Shown here: in pieces, positions 1 to 64,000 of the stretch
Position numbering within the stretch: position 1 is the first letter of the stretch
How the letters are laid out: every line of letters begins with the position of its first letter
The notes under the pieces: generated by a model
Databases searched by the model: none
Told to the model about the DNA's origin: nothing
Seen by the model: the letters and a program-made list of their open reading frames with translations, nothing else
Source: Macrostomum lignano
Lineage: Eukaryota
Length of the DNA: 64,000 nucleotides
Direction: 5' to 3'
Assembly (NCBI GenBank): GCA_002269645.1
Contig: NIVC01001839.1
Span: 1 to 64,000, forward strand
Made by a program: the position numbers and the translations under genes

Positions 1-1164
1 AGTGACTCTGAAGACTCTAAAACAAGGAGATGTCACTCTATGAATTAGCCTACTAAGTTAGTAGAAAGTTAAGCGCTAACACTCATGGAATCTGGAACGA
101 CTTCTTTTCTGACTCTTTATTCAACGGGTCTGACTTGCATTGGACGCCGAATATTCTAATATTAGTTTGATAATAATAATATGGTAGACTAGTACAAAAT
201 AACTACTTAAAACTATATTAATATTATTTAATTACATATAAATAACAGCGGAAGCAGACAGTTGAAAGACTAATTATTAATTATATTGCTAAAATTTAAT
301 ATTGTGTTAAATATAAGTGCGACAGAGACTGGGTGTTAACTAAAAAAATCTCAAATTTTAGGATTCAATTCCGACAGTGAAGATTGCGCTAGATCTGGTG
401 CAGACAGTGACTAACAGTTATAAGTTGCTTGCTATTTTGGGTGAGTATTCATTCAAACCTCGAAATTTAGAAATCCATGAAAAATAGGAAAATCCATGAA
501 AGGGAAATTTTGATTTCACGCAATTGAACAGAAAATAATATACTTCAATGAAATGCCAAAAATTGAATGAAACACACAATGCGCCGAAAATCTGCACAGA
601 CACAAGCGTGAATGTTGAGTTATAATATTATAAATGTTAATATTAACAAGTCTTGAAAAAATATAACTCAAGGTAAAAAATATAAATCATATATAAGATA
701 AGATAATACATATTGCCGCAAAGTTTTTCCATTCATCTATCGATGTTAAGATATAGAAATTCATTGCACACACAGAATAAATAGATACATACACGAGGTA
801 TGCCACTGGTTATCTATCTACACAGCAATTACTATAATCAGTAATAAACAACAAACTAATATTGCACAAACTACAGACTATATGGTAACAATAAGAATTA
901 CAAAAGAGATTGCTTATTGCATGCAATTATACAGTTTGATGTCAAAGTGTGACTAATCTCGCGTTGGGCACTGGGCAGAGTCAGAGTGCACAGACAGACT
1001 GAGAATGCAGTAATTTAGTAGATCCTGACAGGTCTCACAACAGGAAAAAAGCAGGTCGAAAACAGGAAAATATATTCGAAAAACTTTTGCTAAATTAGCA
1101 AGATCTGAGAGTGCTTCTAAAAACAATAACGGACTTATGAGAGAATGATACACGAACAATCATA

Positions 1165-1555
1165 TTCTGACAGTCTGACACACTGACAGATAGGCCAAAT
1201 CGGACAGTCTGACACACTGACAAGAATATCATGACATCAACCATTGACCATGATTATCTGTATCCATGTTTGAATACCATGACCTGAAATTTAAACACAC
1301 TGACAAGAAAAGCAGATCTGACAGTCTGACACACTGACAAGAAAGCAGTTTTGACAGTCTGACACACTGACAAGAATATAGGACCTGACAGTCTGACACA
1401 GAGACAATAATAGCAGATCTAACAGTCTGACACACTGACAAGAATATCGGACCTGACAGTCTGACACACTGACAAGAATATCGGACCTGACAGTATCGGA
1501 CCTGACAGTCTGACACACTGATAAAAATAGCATGACCTGAAAGTCCTGACTATTA
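1165..1555. repeat. Degenerate ~34-bp minisatellite directly 3' of the SNRK stop codon
   Basis: Unit GACAGTCTGACACACTGACAAGAATATCGGACCT, e.g. copies at 1455 and 1489. It explains the repetitive ORFs 1229..1516 and 1291..1563. Confidence 0.9.
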
Positions 1556-1564
1556 GCGCTCACA

Positions 1565-2218
1565 CTAGCTCACGCTGCAACACGAGACGCGAAATTTCGA
1601 GGAAGATTTTCGACCACCGCCGCCGCCGCCGCTGCCGTCACCGCCGCGACGCAACGACAACAGGTGCCGATGCCGTTGCTGATGCCGCCGCCGATGCTGC
1701 CGCGGTTGCAACTGCTGCTGACTGTCGTCGGCAACTTGATCGGCAGCTCCTACAATCGATAACGACGCAACGTCGGCGTTAGAGGTTGCCGTAGAGACCG
1801 GAGCGGTAGCAGCCGTTGCTATGGAAACAACAGCAGATGTTGGGGCGGGGACGGCAGCAGCTGCTGTGGATGCTGCGGCAGAAGAAGCAACAGCAGAAGC
1901 AGACGCGGCAGCAGCTTTTGCTCGAGCCAGTCTCAGATCGCGCATCAGCAATTCAACCCGATGCGAGGACAGCGAACGGAGGCTCGACGATGCTGCCGAC
2001 GAGTTCAACGAGAAGCTGCTGTCTCTGGCATTTGCTGACGAGCACTGGCGACCGTCCGATTGACGACGTCTGGATTGTCTGGCCGAGGACGAGGCGGACA
2101 CCGACTGGACTTGGCCGAATGCGCCGCCGGCGCTGACTGCAACGGTCGTGTTGTTTTTCGATGACTGAATTGTTTTTTTTGACAAATCTCTGCCATGTTC
2201 ACAACAGCCTACTTGTAG
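1565..2218 (-). CDS. SNRK: SNRK terminal exon (Ala/Ser/Gln-rich, ends SCCSVS*)
   Basis: Frame is open from the acceptor ...TTCTATTCACAG|CTA at 2218 to TAG at 1565-1567 (218 codons). An alternative phase-1 acceptor TTGCAG|TC at 2136 joins exon 3 directly in frame. The C-terminal SCC resembles the end of vertebrate SNRK (SCCHVI, recalled from memory). The 5' boundary is uncertain. Confidence 0.7.
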   Translation of the reverse strand, partial: LQVGCCEHGRDLSKKTIQSSKNNTTVAVSAGGAFGQVQSVSASSSARQSRRRQSDGRQCSSANARDSSFSLNSSAASSSLRSLSSHRVELLMRDLRLARAKAAAASASAVASSAAASTAAAAVPAPTSAVVSIATAATAPVSTATSNADVASLSIVGAADQVADDSQQQLQPRQHRRRHQQRHRHLLSLRRGGDGSGGGGGGRKSSSKFRVSCCSVS

Positions 2219-2271
2219 CTGTGAATAGAAAAATAAGTAGAGTATTCAGCGTACTATTTTTAGCAGCTTAC

Positions 2272-2300
2272 CTAGAAAATGCTATAGCGTCTTTTGACCA
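2272..2300 (-). CDS. SNRK: Putative 29-nt SNRK micro-exon encoding (V)VKRRYSIF*
   Basis: Acceptor CCTTCAG|TG at 2300 matches the phase-1 donor of exon 3. It ends in TAG followed by a strong donor GTAAGC (2271) and a 53-nt intron with CTGAAT, a pyrimidine tract and CAG. Confidence 0.45.
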
Positions 2301-2349
2301 CTGAAGGTTCGATATTGGTTTTTTTTATTCTGATCAATCAATTCAATAA

Positions 2350-2429
2350 ATGTGTCTGTTTGTCTGTCTGTCTGTTTTAGTGTTTTAGTGTCTGTCTGTC
2401 TACGAGTATCTGTCTGTGTCTGTCTGTCG

Positions 2430-2460
<31 letters not shown>

Positions 2461-2556
2461 CTCTATCTGTCTGTCTGTCTATCTGTCTGCCTGTCTGTCT
2501 GTCTGTCTGTATGTCTGTCTGTCTGTCTCTCTGTCCTCTATCTGTCTGTCTGTCTA

Positions 2557-2618
<62 letters not shown>
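2350..2618. repeat. (TCTG)n/(GACA)n microsatellite in SNRK intron 3
   Basis: Direct reading of the tetranucleotide run. Confidence 0.97.
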
Positions 2619-2646
2619 AATCCATCAATCCGTCTCCACCGCTCAC

Positions 2647-3380
2647 CAATAGGCGATTCAGTGTCGCCAACAGCTGCGGAAGCCTCCAAGGAGGCTGGCG
2701 GCTCGTCCAGTTCGCGAATGGGACAGCAGACAACGGCTGCCAGACTGCCGCCAATATTATGATCAGACGACACCGCGTCGGCAATGAAACCAGGATTGTC
2801 TGGCGATTCATAGCAACAGCCAAAGCCGCCGCAGGCGAGCTCGCCCAGGCTGTACTCGCTCAACGGTCGGCTTGGCGAATCCGACGATTCCGAGCTACTT
2901 CCGGCCCGACTTCCGGCGCTGGATTTCCTACCGACGATGGCCGCTGCTCCGCCGACGCCGGATCGCTTAGTGAGGTGGTGATGATGGTGTAACCGGAATG
3001 AGCCGCCACCAGAGCCTAGCAGAGCCAACTGATGCTGCTGCAATTGAAGGCTCAATTGATGCTGCTGCTGCTGTAGCTGAGCCTGCTGTTGCTGCTGCTG
3101 CTGCGAATTCTCGTCTAAACTGGCTGCCATTGCTTTTAGTAGCAGCTGAGGCGACGAGCGAACCGAGACTAACGATCGGTGCCGAGCGCTGCTGGACCTG
3201 GACCGGCCTTCAAGCACCACCGCGGCGGCTGGGGTGGCAGATCCGCCGCCAGAGAATGTTGCAGACATTGCTCCTGGCAGTGCAGCACCAGACTCTTCTG
3301 CTAGGGAAGCTAAGCCAATGTCTTCTTCTTCGATTATCATTGAGAATCGTCTGAGTTTCTCTTCGACGCTTAGGGATGCG
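2647..3380 (-). CDS. SNRK: SNRK exon 3 (low-complexity regulatory tail, polyQ/polyH)
   Basis: Acceptor CTGCAG|C at 3380 is phase 2, consistent with exon 2, giving C-ASLSVEEKLRRFSMIIEEED. Donor G|GTGAGC at 2646. Open frame throughout. Confidence 0.8.
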
Positions 3381-3409
3381 CTGCAGGTGGGTTGATGTGT
3401 TCGTATTAC

Positions 3410-3665
3410 ATCTGGGGATTCTATTGAGGATCTGGGATTTTATTGAAGATCTGGGGATTCTATTGAGGATCTGGGGATTTTATTGAGGATCTGGGAATTC
3501 TATTGAGGATCTGGGATTTTATTGAGGATCTGGGGATTCTATTGAGGATCTGGGGATTTTATTGAGGATCTGGGGATTCTATTGAGGATCTGGGGATTTT
3601 ATTGAGGATCTGGGGATTCTATTGAGGATCTGGGATTATTGAGGATCTGGGGAATCTATTGTTTA
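3410..3665. repeat. 20-bp minisatellite (GAGGATCTGGGGATTCTATT)n in SNRK intron 2
   Basis: About 12 tandem copies read directly. Confidence 0.95.
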
Positions 3666-3758
3666 AATCTGTTAAAGTGTTTAAATCCTAAAGATAAGGG
3701 TTTAAGATTAAGATTAAAACAATAAAGGTAATAATTAGTGACAATTCAAACAACTAAC

Positions 3759-4317
3759 CATGAGGACTGCCGACTACTGCCGCCTGCGCCCCCTGCTGCC
3801 GCCGCCGCCCCCGCAGTCTCCGGGATGCTCTCCAGCTCGGCAGACTGCCCCCTGCTGGGTGGCCGGCCCCCACCCGAGCTGCCAATAGACAGTCGGTGCC
3901 GTTCGAGTCGTGCCCGCCGCATGAGTCGCTCGGCTAGCAGGTAATAAGTAGCAGTCACGTGACTATAATCGTCTCTACCCAGAGCGGCTAAAATCTCGTC
4001 GCGAGTAGCTAAACCGCCTTCGACCATTTTGTCAACAACTTCCAATTGATCTTCGGGCGAAACCTCGTTGGCGCAGACTAGCGGAGTGCCGCAGGACAGC
4101 GTGGGCAGGCCGCAGAGCCATTCGTCCTCGAGGATGGAGTCAAGAGTAGGCCGTCGGGTTGGATCGCGTTGAAGCAGGCGCTCTATTAAACGTCGGCAGG
4201 GTAAAGAGACGTGACGAGGCACTCGGTAGCGAACGTCCATGATGCGGGCTAGAGTCTCTGAGTCGTTCTGCTCTTGAAACGGCAGCTTGCCAGTGGCTAG
4301 CATGAATAGGATGACAC
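3759..4317 (-). CDS. SNRK: SNRK exon 2 (kinase C-lobe and UBA domain)
   Basis: Acceptor CCAG|GT at 4317; translation GVILFMLATGKLPFQEQNDSETLARIMDVRY...DYSHVTATYYLLAER matches SNRK. Donor TG|GTTAGT at 3758. Confidence 0.93.
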
Positions 4318-4364
4318 CTGGCCGAGGTAATTTGGTGAGAAATTTATTGTAGTGTTTTTTATAA

Positions 4365-5875
4365 AGACTGGTTCCCTCAGGACCCATGTGTGATTGTCTG
4401 GTTCCTTCAGGACCAGTATGTGATTGTCTGGTTCCTTCAGGACCAGTGTGTGATTTTCTGGTTCCCTCAGGACCAGTGTGTGATTGTCTGGTTCCTTCAG
4501 GACCAGTATGTGATTGTCTGGTTCCTTCAGGACCAGTGTGTGATTTTCTGGTTCCTTCAGGATCAGTGTGTGATTGTCTGGTTCCTTCAGGATCAGTGTG
4601 TGATTGTCTGGTTCCCTCAGGACCCATGTGTGATTTTCTGGTTCCTTCAGGATCAGTGTGTGATTGTCTGGTTCCTTCAGGACCAGTGTGTGATTGTCTG
4701 GTTCCTTCAGGACCAGTGTGTGATTGTCTGGTTCCCTCAGGACCCATGTGTGATTTTCTGGTTCCTTCAGGATCAGTGTGTGATTGTCTGGTTCCTTCAG
4801 GACCCATGTGTGATTTTCTGGTTCCTTCAGGACCCATGTGTGATTGTCTGGTTCCTCAGGACCCATGTGTGATTTTCTGGTTCCTTCAGGACCCATGTGT
4901 GATTGTCTGGTTCCTTCAGGACCAGTGTGCGATTTTCTGGTTCCTTCAGTACCAGTGTGTGATTGTCTGGTTCCCTCAGGACCCATGTGTGATTGTCTGG
5001 TTCCCATCAGGACCCATGTGTGATTTTCTGGTTCCTTCAGGACCAGTGTGTGATTGTCTGGTTCCTTCAGGACCAGTGTGTGATTGTCTGGTTCCTTCAG
5101 GACCAGTGTGTGATTGTCTGGTTCCCTCAGGACCCATGTGTGATTTTCTGGTTCCTTCAGGATCAGTGTGTGATTGTCTGGTTCCTTCAGGACCCATGTG
5201 TGATTTTCTGGTTCCTTCAGGACCCATGTGTGATTGTCTGGTTCCTTCAGGACCCATGTGTGATTTTCTGGTTCCTTCAGGACCCATGTGTGATTGTCTG
5301 GTTCCTTCAGGACCAGTGTGCGATTTTCTGGTTCCTTCAGTACCAGTGTGTGATTGTCTGGTTCCCTCAGGACCCATGTGTGATTGTCTGGTTCCCATCA
5401 GGACCCATGTGTGATTTTCTGGTTCCTTCAGGACCAGTGTGTGATTGTCTGGTTCCTTCAGGACCAGTGTGTGATTGTCTGGTTCCTTCAGGATCAGTGT
5501 GTGATTGTCTGGTTCCCTCAGGACCCATGTGTGATTTTCTGGTTCCTTCAGGATCAGTGTGTGATTGTCTGGTTCCCATCAGGACCCATGTGTGATTTTC
5601 TGGTTCCTTCAGGACCCATGTGTGATTTTCTGGTTCCTTCAGGACCCATGTGTGATTTTCTGGTTCCTTCAGGACCCATGTGTGATTGTCTGGTTCCTTC
5701 AGGACCAGTGTGCGATTTTCTGGTTCCTTCAGTACCAGTGTGTGATTGTCTGGTTCCCTCAGGACCCATGTGTGATTGTCTGGTTCCTTCAGGACCAGTG
5801 TGTGATTGTCTGGTTCCCCCAGGACCCATGTGTGATTGTCTGGTTCCTTCAGGACCTCAAATGTGATTATCTATA
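4365..5875. repeat. 30-bp minisatellite (GTTCCTTCAGGACCAGTGTGTGATTGTCTG)n in SNRK intron 1
   Basis: About 50 copies. Variant markers (GTACCAGT, TGCGATTT) recur at ~391-bp spacing. Confidence 0.97.
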
Positions 5876-6054
5876 GGATTATCTTTAGGAACCAATCGTG
5901 GTTGTTTAGTTGCCTCAGATTTGATAATTATCTAAGTTGCTTCAGGCGTGATTGATTGCTTTATTCAGGTGCATAGCATTATTTTCATTTGGCCCATCCT
6001 GGTAACCCTTCTTGCAGCCTTAATAGTACTACTGATAGCAGAATGGAGACCCAC

Positions 6055-6697
6055 CAAGCGACCAGACGTCAACCTTAGTAGCATCGTACGAATCGCCGAG
6101 AAGAATCTCAGGCGCGGAATAGGCCAAACTGCCGCAAGATGTTTCCAAGAATTTACCAGGCGTAAACACGTTGGAGAAGCCGAAATCGGTCAGTTTAACT
6201 AGGCCTTGCTTCTCAAACACGACGCAGTTTTCTAATTTTAAATCTCGGTGACAAACGTGCAATTTGTGACAATAGGCAATAGCTGTGACAATCTGATGAA
6301 AGAAACTCTTAGCCATTGATTCTTTAAGGCCGCGTTCGTGCTTCAAGATGTAATCGTACAGATCGCCTCCATCGCCTAATTCCAGGATTAGATACAGTCG
6401 ATTTGCAGTGTCAATCACTTCGTAAAGCCTTACAACATTGGGATGCTGGACTAGTTTCATGCACATCACCTCTTGGAATAGGTGTTCCCTACTAACAGCG
6501 TCTAATTTGCTTTTGTCAATTACTTTCACGGCTACCTGTTCGCCAGTAAATGTGTGTTTAGCAAGTTTAACAACTGCAAAATGGCCTCGACCGATGGTAT
6601 GCTCAAGATCATATTGACCGGCTATGGTGGAATCAATTGAAAAGTGTCGCTGTACATGCTGCTGTTTTTGCAGCTGGTGCTGCTGCTGCTGTGCCAT
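6055..6697 (-). CDS. SNRK: SNRK exon 1 (kinase N-lobe to subdomain IX), AMPK/SNF1-related Ser/Thr kinase
   Basis: [17 protein letters not shown], [14 protein letters not shown], [20 protein letters not shown] and [16 protein letters not shown] are characteristic of SNRK. First in-frame ATG at 6697; phase-1 donor G|GTGGGT at 6054. An upstream coding exon cannot be excluded (in-frame TAG acceptor at 6827). Confidence 0.95.
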
Positions 6698-7873
6698 TGA
6701 TGGAATTTGCCAACTGTTAATTGCCAGACAACGTTCATATGGTTTGGCGTGCAAATGGAATAGGATGGAGTTCACAAATTGAATCGAATATTCAAGTGCT
6801 GATGCCAATTTAATGATGACAGTGGTCTAGAAGAATGCCCAATATTGTAGCATATCAACAGCTGAAAGAAATAATTCATCTCAAGTTCAATAATCTTAAA
6901 ATGAAAACCAATGACTAAATATAAATCTTATTAAGGTGCACAAACAACATTAAGAGTACAAGTTTAGCTTTCAGCAGTCTCATAAAACTTTCAGTTTGTT
7001 TACAATTTTTGGTTTGCTAATATACAATACAGTTTTTTGTCTACTACAAAATATGAAATAAAATATTAGTAATTAATATAAATATAAATATATGTGTATA
7101 TATATTACAAGTATATATCTATATATCTTTAGTCATTTAGTTTTTATTATTTTATACTTGAGATACTGATAAAATAGCAAACTCATTATGTAACAATAGT
7201 GATAGCTAATTATGTTAGAAGTATGAGTATATCTTCCATATCCATCCATCCAATCCATCCACCATCCACCAATGCATCCACTATCCACTTATCAAGTGCA
7301 ATAATCCACTATCCACCAAAAAAATATACCAAAAATGGTCTGCCTGTGTGTGTGTGTGTGTGTGTGTGTGATCAATTTAAGCAAAAATGGCTCAACTGAT
7401 TTTCTTCAAACTTGCAATGCTCAATCAGAAATTTTTCCTTGACAGTACATGTATTGTGGCTAAGAAGTTGCTTGATGCTAAAGGGATTAAATATTTGAAA
7501 AACATGCTTTTTTGCAAAGGTCAAGCAGCTCTTTTCAATTTAAAATGCATTCTAAGAATGCTGAATAAAAAACTGACTGGATGAATTTTGATTCTAAAAT
7601 AGATTGCATCAAAATAGGCTTTTTATTTACCAATTGTGTATTGGCAGAATTTTGACACTGAATTGAATTGCATCACAGCATTGAAAATGCAATGTGGAAG
7701 CATACTACAATACTTGATTTATATTGTATAACCATATTGTTAACTTTCATAGAGACTAGTACTGAATTGCCTAAGAAATTTATTATGTCATAAGTGCTTC
7801 TTGTGACTTTTACTCTAACTGACTTGGTGTGAGTGTTTAATTATAAGTACTACAAATTCACTTATAACTTTGA

Positions 7874-7935
7874 TGACAGCTAGCCTAGAGGTGAACAGGC
7901 TGGGCTGCTAATGTAGTAACCGGAGTTCAAACTTT
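7874..7935 (+). other. Degenerate tRNA-like (SINE-head-like) remnant
   Basis: A-box-like TAGCCTAGAGG, loop-like CTGCTAA and B-box-like GGAGTTCAAAC at tRNA-like spacing. The stems do not pair, so it is not a functional tRNA. Confidence 0.3.
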
Positions 7936-8004
7936 AGTAATGTAATAAAAGTAGTATAATTTTTTATTGAAGTCTTTTATTAAAGGACTAATTAAAAAGA
8001 CCTA

Positions 8005-8330
8005 GATTACTGCGCTTGATAAACCAAGGATTATTGGACTCAATAAACCAAGGATTACTGCACTTGATAAACCAAGGATTACTGCACTTAATAGAGCAAG
8101 GATTATTGCACTAGCTTAGAAATGGACTATGCACTAGCTAAGACATCAATTTTGCACTTGATAAGTTAAGGATTATTGCATTAGATAATAAAATGATTAT
8201 TGCACTAGCTAAAAAGCAGATTATTGTGCTGGAATAAAAAGAGATTATTGTGCTAGCTAAGACATGGATTATTGCACAACCTGAGAAAGAAATTATTGCA
8301 TTAGTGGAGGAAATATTGTCACTAACTACT
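8005..8330. repeat. Degenerate 24-bp minisatellite (AAACCAAGGATTACTGCACTTGAT)n
   Basis: Copies at 8021, 8045 and 8069, decaying 3'. Confidence 0.85.
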
Positions 8331-8339
8331 TCTATCTGG

Positions 8340-8790
8340 TGAATGCTTGCTATCTAAGGATGCTTACTATTGGGCGATGCTTGCTCTCAACGGGGGTACT
8401 TGCTATTTGGGAGAGGGGTATACTGGCTACACATGTATCTACATGTATGGGATTTTTCTATCTAGGGCTGCTTGCTTTTTAGAGATTATTGCTATCTACA
8501 GGATGCTTGTTATCTGGGTAGATGCTTGCTATTTATATGACACTTGATATCTAGGGGATGCTTGCTATCTGGGTGATGGTTGCTATTTGGAGGATGCTTG
8601 CTATCTGAGAGAATGCTTGTTTTCTGGGGGATAGTTGCTATCTGAGGGGATCGTTGCTATCTGGGGGATGGTTGCTATCTGAGGGGATGCTTGCTATCTG
8701 GGGGATGCTTGCTATCTAGGGGGATGCTTGCTATCTGGGGGGATGCTTGCTATCTGGGGGATGCTTGCTATCTGGGGGGATACTTGCCCC
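8340..8790. repeat. ~19-bp minisatellite (GGATGCTTGCTATCTGGGG)n
   Basis: Copies at 8704, 8723 and 8742, more degenerate 5'. Confidence 0.88.
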
Positions 8791-11700
8791 CCCCCTGGGG
8801 GATCTAAGGGATGTTTTCTATTTAGGGAGAATGTTTGTTATCTTTGTGAAAACTTTATTTTATTGTCTTTCTGTTAAGTTTAGGAAAAAAAGAAAGAGAT
8901 TAATAGTAAACATCTTTGTCCATGATAATTGTACTCAAATAAGGTGATTTATAAAACTGAAGAACTGGTTCTTAAGAAATAAGCTTTTTTAATTGTTTTT
9001 CATGAATAATGTTTGCTCCTTGCTTATTGCACACCCTGAGGGGATACTAAATTGCTAGTCCTAGATACTAATTCGTTAGTTTATACTTAATAAACTTTGG
9101 AATAAGAACAGCAATATTTAACATCATGAAAAGACCAAGGCTCCATTAAAATTAAATTATTTATCAAATATATTGTTTGGAAGATAGTTAAAACTAAAAA
9201 TTTTTTTATTGTATGTTTAAATCTTATATAGCATATATTATGTTTCTTTAAAATATTGTTTTATCAATCAATTGATAAAAATCAATGAAAGTACAGTGTT
9301 CGGTGGTGGGGCCAGGTGGGCAAGAGGATGGGGGTGGGAGGGTTGGGGCTTTTGGGGGCTTTTGTATGGGCTTTTGGGGGCAAAGTGGTGAGCGGTAGAG
9401 GGGGTAAGTGACCGCAGAGTTGAGGTTTGGTGGGTGGTTTGAAATTACAGGGGAATCCATTGTGACTAGAAAGAAAAAGACTGAGGAATTTAATTAGGCA
9501 TTGGATTTGAAAGTTGAAATGGACATAGAATGAAGAAGAAAATGTGAACGCACAAATTTTAAATATTTCAATAAACAGATGAATGAATCCAATATGCCTC
9601 AATCAATCAATCAAGTATAAATCAACAAGGTGCACTATATTCCAGTTCAATCACAAGTTCAATCACAGTTTATCATAATCCAGGATTCCAGAAACAATCA
9701 AACGAAGCGGACAGACTGGGCAAATGCGCGAAATGATCAAAACTTGCAAGCAAGAGAATATAGCTAACTAACTTAGCTAACAATAGATTGAAGAGTTAAC
9801 ATTCTGCCTTAGATTGTTGCGTGCGCGCACATTTTTATCAGTTAGTGGGCTACCCCCATGCTTTTTATTTTGATACCAACAAGCTAAATTTAAATGGGGG
9901 ATGATCCTAGACAGTATACAAGTGACCTTGTCATTGGCCAATAGAGAGCTGCAAAAAACCAACCCCCATAATACAAGCCAATAGATACATAAAATGGATG
10001 CTAAAATTGGCGAGCATGGTATATCCTAGGGTCTCTGCTTTTTAGGAACAAAATTACATAAACATTCTTTTACAATAACTCTATGACTTATATTGCCTAT
10101 TTATAGACTGAATAAAATTAAAGTATAAAAAATGTGCATTGAAGCATCATTTTTGCCATTAAAATGTAGGTTAAACTGTTCAGAACCTATGGTCTAGACC
10201 ATAATAAGGATTGGGAAAGTAGCCTTTTTAAAGAAAATTCTAATGTATATTATAAAATGGTCTAATTTTACATTGACTTAGGGTAAATAATACAATTTGG
10301 CATAAAGAAAAAGCAGTGTACATTGCATTGTATTTTCCCATCTTGTGCAATGCTAAGTAGGACAATTATTAATTAAATGACAGAGCATTTGGAAACCATT
10401 TAGATATTTGGATTTGGATTCAGAATTTTTTTGTATATTCTGATTTGGTTTTAGAAATTTGCAAAAATCTACATTTGGTCTACCACTAGCCCCCCCCCCT
10501 AATAACAATTGCCTAAATTATATTGCCAACCCACCTAAACTTTTGCGGATCCAGGTATACTTGTCAAATTTTTATTCATCAACTGAGTTGACGAGTTTAC
10601 TATATTTCTAGGTAAGCCCAGGTAAATTTGTCAACTTAAGTTTAGTATAAAAAAAGTATAGCGACATAATTTGTTAAACTAGTATGCCATTGAAATTGAG
10701 TTAAAGCTACTGTAAAATAATTATCTATATATTTACTTTTACTTTTATGATTTTTACAGCATTTGTTTAGCTTTGATTTGCTGCCCAATATTTTTGCTTT
10801 TACTATTTACAATTTGTTATAGATTTGTTAACCTAAATTTTTCTTATGGAAATGCTGTGCTTTTTTTGCTGGGTTTTTTTATATTTTTATTTATCTTTGT
10901 GAAATGTATGATGTACAAAACCTAATTAATCAAGAATCAAAATTTCAATAATCATAAATTGAAATTGAATATATTTGAATATGTATTTGAATATAATATT
11001 TAAGTATAAAATCTTAAATCTGCACTTTCTAATAGTGGACTTTGTGGGTGCTCAGATCATTGGCACAAAGTGGAGCTTACTTAATTGAATACTTGTTTAG
11101 CGAATCATGTAATCACAAATGTAATCACGAATCAAACAACATGCAGTTGACAAATTTTACCAGTTGACAAATTTACTAGTTGACGAGTCTGCTAGCACCC
11201 AAGTTTTGCATATTACCAAAAAACTATGCTAGGATTTTTCTGAAAGTTCCGGAGCTAATATGTTGCATATAAATACACAAAGCCAGAAGCAAATATTTCC
11301 AACCATTTAGTTTCCTTCTAACTTTCTTTTTTTCGTGTATGTAAACTCATATGCAATTTATTCACGAATACAAGTAGCTTAAATGCACAAAGTGTAAAAT
11401 GTAAGGAGCAATCGAAATTGTAGGCACACAAAATGTAAACTCATATGCAATTTATTCACAAATACAAGTAGCTTAAAGGTTAGTTAGGTTTCGTAGAAAA
11501 TGAAGAAAAACAAAATGTATCAATATAAATAAGAAAACATACTTAAAACTTGCTTATACTAATTTATTTTAATTCCCTACATAAAAAATACTAAATAAGT
11601 GAACCAAAATAAACATAAATAAAAAAGTTGCTTCGTCTGCTAAAATTCTTTGGCAGACAAAAAGGCGGCAGACAAAATGACCGCAGACCTCTTCAACAAC

Positions 11701-12016
11701 TAAAGATTTGTGACAGGTTTGTTGGCATTCTTTTATCTTATGATGCCTGCTATGCATTTCAATGGGACGGCCCCCATTCGTTTTACGATGCCTATAGAAA
11801 GCATATGGCGTAGGCGTGATAGTATAGTTTCTGTATAATTTTCATTTTATGGCTATACACGTATTTTGTATTTTGTATACTTGACGGATTGACCGATTAT
11901 TGTTCGTTAATGAAAGTCAAGCTATATATTCCATTTTGTTTTACGATGCCTTTGGTATAATTCAGTCCATTATGGGCATCGCAAAACGAAAGTGAGGGGG
12001 GGGGGGTTACTTCGGG

Positions 12017-12663
12017 CCATAGTCAGGAAGGTGTCCGTACGCCGGAATTTTCCGGCGTACATCAGCCCCCCCCCCAAAATGGCGTACAGTTTCGCGTACA
12101 CGCGGTCCGAAAAATGGCGTACAGAGTTCTTGGCGTACACAACACAGTTTTCGCATGCAAAAATCTGTCCAAAAATCGGCCTACAATATTTGCATGTGAT
12201 TGGCGTAAGAACAAACGTTTAAAAAACCTGCAAACAACCCAATTACTTTGACAAAGTATTGTATATCGTTCAATTTTAGTGAAATGGTAAATCTATTTTC
12301 ATCTTTAAAACGCTGAAATTACGTAAATTTTGAATCTAATTTATTGTTAACAAAACTTTACTAAAGTTTTGTGTAAGTCAGTTATTTATTTTAACTTATT
12401 AACTAATTCTGTACAATAATTACTTTAGTATTTTAGATTTCTTCACGTTACAACAGATGACATACAGGTAAGTTAAGATTTAAGTTGCAAATTTCGCGCA
12501 TTTGCAGTTTTTTTGGGTCCTCAATTTTGGCGTACGCTTTTTTGGGCTATTCAATTTTGGCGTACGTCAAAAAGCGCTTTTTTAGGGCTTTTCAATTTTG
12601 GCGTACACAACATTTTTTCTTAATTTTCATTCCGGCGTACACTGGACACCTTCCTGACTATGG
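12017..12663. mobile_element. 647-bp non-autonomous DNA transposon (MITE), ~32-35-bp TIR, 8-bp TSD
   Basis: TIR CCATAGTCAGGAAGGTGTCC(AGT)GTACGCCGGAAT at both ends. Perfect TSD ACTTCGGG at 12009-12016 and 12664-12671. No coding capacity. Confidence 0.92.
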
Positions 12664-14013
12664 ACTTCGGGTCCTTAAATTGGTTTATTGCTTTTGTCTC
12701 CTCTTCTTTATCCTCTTCCTTCCTCCTCTTCTCCTTCTCTTCTACTGATTGACTTCTGTGTTGCTCAATAGTTACTAGCCAGCTATAATATCCGTTTCGT
12801 TTCGCAATGCCGCAGACATTGTAATTATTCATAGGGCATCGTAAAATGAAACAGATTATAATGGCTCGATAGCTTCAGTTGCTAGGCCTAATGAGGGTAG
12901 ACACAATGTTAAAGCACGTGAGTCGTGACATTTCCGTGGAAATAAAGTCAGAAGTACAAACCAACTGTGTGACTCAATTTAAGACCTCCGAAACACTGCA
13001 CTCTTCTGTTGTAAAGTATACATTTTCAAAGCCTTCTTGCTTATTTAACATACATAGGCATCGTAAGACGAAATAGATACAATTTTGGGCATCATAAGAC
13101 AAAATAATGCCGGTTTGTTAAATTTGTGACACTTAACAATCTGAAATACTTTTCCATAATATTTACTATCATGCAATTTTACAAAAAAATAATTTAAAGC
13201 AGGAAACTGCATTTATGCCCCTAGCTTATATATAAATATATGCTGTCTCTGTACCCTGTAACATTAATGTTAATAGTAACATTAACATTGCCTATCATCT
13301 AACTGAAAGGGCAATTAAAAAGCAAACGTACTAGATTTTTTATATTTAAAAAGTTTAACTAAACTCTAAAGTTAGAATTTGTTCACAGTTGTCTTACATT
13401 TGTATTTGACATTGGCACATGCCACATTGTCATTGCATTGCTTAGTGGCTTAGGCTCCGAAACTAACTTAACAATCTACCATGTTAATAAATAACCAAAT
13501 TAACTCTTAAATATAGGCTGGCAAACTACTAAATAATTTGTCCGACAAGACAGCAAGGAATTAGGTAGACAGAGAGCCGAGGCAGCAAGTAAGCAAATTA
13601 TCTGTTAATTAGTCGTCTCCACCTCTATTCTTTCGTAGAAAGAATTTTAACATCTTAAATCCGTGAAATCCAGTTTAAAAAAAAGTACATTTAAATTAAA
13701 CTCGTTTTACGCTCGCTTCAATTTAATATAAAAAGCTTATCGTATCCTTTTGTTTTAAATATTACATTTTTTAACTTGCTAGCACTGTGTATTTTTTTGT
13801 TTAAATTGATTAAGTTTTACTTTAGTTATGAGCCGTTAGAAATGTAAAACTAAATTAAAAAATGATTAGAATCATTAAAGTGAATACAAATCTCGTTTCT
13901 ACATGTAGGTATAATTTTTATATTATTTTACTAATTCGCGAGTTATAATCTTGTAGCTGAATCATTCATGTGTATTTCCTACATGCTATAGTACATGTGC
14001 ATGTAAAAGCTGA

Positions 14014-14090
14014 TCGTTAAAGTTAAATCGTTACCGTTATCGTTAAATCGTTAAATCGTTAAATCGTTAAATCGTTATCGTTAAATCGTA
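14014..14090. repeat. (ATCGTTAA)n short tandem repeat at the 5' junction of a LINE
   Basis: Direct reading. Confidence 0.85.
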
Positions 14091-14099
14091 TGTAAAGTT

Positions 14100-16500
14100 T
14101 ATCGCCCTTCTTGACCAGCTGGCCTCTCGGGACCTCATCGTTGTCACCAGCGACTTCAATGCTCCCCTAGCTCCCGGCCAGTTGACGGCCGACTGGTGAA
14201 AAATCGTTGCAGCTAAGCTAATGCCAACACAAGTTTCCTCTGTGACTTCATTCATTCTCGCGACCTGATGGTGGCAAATGGCTGCCTTCGCCAATGCCTC
14301 AGTGTTCTACCAACTTTCCATGGCCCAAACGGCAACACCCGCCTCGCGGATTCTCTGCCCAATGTCGCAGAGAGCTCGTGTCTCCGGGCCATTCGTAACA
14401 TCACCCTGAAATGCATCCCATCTGATCACACTCCGATCTCCTGTGCTGCAGACTGGACCTTCACTGGCACCGCTTCAGGAAGCCGACCAGTCCCCTGCCC
14501 TACTGGGGTGCACTCAACAACTGAAATCAGATCGAACTTCCTGCGACAACTCAAAGACTCGGGGCTCCGCCTTGACAGCAGCTACGACATCTTTTCCGCA
14601 GCAGTCGCTTCTGCAGCAGCAGTGCTCCCCAGGAGACAACCGCGGTAATCGGGTGCATACTGGGACTCTCACCCGATGTCATCAGAGCCCGGCAAGACTG
14701 CAAGCCGCAGTTGCCCGACATGGCACTGCCAGCATTGCTGCCTCCACCGCGCGGCTGAGGCACTGCAAGCTGCCCACATCCAAGCTGCTGAGCTGTCCAC
14801 CCAAGAAGCTGTGACGGAGATCAAGGCTGCCACTGACAACTGCCGCCATGCTGTGGCCTGGCGCACCATCAAGAGGACGGCGAGCCACGCCGAATGCTAT
14901 CATTGCAACGCTGACTCTATCAAGCACCGCCTACAGCTGATTGCGGGCCACTTCCATTTTGTGCTCAATGTCCCAGATCCCAGCGCTACTCTTCGCCCGC
15001 TCGCTGACTCTCCACCTGCCTGCCCATCCGACTTCAATTAATATTGCGCTCCGATCTCCATAGATGAAGTTTCCAAGACCCTAAGATCCATGCGGGCTGA
15101 TGCAGCAGCGGGAACCGATGACATCCCACCGCGTGTCCTGAAGACGCCCGAGCTGCTGCCTGTCATCACTGGAATCCTCAACCGCTCCTGCTGCCTGGGC
15201 GGGAACTCAACTGCTAGTGCCCCAGAGCGATGGAGAACTTCTAAGATTGTGGCCATCCCCAAGAAGAGCAACTCTAGCGGCCTCGACAACTTGCGTGGCA
15301 AAGCCCAAGAGTGCACTCTGGCCAAAATCCTCAACACCATCCTTCGAAATTGCATTCAACCCATCATCAACCAGAGGCTTCTCAACATCCAGAGTGGCTT
15401 TCGACCTGGACGGTCAACAGCAGAACAAGTCGCTGCGATCCGGTGCCTGACGGACACCTGACGGACTGACACCTGCGAGACTCGCCAAAAGGCGGTGTCA
15501 ATTGTTTTTGTAGATTTCTTCAAAGCTTTTGACTCCGTCAGCCGGGCGGCCATTGCCTGGCTCCTCCAGCAGCATGGAGTTCCTCAGCTGCTGGTACAGG
15601 CGATCATGGACCTCTACAACTCGTCCAAGGCTTTTGTCCAGATTGAACACGGCCCTACATCTGAATTTGCCACCCACCTCCGGGGTCCTGCAAGGTGACA
15701 CCCTATCACCGTTTCTATTCGTTCTCCTGATCGACTACGTCATGCGGCTGGCTCTGCGCGATGCAGACGGCTATAAAGTGGGACCTCGCCGCAGCTCCCA
15801 CTTTCCCTGTGTCCAGCTGACCTGCCTCGCCGCAGCTCCCGCTTTCCCTGTGTCCAGCTGACCTGCCTCGCCTAAGCCGACGACTTGGCGCTGACCTGCT
15901 GCAGTCCCGAAGCTGCGCAGAGGGCGGTGAGTCGGCTGGCTGACTTGGGGAAGCGCGTGGGGCTCCACATCAACTACGGCAAGACAGAGGTGCTGCATGT
16001 TGGCATTGCCAACTCGATCTCCGCCGCTACTTCTACCGGACGGCAACACCATCGCCCCGTGCAACCAGTTCAAGTATCTGGGCGTCCTGGTCCCTGACCC
16101 GGATGCCATTGTCAACAACCGCAAGCAGCTGGCGTGGCGGGCCTCCCACCTTCTCCGCTCCATCTCTAACTGCCGAATCGCCACCGACTGCCTGAAGGTG
16201 GCTCTATTCCGCTCGGCAGTTGAGACGGTGCTGACCTACGGGCTGGAAGCCGTCCCCATGACTGCCACTGGTGAGGCGAGCTTGGAGGCCTGGCATCGTC
16301 ACCAGCTCCTGTGCAATGCCCTGGGCATCCGGTTCCCCGAGCGCGTGAGCAATGCCGAGCTGGCGGCCTGGACCCATGTGCCGCCCCTGGGTCGCACTTT
16401 GCAGAGGCGACGCCAGATGTTGATCGGCCACTGCCTGCGGGCCGACACACGGGGCACCGGGCCGCCGCTCGCTGACCTGCTGCTCAGCCCGCCTTGTGGG
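14100..16500 (+). mobile_element. Decayed non-LTR retrotransposon, family A (APE endonuclease + RT; RTE-like), 5' and 3' truncated
   Basis: APE-like IVVTSDFNA and FHGPNG. RT motifs AAGTDDIPPRVLK, WRTSKIVAIPKK, QSGFRPGRST, FVDFFKAFDSV, GVLQGDTLSPFLF, ADD and VLTYGLEAVP. Multiple frameshifts and stops, plus a ~41-bp internal tandem duplication near 15785-15870. Confidence 0.93.
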
Positions 16501-16964
16501 AGACTTCTGTACCGTTCTGTACCGAATGACCCTTGTACTGAAGTTGCACTAAAGCGTCCTCTACTAATTACACGAATACACCTGCTATTACTTGTTTGCA
16601 TGCCTGTAAGGCACTTCAGCGTAGATTCTGGCGTCCATATCGACGGCACACTGGCAGTCGGGTGTACATACATGAACTCAAGCATGTAAGTAAATGTACA
16701 TATACATGTAAGAAGACATATAGGTCGTAAGCATAGCTCTGGAATGCAGGCACATATAGCAGTCACATACTGATGGTAATGTACTTAAAGAAAAATCACA
16801 GTGACCTTACCTGTACAGTACATGTAAAATGTAAGCATGCATATAACTAATTGAGTTCTTCGTCGGATATGCATGGTCACATTAAAAATCGAGCATGTAT
16901 AATGTGACCAGATGACATACTACAGAGAAAACAATATGACAAATGGGTGCTCATATCGACTAGC

Positions 16965-17697
16965 AGGTGCAGACACTATCCTCTACAGGTGACACTATCC
17001 TGTCTATCAGGTGACACTATCCTGTCTAACAGGTGACACTATATCCTGTCTAACAGGTGACACTACCCTGTCTAACAGGTAAGTAACACTATCCTGTCTA
17101 ACAGATGACACTATCCTGTCTAACAGGTGACACTATCCTGTCTAACAGGTGACACTGTCCTGTCTAACAGATGACACTATCCTGTCTAACAGATGACACT
17201 ATCCTGTCTATTAGGTGACACTATCCTGTCTAACAGGTGACACTCCTGTCTAACAGGTGACACTCTTGTCTAACAGATGACACTATCCTGTCTAACAGGT
17301 GACACTCCTGTCTAACAGATGACACTATCCTGTCTAACAGATGATACTATCCCGTCTAACAGGTGACACCATCCTGTCTAACAGGTGACACTCCTGTCTA
17401 ACAGGTGACACTATCCTGTCTAACAGGTGACACTCCTGTCTAACAGGTGACACTCCTATCTAACAGGTGACACTCCTGTCTAACAGGTGACACTCCTGTC
17501 TAACAGGTGACACTCCTATCTAACAGGTGACACTCCTGTCTAACAGGTGACACTCCTGTCTAACATCTAACAGGTGACACTCCTATCTAACAGGTGACTC
17601 TATCCTGTCTAACAGGTGACACTCCTATCTAACAGGTGACTCTATCCTGTCTAACAGGTGACACTCCTGTCTAACAGGTGACACTATCCTGTCTAAT
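16965..17697. repeat. 22/20-bp minisatellite (GACACTATCCTGTCTAACAGGT)n
   Basis: About 34 copies; the 20-bp variant GACACTCCT(G/A)TCTAACAGGT dominates the 3' half. Confidence 0.97.
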
Positions 17698-18574
17698 CAG
17701 TGTGGCACACTTTCTAATTTGCAAGTTTATAGTTAAAAAAATTAACTAAAACATGTTGACTTCAGCTTCACCAGAAAGCTCTATTTTGGGCCGGATATTT
17801 GCTTTAATATGCGCATATACCTTTACTAGCAGTAGAAATAAATGCTTTTATATTTTCACATTCTATGTAATATAGGCACTAATAAGATAATAATATTATG
17901 TAAATCAGACTTATAATTAAATCTGCTTTTATTGCATCGTGCAAAAATATTTGCGACTGTGTTTGTTGAAACAGTACCACGTATAAATATGCAGTATATA
18001 AATCCAACACATCGATATATAAGCAGTAATTATCAGGATAATTGGATCTACTCGTGCCATCATAGTGAGGAAGGCCATCCATATGTAAAGCGTTATTCCA
18101 CAGTTCAAGGCTTCTAACTAATTATATTAGTAAGCAGAGATATAACAAAAATAGATACAGACATATTTTGGGATGGTTATAGCCTACGCTTCGTGAGAGC
18201 TAACAAGATTTTGACAATAATTTGGGTTTTTTATAGAAATTTAGCATTAATTATAACAAAAACTAGAAATGAATTTATTTATGCGTACGATGCGCCGATA
18301 TGTTGTATTAATAACGGTATTGGATAGTAAAAAATAGAGGAGCAGGTGTCTCAGATTGGCTAAAATTTATGGGACAATAATGAAAAGCACGTTAATTAAC
18401 TTCAATCAAAGACGTTTTTATTATTTTTACAACGCTATCCTGAGCATAATTTTTTGTCTCCTCACCTCAGGGGTGGCGGGCCGGCTGCTGCTATTATTTT
18501 TTAAGTTAATTAGTTAATTTACTCGTAGGCGCTGTGACTGTGACCAGCTGTAGCAGAGGTTCATTGATTCTGTG

Positions 18575-19275
18575 TGCTTAAACAGGATACTCACCTGTTA
18601 TAGTGGACACTCACCTGTTATGCTGGACACTCACCTGTTGGACTGGGACACTCACTTGTTATGCTGGACACTCACCTGTTATGCTGGACACTCACCTGTT
18701 ATGCTGGACACTCACCTGTTATACTGGACACTCACCTGTTATACTGGACACTCACCTGTTATGCTGGACACTCACCTGTTATGCTGGACACTCACCTGTT
18801 ATGCTGGACACTCACCTGTTAGACTGGGACACTCACTTGTTATGCTGGACACTCACCTGTTATGCTGGACACTCACCTGTTATGCTGGACACTCACCTGT
18901 TATACTGGACACTCACCTGTTAGACTGGACACTCACCTGTTATACTGGACACTCACCTGTTAGACTGGACACTCACCTGTTATACTGGACACTCACCTGT
19001 TATACTGGACACTCACCTGTTATACTGGACACTCACCTGTTAGACTGGACACTCACCTGTTATACTGGACACTCACCTGTTATACTGGACACTCACCTGT
19101 TAGACTGGACACTCACCTGTTATACTGGACACTCACCTGTTAGACTGGACACTCACCTGTTATACTGGACACTCACCTGTTATACTGGACACTCACCTGT
19201 TATACTGGACACTCGCCTGTTAGACCAGACACCTACTTTTTAGATTGCACACTCACGTGTTGGACTGGACACTCA
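18575..19275. repeat. 20-bp minisatellite (GGACACTCACCTGTTAT(G/A)CT)n
   Basis: About 35 copies read directly. Confidence 0.97.
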
Positions 19276-19808
19276 CCTGTTAGATAAGAGTCTCACCTGT
19301 TAGATAAGAGTCTCACCTGTTGGATAAGAGTTTCACCTGTTAAATAAGAGTCTCACCTGTTAGATAAGAGTCTCACCTGTTAGATAAGAGTCTCACCTGT
19401 TAATTAGAGTCTCACCTGTTAGATAAGAGTCTCACCTGTTAGATAAGAGTCTCACCTGTTAATTAGAGTCTCATTTGTTAGAAAACAGTCTTACCTGTTA
19501 GATAAGAGACTCACCTGTTTGTTAAGAGTCTCACCTGTTAGATAAGAGTCTCACCTGATAGATAAGAGTCTCACCTGTTAGATAAGAGTCTCATCTGTTA
19601 GATAAGAGTCTCACCTGTTAGATAAGAGTCTCACCTGTTAGATAAGAGTCTCACCTGTTAGATAAGAGTCTCACCTGTTAGATAAGAGTCTCACCTATTA
19701 ATTAGAGTCTCACCTATTAATTAGAGTCTCACCTGTTAGATAAGAGTCTCACCTGTTAATTAGAGTCTCATCCGTTAGAAAACAGTCTTACCTGTTAGAT
19801 AAGAGACT
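19276..19808. repeat. 20-bp minisatellite (GAGTCTCACCTGTTAGATAA)n
   Basis: About 26 copies, abutting the previous array. Confidence 0.97.
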
Positions 19809-19881
19809 CGCTAACTATTTTGGGAAGCTAAAATGTAAGCGTCTAGTTTGACCTGATAAGTGACGTCATGGTCTTGTGTAG

Positions 19882-20071
19882 AGTCCAGGTAAGGTACACC
19901 GGTTGAGGAAAGTCAGGAAAACGAAAGCAAAAGCGAGCATTCGCATTTTATTTTGAATAGTACGAAATTACAATTAATTAATCAATCTTCGCGCGACATG
20001 TTTCGCCGAACAATCGGCATCTTCAGGCAAGGCAATAATAATGCGAATGTTCGCTTTTGCTTTCGTTTTCC
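19882..20071 (-). mobile_element. 190-bp hairpin element with 12-bp flanking direct repeat (putative TSD)
   Basis: GGTCTTGTGTAG at 19870-19881 and 20072-20083. Inverted arms 19916-19947 and 20040-20071 match at 31/32. Confidence 0.6.
19987..20032 (-). ncRNA. Minimal type I hammerhead ribozyme motif
   Basis: Minus strand reads CUGAAGA-U-GCCGA(UUGU)UCGGC-GAAA-CAUGUC. It has the catalytic core, a 5-bp stem II and a palindromic mini stem III (ACAUGU) with a GUC cleavage triplet. Stem I is weak (~3 bp). Confidence 0.65.
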
Positions 20072-20374
20072 GGTCTTGTGTAGCATTTCTTCCATTGACT
20101 AAATCGCGTGCATTGAAAGCTTTTCTTTTTTAGACTTCTCACCTCAAAATATTGACGAAAAAAGTGACAAATTTGTCTCGTTAAGACGCAAAGAGCGGTT
20201 GCCTGAGTACTTAGATCTTTCCTAAATACTAATTCGATGACTTGAAAAAAGGGTAAAGGAAGGGTATTTTCTCTTGAGCTGACATCTGTCACTAAAATCC
20301 GAAGCTTAAGAAGTCAAATACTCGTAGACTTTGAAATTGTATGAATATATGAATGGTCTGCAAGTCTTTATCAA

Positions 20375-21340
20375 GTTTTTGTGCTATCTTTTGATGCTTA
20401 TTAGATGCTTTCTAGATGCTTGTTAGTTGCTTTTTAGATGCTTTTTAGATGCCTTCTAGATGCTTTCTAGATGCTTGTTAGATGCTTGTTATATGCTTTC
20501 TAGATGCTATTTTAGATGCTTTTTAGATGCTTTTAGATGCTTTCTAGATGCTTTCTACATGCTTGTTAGATGCTTTCTAGATGCTTTCTAGATGCTTTCT
20601 AGATGCTTTTTAGATGCTTTTCAGATGCTTTTCAGATGCTTTCTAGATGCTTTCTAGATGCTTGTTAGATGCTTTCTAGATGCTATTTTAGATGCTTTCT
20701 AGATGCTTTCTACATGCTTGTTAGATGCTTTCTAGATGCTATTTTAGATGCTTTTTAGATGCTTTTAGATGCTTTCTACATGCTTGTTAGATGCTTTCTA
20801 GATGCTTTCTAGATGCTTTCTAGATGCTTTCTAGATGCTTTTTAGATGCTTTTCAGATGCTTTTCAGATGCTTTCTAGATGCTTGTTAGATGCTTGTTAT
20901 ATGCTTTCTAGATGCTATTTTAGATGCTTTTTAGATGCTTTTAGATGCTTTCTAGATGCTTTCTACATGCTTGTTAGATGCTTTCTAGATGCTTTCTAGA
21001 TGCTTTCTAGATGCTTGTTAGATGCTTTCTAGATGCTATTTTAGATGCTTTCTAGATGCTTTCTACATGCTTGTTAGATGCTTTCTAGATGCTATTTTAG
21101 ATGCTTTTTAGATGCTTTTAGATGCTTTCTAGATGCTTTCTACATGCTTGTTAGATGCTTTCTAGATGCTTTCTAGATGCTTTCTAGATGCTTGTTAGAT
21201 GCTTTCTAGATGCTTTCTAGATGCTTTCTAGATGCTTGTTAGATGCTTTCTAGATGCTATTTTAGATGCTTTTTAGATGCTTTTAGATGCTTTCTACATG
21301 CTTGTTAGATGCTTTCTAGATGCTTTCTAGAAACTTTTTA
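20375..21340. repeat. 11-bp minisatellite (TAGATGCTTTC)n upstream of the GPCR
   Basis: About 85 copies with variant units. Confidence 0.97.
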
Positions 21341-21708
21341 GATGATTTCGATATAAAATCTATACGCTTTATAGTGCATACTTGATTTCTAGATGATTTT
21401 TTATGCGATCTAGATGCTTTTTCTATTTGGTTCTACGAAGCTTTCTAGATGCGATCTTGATGCTTTCCAGATGCTTTCTAGATGCCACGTATTTTACCTC
21501 CATAAACTGACTGTGGCTGCCACCATAGAGCTAGCAGAAAAGCTATCACAAATGAGATGTAAGAATCTGACCATTAGAAATGCAAGAAGAGATCGCAGGG
21601 ACCAGTCAGAGTCGGCCAACAGCAACCGCACCAGCCGATTGGCCAAGCGCCTGGCAACCAAACAGAAAGCATATAATATAAATTTCTGCTTTTGAGCTGC
21701 CAATTTTT

Positions 21709-22359
21709 ATGCTTCGAAGTATTTCTCCCAGTCCACTCCATCTAAACTGTAGTCGACTCCGCAATATGATAGAATCAAAGCTTGAGCACTCGATTCACTG
21801 CTCTCTAGTCAGCAGCAGCAGCAATGACAGCAGTCTGGAAGCCTGCCCTAGCAACGCGAACTATACTTCAAACAGCACAAGCACTCCGCCAGATCAAGCA
21901 TTCGCCTTCATATCTGGCTTGCTAATACTAATCTGCCTAATAGTTGGAGTCTGCGGCAACCTGTGGATTGTTGCTACAGTTCTTGTCAGGCGGGAGATGC
22001 GAACCAACTTGATTAATCTGTTTATCACCAGTCTGTGCTTGAACGACCTGTTGAATCTGATGCTTAATCAAACCATGGTTGCCGTCTCCTACCTGGTGCA
22101 CGGCTGGATTCTGGGCCAGGTGCTGTGCGACTTCATGCCCGAGTTCAACATGGTGCTGGTCTGCGTGTCGCTCTGGCATCACGCGCTGATTGCGCTGCAC
22201 CGGTATATTGTGGTTGTACACAATAACGCTTATATTGCTATGCATAAAGGACTTTATTCAGCTGTGATGTTGCTGGGTACCCGACTGTTTGCCGCCCTGC
22301 TGAGCCTGTCTTATCCGCTGCTGAACAGAGGCCAGTGGGACAATATGACTGTCTATCAG
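21709..22359 (+). CDS. Class A GPCR exon 1 (N-terminus with N-glycosylation sequons, TM1-TM4)
   Basis: GVCGNLWIV (TM1 GN), LCLNDLL (TM2), WILGQVLC (ECL1-Cys3.25) and ALHRY (TM3). Phase-0 donor CAG|GTGAGG at 22360. The start may be the ATG at 21709 or 21766. Confidence 0.93.
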
Positions 22360-22371
22360 GTGAGGCTTTGG

Positions 22372-22960
22372 GATTTCCTAACTGGGATTTCCCTCTGTAT
22401 TGTCCTGTGTTAGCTGGATTGGGATTTCCCTGTGTATTGTCCTGTGTTTAGCTAGACTGGGATTTCCCTGTGTATTGTCCTGTGTTTAGCTGAACTGGGA
22501 TTTCCCCATGCATTGTGCTGTGTTAGCTAGTTTGGAATTTCCCTGTGTATTGTCCTGTGTTTAGCTGGACTGGGATTTCCCTGTGTATTGTACTTTGTTT
22601 AGCTGAACTGGGATTTCCCCATGCATTGTACTGTGTTAGCTAGTTTGAAATTTCCCTGTGTATTGCACTGTGTTAGCTGGATTGGGATTTCCCTGTGTAT
22701 TGTCCTGTGTTTAGCTGAACTGGGATTTCCCTGTGTATTGCACTGTGTTAGCTGGATTGGGATTTCCCTGTGTATTGTCCTGTGTTTAGCTAGACTGGGA
22801 TTTCCCTGTGTATTGTCCTGTGTTTAGCTGAACTGGGATTTCCCCATGCATTGTGCTGTGTTAGCTAGTTTGGAATTTGCCTGTGTATTGTATTGTGTTT
22901 AGCTGAATTGGGATTTCCCTCTGTATTGTACTGTGTTAGCTGGATTGGGATTTCCCGAAA
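22372..22960. repeat. 37-38-bp minisatellite with GGGATTTCCC core in GPCR intron 1
   Basis: Core recurs at 22384, 22421, 22459 and onward. Confidence 0.93.
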
Positions 22961-23339
22961 AAATTTTATTGCTTGGCTAGATGCGGATTCCCCTAAAAAT
23001 AGAATTAAGCCTACGGGATGGGATTCCCTATGTCGTATTGTTTGGCTTAGGATATGGATTTCCCTTTAGATTTTACTACTTGGCTGGATTGGTATTCCCC
23101 TTAAAGAAATAGGGTTCACCTTAAGGTATGGGATTCCCCTATTTTGAACAGTTTGGCTGGATCAGGCTTTCCCCTATTTTAGACAGTTTGCTTGGATTCA
23201 GATTCACCGTGTTCGACAGCGTGTTTGGACTGTTTAGAATGAAAATCCCGATTAAGCATTGGATTCTCTTTTTAGAAATGGATTCATCGAGAAACATGAG
23301 ATCCTCCTTAAAAATGGGACTCCCTGTTTAGGTCATTGG

Positions 23340-23660
23340 ATTCATATTAGGACATGGGATTCCCCATTTAGGTCACGGGATTCCTATTAAGGAATGGGAT
23401 TCCCCATTTAAGTGATGGGATTCATATTAAGGCATGGGATTCCTAATATGGGATTCCCAATTTAGGACATGGGATTCCCCTCAAGGCATGGAATTCCCTC
23501 AAGGCATGGGATTCCCCTTTAAGGCATGGGATTCCCCTTTAAGGCATGGGATTCCCTCAAGGCATGGAATTGCCTCAAGGCATGGGATTACCCTCAAGGC
23601 ATGAGATTCCCCCCAAGGCATGGGATTCCCCATTTAGGTCATGGGATTCCCCTCTACAAA
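23340..23660. repeat. 18-20-bp minisatellite (GGCATGGGATTCCCCTTTAA)n in GPCR intron 1
   Basis: Direct reading. Confidence 0.9.
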
Positions 23661-23693
23661 GTTCTGGACTAAGTCAACCGTACAACACTGCAG

Positions 23694-24241
23694 GCAAAAA
23701 TGCTCCGCTGCATTTACGAGCACACGCAGCGCCGCAGAATCCTGGGAATTGTGCTGCTCACCCAGTTCCTGCCCTGCGTCATCATCATCGTCTGCTTCAT
23801 CCTGATCTTCATGTTCGTCCACAGCACGGGCCGCAGGTCCTCGGCCGCCGATCGGCTGCTATTGAAACGCGAAATCAAAATCACAAAAATGTTCGGAGCC
23901 GTGTTTGTCATGTTCCTAGTGGGATTTATTCCCTACGGAGTTTTGCGAATGTTCGATTCGGACAATCAGCGCGATCCAAACGCTTACGTTGTTGTTACGG
24001 TGCTCTACGCCATGGCCTCCTGCGCCAATCCCGTCATCTTTGGGGCCATGAATAGAGAAATTCGACTGGCCTGCTTGCAGCTGCTGCCGGGCCGGTGCGC
24101 CAGCGGCAGGGGAACCGGGGCTCGCAGCAACGGCAGGAGCAGGGGAAGAGGCATCACCGTGAGCATCAGTATGCGGCAGAGGACGCAGACTAGGAGGACT
24201 TCGAAGGAAAAAGATCTGGACGACGATAAATTGTCAAAGGG
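23694..24241 (+). CDS. Class A GPCR exon 2 (ECL2 Cys, TM5-TM7, helix 8)
   Basis: Phase-0 acceptor CTGCAG|GCA. Translation LRCIY, FLPCVIIIVCF (TM5), KREIKITKMFGAVFVMFLVGFIPY (TM6), SCANPVIFGAMNREIR (TM7/H8). Phase-2 donor GG|GTTTGT. Overall resemblance to Tre1/Moody/GPR84/melatonin-type receptors is by motif recall only. Confidence 0.92.
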
Positions 24242-24469
24242 GTTTGTTTGTTTGTTCGTTTGTTTATTTGTTTGTTTGTTTGTTTGTTTTATAATCTTTA
24301 TTTTGACGCTTACTAACGAATTCCCCGCACCGATACTAAGGAATTCCTTATTAGGTGATTAGAAATTACCAATTAGGCGATTAATCAAGAAATTTCCCAA
24401 CTGAAAATACTTGGAAACCTGGACAGAAATTAGAAATTTCTAATGAAGAGCAACAATTCTATTATAAGA

Positions 24470-24860
24470 AGCAACAATTTCTCAATAGGCAACAAGAATT
24501 CCCCAATCTAAAGCAAGAATTCCCCAATCGAAAGCAAGTATTCCCCAATCGGAAACAAGAATTTCCCAATCGGAAATGAGAATTCCCCCATCGGAAACAA
24601 TAGTTCCCCAGTCGGAAACAAGAATTCCCCAATCGGAAACAAGAATTCCCTCATCGGAAACAATAGTTCCCCAGTCGAAAACAATAGTTCCCCAGTCGGA
24701 AACAAGAATTTCCCAATCGGAAACAAGAATTCCCTCATCGGAAACAATAGTTCCCCAGTCGGAAACAATAGTTCCCCAGTCGGAAACAAGAATTCCCCAA
24801 TCGGAAACAAGAATTCCCTCATCGGAAACAAGAATTCCCCACTCAGAAACAAGAATTCCC
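24470..24860. repeat. 21-bp minisatellite (ATCGGAAACAAGAATTCCCCA)n in GPCR intron 2, preceded by (TTTG)n at 24243-24290
   Basis: Direct reading. Confidence 0.93.
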
Positions 24861-24875
24861 TAAACACATCCGCAG

Positions 24876-25083
24876 ACGCTCGTCCGTTCCTCTCAATGAT
24901 TCCGAGAACATTCACCAGCAGCAACAGACTCTGGAGCAGCAGAAGCAGCAGCAGCCACTAAAGCAGAAAGATGCGGATGAAATAGAAGACGACGAACACT
25001 CGTCCAGTTCTGCTGAAGACGAGAGCGGAGCGCAAACCGCAGCTCTGGTCACCGTGCTGGTGGACACGTCTGTTCAAGATTGA
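24876..25083 (+). CDS. Class A GPCR exon 3 (acidic/polyQ C-tail, ends DTSVQD*)
   Basis: Acceptor CCGCAG|A is phase 2, consistent with exon 2, and gives 69 open codons to TGA. Total CDS is 1407 nt (468 aa). Confidence 0.75.
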
Positions 25084-25664
25084 CTTAACTACGAGCAAAA
25101 CGAATTAACCAATTGTATCTTTATCGCTGAGTAGCAACCTGCAGTAGCTACTTGGGTAAATTTTGTAAATACATACGTAAGGAGTTTTAAGTCACAATTT
25201 AGACCACTGAATGTCTGAAGTGAAACATTTTTAAAGAACTGAGAATACCGTAGCAAAAAAGACCCGACTATTTTTATGCTAATTTACCATTTACATTGTA
25301 CGCTATTGAAATATATTTCACGAATATTTAGATTTGATACCTTAAATGCTTAAATAAGTTTGTTGGCACTTTACAATAGTCTCTTTTAACTCTCTGCTTA
25401 CTCTAGACTACAGCTTCGGTTGTTATTTTAGCCCGGTAGTCAACCAAATCTTGCAAACCATCCTAACCTGAAATTGTAAGAGTTTGGAAGGCTGTGCATG
25501 ATGTGTACACTCTTATTTAGATATTTCACGCGTACCAAAAGTAAAAATCGAAATATATGAATATATAATTAGATTGCTTTCCCTACTCTTACTAAATCTT
25601 ATTTACTGTTATTTGATTAGAGCCGCGTACTTATTTTAGGATGGGAGAGGAAGATAGTATGGGA

Positions 25665-25940
25665 GAGCGTGCTGTGAGCCAGCCAATGAGAGCAAGCTGA
25701 GAGTTAGAAGGGTAGACGCAGAAGCGTTGATAAGTGGGAAACGAGCGTACAATGATCCAGCCAATAAGAGTAAGCTGAGGGGTAGAGGTGCAGAGGGGTT
25801 GATAGTGGGAAAGGAACGTGCTGTGAGCCAGCCAATGAGAGAAAGCTGGAGGGTAGAAAAGTAGGCACAGAAATGTTGATAAGTGGGAAAGGAGTGTACA
25901 GTCAGCCAACCAATAAGATACGGCTGAAGGGTAGACAGTA
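25665..25940. repeat. Four degenerate ~70-80-bp repeats, each containing a CCAAT box
   Basis: CAGCCAAT(G/A)AGA...AAGCTG...GGGTAGA...GTTGATA(A)GTGGGAAA recurring near 25680, 25758, 25828 and 25908. Confidence 0.75.
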
Positions 25941-26529
25941 AAATGAGATGTCGCGAAACGAACAGTGAGCTCAGTAAGCCGGCTCATTAGGCAGAAACTG
26001 TGGAGTGGAATTGAAAATGTAGAAAAAACCCAAATGTAGTAAAATAGAGGACGAAAAATAGAAAGAACGTATATAATCTGAACGACATGGGGATATCATG
26101 AGTTTTTTTACTAGGTGTAGGAACCATTATTAGGGTCGAATCCCACAAAGTCAGCTTTGCCAATTGAGTGTATGTACTGCTTTTTGTGAAAATCGACCAG
26201 ATGTCCAACACAAACAGAGGCACTCTACATTATGGATCGACGCTCATGATGCAGACAACTGTGAGCGTCAGTGACAAATTGCGGTTGCAGTCAGCACTCT
26301 CGATAGCACTTCACTATCGGCTGAGGGCAATTTTTCTTTTAATCAGAATCCCCTTCAGGCAACAGCTCAAATTTTCGTCCGCGATCGTCATCAAGCTAAG
26401 GGCTCACTGCACATTGAGAGCGGCGACTGTGGCGAGGATTAGAGCGTACTGATTTGAATAAATTATTCAGAATGAAGAGGACACGGCTGGGCTTCACTCT
26501 CTGTAGTAAGAGTGTTAGAAAGCGAGGCC

Positions 26530-26915
<386 letters not shown>

Positions 26916-27359
26916 ATAACAAGGTTAAATCGCCTGCCATTCTCAGAGTCACCTACTTGCTGTCAGACGCACTGCTGAATGCATAATCGAAAAAAGGAAC
27001 TGAGAAGTGTTCTGATAGAGAAATCCAAGGATATCCGCTGGGATTCAAGCGGTTGTCAGCTTCACCGGAGGAATTTTAAATCTTGTCTGTCACTTACAAT
27101 CTACCATTTTTCATAGATTTTCATTACGAAAAGTGCGCCCAACTGTGCACCAATTTGCTATTGCCACAAGCTGATTTTCGTTGCAATAATGAGGAAAAAT
27201 TGTAACGAGGAACTGACGTGTTGCATTCGCACTCGAGTGCAGCCTGAATTTGAATCAGTTCTAACCCATCTCACCCGCGCTGTCCCCTGGGAGACAGTGT
27301 GGCCAATAAAATTAACCGACTCTAGAAGAGTCTGGATCCCGGAGTGAAATTCAAGTAAT

Positions 27360-27550
27360 ATTCGACATCTTAATATTCATATTCATATAGCTATGTGATT
27401 CACATTCATAATTCATATATGTGATTCATATTCATATTTAATATTCGTGGTTCAAATCCATAATTTATATTCATGATTCATATTCATATTTCATGTTCGT
27501 AATTCATATTCATTGTTCATGTTTGTAATTCCTATTTAAAATTCATCATT
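27360..27550. repeat. Degenerate (TTCATA)n AT-rich repeat
   Basis: Recurrent ATTCAT/TTCATA motifs. Confidence 0.7.
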
Positions 27551-27638
27551 TCTAATTAGTCGTCACGGTATACAGTCACAATTCAGAATTCACATCCCTA
27601 TTCGTAACAAACGCATTATGTAAATATATTTATTAACA

Positions 27639-29206
27639 AAGGGCTGGCCGCCCACTACCGCGAGGTGCTCAGCGCGCCCGCTCCAACTGCGCCTCTTCTG
27701 CCAATCCCAGACTTCGCTCCAGCCCAGCCAGGCGCCTTCAACACCGGCCCCATCACTGCAGGCGAGGTTGACCGAGCACTGAGGACCATGCGAGTTGATG
27801 CCGCCGCTGGGGTGGACGCCATCCCTCCCAGGGTCCTGAAGCTGCCCGAACGCACCCCAACCATCACAAGCCTGCTAAACAAACACTGCAGCCCAGCCTT
27901 GGAGGCAACGAGACCGCCTCAGCTCCTCAGCAATGGCGCACCTCCAAGATTGTCTCCATCCCGAAGAAAGGCGCCTCCACCAGCTTGGACAACCAGCGGG
28001 GCATCGCGCTGGAGTGCACAACGCCGAAGCTGCTGAACGCGACTCTGCGCAACCCGCTGCTGCTGAGCCTCCAAAGCGGCTTCCGCCCGGGGCAGGTCCA
28101 CCACCGAGCAGGTTGCCACCATCCGCTCTGTCATCGAGGCCTGCAAGACCCGCCAGCGCTCCGTGTCAATCATCTTCGTCGACTCTCGCAAGGCGTTTGA
28201 CTCGGTGTCCAGGCCTGCAATTGCGGGGCTTTTATCGCATTATGACGTGCCTGCTGCGCTGGTGAGTGCCGTGGTGGACCTCTACCGCGTCTCCAGGGCT
28301 TTTGTCATGTCGAGCGACGGCCCCACAGAAGAGTTCGGCACCAGCTCAGGCGTCCTTCAGGGCGACACGCTGGCTCCTCTGCTCTTCCTCTTGGTTGTGG
28401 ACTACGTGCTTCGTCGGTTCCTCCGCGAGGATGACAGCTACTTGCTGGTCCCACGCCGAAGCTCCAGACACCCTGATGTTTCGCTTCCCGCTCTCGCGTA
28501 TGCTGACGACATCGCGCTGCTCTGCCGCGACCCAGCTGTGGCCCAGCGCGCTCTCACAAGGCTTTGCGACGAGGATGCCCGTGTTGGGCTGCTGGTGAAC
28601 GCTCGCAAGACGAAGGCGCTGCACGTGGGCACGAATACCGCCCCAGCTCTTACGCTGCCCAATGGAGACCGCATCGCGGTGTGCGAGGTTTTCCGGTACT
28701 ATCTATCCTCCTCAGGAACGTTTTTAATTTAGCTGCCAGAGACGACCTGAAGGTGCGCCTGTTCCGCGCGGCCGTCGAGCCGATCCTGCTGTACGGCATG
28801 GAGGCTGTGCCGCTGACCGAGACGCGAGAGCGAAATCTGGACGCGCTCTGCCGATCGCTGCTGGGCGTGCACTACCCGGATCGCCTGCCGACCAACGCTC
28901 TGATGGCCCGCGCTGGGACGCCGCCCCTGAGCGATCGGCAGAGCTCAGCAGCACCCTGAGCCAGATGCTTCTGGGCCACTGCCTACGGACCCTGGGTCGC
29001 GGCGCGCCCGTCCCGCTGGCCCTGGCCATGCTGCACCGGCCGACCGAGCAATTCCGCCGCGGTCAGGCCCGCACTGCCACTCTAACGGACTGCCTCATCG
29101 CTGACTTGCAGGCGTTTGACCTGACCCCTCAGGCTGCTGCTGCCTGCCCCTCCGGCCTGTTCTGCGAACGCGTGCGCGCAAGGGGCCTCCCCTCTGCGTC
29201 TTAAAA
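27639..29206 (+). mobile_element. 5'-truncated non-LTR retrotransposon, family B (RT; RTE-like), with 18-bp TSD
   Basis: [67 protein letters not shown] and LLGHCLR; frameshifted. TAAATATATTTATTAACA at 27621-27638 and 29207-29224. Confidence 0.95.
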
Positions 29207-29210
29207 TAAA

Positions 29211-29456
29211 TATATTTATTAACATATATTTATTAACATATATTTATTAACATATATTTATTAACATATATTTATTAACATATATTTATTAACATATATT
29301 TATTAACATATATTTATTAACATATATTTATTAACATATATTTATTAACATATATTTATTAACATATATTTATTAACATATATTTATTAACATATATTTA
29401 TTAACATATATTTATTAACATATATTTATTAACATATATTTATTAACATATATTTA
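29211..29456. repeat. 14-bp minisatellite (TATATTTATTAACA)n
   Basis: 17 perfect units plus a partial one. Confidence 0.98.
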
Positions 29457-30109
29457 ATCTTGCCAAATAATTTGCTCGAAACTGCAAAGTGTAGAAAAAG
29501 TTGCAAGTCGCCACTCGTAAACAGAAATTTCTCGCTGGCTAACATTATTTTTAAAAAAGAGCAACTTCGATGCTATTTGACTGCTATCTAATCTCCAACT
29601 TCTAGATCTGGCAACCTTCGCCTTTGACTGAACGAAAATAATATAAAATGAAAAACCCGGTCAAGAAATGACGGAGAGAAGCAATTTGCGAAGAATAAAT
29701 TCGACGCGTTCCCAGGAAAGGATGGAAAGAGGCACGCCTGAGCTATCAGCTATCATCAGAGTGGTGGGGGCTTTTGCCTGTCTTCAACAGGAAGCCCCGG
29801 AATCCCTCGCTATCCCACAATTTCCTGACCAGCACCTGATGTTACAAGTGCTGAAGAAATAAATGAGGCAAGGAATTGTTAATTAAAATAAGTGATGGTT
29901 TTTACCGCTAAATTAAATAACTTGAAGGCTTGATTGATGATGGGCTTACCGGGAGTCTGGATAGACAGCCGAATTTCTATATGCTGCATCTTATCTATAA
30001 AACGAAAAAATAATTTCTATACGGGACAGCGCCGCCTTAGCGGTAAACTGCATTACACAATACTTAACAATTGCAAATATAATTGCAAATAATTCAAATT
30101 AGTTGAATA

Positions 30110-30735
30110 AGGCACCAAAATGAGTGCCTGTGGCGCCAAAATGAGTTTAATGCAGCGCCAAACTGAGTACCTGCAGCGCCAAAATGAGTGCCTGCGGCGC
30201 CGAGATGAGTGGCACCGGCGCTAAAATGAGTGCCTGCACTGCCTGCGGCGCCAAAATGAGTACCTGCGGCGCCAAAATGAGTTGAATGCGGCGCCAAAAT
30301 GAGTTGAATGCGGCGCCAAAATGAGTTGAATGCAGCGCCAAACTGAGTGTCTGTGGCGCCAAAATGAGTGTCTGTGGCGCCAAAATGAGTGTCTGTGGCG
30401 CCAAAATGAGTTTAATGCAGCGCCAAACTGAGTACCTGCAGCGCCAAAATGAGTGCCTGCGGCGCCGAGATGAGTGGCACCGGCGCTAAAATGAGTGCCT
30501 GCACTGCCTGCGGCGCCAAAATGAGTACCTGCGGCGCCAAAATGAGTTGAATGCGGCGCCAAAATGAGTTGAATGCGGCGCCAAAATGAGTTGAATGCAG
30601 CGCCAAACTGAGTGTCTGTGGCGCCAAAATGAGTGTCTGTGGCGCCAAAATGAGTGTCTGTGGCGCCAAAATGAGTGCCTGTGGCGCCAAAATGAGTCCC
30701 AGCGACGCCAAAATGAGTGCCAGCGACGCCAAAAA
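30110..30735. repeat. 21-bp minisatellite (GGCGCCAAAATGAGTGTCTGT)n with a 265-bp higher-order duplication; left arm only
   Basis: Units at 30376 and 30397; variant block TTTAATGCAG at 30146 and 30411. Absent from the right arm. Confidence 0.95.
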
Positions 30736-31849
30736 TCAGTAATATTAACACCGATTCTTTGTTCTTTGATTTTTCGTTTATGAATATTGATGCCTTTGTC
30801 CCTCCCACCGACATAATAATTCATAGATCATAAGATCCAGCACAGGTTTTCTCATTCCACACAAAATTTAAGAATGGTTGTTGGATAGCCACGTGACGGT
30901 GTACATTGGGGAGCACCTGTGGAATAATAGATAAAATTAATTGCCATTATATTGTATGAGAAAAAATTATAGCAGTCAGTAAATTATTTTTTATTACGCC
31001 TATAGGCCTTAATAGTGGACTTATCATCATAAATCTAAAATAAAATTTAACTTCAATAGTAACACAACAGCCGTAAAACAGCCATTGTTTTTATATTAGA
31101 TTCCATGTCTATTAGCATCGACCGTGACCAGCTATTTATGCGACCAAAAATCGCATTAGCGGATTTGTTTGATCTTGGCCGCCAAGGGTCCATCTATTTA
31201 GCCAATCTAATATGCTATTGAGCAATGCAAAGTAGGTATCTACGTTTCTAGATAAGAGTGTTTTAAAATTGCTGGAAAAACAGACGTAATTCTGGGTCAA
31301 TAAAACATGCTTTTAAAATCATATCTGCGCCCAGAAGATTCGCGCTATTGAGTGTTGGGACAATCGGCCCGATCAATATCTGTGAATTTCGTCGAAAAAA
31401 CATGTAATCGATCGACTGAGAGAAATACTCGCTTATCTCTGCATGCAATGCAGTAAAACAAATTCGGTTTTGTCGATATTTCAATATTCGGAATAGCAAC
31501 AGATTATATATTTATAATATTTTTAATACGAACAAAAAATTCAATTATAACTAGAAATAAATATTCAAAGTGAGAATAAATCGTTTGATTTGATTAGTCT
31601 GACTGTCTGTCCGGTCCGCTCTCAATTTTTTGACAGGATCGAGAGACTGACCGAGCCGCCCAGACATCATGCAAATCGATCAGGATACATCAGAACCGAT
31701 TCAGCTTGCTCCTAAATGCTTTTTAATCGACTTCGGAGCTCTGAGGCTGTTGTTTGAGGAATACTTTTTCTCATTTGGATAAAATGCAAGGCATGTTCAA
31801 CAAAAGTACGCTAAGAGAGATAGGAGAGAAAAAGCCAATAAGGGCATTG

Positions 31850-32247
<398 letters not shown>

Positions 32248-33608
32248 TTGGAGGGCATCAAAAATGTTGCATGCAAGCAGCTGAAAAGAGATCGCTGAAG
32301 CATGCAACAGCAATCTTCTAAGAACCGCGGGGAGAAAAGTTCGGGTTAAGCCAGTTGGTTGCAGAAGAGCCGGAAAGTGGCAGATGTGATGCAGCGGGAG
32401 CCAGAGGGAGAGAGGCACCTGAGCAGCTGAACTCCGCAATCATCTCCATACAGCTGATTTCGTCAAGTCATGGAGGAAGAGAGTTCAGTTCCGCTTGATG
32501 AGAGCTGGGAAATTCCGCCTCAACGCTATTTGGACGGGCGATGATGGGGTTTGAGCTGGGGCAGCCATGCAGATGGCAGCGCATCATCACTCAGTCAGGC
32601 AGTCCAAAGGCGTTATCTCAGCCTCTTGAACGCCGTGACAGGGAGAGAGAGACTTAGTTAATTCCGATAAGCCGTCTGAACATTGATTTCTATATAAATG
32701 ATTTAGCTACATGTATAAGTATAAAGGCAGCTATAGTTGTTAATTATTCGCATCGATTCCTGCATGGCAGTTTTATCACCTCGCTAAAGCCGGTAGATAA
32801 ACGGATTGATATTATGTATATTTTCTTCACTGTGCGAATAAATCAAGATGGAAGGCCTCTTATATTCTGGCAATACCTTAATCTGCTAGTTTTATCAATA
32901 GATTAATCAACAAAAGAATTGATCAAATAACCGAATGCGAAGAGGAAAAAGAGAAACTTTGATAAGAACTCGAGGATGGCCGCCCAAGTACGTCTCATGG
33001 CTTGCTGCTTATATTCTCTGAGGAATATGCTCGCTAGTATTTATTCATGGACTGTGGGAAACGCAAATTAAAATTTTCATTTAGTCACTTTCTGCATAGG
33101 TTAGACTACATAATACATGTAAATGTGTGCGGCTGTCTGCTAACAGAGGACGGTTAATCATGGACGGCTAAAGTACATGTACGATCGTAGAAAGGACTCC
33201 GCGAAAAGGTTTTCTTCTTTGAACCTTCGGAGCTTTTGAATTTTAAATGAAAGAATTGTACTTTGTTTATATAAAAAATTATCGCAAATTAAAACGAAAA
33301 TTTCTTGCAACCGTCTAAAAACGAAGTGCATTAAATTCAAGATGGAAGACCGCGAGTATGGTAAGAAGTGTGCGAACGCAAGTGCGGGCCATGCTACTTA
33401 ACAAGTAGCTTTAAAATTTTTTTTGCTCAAAAAATAAAAAAATATGATGAATGCTTATTAATTCATAGTATATTTATTACAAAATCATAATACTGGTGAA
33501 GAAATTGATCTGATTTTTTAAGCACAGTCTCTGAAATCGGACTCATTCAGAATAATTAAAAGGCTTTCTTAGAAAGACGAATAAACATCAAGTCGTCAGA
33601 ATGATCAA

Positions 33609-36600
33609 TCAATTGGTCCATTCTTCCTTCCAGTCGTCTTCAGTCGATTGCCAACTGTCCCGAAGCTGTGAAAATCGATTTTTTTACTTTCTGTTTTACT
33701 TGACTTCAGGGTCTGGGGATTCGGATTTCTGGGTCTGAGGATTGGGATTTCTGGGTCTGAGGATTGAGATTTCTGGGTCAGAGGATTGGGATTTCAGGAT
33801 CTGAGAATCGGAACTTCAGGATCTGAAGGATCGCGGGACTTCATGGTCTAAGGATCGGGACTTCAGGATCTGAGGATCGGGACTTCGGGATCTGAAGATC
33901 GGGACTTCAGGTTCTGAGGATTGGTGAGACTTCAGGATCTGAGGATCGGGACTTCGGGATCTGAAGATCGGGACTTCAGGGTCTGAGGATCGGGACTTCA
34001 GGGTTTGAGGATTGGTGGGACTTCAGGATCTGAGGATCGGGACTTCAGGATCTAAGGATCGGGACTTCAAGTTCTGAGGATCGGGACTTCGGGATCTGAA
34101 GATCGGGACTTCAGGGTCTGAGGATCGGGACTTAAGGATCTAAGGATTGGGACTTCAGGATCTGAGGATCGGGACTCCAGGATCTGAGGATCGGGACTAC
34201 ATGGTCTAAGGATCGGGACTTCAGGATCTAAGGATCGAGACTTCAGGGTTTGAGGATTGCTGGGACTTGAGGATCTAAGGATTGAGACTTAAGGATCTAA
34301 GGATCGGGACTTCAGGATCTGAGAATCGGGACTTCGGGATCTGAAGATCGGGACTACAGGGTCTGAGGATTGGTGAGACTTCAGGATCTGAGGATCGGGA
34401 CTTCAGGATCTAAGGATCGGGACTTCAAGTTCTGAGGATCGGGACTTCGGGATCTGAAGATCGGGACTTCAGGGTCTGAGGATTGGTGAGACTTCAGGAT
34501 CTGAGGATCGGGACTTAAGGATCTAAGGATTGGGACTTCAGGATCTAAGGATCGGGACTTCAGGATCTGAGAATCGGGACTTCGGGATCTGAAGATCGGG
34601 ACTACAGGGTCTGAGGATTGGTGAGACTTCAGGATCTGAGAATCGGGACTTCGGGATCTGAAGATCGGGACTTCAGGGTCTGAGGATTGGTGAGACTTGA
34701 GGATCTGAGGATCGGGACTTCGGGATCTGAAGATCGGGACTTCAGGGTCTGAGGATCGGGACTTCAGGGTTTGAGGATCGGGACTTCAGGGTTTGAGGAT
34801 TGGTGGGACTTCAGGATCTAAGGATCGGGACTTCAAGTTCAGAGGATCGGGACTTCGGGATCTGAAGATCGGGACTTCAGGGTCTGAGGATTGGTGAGAC
34901 TTCAGGATCTGAGGATCGGGACTTAAGGATCTAAGGATTGGGACTTCAGGATCTGAGGATCGGGACTCCAGGATCTGAGGATCGGGACTTCAGGATCTGA
35001 GGATTGGGACTTCAGGATCTGAGGATCGGGACTCCAGGATCTGAGGATCGGGACTCCAGGATCTGAGGATCGGGACTTCAGGATCTGAGGATTGGGACTT
35101 CAGGATCTCAGGATCGAGACTTCAGGGTTTGAGGATTGGTGGGACTTCAGGATCTAAGGATCGGGACTTCAAGTTCTGAGGATCGGGACTTCGGGATCTG
35201 AAGATCGGGACTTCAGGGTCTGAGGATTGGTGAGACTTCAGGATCTGAGGATCGGGACTCCAGGATCTGAGGATCGGGACTTCAGGATCTGAGGATTGGG
35301 ACTTCAGGATCTCAGGATCGAGACTTCAGGGTTTGAGGATTGGTGGGACTTCAGGATCTGAGGATCGGGACTTAAGGATCTAAGGATTGGGACTTCAGGA
35401 TCTGAGGATCGGGACTCCAGGATCTGAGGATCGGGACTTCAGGATCTGAGGATTGGGACTTCAGGATCTCAGGATCGAGACTTCAGGGTTTGAGGATTGG
35501 TGGGACTTCAGGATCTAAGGATCGGGACTTCAGGTTCTGAGGATCGGGACTTCGGGATCTGAAGATTGGGACTTCAGGGTCTGAGGATTGGTGAGACTTC
35601 AGGATCTGAGGATCGGGACTTCAGGATCTGAGGATTTGGACTTCAGGATTCAGAGAATTTAAAACTTCAGGATCAGGACGATTTATGACTGCAGAGTGAC
35701 TCTCTCAAGTCAAGGATAGAAGTTTCGAGACTTGAATTATTAGTTTTAAATAAACAAGCTTTTAAATAAACAAAAAAACAAAAAGATCACTCACAAACAG
35801 ATTCCCCTGCAGCTGCACTCCAACCACCTGAAGCAGCAGCTGCCGCAGCTGCCAGCCTCCCAGAGCATTGATGGGGCCGCTCTCCAGTCGCAATCGGTCG
35901 CGCACAAGTCGCAGTGCAGTCGTCTTTGCAGACCCTCCACTCGAGCTGGCGGTCGCGGCAGTTGAGGTCAGACGATCGTGAAGACGCTGGGAAAAATGTT
36001 TGGAACAAGTTTTTTTAATTGGCTGTCACTGTCGACAGTCCAGGATATCCAATTTCAATATAGATATCCCATTCTCTGTAGTCAAAATATTCCCGATTCT
36101 CTCTCCCTACCCTAGATATTCCACTCTCCCTACCCTAGATATTCCACTATCCCTACCCTAGACATCCCCACTATCCCTACCATAGACACCCAACTCTCCC
36201 TACCCTAGATATTCCACTCTCCCTACCCTAGATATTCCACTCTCCCTACCCTAGACATCCCACTCTCCCTACCCTAGACATCCCCACTATCCCTACCATA
36301 GACACCCCACTCTCCCTACCCTAGATATTCCACTCTCCCTACCCTAGATATTCCACTCTCCCTACCCTAGACATCCCACTCTCCCTACCCTAGATATTCC
36401 ACTCTCCCTACCCTAGATATTCCACTCTCCCTACCCTAGACATCCCACTCTCCCTACCCTAGATATTCCACTCTCCCTACCCTAGATATTCCACTCTCCC
36501 TACCCTAGACATCCCACTCTCCCTACCCTAGATATTCCACTCTCCCTACCCTAGATATTCCACTCTCCCTACCCTAGACATCCCACTCTCCCTACCCTAG

Positions 36601-38600
36601 ATATTCCACTCTCCCTACCCTAGATATTCCACTCTCCCTACCCTAGACATCCCCACTATCCCTACCATAGACACCCCACTCTCCCTACCCTAGATATTCC
36701 ACTCTCCCTACCCTAGACATCCCCACTATCCTTACCATAGACAAACCACTCTCCCTACCCTAGATATTCCACTCTCCCTACCCTAGATATTCCACTCTCC
36801 CTACCCTAGATATTCCACTCTCCCTACCATAGACACCCCACTCTCCCCACCCTAGATATTCCACTCTCCCTACCCTAGACATCCCACTCTCCCTACCCTA
36901 GACATCCTATTCTCTCTACCCTAGACATCCCAATCTCACCAGATATCCCACCAGCATCATCTGCAGACAGTCTATGGACTGACTGGCCAACCACTCAGCT
37001 TCGCATCTCTCCGACGTCTCGTCAGCCGCTCTCAGCAGAGCTCCATCATCAACCGCGAGTGCGTCTCCTTCAATCAAGCTACTAGCAGCAGACAATTTGG
37101 GAGGCAACTTTTCGGCGATACATCGAATAGCGCCGGCGGCAGCGAGAGCGGCTTCGCGATGTCGGTCCAAGCAGGTTCGAATTTCAACCAGAATTTTCAA
37201 CCTGCCTGTGATCGCCTCGCGCTGACTGGAAATCCAGGACTCGATGCTGGCGTCGCCGTCTTCATCAGAGAAGGATGATCGAGTGGCAGTTGCTGAGGTG
37301 AAGTCAATGGAATCTCTATCCCAACCACCAGCGGCTGTCCGAGCCTGATTAACAGCTTTGGCATAGTTCTGCATAGGTGATGACGGATATGTAAAAAATA
37401 TTGGTACAATAGGTATGTAGATTGGTAGATAGATCGGTAGATAGGTAGATAGATAGTTCAATAGGTACGTAGACAGGTAGAGTTAGTTATCCTAGATAGT
37501 CCCATGAAATCCGATAGTCTCAGATCCTCAGAGGTAGGTAGGTAAATAGATAGGTAGCAGGAGTTAGACAGGATAGTGTCACTTGATATACAAGTGTCAC
37601 CTGTTAGACAGGATAGTGTCACCTGTTAGACAGGACAGTGTCACCTGTTAGACAGGATAGTGTCATCTGTTAGACAGGATAGTTTCACCTGTTAGACAGG
37701 ATAGTGTCACCTGTTAGACAGTATAGTGTCACCTGTTAGACAGGACAGTGTCACCTGTTAGACAGGATAGTGTCACCTGTTAGACAGGATAGTGTCACCT
37801 GTTAGACAGGATAGTGTCACCTGTTAGACAGGATAGTGTCACCTGTTAGACAGGATAGTGTCTCCTGTTGGGTAAGTAAGTAGGTACGTCAGGCAGGTAA
37901 GTCGATAGGCAGGTAGACAGATGGGTAGATAGATCTGATAGATCGATAGATACAGACACAGAGATAGGTGGGTGGATACTAGATAGATATCCCATACCGC
38001 ACACCCCTAGGCAATTAAAAAATAGGAGCGTCAACCCGCGCCTCATTTCCGTTGCAGTGCATCAGAAAGTGCTCCAGCTCGGCATCCTGACCCAGCACCG
38101 GGTGCCGCCGCAGCGCGGTCAAGTAGTCTTGAAGGCCGGCCTCCCGCTCCTCCAGAAACAGCCGCCGCTGCCGCCGCTGCCTCATCGCCAGGCCGCTGGC
38201 GCCCGGCAGAGTCGGCAGCTCCGGCCGGCCACGCGTTGGCAGCTCCGGGATCAGCCAGTGAGGCCGACGCTGCACCAGCGATTCGTGCAGTCGACGAAAA
38301 TCGCTGTAGCGTCTAACAACGCCTTCGGTGGTGGAGTGGCCGCAGCGAATCGAATAAACCCGGTGGCTGAACAGCGGGAGGCCTCGCGACTCGTCTAGAA
38401 GTCTAACTTGGACACTTGGACCTTGACAGTTAAAACAGTCGAAAAAATGTATAAAATTGATTATTTTGTAATACTGTTAAATCTAGTTTTAGTATATTTT
38501 TTTAACTTCCTTATTGTTGTCAATGAACTTTAGAAATACTTTTTCAGAAAATCATAAACTAAATTGATAAATAATTACCTGCAAACAAGCTTTCATCCAT
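33609..38600 (-). CDS. PX-domain sorting nexin-like gene, left copy; exons 38579-38600, 38036-38421, 36940-37368, 35795-35986, 33609-33665 (~361 aa)
   Basis: PX motif VVRRYSDFRRLHESL...WLIPELP...LEEREAGLQDYL..L..HPVL...LEHFL, followed by a helical (possibly BAR-like) region. All splice phases are consistent (ATG...GCA G|GTAATT; AAG|GT; CAG|AAC; CCAG|CGT; TTT|GTGAGT; CAG|CTT...TGA). The exon-2 and exon-3 donors each have a nearby alternative. Confidence 0.85.
33700..35680. repeat. 22-bp minisatellite (GAGGATCGGGACTTCAGGATCT)n in sorting nexin intron 4 (left)
   Basis: About 90 variant units. Confidence 0.97.
36095..36925. repeat. 23-bp minisatellite (CTAGATATTCCACTCTCCCTACC)n in sorting nexin intron 3 (left)
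   Basis: About 36 units. Confidence 0.97.
37555..37870. repeat. 22-bp minisatellite (ACCTGTTAGACAGGATAGTGTC)n in sorting nexin intron 2 (left)
   Basis: Reverse complement of the 16965-17697 unit. Confidence 0.95.
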
Positions 38601-39352
38601 TATCTCCAACAGTAGTTATGTGATTCTAGAAAAAAAGGTATTGCAATAATTTTAGTTTTAATTTTTGGATAATTTTTTATTTGTGATCTTATTTTTATCT
38701 TATTAGCTATTTATTAACATATGTTAAGTACAGAATAAGATGCAAAGTAAATATTCTCTAATTATTATAGTTTACTATAATATAAATTTTCAGTGGTTAG
38801 TCAGGTTGTCTTTTATTTTAAAAAATATTTTCTGAAAAAACTTATATCACGTCAACACAGATTTACTAAAATAGTTATTTTTTAAATATGTTTCTGAATG
38901 TACTAATATTATGATAGCTACATTTAAATTTTTTATTTTGACTGATAAAAGCAAGGTTTCTATTTTTCGTAATTGTAAACTTGTGAATATGAAATGTATT
39001 CCTTACTACAAAAATAGAGCACATTACTTACAACTACTTTTGGTCGAAGTATAAACACTTTCTAGCTAATCGACTTACGCGGGAAGAAAAAGTAATTTAT
39101 AATTTATAAATTTATAACGCTGTATTGTGCCACTCTAAGCTTTATCCGTCCTTCACGTTTCGTAGAGGCTTCTACGAAAACAGTAAATTTGATTTAATGC
39201 CAACGTCATACATGTATAACAATTTACTATTATTTTCGTTTTATTTTTTATACCGATTGACACTATATTAATACTAATAATTAATGCCTATTTTGTTATG
39301 CTTATGCCCCAATATATTAGATCATATATTAGTATTAGCTTCGTATATTTGT

Positions 39353-39544
39353 CAGGGGCGTAGCCAGGAATTTCCTACGGGGGGACACACCAAAGGTGAA
39401 TTTTCTACGGGGGGGATACACCAAGGTAAAAGTGCTATGAAGAGTCACACGGTAGCATGTATAGCAACAAAGGGCAACAAAAAAATTTTGGTCAGGCTCT
39501 TCGGGGGGGATACATCACCCCTATCCCCCCTCCCTACGCCCCTG
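39353..39544. mobile_element. 192-bp hAT-like MITE (left copy)
   Basis: TIR CAGGGGCGTAG...CTACGCCCCTG; 8-bp TSD ATATTTGT/ATATTTTT (7/8 here, perfect in the right copy). Confidence 0.85.
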
Positions 39545-40599
39545 ATATTTTTTGTATTGTATTAAGCGGTCAGGTTGCGTTTCGCGGGTACGTTTTTATA
39601 AGTCTGTATAGCATCTAGGAATCCTAAACAGATTTAGAAATGGCTATTAATCAGATGTAAAGCACAAATTATTAGATCTGAAGTTTTAAATGTACGTTAA
39701 TGTATGTTAAACTAGCAAGTAGTATATATGAATTGAAGGCATCCATTGATCTTATGATTCATGCGTTATACATTTTCCCTATCCGCAGTTTCTTGAAATA
39801 CATGGATAACAAGTACATTTAATTACCTTTAAATAGATTACTTTGATTACTTATGATTCCATTTACTTTATTTACGTAACGGTTCTAATAAGTCGTCCCT
39901 AAATTGGAAAAATAACTGAGGAAATGAACTATTATTGCATGAAAAATAGTCATGTGTATATGTATCTCATCTAAAATTAAAATAACCTTCTACTGTATCT
40001 GTTTGATTCAGCAGACAACTTTGTGGCTTCTTAAGCTTGATAAGAAAATTTTGACATTGCAAAGTTGCCAAAGTTTTGACAAAGTTGCAACCAGGGTGTG
40101 ATTTGTCACCTGGTGTCTCCCGGCCATCGAAGGATGATGATCTACATGTTGAATGCTTAATAGATTAATCGAGGATGCTTACGGTAGCAGTTAAGGCTTG
40201 TTCACTGTCAAGGTTTGATCAACAAAAGTAGAGAAATTCGCAAAACATGGTATGCACAGTATGTTGAATGTTCAGAAGCTCCGCCTGGATCATCTTCCCA
40301 CTGACAAAGAAGTCAAGAGTTGATGCAGATACATGTGGTCGATGTGCTGACAAAATGTTTAGGCTTGGCAAGGCCGCACTGGAGCACGAAGGTGTATTAA
40401 ATACACTTAGCGCCTATGAAAAAATCCGACCTCCTGGAAGAATCATTGAATATCTCGAGAATTATTGAATTATCGGGGGGTCTCTTCTATTGGTAATTCG
40501 ATGGACAGAAAATACCTTGGTGAGAAAGTTTGTGTTTGTGCAAACTCGGAGCTGTTCCGATGTTTTGCAGAGTCGTGAAGCACTGTGAAGTTCCGCAAG

Positions 40600-42062
40600 T
40601 TCCGTACTCCCAGTTCCGCAAGCCCCCTGTTCGCCTGGTACCTTTGCGGGCTGCAAGAGAACGCGGCAGAACGCACGCGGGTGGAACGCCACGAGGAGAC
40701 TGGCGCAACTCGATCATGCGCTGGTTCGCACTCGCGAGCGCCGCCGCGTCACCAACTGTGACACCATGGCTCCACTGGCTCTCTGGTCATACCACCGACC
40801 ACCGACTCCTGCTCTGCGACTTGCGGCTCCGCGGCAACGGCGCTACTATCGCGCCCTGTTGGACACCCGCGTGAAGCGTCAATTGGCGGACGCCTTCGTC
40901 GGCGCATTTGGAGACCATCGTCTGCAGTCGGTGCTGGACCCGTAACTTCGATACGAGCAGAACGGATTACGGCCGCAACGCGGTACAGAGACACAGATCC
41001 TCGCACTCAGCCGTGTCATCGAGGAGACGCGCATCCGCCAGTCTACGCTGATCATTCATTGTCTTCGGTGACTTTCGAAAGGCGTTTGACTCGGTGTTGA
41101 GAGCCGCTGAGACACTTTATCAGAAGTTTTGCAGGGCGACACGCTGGCGCCGTTCCTTCGTGCTCTTCGTGCTGGACTGGGTGCTTCGACCGCACTCCCC
41201 TCGGCTAACGACGGCTTCCTGCTGCGCAGACGCATCGGTCGCCCCCACGGCGAAAAGCGCCTGAACGTTCTTGGCTACGCCGACGACCTCGCCCTCTTGT
41301 CCTCGTCCGTTGAAAGGCGCCCAGCGCCAGATTGACAAGCTGGTTGAGGTGGAATCGAGCGTCGGTCTGGTTGTCAAACGCTGAAGACCGAGGTGCTGAC
41401 TGTGCCGGCCGATATCACAGCGGACCTGACGTGCCGCGGCGCAGATGGGCAGACGACCAGGCTCGCACGCTGCCAGTGGGTCACCTACCTCGGCGGTATG
41501 GTGCCCGACGTGGAGAAAGACCTCCGGCGGCTCAGAGGACTTGCCTAGGCAGCCTTCCGTTCGATCCGGGCTGTCGTCCAATCCGAAGCGCTGCCCGACC
41601 GCCAGAGGGCTCGGCTGTGGCAGGCGGTGGTCGAGACCATTCTGCTCTACAACGCCGAGACGTGGACGCTGACGGCTACGCTGGAGCGTCAGCTGGACTC
41701 GGCGCACTCAGGGCTGCTCCGTGCGGCCTTTCGAGCTGACGAGAGCGTCGGGACCGAGGCCCTGTACGATCGGGCCAAGCTGCCCGTCCATCATCCTGCG
41801 CCGGCGGTGACTTCAACTGGCGGACCACGTGATCCGGGCCGAGGGCTACTGCCCCCAACCTGTTCAGGACGTCCTGCTGCTCACCTTGCAGGGCCCGTTC
41901 AGGCCGGGTCAGGCCCGAACCGTCGATACGTGGACTGCCTGCTGTGCGACGCTGCCAATGGAGCGGACTTCGTTCATTCTCAGGCTGCTTCGGCGCCATC
42001 TGACGCGCCCTGCTCTAACTGTGACCTTGCATGCGGGCTGCGTACTTGTTGTTGTTGTTGTT
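40600..42062 (+). mobile_element. Decayed non-LTR retrotransposon, family C (APE C-terminus + internally deleted RT), (TTG)n tail; left copy
   Basis: APE-like AQLDHALV...HRLLLCDL; RT LRYEQNG, DFRKAFDSV joined directly to QGDTLAPFL, LGYADDLALL and ILLYNAETWTLT. TTG repeats at ~42046-42062. Confidence 0.92.
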
Positions 42063-42199
42063 GCTTTTTAGTTTTCGTTTTTAGCAAACTGGGGGTTTGA
42101 TTCGTTCACAGCCTTGACCCTCTATGAATTCTGCCCACAGCTTACGACCGGCGTTGGGGCTGCTGCACAGGTCCGCGTGGCAGGTAATACCGAGGGTGC

Positions 42200-42720
42200 G
42201 GCGGGTCCCTTCCAGATTCGCGCACTCCACGGCCACGTGGATATTGCTTGTTGATGTTGGATGATGTTGTTGGAAGAGCCATTTTGCGCGCCTATGTACC
42301 GGCACCTGCTCCATCGTCTTCCAGAACGAAGTTCTCGCCATCAGCTCCTGCGCCATGGAGCTGTACAATCAGCGCTTCTGGGGGAAGGAGATTACCCTCC
42401 ACTTGGACAGTCAAGCGGCGATTCACGCCCTTGAGCGCACCACTACCTGCTCGAGTACAGTCCTCGACTGCATCGGGCAGCTCAACCGCTTAGGCGCCTC
42501 TAACAAGGTGTCCCTAAGGTGGATCCCGCGGCACTCGGGCACCCCGGCAACGTGGCCGATCGCCTGGCCAAGGCTGGCTCGACCGGTTCTTTTACTGGTC
42601 CCTGCCCGTGGCCCCCACCTCCATCGCCGTTGTCACCACTCGGATCAACCAGCGGTGGCTTCTAAGCTCAGTGAGAGGTGGGCTACCGCCCCGACTGCCG
42701 GAAATCCATGTTTAAGTAAG
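42200..42720 (+). mobile_element. RNase H fragment of an I-group-type LINE (left copy)
   Basis: VFQNEVLAI, LDSQAAIHAL, VLDCIGQLNRLG and VSLRWIPxHS; GNELADRLAK after a frameshift (clearer in the right copy). Short TAAG tail near 42712. Confidence 0.85.
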
Positions 42721-43279
42721 TCAAGTGCTGCTATGTTTAACGTGTCTTTACTATGCAACATTGCACGAGAAAACCAGCACAATGAACTCATCAGATTCAA
42801 TGCTTTGGGTAATTGTATTAAATTATTCTATACTGATGTACACTCAGAAACATGTTAAACTTTCCAGTGGTAACTTTTCACAGATTTCAGCCCCTACAAA
42901 GTGACGAAAATCACAGCACGCCCGTGATTCTCGTCTCAACTGTGGAGTGTAATACAATTTGCGTCACAATTGGCCTTAGCTTAGGTTGGGGAGAAGTGAG
43001 TGGACAGTTTACAGCTAGAGTTGAATTAAACATTGCCACTTCGTGACACTGGTTAGTTTGTCGTACAAATACACACCTGAAATGTATAAGTAGCTGCCCT
43101 AGAAGCCATTGACGTGTTGATTCTTAACAGATCTTGTCTATCTTCTTGGTTGCTGCGCAAGTACTTGCAAGAACGTGCAAGATCTTTGCTATGATAAAAC
43201 TGAGGTAAACTTACCAGATCTGGGCGACTTGCTACGTCGTGCAAGATGTTAACTTTTATATCTTTTTATAGCTTCGAAT

Positions 43280-43931
43280 NNNNNNNNNNNNNNNNNNNNN
43301 NNNNNNNNNNNNNNNNNNNNNNNNNNNNNNNNNNNNNNNNNNNNNNNNNNNNNNNNNNNNNNNNNNNNNNNNNNNNNNNNNNNNNNNNNNNNNNNNNNNN
43401 NNNNNNNNNNNNNNNNNNNNNNNNNNNNNNNNNNNNNNNNNNNNNNNNNNNNNNNNNNNNNNNNNNNNNNNNNNNNNNNNNNNNNNNNNNNNNNNNNNNN
43501 NNNNNNNNNNNNNNNNNNNNNNNNNNNNNNNNNNNNNNNNNNNNNNNNNNNNNNNNNNNNNNNNNNNNNNNNNNNNNNNNNNNNNNNNNNNNNNNNNNNN
43601 NNNNNNNNNNNNNNNNNNNNNNNNNNNNNNNNNNNNNNNNNNNNNNNNNNNNNNNNNNNNNNNNNNNNNNNNNNNNNNNNNNNNNNNNNNNNNNNNNNNN
43701 NNNNNNNNNNNNNNNNNNNNNNNNNNNNNNNNNNNNNNNNNNNNNNNNNNNNNNNNNNNNNNNNNNNNNNNNNNNNNNNNNNNNNNNNNNNNNNNNNNNN
43801 NNNNNNNNNNNNNNNNNNNNNNNNNNNNNNNNNNNNNNNNNNNNNNNNNNNNNNNNNNNNNNNNNNNNNNNNNNNNNNNNNNNNNNNNNNNNNNNNNNNN
43901 NNNNNNNNNNNNNNNNNNNNNNNNNNNNNNN
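43280..43931. other. Assembly gap (652 N)
   Basis: Run of N. Confidence 1.
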
Positions 43932-44360
43932 GGAGTAACATGATACTGAAGACTTCGGCAAAATGAATCATATAAATCTGCTCGATCTATAGACAATTCG
44001 CTGCTATGGTTTCAAAGTGGTTTCAGAGACCATATTCGCAAATTTGCTTGGATCTAAAAGATGCCTTTTCAACAACGACGGAAACCTCTGCTGAGGATGA
44101 TGATGCCTGGTGGTGACGCTGATTTGCTGTCAGCTCGTGCCCATCTGCCAAGGTGCACCTGCGATGATGAAGCAGCCTACTGACGAGAGCTCAATGAGCA
44201 TCGACAAGAAAGCGAAGGTTGGCTATGGTCTCGGCGTGGAGAGTCCCAGCGAGCTGGCAAATTATCTAATGCAGCTGCACAGTGCCCTTGCTCTTGCTGG
44301 AAGGCCTCGGTAGGTCAAATAATAATCCGTTTTAGAGTAATAATTATTATCTAACCACTA

Positions 44361-44741
44361 CACCTTTTTGCGTTCTATCTCATTAAAACTGCATTCAATT
44401 TCGGCAAACTGGCTTTTATTTTCGGCATCAGCTACGGCCGCACATCCAAACTGCATTCGAATTGGACAAACCGAGAAACAATTTCGGCAAACTGCATTTA
44501 ATTTCGGCAACTCGAGTTTCTACACCTTTTGCGAACTCCAAATAGCAGTACTTGTTCAGAATCTAAGAAATCCCTCTCTTCTGTCTTTATTCCATTCTTA
44601 CATTGGTGTCGCTGTCGAAATTGTGTGCAGTTTGCCGAAATTGAAAATCAGTTTGTCTAAATAGAATCTCGAGTTGCTGAAAATGAAAGCCAGTTTGCCG
44701 AAATTGAATGCAGTTTTATCGAAATAGAACGCAAAAAGGTG
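44361..44741. mobile_element. 381-bp Tc1/mariner-type MITE (TA TSD, ~70-bp TIR) in the palindrome spacer
   Basis: TA|CACCTTTTTGCGTTCTAT...AAAACTGCATTCAATTTCGGCAAACTGGC at left and its reverse complement ending CGCAAAAAGGTG|TA at right. Confidence 0.85.
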
Positions 44742-46514
44742 TAGGCTACAACCCCCTTTAAGAATGCTTTGTTAAATATTTAAACTGGCATGCTCAAAAA
44801 ACGAAAGTAGTCAGAACTACTCAAGTTTGTTTGCAATTTTTATCTGATCTCACTATTCTTCCATATTTGCAACGCTTCCATTTTTGTTTCCCATCTTTTT
44901 CTTCGAATTGGAACTGTTTTGTATGCACCATGAAGCTTCAATAATAGAGAAGTAATTTTTAATTGTGTCACTATAATATAGATTCCACCGCACTATAGTT
45001 TTGTCAGTGATGGATGCTGTATAATTAGTCTAATCTTCTTTCCTAAAACTGTTCCCAAATTTTCAGATTTGGCAAGCGCAGCGCGATAAAAAGCGTCCCT
45101 GGCAAGGCCTATAATTATCATTCGTCGAAATTCTCCTGCAAGTGGCTGTTCTGCTGGTGACCGGTACGTGCGATCGTCTCTAAAAGTATAAATTGGCGAG
45201 CAAGTTTACGCGACATACTAACGAATTCGGTGACAAAAAGTTTGTCTGGCGAACTTGATAGAAACTGATAATAAAAACGTTTTCTTACCAAGTAACGATG
45301 TCTGGTTGTTTCAATTTCGTTAAACATTTCAGTCTCTCCAATTTTAAGTGTAACGCCTGATTAGGCAATGTTTTACCATCAATGTTGGTAATGTAGTGTT
45401 CAGTACGTTCTCGTACGCTGGATAGACTCCTAGAATAATAACGAGGTACATGATGTAACATTCGATATTGCAACCGGGCGCGGACTGTGCAAGTTTTACG
45501 ATTCAATGTCTTTGAGGCTGTACAGTTTTATGTAGTTTCACAAGAATTGAATATTCACAACAGTTTCACAAACAATAAGCCTTGTTGACGACTTGCTAAG
45601 AAAATAATGCATAATTGTTCATAAATCTTTGGTGTAAATGCATACAAAGTCAAAGACAACAACAACAACAATTTTAACCTCTCGCCGGCCACGAGTGGCC
45701 ACAAAGGGGAGAGGTGTAGGTGTCAGGACGCACGTATTTGGGCCGAACCTCTAAAAAAGTCACCCTAGAGGACATTCTGTTTCTCAACTTAGCAGATCTT
45801 GTCTCTGTGCCATTCTTAGCAGATCTTCTCAATCTGCTCGGTTCTTGCAGGATCTTCTAAGAAGGGAGGTACATTTGTTTTGTCATTCATTTGGCCAAAG
45901 TGTTCTAGCTTTATTATGATTTATTTTATGGCAAAATGGGACAATAAAATTAATAAAATATGCGATTCGAAGCTATAAAAAGATATAAAAGTTAACATCT
46001 TGCACGACGTAGCAAGTCGCCCAGATCTGGTAAGTTTACCTCAGTTTTATCATAGCAAAGATCTTGCACGTTCTTGCAAGTACTTGCGCAGCAACCCAAG
46101 AAGATAGACAAGATCTGTTAAGAATCAACACGTCAATGGCTTCTAGGGCAGCTACTTATACATTTCAGGTGTGTATTTGTACGACAAACTAACCAGTGGT
46201 CACGAAGTGGCAATGTTTAATTCAACTCTAGCTGTAAACTGTCCACTCACTTCTCCCCAACCTAAGCTAAGGCCAATTGTGACGCAAATTGTATTACACT
46301 CCACAGTTGAGACGAGAATCACGGGCGTGCTGTGATTTTCGTCACTTTGTAGGGGCTGAAATCTGTGAAAAGTTACCACTGGAAAGTTTAACATGTTTCT
46401 GAGTGTACATCAGTATAGAATAATTTAATACAATTACCCAAAGCATTGAATCTGATGAGTTCATTGTGCTGGTTTTCTCGTGCAATGTTGCATAGTAAAG
46501 ACACGTTAAACATA

Positions 46515-47040
46515 GGCACTTGACTTACTTAAACATGGATTTCCGGCAGTCGGGGCGGTAGCCCACCTCTCACTGAGCTTAGAAGCCACCCAGGTTGATC
46601 CGAGTGGTGACAACGGCGATGGAGGTGGGGGCCACGGGCAGGGGACCAGTAAAAGAACCGGTCGAGCCAGTCTTGGCCAGGCGATCGGCCAGCTCGTTGC
46701 CGGGGTGGCCGAGTGCCCGGGGATCCACCTTAGGGACACCTTGTTAGAGGCGCCTAAGCGGTTGAGCTGCCCGATGCAGTCGAGGACTGTACGCGAGCAG
46801 GTAGTGGTGCGCTCAAGGGCGTGAATCGCCGCTTGACTGTCCAAGTGGAGGGTAATCTCCTTCCCCCAGAAGCGCTGATTGTACAGCTCCATGGCGCAGG
46901 AGCTGATGGCGAGAACTTCGTTCTGGAAGACGATGGAGCAGGTGCCGGTACATAGGCGCGCAAAATGGCTCTTCCAACAACATCATCCAACATCAACAAG
47001 CAATATCCACGTGGCCGTGGAGTGCGCGAATCTGGAAGGG
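46515..47040 (-). mobile_element. RNase H fragment of an I-group-type LINE (right copy)
   Basis: Mirror of 42200-42720; WIPGHS and GNELADRLAK. Confidence 0.85.
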
Positions 47041-47169
47041 ACCCGCACACCCTCGTATTACCTGCCACGCGGACCTGTGCAGCAGCCCCAACGCCGGTCG
47101 TAAGCTGTGGGCAGAATTCATAGAGGGTCAAGGCTGTGAACGAATCAAACCCCCAGTTTGCTAAAAACG

Positions 47170-48660
47170 AAACTAAAAAGCAACAACAACAACAACAAAG
47201 TACGCAGCCCCGCATGCAAGGTCACAGTTAGAGCAGGGCGCGTCAGATGGCGCGCCGAAGCAGCCTGAGAATGAACGAAGTCCGCTCCATTGGCAGCGTC
47301 GCACAGCAGGCAGTCCACGTATCGACGGGTTCGGGCCTGACCCGGCCTGAACGGGCCCTGCAAGGTGAGCAGCAGGACGTCCTGAACAGGTTGGGGGCAG
47401 TAGCCCTCGGCCCGGATCACGTGGTCCGCCAGTTGAAGTCACCGCCGGCGCAGGATGATGGACGGGCAGCTTGGCCCGATCGTACAGGGCCTCGGTCCCG
47501 ACGCTCTCGTCAGCTCGAAAGGCCGCACGGAGCAGCCCTGAGTGCGCCGAGTCCAGCTGACGCTCCAGCGTAGCCGTCAGCGTCCACGTCTCGGCGTTGT
47601 AGAGCAGAATGGTCTCGACCACCGCCTGCCACAGCCGAGCCCTCTGGCGGTCGGGCAGCGCTTCGGATTGGACGACAGCCCGGATCGAACGGAAGGCTGC
47701 CTAGGCAAGTCCTCTGAGCCGCCGGAGGTCTTTCTCCACGTCGGGCACCATACCGCCGAGGTAGGTGACCCACTGGCAGCGTGCGAGCCTGGTCGTCTGC
47801 CCATCTGCGCCGCGGCACGTCAGGTCCGCTGTGATATCGGCCGGCACAGTCAGCACCTCGGTCTTCAGCGTGTTGACAACCAGACCGACGCTCGATTCCA
47901 CCTCAACCAGCTTGTCAATCTGGCGCTGGGCGCCTTTCAACGGACGAGGACAAGAGGCGAGGTCGTCGGCGTAGCCAAGAACGTTCAGGCGCTTTTCGCC
48001 GTGGGGCGACCGATGCGTCTGCGCAGCAGGAAGCCGTCGTTAGCCGAGGGAGTGCGGTCCGAAGCACCCAGTCCAGCACGAAGAGCACGAAAGGAACGGC
48101 GCCAGCGTGTCGCCCTGCAAAACTTCTGATAAAGTGTCTCAGCGGCTCTTCAACACCGAGTCAAACGCCTTTCGAAAGTCACCGAAGACAATGATCAGCG
48201 TAGACTGGCGGTTGCACGCCTCCTCGATGACACGGCTGAGTGCGAGGATCTGTGTCTCTGTACCGCGTTGCGGCCTAATCCGTTCTGCTCGTACCGCTGG
48301 TACGGGTTCAGCACCGACTGCAGACCGTCTCCAAGTGCGCCGACGAAGGCGTCCGCGAATTGACGCTTCACGCGGGTGTCCAACAGGGTGCGATAGTAGC
48401 GCCGTTGCCGCGGAGCCGCAAGACGCAGAGCAGAAGTCGGTGGTATGACCGGAGAGCCAGTGGAGCCATGGTGTCACAGTTGGTGACGCGGCGGCGCTCG
48501 CGAGTGCGAACCAGCGCATGATCGAGTTGCGCCAGTCTCCTCGTGGCGTTCCACCCGCGCGCGTTCTGCCGCGTTCTCTTGCAGCCCGCAAAGGTGACCA
48601 GGTGACCAGGCGGACAGGGGGCTTGCGGAACTGGGAGTACGGAACTTGCGGAACTTCCAG
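47170..48660 (-). mobile_element. Decayed non-LTR retrotransposon family C (right copy)
   Basis: Mirror of 40600-42062 with small indels. Confidence 0.92.
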
Positions 48661-49646
48661 TGCTTCACGACTCTGCAAAATATCGGAACAGCTCCGAGTT
48701 TGCACAAACACAAACTTTCTCACCAAGGTATTTTCTGTCCATCGAATTACCAAGAGAAGAGACCCCCCGATAATTCAATAATTCTCGAGATATTCAATGA
48801 TTCTTCCAGGAGGTCGGATTTTAATAATTTAATACACCTTCGTGCTCCAGTGCGGCCTTGCCAAGCCTAAACATTTTGTCAGCACATCGACCACAAGAGC
48901 ATCAGCTCTTGACTTCTTTGTCAGTTGGGAAGATGATCCAGGCGGAGCTTCTGGACTTTCAACATACTGTGTATACCGTGTGTTGCGAATTTCTCTATAC
49001 TTTTGTTGATCAAACCTTGACAGTGAACAAGCCTTAACTGCTACCGTAAGCATCCCGATCGATTAATCTATTAAGCATTCAACATGTAGATCATCATCCT
49101 TCGATGGCCGGGAGACACCAGGTGACAAATCACACCCTGGTTGCAAACTATGTCAAAATTTTCTTATCAAGCTTAAGAAGCCACAAAGTTATCTGCTGAA
49201 TCAAACAGATACAGTAAAAGGTTATTTATTAATTTTAGATGAGATACATATACACATGACTATTTTTCATAGAGTTCATTTCCTCAGTTATTTTTCCAAT
49301 TTAGGGACGACTTATCAGAACCGTTACGTAAATAACGTAAATGGAATCATAAGTAATCAAAGTAATCTATTTAAAGGTAATTAAATGTACTTGTGATCCA
49401 TGTATTTCAAGAAACTGCGGATAGGAAAAATGTATAACGCATGAATCATAAGATCGATGGATGCCTTCAATTCATATATATCTACTTGCTAATTTAAAAT
49501 ACATTTAAAACTTCAGATCTAATCATTTGTGCTTTACATCTGAGTAATAGCCATTTCTAAATCTGTTTAGGATTCCTAGATCCTAAACAGACTTATAAAA
49601 ACGTACCCGCGAAACCCAACCTGACCGCTTAATACAATACAAATAT

Positions 49647-49839
49647 CAGGGGCGTATGGAGGGGGGCCTAGGGGGGATGTATCCCCCCCGAAGAGCCTGA
49701 CCAAAACTTTTTTGTTGCCCTGTGTTGCTATACATGCTACCATGTAACTCTGTCATAGCACTTTTACCTTGGTGTATCCCCGCCGTAGAAAATTCACCTT
49801 GGTGTATCCCCCCGTAGGAAATTCCTGGCTACGCCCCTG
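49647..49839. mobile_element. 193-bp hAT-like MITE (right copy)
   Basis: TIR CAGGGGCGTA; perfect 8-bp TSD ACAAATAT on both sides. Confidence 0.88.
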
Positions 49840-50597
49840 ACAAATATACGAAACTAATACTAATATATGATCTAATACATTGGGGCATAAACATAATAAA
49901 ATAGGACATTAATTATTAGTATTAATATATTACTGTGTCAATCGGTATAAAAAATAAAACGAATATAATAGTAAATTGTTATACATGTATGACGTTAGCA
50001 TTAAATCAAATTTACTGTTTTCGTAGAAGCCTCTACGAAACGTGAAGACGGATAAAGCTTAGAGTGGCACAACACAGCGTTATAAATTTATAAATTATAA
50101 ATTACTTTTTGCTTCCCGCGTAAGTCGATTAGCAAGAAAGTGTTTATACTTCGACCAAAAGCAGTTGTAAGTAATGTGCTCTATTTTTGTAATAAGGAAT
50201 ACATTTCATATTGACAAGTTCACTATTACGAAAAATAGAAACCTTGCTTTTATCAGTCAAAATGAAAAATTAAATGTAGCTATCATAATATTAGTAGATT
50301 CAGAAACATATTAAAAAATTAACTATTTTAGTAAATCTGTGTTGACGTGATATAAGTTTTTTCATAAAACATTTTTTAAAATAAAAGACAACCTGACTAA
50401 CCACTGAAAATTTATAGTAAACTCAAATAATTAGAGCATATTTACTTTGCATCCTATTCTGTACTTAACATATGTTAATAAATAGCTAATAAGATAAAAA
50501 TAAGATCACAAATAAAAAATTATCCAAAAATTAAAACTAAAATTATTGCAATACCTTTTTTCTAGAATCACATAACTACGAGCTACTGTTGGAGATA

Positions 50598-53500
50598 ATG
50601 GATGAAAGCTTGTTTGCAGGTAATTATTTATCAATTTAGTTTATGATTTTCTGAAAAAGTATTTCTAAAGTTCATTGACAACAATAAGGAAGTTAAAAAA
50701 ATATACTAAAACTAGATTTAACAGTATTACAAAAAAATCAATTTTATACATTTTTTCGACTGTTTTAAACTGACAAGGTCCAAGTGTCCAAGTTAGACTT
50801 CTAGACGAGTCGCGAGGCCTCCCGCTGTTCAGCCACCGGGTTTATTCGATTCGCTGCGGCCACTCCACCACCGAAGGCGTTGTTAGACGCTACAGCGATT
50901 TTCGTCGACTGCACGAATCGCTGGTGCAGCGTCGGCCTCACTGGCTGATCCCGGAGCTGCCAACGCGTGGCCGGCCGGAGCTGCCGACTCTGCCGGGCGC
51001 CAGCGGCCTGGCGATGAGGCAGCGGCGGCAGCGGCGGCTGTTTCTGGAGGAGCGGGAGGCCGGCCTTCAAGACTACTTGACCGCGCTGCGGCGGCACCCG
51101 GTGCTGGGTCAGGATGCCGAGCTGGAGCACTTTCTGATGCACTGCAACGGAAATGAGGCGCGGGTTGACGCTCCTATTTTTTAATTGCCTAGGGGTGTGC
51201 GGTATGGGATATCTATCTAGTATCCACCCACCTATCTCTGTGTCTGTATCTATCGATCTATCAGATCTATCTACCCATCTGTCTACCTGCCTATCGACTT
51301 ACCTGCCTGACGTACCTACTTACTTACCCAACAGGAGACACTATCCTGTCTAACAGGTGACACTATCCTGTCTAACAGGTGACACTATCCTGTCTAACAG
51401 GTGACACTATCCTGTCTAACAGGTGACACTATCCTGTCTAACAGGTGACACTGTCCTGTCTAACAGGTGACACTATACTGTCTAACAGGTGACACTATCC
51501 TGTCTAACAGGTGAAACTATCCTGTCTAACAGATGACACTATCCTGTCTAACAGGTGACACTGTCCTGTCTAACAGGTGACACTATCCTGTCTAACAGGT
51601 GACACTTGTATATCAAGTGACACTATCCTGTCTAACTCCTGCTACCTATCTATTTACCTACCTACCTCTGAGGATCTGAGACTATCGGATTTCATGGGAC
51701 TATCTAGGATAACTAACTCTACCTGTCTACGTACCTATTGACCTATCTATCTACCTATCTACCGATCTATCTACCAATCTACATACCTATTGTACCAATA
51801 TTTTTTACATATCCGTCATCACCTATGCAGAACTATGCCAAAGCTGTTAATCAGGCTCGGACAGCCGCTGGTGGTTGGGATAGAGATTCCATTGACTTCA
51901 CCTCAGCAACTGCCACTCGATCATCCTTCTCTGATGAAGACGGCGACGCCAGCATCGAGTCCTGGATTTCCAGTCAGCGCGAGGCGATCACAGGCAGGTT
52001 GAAAATTCTGGTTGAAATTCGAACCTGCTTGGACCGACATCGCGAAGCCGCTCTCGCTGCCGCCGGCGCTATTCGATGTATCGCCGAAAAGTTGCCTCCC
52101 AAATTGTCTGCTGCTAGTAGCTTGATTGAAGGAGACGCACTCGCGGTTGATGATGGAGCTCTGCTGAGAGCGGCTGACGAGACGTCGGAGAGATGCGAAG
52201 CTGAGTGGTTGGCCAGTCAGTCCATAGACTGTCTGCAGATGATGCTGGTGGGATATCTGGTGAGATTGGGATGTCTAGGGTAGAGAGAATAGGATGTCTA
52301 GGGTAGGGAGAGTGGGATGTCTAGGGTAGGGAGAGTGGAATATCTAGGGTGGGGAGAGTGGGGTGTCTATGGTAGGGAGAGTGGAATATCTAGGGTAGGG
52401 AGAGTGGAATATCTAGGGTAGGGAGAGTGGAATATCTAGGGTAGGGAGAGTGGTTTGTCTATGGTAAGGATAGTGGGGATGTCTAGGGTAGGGAGAGTGG
52501 AATATCTAGGGTAGGGAGAGTGGGGTGTCTATGGTAGGGATAGTGGGGATGTCTAGGGTAGGGAGAGTGGAATATCTAGGGTAGGGAGAGTGGAATATCT
52601 AGGGTAGGGAGAGTGGGATGTCTAGGGTAGGGAGAGTGGAATATCTAGGGTAGGGAGAGTGGAATATCTAGGGTAGGGAGAGTGGGATGTCTAGGGTAGG
52701 GAGAGTGGAATATCTAGGGTAGGGAGAGTGGAATATCTAGGGTAGGGAGAGTGGGATGTCTAGGGTAGGGAGAGTGGAATATCTAGGGTAGGGAGAGTGG
52801 AATATCTAGGGTAGGGAGAGTGGGATGTCTAGGGTAGGGAGAGTGGAATATCTAGGGTAGGGAGAGTGGAATATCTAGGGTAGGGAGAGTGGGGTGTCTA
52901 TGGTAGGGATAGTGGGGATGTCTAGGGTAGGGAGAGTGGGATGTCTAGGGTAGGGAGAGTGGAATATCTAGGGTAGGGAGAGTGGAATATCTAGGGTAGG
53001 GAGAGTTGGGTGTCTATGGTAGGGATAGTGGGGATGTCTAGGGTAGGGATAGTGGAATATCTAGGGTAGGGAGAGTGGAATATCTAGGGTAGGGAGAGAG
53101 AATCGGGAATATTTTGACTACAGAGAATGGGATATCTATATTGAAATTGGATATCCTGGACTGTCGACAGTGACAGCCAATTAAAAAAACTTGTTCCAAA
53201 CATTTTTCCCAGCGTCTTCACGATCGTCTGACCTCAACTGCCGCGACCGCCAGCTCGAGTGGAGGGTCTGCAAAGACGACTGCACTGCGACTTGTGCGCG
53301 ACCGATTGCGACTGGAGAGCGGCCCCATCAATGCTCTGGGAGGCTGGCAGCTGCGGCAGCTGCTGCTTCAGGTGGTTGGAGTGCAGCTGCAGGGGAATCT
53401 GTTTGTGAGTGATCTTTTTGTTTTTTTGTTTATTTAAAAGCTTGTTTATTTAAAACTAATAATTCAAGTCTCGAAACTTCTATCCTTGACTTGAGAGAGT

Positions 53501-55590
53501 CACTCTGCAGTCATAAATCGTCCTGATCCTGAAGTTTTAAATTCTCTGAATCCTGAAGTCCAAATCCTCAGATCCTGAAGTCCCGATCCTCAGATCCTGA
53601 AGTCTCACCAATCCTCAGACCCTGAAGTCCCAATCTTCAGATCCCGAAGTCCCGATCCTCAGAACCTGAAGTCCCGATCCTTAGATCCTGAAGTCCCACC
53701 AATCCTCAAACCCTGAAGTCTCGATCCTGAGATCCTGAAGTCCCAATCCTCAGATCCTGAAGTCCCGATCCTCAGATCCTGGAGTCCCGATCCTCAGATC
53801 CTGAAGTCCCAATCCTTAGATCCTTAAGTCCCGATCCTCAGATCCTGAAGTCCCACCAATCCTCAAACCCTGAAGTCTCGATCCTGAGATCCTGAAGTCC
53901 CAATCCTCAGATCCTGAAGTCCCGATCCTCAGATCCTGGAGTCCCGATCCTCAGATCCTGAAGTCTCACCAATCCTCAGACCCTGAAGTCCCGATCTTCA
54001 GATCCCGAAGTCCCGATCCTCAGAACTTGAAGTCCCGATCCTTAGATCCTGAAGTCCCACCAATCCTCAAACCCTGAAGTCTCGATCCTGAGATCCTGAA
54101 GTCCCAATCCTCAGATCCTGAAGTCCCGATCCTCAGATCGTGGAGTCCCGATCCTCAGATCCTGGAGTCCCGATCCTCAGATCCTGAAGTCCCAATCCTC
54201 AGATCCTGAAGTCCCGATCCTCAGATCCTGGAGTCCCGATCCTCAGATCCTGAAGTCCCAATCCTTAGATCCTTAAGTCCCGATCCTCAGATCCTGAAGT
54301 CTCACCAATCCTCAGACCCTGAAGTCCCGATCTTCAGATCCCGAAGTCCCGATCCTCTGAACTTGAAGTCCCGATCCTTAGATCCTGAAGTCCCACCAAT
54401 CCTCAAACCCTGAAGTCCCGATCCTCAAACCCTGAAGTCCCGATCCTCAGACCCTGAAGTCCCGATCTTCAGATCCCGAAGTCCCGATCCTCAGATCCTC
54501 AAGTCTCACCAATCCTCAGACCCTGAAGTCCCGATCTTCAGATCCCGAAGTCCCGATTCTCAGATCCTGAAGTCTCACCAATACTCAGACCCTGTAGTCC
54601 CGATCTTCAGATCCCGAAGTCCCGATTCTCAGATCCTGAAGTCCCGATCCTTAGATCCTGAAGTCCCAATCCTTAGATCCTTAAGTCCCGATCCTCAGAT
54701 CCTGAAGTCTCACCAATCCTCAGACCTTGAAGTCCCGATCTTCAGATCCCGAAGTCCCGATCCTCAGAACTTGAAGTCCCGATCCTTAGATCCTGAAGTC
54801 CCGATCCTCAGATCCTGAAGTCTCACCAATCCTCAGACCCTGTAGTCCCGATCTTCAGATCCCGAAGTCCCGATTCTCAGATCCTGAAGTCCCGATCCTT
54901 AGATCCTTAAGTCTCAATCCTTAGATCCTCAAGTCCCAGCAATCCTCAAACCCTGAAGTCTCGATCCTTAGATCCTGAAGTCCCGATCCTTAGACCATGT
55001 AGTCCCGATCCTCAGATCCTGGAGTCCCGATCCTCAGATCCTGAAGTCCCAATCCTTAGATCCTTAAGTCCCGATCCTCAGACCCTGAAGTCCCGATCTT
55101 CAGATCCCGAAGTCCCGATCCTCAGAACTTGAAGTCCCGATCCTTAGATCCTGAAGTCCCGATCCTCAGATCCTGAAGTCCCACCAATCCTCAAACCCTG
55201 AAGTCCCGATCCTCAGACCCTGAAGTCCCGATCTTCAGATCCCGAAGTCCCGATCCTCAGATCCTGAAGTCTCACCAATCCTCAGAACCTGAAGTCCCGA
55301 TCTTCAGATCCCGAAGTCCCGATCCTCAGATCCTGAAGTCCCGATCCTTAGACCATGAAGTCCCGCGATCCTTCAGATCCTGAAGTTCCGATTCTCAGAT
55401 CCTGAAATCCCAATCCTCTGACCCAGAAATCTCAATCCTCAGACCCAGAAATCCCAATCCTCAGACCCAGAAATCCGAATCCTCAGACCCTGAAGTCAAG
55501 TAAAACAGAAAGTAAAAAAATCGATTTTCACAGCTTCGGGACAGTTGGCAATCGACTGAAGACGACTGGAAGGAAGAATGGACCAATTGA
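50598..55590 (+). CDS. PX-domain sorting nexin-like gene, right copy; exons 50598-50619, 50778-51163, 51831-52259, 53213-53404, 55534-55590
   Basis: Same exon sequences and phases as the left copy; the spliced frame is 1086 nt, MDESLFAGPSVQVRLL...EDDWKEEWTN*. Confidence 0.85.
51330..51645. repeat. 22-bp minisatellite in sorting nexin intron 2 (right)
   Basis: (GACACTATCCTGTCTAACAGGT)n. Confidence 0.95.
52275..53105. repeat. 23-bp G-rich minisatellite in sorting nexin intron 3 (right)
   Basis: (CTAGGGTAGGGAGAGTGGAATAT)n. Confidence 0.97.
53520..55500. repeat. 22-bp minisatellite in sorting nexin intron 4 (right)
   Basis: (AGATCCTGAAGTCCCGATCCTC)n. Confidence 0.97.
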
Positions 55591-56955
55591 TTGATCATTC
55601 TGACGACTTGATGTTTATTCGTCTTTCTAAGAAAGCCTTTTAATTATTCTGAATGAGTCCGATTTCAGAGACTGTGCTTAAAAAATCAGATCAATTTCTT
55701 CACCAGTATTATGATTTTGTAATAAATATACTATGAATTAATAAGCATTCATCATATTTTTTTATTTTTTGAGCAAAAAAAATTTTAAAGCTACTTGTTA
55801 AGTAGCATGGCCCGCACTTGCGTTCGCACACTTCTTACCATACTCGCGGTCTTCCATCTTGAATTTAATGCACTTCGTTTTTAGACGGTTGCAAGAAATT
55901 TTCGTTTTAATTTGCGATAATTTTTTATATAAACAAAGTACAATTCTTTCATTTAAAATTCAAAAGCTCCGAAGGTTCAAAGAAGAAAACCTTTTCGCGG
56001 AGTCCTTTCTACGATCGTACATGTACTTTAGCCGTCCATGATTAACCGTCCTCTGTTAGCAGACAGCCGCACACATTTACATGTATTATGTAGTCTAACC
56101 TATGCAGAAAGTGACTAAATGAAAATTTTAATTTGCGTTTCCCACAGTCCATGAATAAATACTAGCGAGCATATTCCTCAGAGAATATAAGCAGCAAGCC
56201 ATGAGACGTACTTGGGCGGCCATCCTCGAGTTCTTATCAAAGTTTCTCTTTTTCCTCTTCGCATTCGGTTATTTGATCAATTCTTTTGTTGATTAATCTA
56301 TTGATAAAACTAGCAGATTAAGGTATTGCCAGAATATAAGAGGCCTTCCATCTTGATTTATTCGCACAGTGAAGAAAATATACATAATATCAATCCGTTT
56401 ATCTACCGGCTTTAGCGAGGTGATAAAACTACCATGCAGGAATCGATGCGAATAATTAACAACTATAGCTGCCTTTATACTTATACATGTAGCTAAATCA
56501 TTTATATAGAAATCAATGTTCAGACGGCTTATCGGAATTAACTAAGTCTCTCTCTCTCCCTGTCACGGCGTTCAAGATGCTGAGATAACGCCTTTGGACT
56601 GCCTGACTGAGTGATGATGCGCTGCCATCTGCATGGCTGCCCCAGCTCAAACCCCATCATCGCCCGTCCAAATAGCGTTGAGGCGGAATTTCCCAGCTCT
56701 CATCAAGCGGAACTGAACTCTCTTCCTCCATGACTTGACGAAATCAGCTGTATGGAGATGATTGCGGAGTTCAGCTGCTCAGGTGCCTCTCTCCCTCTGG
56801 CTCCCGCTGCATCACATCTGCCACTTCACGGCTCTTCCTGCAACCAACTGGCTTAACCCGAACTTTTCTCCCCGCGGTTCTTAGAAGATTGCTGTTGCAT
56901 GCTTCAGCGATCTCTTTTCAGCTGCTTGCATGCAACATTTTTGATGCCCTCCAAC

Positions 56956-60100
<3,145 letters not shown>

Positions 60101-61527
60101 TCAACGCCCTATTGGCTTTGTCTCTCCTATCTCTCTTAGCGTACTTTTGTTGAACGATGCCTTGCATTTTATCCAAATGAGAAAAAGTATTCCTCAAACA
60201 ACAGCCTCAAAGCTCCGAAGTCGATTAAAAAGCATTTAGGAGCAAGCTGAATCGGTTCTGATGTATCCTGATCGATTTGCATGATGTCTGGGCGGCTCGG
60301 TCAGTCTCTCGATCCTGTCAAAAAATTGAGAGCGGACCGGACAGACAGTCAGACTATAAACAAGTCAAACGATATGATTTTAAAAGCATGTTCTATTGAC
60401 CCAGAATTACGTCTGTTTTTCCAGCAATTTTAAAAGACTCTTATCTAGAAACGTAGATACCTACTTCGCATTGCTCAATAGCATATTAGATTGGCTAACT
60501 AGATGGACCCTTGGCGGCCAAGATCAAACAAATCCGCTAATGCGATTTTTGGTCGCATAAAGAGCTGGTCACGGTCGATGCTAATAGACATGGAATCTAA
60601 TATAAAAACAATGGCTGTTTTACGGCTGTTGTGTTACTATTGAAGTTAAATTTTATTTTAGATTTATGATGATAAGTCCACTATTAAGGCCTATAGGAGT
60701 AATAAAAAATAATTTGCTGACTGCTAAAAATTTTTCTCATACAATATAATGGCAATTAATTTTATCTATTATTCCACAGGTGCTCCCCAATGTACACCGT
60801 CACGTGGCTATCCAACAACCATTCTTAAATTTTGTGTGGAATGAGGAAACCTGTGCTGGATTTTATGATCTATGAATTATTATGTCGGTGGGAGGGACAA
60901 AGGCATATTTGCAATTGTTAAGCATTTGTGTAATGCAGTTTACGGCTAAGGCGGCGCTGTCCCGTATAGAAAATATTTTTTCGTTTTATAGATAAGATGC
61001 AGCATATAGAAATTCGGCTGTCTATCCAGACTCCCGGTAAGCCCATCATCAATCAAGCCGTCAAGTTATTTAATTTAGCGGTAAAAACCATCACTTATTT
61101 TAATTAACAATTCCTTGCCTCATTTATTTCTTCAGCACTTGTAACATCAGGTGCTGGTCATGAAATTATGGGATGCGAGGGATTCTAGGGCTTCCTGTTG
61201 AAGACAGGCAAAAGCCCCCACCACTCTGATGATAGTTGATAGCTCAGGCGTGCCTCTTTCCATCCTTTCCTGGGAAGGCGTCGAATTTATTCTTCGCAAA
61301 TTGCTTCTCTCCGTCATTTCTTGACCGGGTTTTTCATTTTATATTATTTTCGTTCAGTCAAAGGCGAAGGTAGCCAGATCTAGAAGTTGGAGATTAGATA
61401 GCAGTCAAATAGCATCGAAGTTGCACTTTTAAAAAATAATGTTAGCCAGCGAGAAATTTCTGTTTACGAGTGGCGACTTGCAACTTTTTCTACACTTTGC
61501 AGTTTCGAGCAAATTATTTGGCAAGAT

Positions 61528-61707
61528 TAAATATATGTTAATAAATATATGTTAATAAATATATGTTAATAAATATATGTTAATAAATATATGTTAATAA
61601 ATATATGTTAATAAATATATGTTAATAAATATATGTTAATAAATATATGTTAATAAATATATGTTAATAAATATATGTTAATAAATATATGTTAATAAAT
61701 ATATTTA
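61528..61707. repeat. 14-bp minisatellite (TGTTAATAAATATA)n, right arm
   Basis: 12 units versus 17 in the left arm. Confidence 0.97.
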
Positions 61708-63961
61708 TTTTAAGACGCAGAGGGGAGGCCACTTGCGCGCACGCGTTCGCAGAACAGGCCGGAGGGGCAGGCAGCAGCAGCCTGAGGGGTCAGGTCAAAC
61801 GCCTGAAAGTCAGCGATGAGGCAGTCCGTTAGAGTGGCAGTGCGGGCCTGGACGCGGCGGAATTGCTCGGTCGGCCGGTCCAGCATGGCCAGGGCCAGCG
61901 GGACGGGCGCGCCGCGACCCAGGGTCCGTAGGCAGTGGCCCAGAAGCATCTGGCTCAGGGTGCTGCTGAGCTCTGCCGATCGCTCAGGGGCGGCGTCCCA
62001 GCGCGGGCCATCAGAGCGTTGGTCGGCAGGCGATCCGGGTAGCGCACGCCTAGCGCGTAGCGCAGCAGCGATCGGCAGAGCGCTCAGGGCTCTTACTTAC
62101 TTACTTACTACCGACGGGGGGCAGAGCGCCGCGATTAGGCCGCAAGGCCCCTATCGCAACATCAAGCTAAAAACAGAAAGGCGTTAGCCTTGGGGCTGCG
62201 CCCACCCCTCGTCGGCAGCAGAAGAGCTCGCGAGAGTGGCGTCTGCGATCTTCATCCGCCCAAAATCCCGAACGAATGCGCGCAGGTCACGGATCCGGTC
62301 CGGAGTGGTGAGCTCGTCCAGCCTTAGCGGGTGACCGAGGTTACGTCTCCGCGCCTTGTTGAAGTGCGGGCAGAAAGTGACGTGGTGCGTCGAGGTTTCC
62401 TCCTCTAGATCACAGAATGGGCAGATGGGGGGAGCAACCACTTTGCAGTGAAATATGTCTCTGGAAGAAGCCATGGCCAGTGATGACCATGCACATCTCC
62501 CTGAGGTCAGTTTTACTTAAGGAGATTAGATATTCGGATACTTTCAGGTTTATGACAGGCATTGCGATTCGCGTTTGCCGATATTCGGAGCAGCTGTTCC
62601 AGTGAACCTGGTGCTGGCGGTTCAGCCACTCTTGAATGGCGCGATTGACTGATGATTTCGGAGAAGGCAACTTGACTGGGCGTTGCGCTCCGCCGGGGGT
62701 GCAACCCCGCTTGGCGAGTTGATCTACCAGCTCATTGCCGAGGATGTTGCTGTGGCCTGGTGTCCAGATCTCGCTCTCGCGTCTCGGTCAGCGGCACAGC
62801 CTCCATGCCGTACAGCAGGATCGGCTCGACGGCCGCGCGGAACAGGCGCACCTTCAGGTCGTCTCTGGCAGCTAAATTAAAAACGTTCCTGAGGAGGATA
62901 GATAGTACCGGAAAACCTCGCACACCGCGATGCGGTCGCCATTGGGCAGCGTAAGAGCTGGGGCGGTATTCGTGCCCACGTGCAGCGCCTTCGTCTTGCG
63001 AGCGTTCACCACCAGCCCAACACGGGCACCCTCGTCGCAAAGCCTTATGAGAGCGCGCTGAGCCGCAGCTGGGTCGCGGCAGAGCAGCACGATGTCGTCA
63101 GCATACGCGAGAGCGGGAAGCGAAACAGCAGGATGTCTGGAGCTTCGGCGTGTGACCAGCAAGTAGCTGTCATCCTCGCGGAGGAACCGACGAAGCACGT
63201 AGTCCACAACCAAGAGGAAAAGCAGAGGAGCCAGCGTGTCGCCCTGAAGGAAGCCTGAGCTGGTGCTGAACTCTTCTGTGGGGCCGTCGCTCGACATGTA
63301 CAAAAGCCCTGGAGTCGCGGTAGAGGTCCACCACGGCACTCACCAGCGCAGCAGGCACGTCATAATGCGATAAAAGCCCCGCAATTGCAGGCCTGGACAC
63401 CGAGTCAAACGCCTTGCGAGAGTCGACGAAGATGATTGACACGGAGCGCTGGCGGGTCTTGCAGGCCTCGATGACAGAGCGGATGGTGGCAACCTGCTCG
63501 GTGGTGGACCTGCCCCGGGCGGAAGCCGCTTTGGAGGCTCAGCAGCAGCGGGTTGCGCAGAGTCGCGTTCAGCAGCTTCGGCGTTGTGCACTCCAGCGCG
63601 ATGCCCCGCTGGTTGTCCAGGCTGGTGGAGGCGCCTTTCTTTGGGATGGAGACAATCTTGGAGGTGCGCCATTGCTGAGAAGCTGAGGCGGTCTCGTTGC
63701 CTCCAAGGCTGCAGTGCTTGTTCAGCAGGCTGGTGATGATCGGGGTGAGCTCGCACAGCTTCAGGACCCTGGGAGGGATGGCGTCCATCCCAGCGACAGC
63801 ATCAGCTCGCATGGTCCTCAGTGCTCGGTCAACCTCGCCTGCAGTGATGGGGCCGGTGTTGAAGGCGCCTGGCTGGGCTGGAGCGAAGTCTGGGATTGGC
63901 AGAAGAGGCGCAGTTGGAGCGGGCGCGTTGAGCACCTCGCGGTAGTGGGCGGCCAGTCCTT
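61708..63961 (-). mobile_element. Non-LTR retrotransposon family B (right copy), interrupted by a nested insertion
   Basis: Mirror of 27639-29206 with the same TSD and several percent substitutions (by eye). Confidence 0.95.
62092..62761 (-). mobile_element. 5'-truncated I-group-type LINE (RNase H C-terminus + CCHC knuckle, (TAAG)n tail), right arm only
   Basis: [25 protein letters not shown] and [19 protein letters not shown]; tail (CTTA)4 at 62092. Absent at the homologous position (~28840) of the left arm. Confidence 0.92.
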
Positions 63962-64000
63962 TGTTAATAAATATATTTATATAATGCGTTTGTTATGAAT

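What the first reader, a model, noticed from the sequence alone, without database searches (positions are those of the whole stretch)
1565..2300. SNRK: in-frame UAG at an exon end may gate a 217-aa extension ending in a CaaX-like motif (candidate readthrough or isoform switch)
Seen in sequence: exon 3 (phase-1 donor at 2646) joins a 29-nt exon (2300-2272) reading GTG GTC AAA AGA CGC TAT AGC ATT TTC TAG. A 53-nt intron with strong signals follows (GTAAGC ... CTGAAT ... TTTTTCTATTCACAG). After splicing, the TAG is followed in frame by CTA CAA GTA..., open for 217 codons to SCCSVS*. In the other two phases the 3' exon stops within a few codons, so if this intron is spliced the long frame is reachable only through the UAG. 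The micro-exon carries an RRxS motif like RRFS in exon 3. Established: stop codons followed by C/CUA are leaky contexts in known viral and metazoan readthrough (strongest for UGA); an intron right after a stop avoids the 50-nt NMD rule; C-x-x-S termini are CaaX farnesylation substrates. Inference: a short 654-aa and a long, possibly prenylated 872-aa kinase, toggled by readthrough. A simpler alternative is skipping to the in-frame acceptor at 2136 (835 aa), which would still give isoforms with and without the CaaX-like end.
Basis: partly seen in the sequence, partly recalled or inferred. Interest (0 to 1): 0.75.

Follow-up and report, generated by a model that had tools for sequence, protein, structure and literature searches.

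The report
Ordinary intron in flatworm SNRK gene
The in-frame UAG sits in a splice-site look-alike inside an ordinary intron of a Macrostomum lignano SNRK kinase gene, and the "extension" behind it is the kinase's normal, conserved tail, which the RNA-based gene model reaches by plain splicing.

Summary
The window is Macrostomum lignano DNA. The gene is an annotated SNRK kinase on the minus strand (PAA63467.1, 835 aa).

- a 29-nt segment (2300-2272) ending in TAG
- a GTAAGC donor
- a 53-nt GT..AG interval
- a frame open from 2218 to SCCSVS*
- products of 654, 872 and 835 aa

The headline interpretation is not supported:
- The deposited, RNA-seq-derived model joins exon 3 (donor 2646) directly to the acceptor at 2136. 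Two other near-identical gene copies and two independent UniProt models use the same junction.
- G+C jumps from about 0.3-0.45 to about 0.75 exactly at 2136.
- The paralogue has no intron here at all.
- No protein in the databases contains the micro-exon or the 27 codons after it.

The 190-aa tail is the canonical SNRK C-terminus. 81 of 124 homologues end in CC-x-x-X, and the schistosome proteins read here end in CCSVS like this gene.

A minor isoform that includes the micro-exon and lacks the tail cannot be excluded without reads, because strong 53-nt GT..AG pairs are rare in this window. Readthrough is neither needed nor indicated. Interest is low.

The parts
6055..6697 (-). SNRK coding exon 1. 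ATG at 6697; N-terminal part of the kinase domain; phase-1 donor GTGGGT.
   Evidence: The product equals P0001. Pfam Pkinase covers residues 29-282.
3759..4317 (-). SNRK coding exon 2: end of the kinase domain and a UBA-like stretch. Donor GTTAGT.
   Evidence: PF23312 UBA_SIK3 gives a weak hit at residues 308-345.
2647..3380 (-). SNRK coding exon 3. Low-complexity linker carrying the conserved KLRRFSMI and CCPIRE motifs. It ends with G as the first base of a split codon.
   Evidence: The motifs are shared with flatworm orthologues.
2137..2646 (-). Intron 3 of the deposited model: 510 nt, GTGAGC...TTGCAG. It holds a (GACA)n microsatellite at 2353-2618 and, in its 3' part, the candidate micro-exon and the 53-nt interval.
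   Evidence: The junction TESPI|VSAGG is in P0001, P0121, P0122, P0002 and P0003. Microsatellite. The non-repeat 3' part (2350-2137) has G+C of 0.26-0.40 by segment.
2272..2300 (-). Candidate 29-nt micro-exon, VVKRRYSIF then TAG. Most likely unused intronic sequence.
   Evidence: Present as described. Absent from every protein model. The exact 654-aa product is not in the 15-billion-protein collection. G+C is 0.38.
2219..2271 (-). Candidate 53-nt intron: GTAAGC ... CTGAAT ... TTTTTCTATTCACAG.
   Evidence: Such signal pairs are rare in the window. No transcript-based model uses it.
2137..2218 (-). 27 codons, open in the tail's frame, lying upstream of the real acceptor. Composition is intron-like.
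   Evidence: G+C 0.40 and GC3 0.33, against 0.62 and 0.58 in the exon that follows. An open frame of this length has P about 0.12-0.21. No homologue aligns to it.
1565..2136 (-). Last coding exon: 190 codons plus the TAG stop at 1567-1565. It carries the SSFSLxS...SLRSLS...LMRDL block and the terminal KFRVSCCSVS (a CC-a-a-X end).
   Evidence: The deposited CDS ends here. The blocks are conserved in the paralogue and in cestode and trematode SNRKs. 81 of 124 homologues end CCxxX.

Best explanation
This is an ordinary four-exon SNRK (SNF-related kinase) gene of Macrostomum lignano.
- Exon 3 (donor at 2646) is spliced directly to the acceptor TTGCAG| at 2137/2136, removing a 510-nt repeat-bearing intron. 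The product is the 835-aa kinase.
- The last 190 residues of that kinase are the family's normal C-terminal tail, ending in a conserved CC-a-a-X motif (CCSVS).
- The 29-nt "micro-exon" ending in TAG and the 53-nt GT..AG interval are intronic sequence that happens to carry good splice-like signals.
- The frame stays open for 27 codons (36 in the genome) upstream of the true acceptor by chance.
- No stop codon lies between kinase and tail in the main mRNA, so nothing needs to be read through.

Shown: the junction in the deposited models, tail conservation, the composition step, and absence of the intron in the paralogue.
Inferred: the micro-exon is not used at a meaningful level.
For: - My model through 2136 is 100% identical over 100% of its length to GenBank PAA63467.1 (BOX15_Mlig002124g1).
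- The same junction is in two further gene copies (PAA58673.1, PAA55874.1) and in the UniProt models A0A1I8H1X3 and A0A1I8GTL7.
- That GenBank annotation was built from RNA-seq and de novo transcripts (STAR, StringTie, TACO, TransDecoder; PMC5730564). The junction is therefore transcript-derived.
- G+C rises from 0.27-0.47 to 0.73-0.77 exactly at 2136, and GC3 is 0.33 before it against 0.58 after it.
- All three accepted acceptors of this gene are C/A-rich CAG sites without a T-tract. M. lignano cis-splice motifs are simply GT[G/A]AG and CAG (PMC8629364). The weak-looking 2136 site is therefore normal for this species.
- The paralogue (PAA50780.1) encodes residues 314-822 in one uninterrupted exon, with no intron or micro-exon at the homologous place. 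It aligns better to the 835-aa model than to the 872-aa model (score 102 against 80).
- The tail's blocks and its CCxxS end are conserved across flatworms. CCxxX ends 81 of 124 SNRK homologues.
- No protein matching the micro-exon or the 27 codons was found. An HMMER scan of 1.84 billion representatives aligns only from the residue encoded at 2136 onward.
- The exact 654-aa, 651-aa and intron-retention products are not in the collection.
Against: - I could not look at reads. The annotation pipeline dropped isoforms below 0.75 of the major one, so a minor isoform would be invisible.
- The GTAAGC...polypyrimidine-CAG pair 53 nt apart is closer to the general metazoan consensus than the gene's accepted sites. 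Such pairs are rare in this window, about 6 per 128 kb.
- The three gene copies are identical here, so they give no test of selection and are not independent for multi-mapping reads.
Confidence: 0.82

Rival explanations
1. The 29-nt segment is a real but minor alternative exon. Including it and removing the 53-nt intron places UAG on the last exon junction. The result is a 654-aa SNRK without the conserved tail and its CC-a-a-X end. Isoforms with and without the tail would then arise by splicing alone, with no readthrough.
For: - All signals are legal for M. lignano: GTAAG donor and CAG acceptors.
- Strong short GT..AG pairs are rare by chance, about 0.02 expected per 510 nt.
- A stop on the last junction would escape the 50-nt NMD rule (established knowledge).
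- The annotation's isoform filter would hide a minor form.
Against: - No model or database protein carries it.
- The paralogue has no counterpart.
- At 29 nt it is not a multiple of three, and I see no UGC just upstream of its acceptor. That motif marks known neuronal micro-exons, by my recollection; this was judged by eye on the sequence.
- Its composition is intron-like.
- At least one equally good signal pair elsewhere in the window lies in sequence with no open frame.
Confidence: 0.12
2. The micro-exon is included, and the UAG followed by CUA is read through at some rate. That would give both a 654-aa kinase and an 872-aa kinase carrying the lipid-anchor motif.
For: The frame is open after the UAG. 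Stop codons followed by CUA are leaky contexts in known cases, best documented for UGA-CUAG (established knowledge).
Against: - This needs rival 1 to be true first.
- The conserved tail is already made by ordinary splicing.
- The 27 codons that only readthrough would translate have intron-like composition and no homologue.
- UAG is also this gene's own terminator at 1567-1565.
- The context is UAG-CUA-C. It matches neither UGA-CUAG nor UAG-CAR-YYA.
- My one full-text search for 'Macrostomum' with 'stop codon readthrough' returned no paper.
Confidence: 0.015
3. The strong acceptor at 2219 competes directly with 2136 for the exon 3 donor. That would give a minor mRNA whose frame ends after ATSRLL*, a 651-aa protein without the tail.
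For: 2219 has the best pyrimidine tract in the intron, 10 of 12, and a CTGAAT branch-like site upstream.
Against: It is not in any model, and the exact product is not in the collection. M. lignano acceptors show no requirement for a T-tract.
Confidence: 0.05

Closest known systems
SNRK (SNF-related serine/threonine kinase, AMPK-related kinase family) of other animals
   Same: - A kinase domain followed by a UBA-like stretch.
- The conserved RRFSMI motif.
- In flatworms, the CxPIRE and SxFSLxSxAxSLR blocks.
- The C-terminal CC-a-a-X end. The four schistosome-family proteins I read end in CCSVS, identical to this gene; cestodes end CC[RHQ]IS, molluscs CCS[VL]V, insects CCSLC and fish CC[QH]VI.
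   Different: - The linker is shorter and rich in Gln, Ala and Ser.
- M. lignano has two diverged paralogues, each in several near-identical copies.
- This copy has an intron (2646-2137) that the paralogue lacks.
Programmed stop-codon readthrough extensions in animals (for example the UGA-CUAG class, which adds C-terminal targeting signals)
   Same: On paper only: a stop followed by CUA, with an open frame ending in a targeting-type motif.
   Different: - Here the stop is not in the annotated mRNA at all.
- The downstream frame is the gene's normal last exon, reached by splicing.
- The stop is UAG, not UGA.
- The codons just after the stop show no coding signature.
CaaX-box proteins with an adjacent upstream cysteine (H-Ras type ends; LKB1/STK11 among kinases)
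   Same: Cys at position -4, an aliphatic residue at -2, Ser at the end, and a second Cys next to it. The motif is conserved across phyla.
   Different: Lipidation of SNRK was not tested here. I found no paper on it in the held library. The terminal residue varies (S, V, C, I), so which enzyme acts, if any, is uncertain.

Membership tests
SNRK (AMPK-related kinase) | Ser/Thr protein kinase domain at the N-terminus | tested here: met
   Pfam PF00069 at E = 2.3e-70, residues 29-282.
SNRK (AMPK-related kinase) | Closest relatives are proteins named SNRK, with similarity extending beyond the kinase domain | tested here: met
   The top 120 hits are almost all named SNRK. The RRFSMI, CxPIRE and FSLxS blocks and the CCxxX end are shared.
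SNRK (AMPK-related kinase) | UBA-like domain after the kinase domain | tested here: inconclusive
   PF23312 UBA_SIK3 scores 16.6 bits against a cut-off of 27, at residues 308-345.
Programmed stop-codon readthrough | The stop codon is present in the mature mRNA | tested here: not met
   The RNA-seq-derived CDS joins 2647 to 2136 and skips the TAG. A minor isoform could not be tested without reads.
Programmed stop-codon readthrough | Coding-type conservation immediately after the stop | tested here: not met
   The 27 codons at 2218-2137 have no match in 1.84 billion representatives or in the paralogue. GC3 is 0.33 against 0.58 in the following exon.
Programmed stop-codon readthrough | A known leaky context (UGA-CUAG or UAG-CAR-YYA) | tested here: inconclusive
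   The context would be UUC-UAG-CUA-CAA. CUA follows the stop, but the stop is UAG and the next base is C.
Programmed stop-codon readthrough | Ribosome footprints or peptides beyond the stop | not testable with these tools
CaaX prenylation substrate | Cys at -4 from the C-terminus, with a2 aliphatic and X suited to a prenyltransferase | tested here: met
   The protein ends in C-S-V-S preceded by a further Cys. The motif class is conserved in 81 of 124 homologues.
CaaX prenylation substrate | The protein is actually prenylated | not testable with these tools
   This needs an experiment. I found no literature on animal SNRK.
Alternative (poison or terminal) micro-exon | Usable splice signals on both sides | tested here: met
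   CAG| at 2301 and |GTAAGC at 2271. These fit the M. lignano motifs.
Alternative (poison or terminal) micro-exon | Transcript evidence for inclusion, or conservation in relatives | tested here: not met
   It is in no model. The paralogue has no intron at this place. The near-identical copies are uninformative. Reads were not available.

The most novel reading that the evidence does not exclude
A minor M. lignano SNRK transcript includes the 29-nt exon and removes the 53-nt intron, giving a 654-aa kinase without its conserved CC-a-a-X tail. On that transcript a small fraction of ribosomes read through UAG-CUA and restore the tail. I put splicing-only use of the micro-exon, without readthrough, at about 0.1.
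Probability: 0.015. Interest if true: 0.6.

Novelty: already known. Interest (0 to 1): 0.08.

Why it matters
As it stands this matters little. The locus is an annotated gene with ordinary splicing, and the apparent UAG "gate" comes from choosing a splice path through intronic look-alike signals.

It is a useful caution. In M. lignano the true acceptors are weak-looking CAG sites, so textbook-strong cryptic sites inside introns can mislead a reading based on sequence alone.

One by-product may be worth a kinase biologist's attention. The SNRK tail ends in a CC-a-a-X motif conserved from flatworms to fish. This suggests lipid anchoring of a kinase, and I found no description of it in the papers searched.

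Tried and rejected
- Two protein-database searches with the C-terminal region, including the micro-exon and the 27 codons, were meant to fish out transcript-derived fragments. They gave nothing usable. One search was swamped by low-complexity words and returned only P0003. One search returned no hit at all, not even the protein identical to most of the query. This reflects a limit of the word index and is not evidence of absence.
- Exact look-ups of the 654-aa, 651-aa and intron-retention (766 aa) products and of two ORF versions of the tail found nothing on record.
- An HMMER scan of 1.84 billion representatives with the genomic ORF 2245-1568 found only the M. lignano protein, from the 2136 boundary onward, plus three low-complexity hits.
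- I asked whether the 3' part of intron 3 is a repeat or a transposed gene piece. It has no other copy in the window or in the paralogue locus. The whole genome could not be searched.
- I tried to collect real short M. lignano introns from the neighbouring GCN1 gene in L001, to calibrate the 53-nt candidate. Its introns there are long and repeat-filled, so no calibration set resulted.
- Spacing between the conserved PIRE and FSL blocks does not discriminate. It ranges from 52 to 102 residues in flatworms, which brackets both models at 60 and 97.
- A recursive-splice-site reading of TTTTCTAG|GTAAGC was considered and dropped. The motif fits, but the intron is only 510 nt and the outcome would be the same mRNA.
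- Literature searches for prenylation of animal SNRK returned only plant SnRK and LKB1 papers.

Full report
**What the window is.** A spliced model built from the minus strand matches GenBank PAA63467.1, [quoted passage not shown] (UniRef name: SNF-related serine/threonine-protein kinase). The match is 100% identity over 100% of 835 residues. The locus returned for that protein is the reverse complement of window 1-9697, at the start of contig NIVC01001839.1 of assembly GCA_002269645.1. The organism is therefore the free-living flatworm M. lignano, and the gene is already annotated.

**Check of the observation.** The gene runs on the minus strand:
- Exon 1 is 6697-6055, exon 2 is 4317-3759 and exon 3 is 3380-2647.
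- Exon 3 ends with a single G of a split codon, followed by GTGAGC.
- CCTTCAG| precedes a 29-nt segment (2300-2272). In that phase it reads VVKRRYSIF and then TAG, directly followed by GTAAGC.
- 53 nt later, TTTTTCTATTCACAG| ends at 2219.
- From 2218 the frame is open to ...KFRVSCCSVS and a TAG at 1567-1565. The other two frames close at codons 3 and 7.
- The TAG is identical in three separately assembled contigs, with 301 nt at 100% identity.

The description is accurate. The 53-nt interval therefore does not delimit the open frame.

**Which splice is used.** The deposited 835-aa protein reads ...GDTESPI|VSAGGAFGQ..., which joins 2647 directly to 2136.
- The same junction appears in two further near-identical gene copies, PAA58673.1 and PAA55874.1.
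- It also appears in two UniProt models, A0A1I8H1X3 and A0A1I8GTL7.
- The GenBank annotation of this assembly is not ab initio. It came from RNA-seq mapped with STAR, assembled with StringTie and TACO, merged with a mapped de novo transcriptome, with ORFs called by TransDecoder (PMC5730564). The junction is therefore transcript-derived.
- One caveat applies. TACO was run with an isoform fraction of 0.75, so minor isoforms would have been dropped. Reads also multi-map among the identical copies.

**Independent sequence evidence for 2136 as the exon start.**
- G+C in 30-nt windows is 0.27-0.47 from 2350 to 2141 and jumps to 0.73-0.77 from 2150 on.
- The 82 nt between 2218 and 2137 have GC3 of 0.33, against 0.58 for the exon that follows and 0.57-0.61 for exons 2 and 3.
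- The acceptor at 2136 (CGACCGTTGCAG|) looks weak by textbook standards. So do the other accepted acceptors of this gene (CTCGGCCAG| and CCACCTGCAG|).
- A genome-wide study found only GT[G/A]AG and CAG enriched at M. lignano cis-splice sites (PMC8629364).
- A 27-codon open stretch in sequence of this composition is expected 12-21% of the time.

**The paralogue.** M. lignano has a second SNRK (PAA50780.1, 822 aa, 66% identical over the region BLASTP aligned, about half the query). In its locus, residues 314-822 are encoded by one uninterrupted exon, so there is no intron, micro-exon or stop at the homologous place. Aligned across the junction region, it fits the 835-aa model better than the 872-aa readthrough model (score 102 against 80). 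The 37 extra residues align only to gaps.

**What the "extension" is.** The last exon carries two blocks conserved in flatworm SNRKs.
- The first is SSFSLNSSAASSSLRSLSSHRVELLMRDL. The paralogue has SSFSLSSLASSLRSLSSQRVAVDLMRDL, cestodes have SNFSLASLASSLRDSRHMVDVLRG and schistosomes have SNFSLSSLATSLRDSRYMIDIIRG.
- The second is the very end, KFRVSCCSVS. The paralogue has KFRIRCCTIS, Schistosoma has ARLACCSVS and Echinococcus has STSCCRIS.
- Across all proteins returned, 81 of 124 end in CC-x-x-X: CCSLC, CCQVI, CCSLV, CCSVS, CCSVV and others. Many of the rest appear truncated or come from lineages with a different end.

The tail is thus the canonical SNRK C-terminus and not an optional extension. 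A design in which such a conserved tail could be reached only through UAG readthrough would express it rarely, which is implausible.

**Searches for any trace of the micro-exon.**
- The exact 654-aa product, the 651-aa product of the 2219 acceptor and the intron-retention product are all absent from the 15-billion-protein collection.
- An exhaustive HMMER scan of 1.84 billion representatives with the genomic ORF 2245-1568 matched the M. lignano protein only over query residues 33-89. The identity there starts at the residue encoded at 2136. The other three hits were low-complexity matches.
- Two word-indexed searches with the C-terminal region failed for technical reasons and carry no weight.
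- Pfam finds nothing in the tail ORF.

**What still speaks for the micro-exon.** A GTRAGY donor with a pyrimidine-rich YAG acceptor 40-80 nt downstream occurs only about six times in both strands of the window. That gives roughly 0.02 expected in a 510-nt intron. At least one of the other pairs sits in sequence with no open frame and so looks like chance. Even so, I cannot exclude that the 29-nt segment is used in a minor transcript without reads.
- If it is used, the simplest consequence is a 654-aa kinase lacking its tail. I put this at about 0.12.
- Readthrough on top of that I put at about 0.015. The context, UAG-CUA-C, is not one of the well-documented leaky ones, and UAG is also this gene's own terminator.

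**Comparison with known systems.** The gene is a member of the SNRK family by kinase domain, shared motifs and tail. It does not meet the tests for a readthrough gene. The stop is not in the annotated mRNA, the codons after it show no coding signature, and the context is only partly leaky. The C-terminal CSVS, with an adjacent Cys, fits the CaaX definition and is conserved. Lipidation of animal SNRK was not tested here, and I found no paper on it.

**Verdict.** What is there is already known and ordinary, so interest is low. The decisive test is a junction count in existing RNA-seq.

Noticed in passing
window 1565-1582 (-), and the C-termini of proteins P0001-P0124: SNRK proteins from flatworms, molluscs, arthropods and fish end in a conserved CC-a-a-X motif, in 81 of 124 homologues. 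The ends include CCSVS, CC[RHQ]IS, CCS[LV]V, CCSLC and CC[QH]VI. This looks like a prenylation box with an adjacent cysteine that could be palmitoylated. I found no paper on lipidation of animal SNRK in the library searched.
   Followed up: partly
window about 27,900-41,900 and about 47,300-63,700: A large palindromic (inverted) duplication centred near 44.6 kb. It includes a 5,793-nt pair of arms at 100% identity (32643-38435 and 50764-56556) and further arms at 97-99%. It could be a real inverted duplication or a long-read assembly artefact.
   Followed up: partly
window 56955-59910: A (CTGC)n microsatellite of about 740 units, 3 kb long. It produces spurious ORFs of up to 1,116 codons. Sequence at 31843-32364 in the opposite palindrome arm matches this array at many offsets at 87-89% and looks like a much shorter copy, so the two arms appear to differ here.
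   Followed up: partly
window 4368-5856, 3410-3661, 2353-2618 and 1295-1544: Every intron of the SNRK gene and its 3' flank carries a tandem array: a 30-nt unit x 50 in intron 1, a 20-nt unit x 13 in intron 2, (GACA)n x 67 in intron 3, and a 34-nt unit x 6 downstream. The intron 1 array is open in several frames and yields long artefactual ORFs.
   Followed up: no
window 1573-1518 (-): The last two codons, GTG AGC (Val-Ser of CCSVS), form a GTGAGC donor-like hexamer, with a TTTTTATCAG acceptor-like site 56 nt downstream. If used, it would replace the end of the CaaX box. This is probably chance.
   Followed up: no
L001 10001-14087 (paralogue locus) compared with window 1565-6697: The two M. 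lignano SNRK paralogues differ in intron positions. The paralogue has two introns and lacks both the intron after ...SSRQSS and the one at 2646-2137. Its second intron lies about 100 residues earlier, after ...LERDDY. Each paralogue is present as three or more near-identical copies in the assembly.
   Followed up: partly
tool behaviour: The word-indexed protein search did not return PAA63467.1 for queries that are largely identical to it, although it had returned it for the full-length query. Negative results from that tool for low-complexity or short queries should not be trusted.
   Followed up: no
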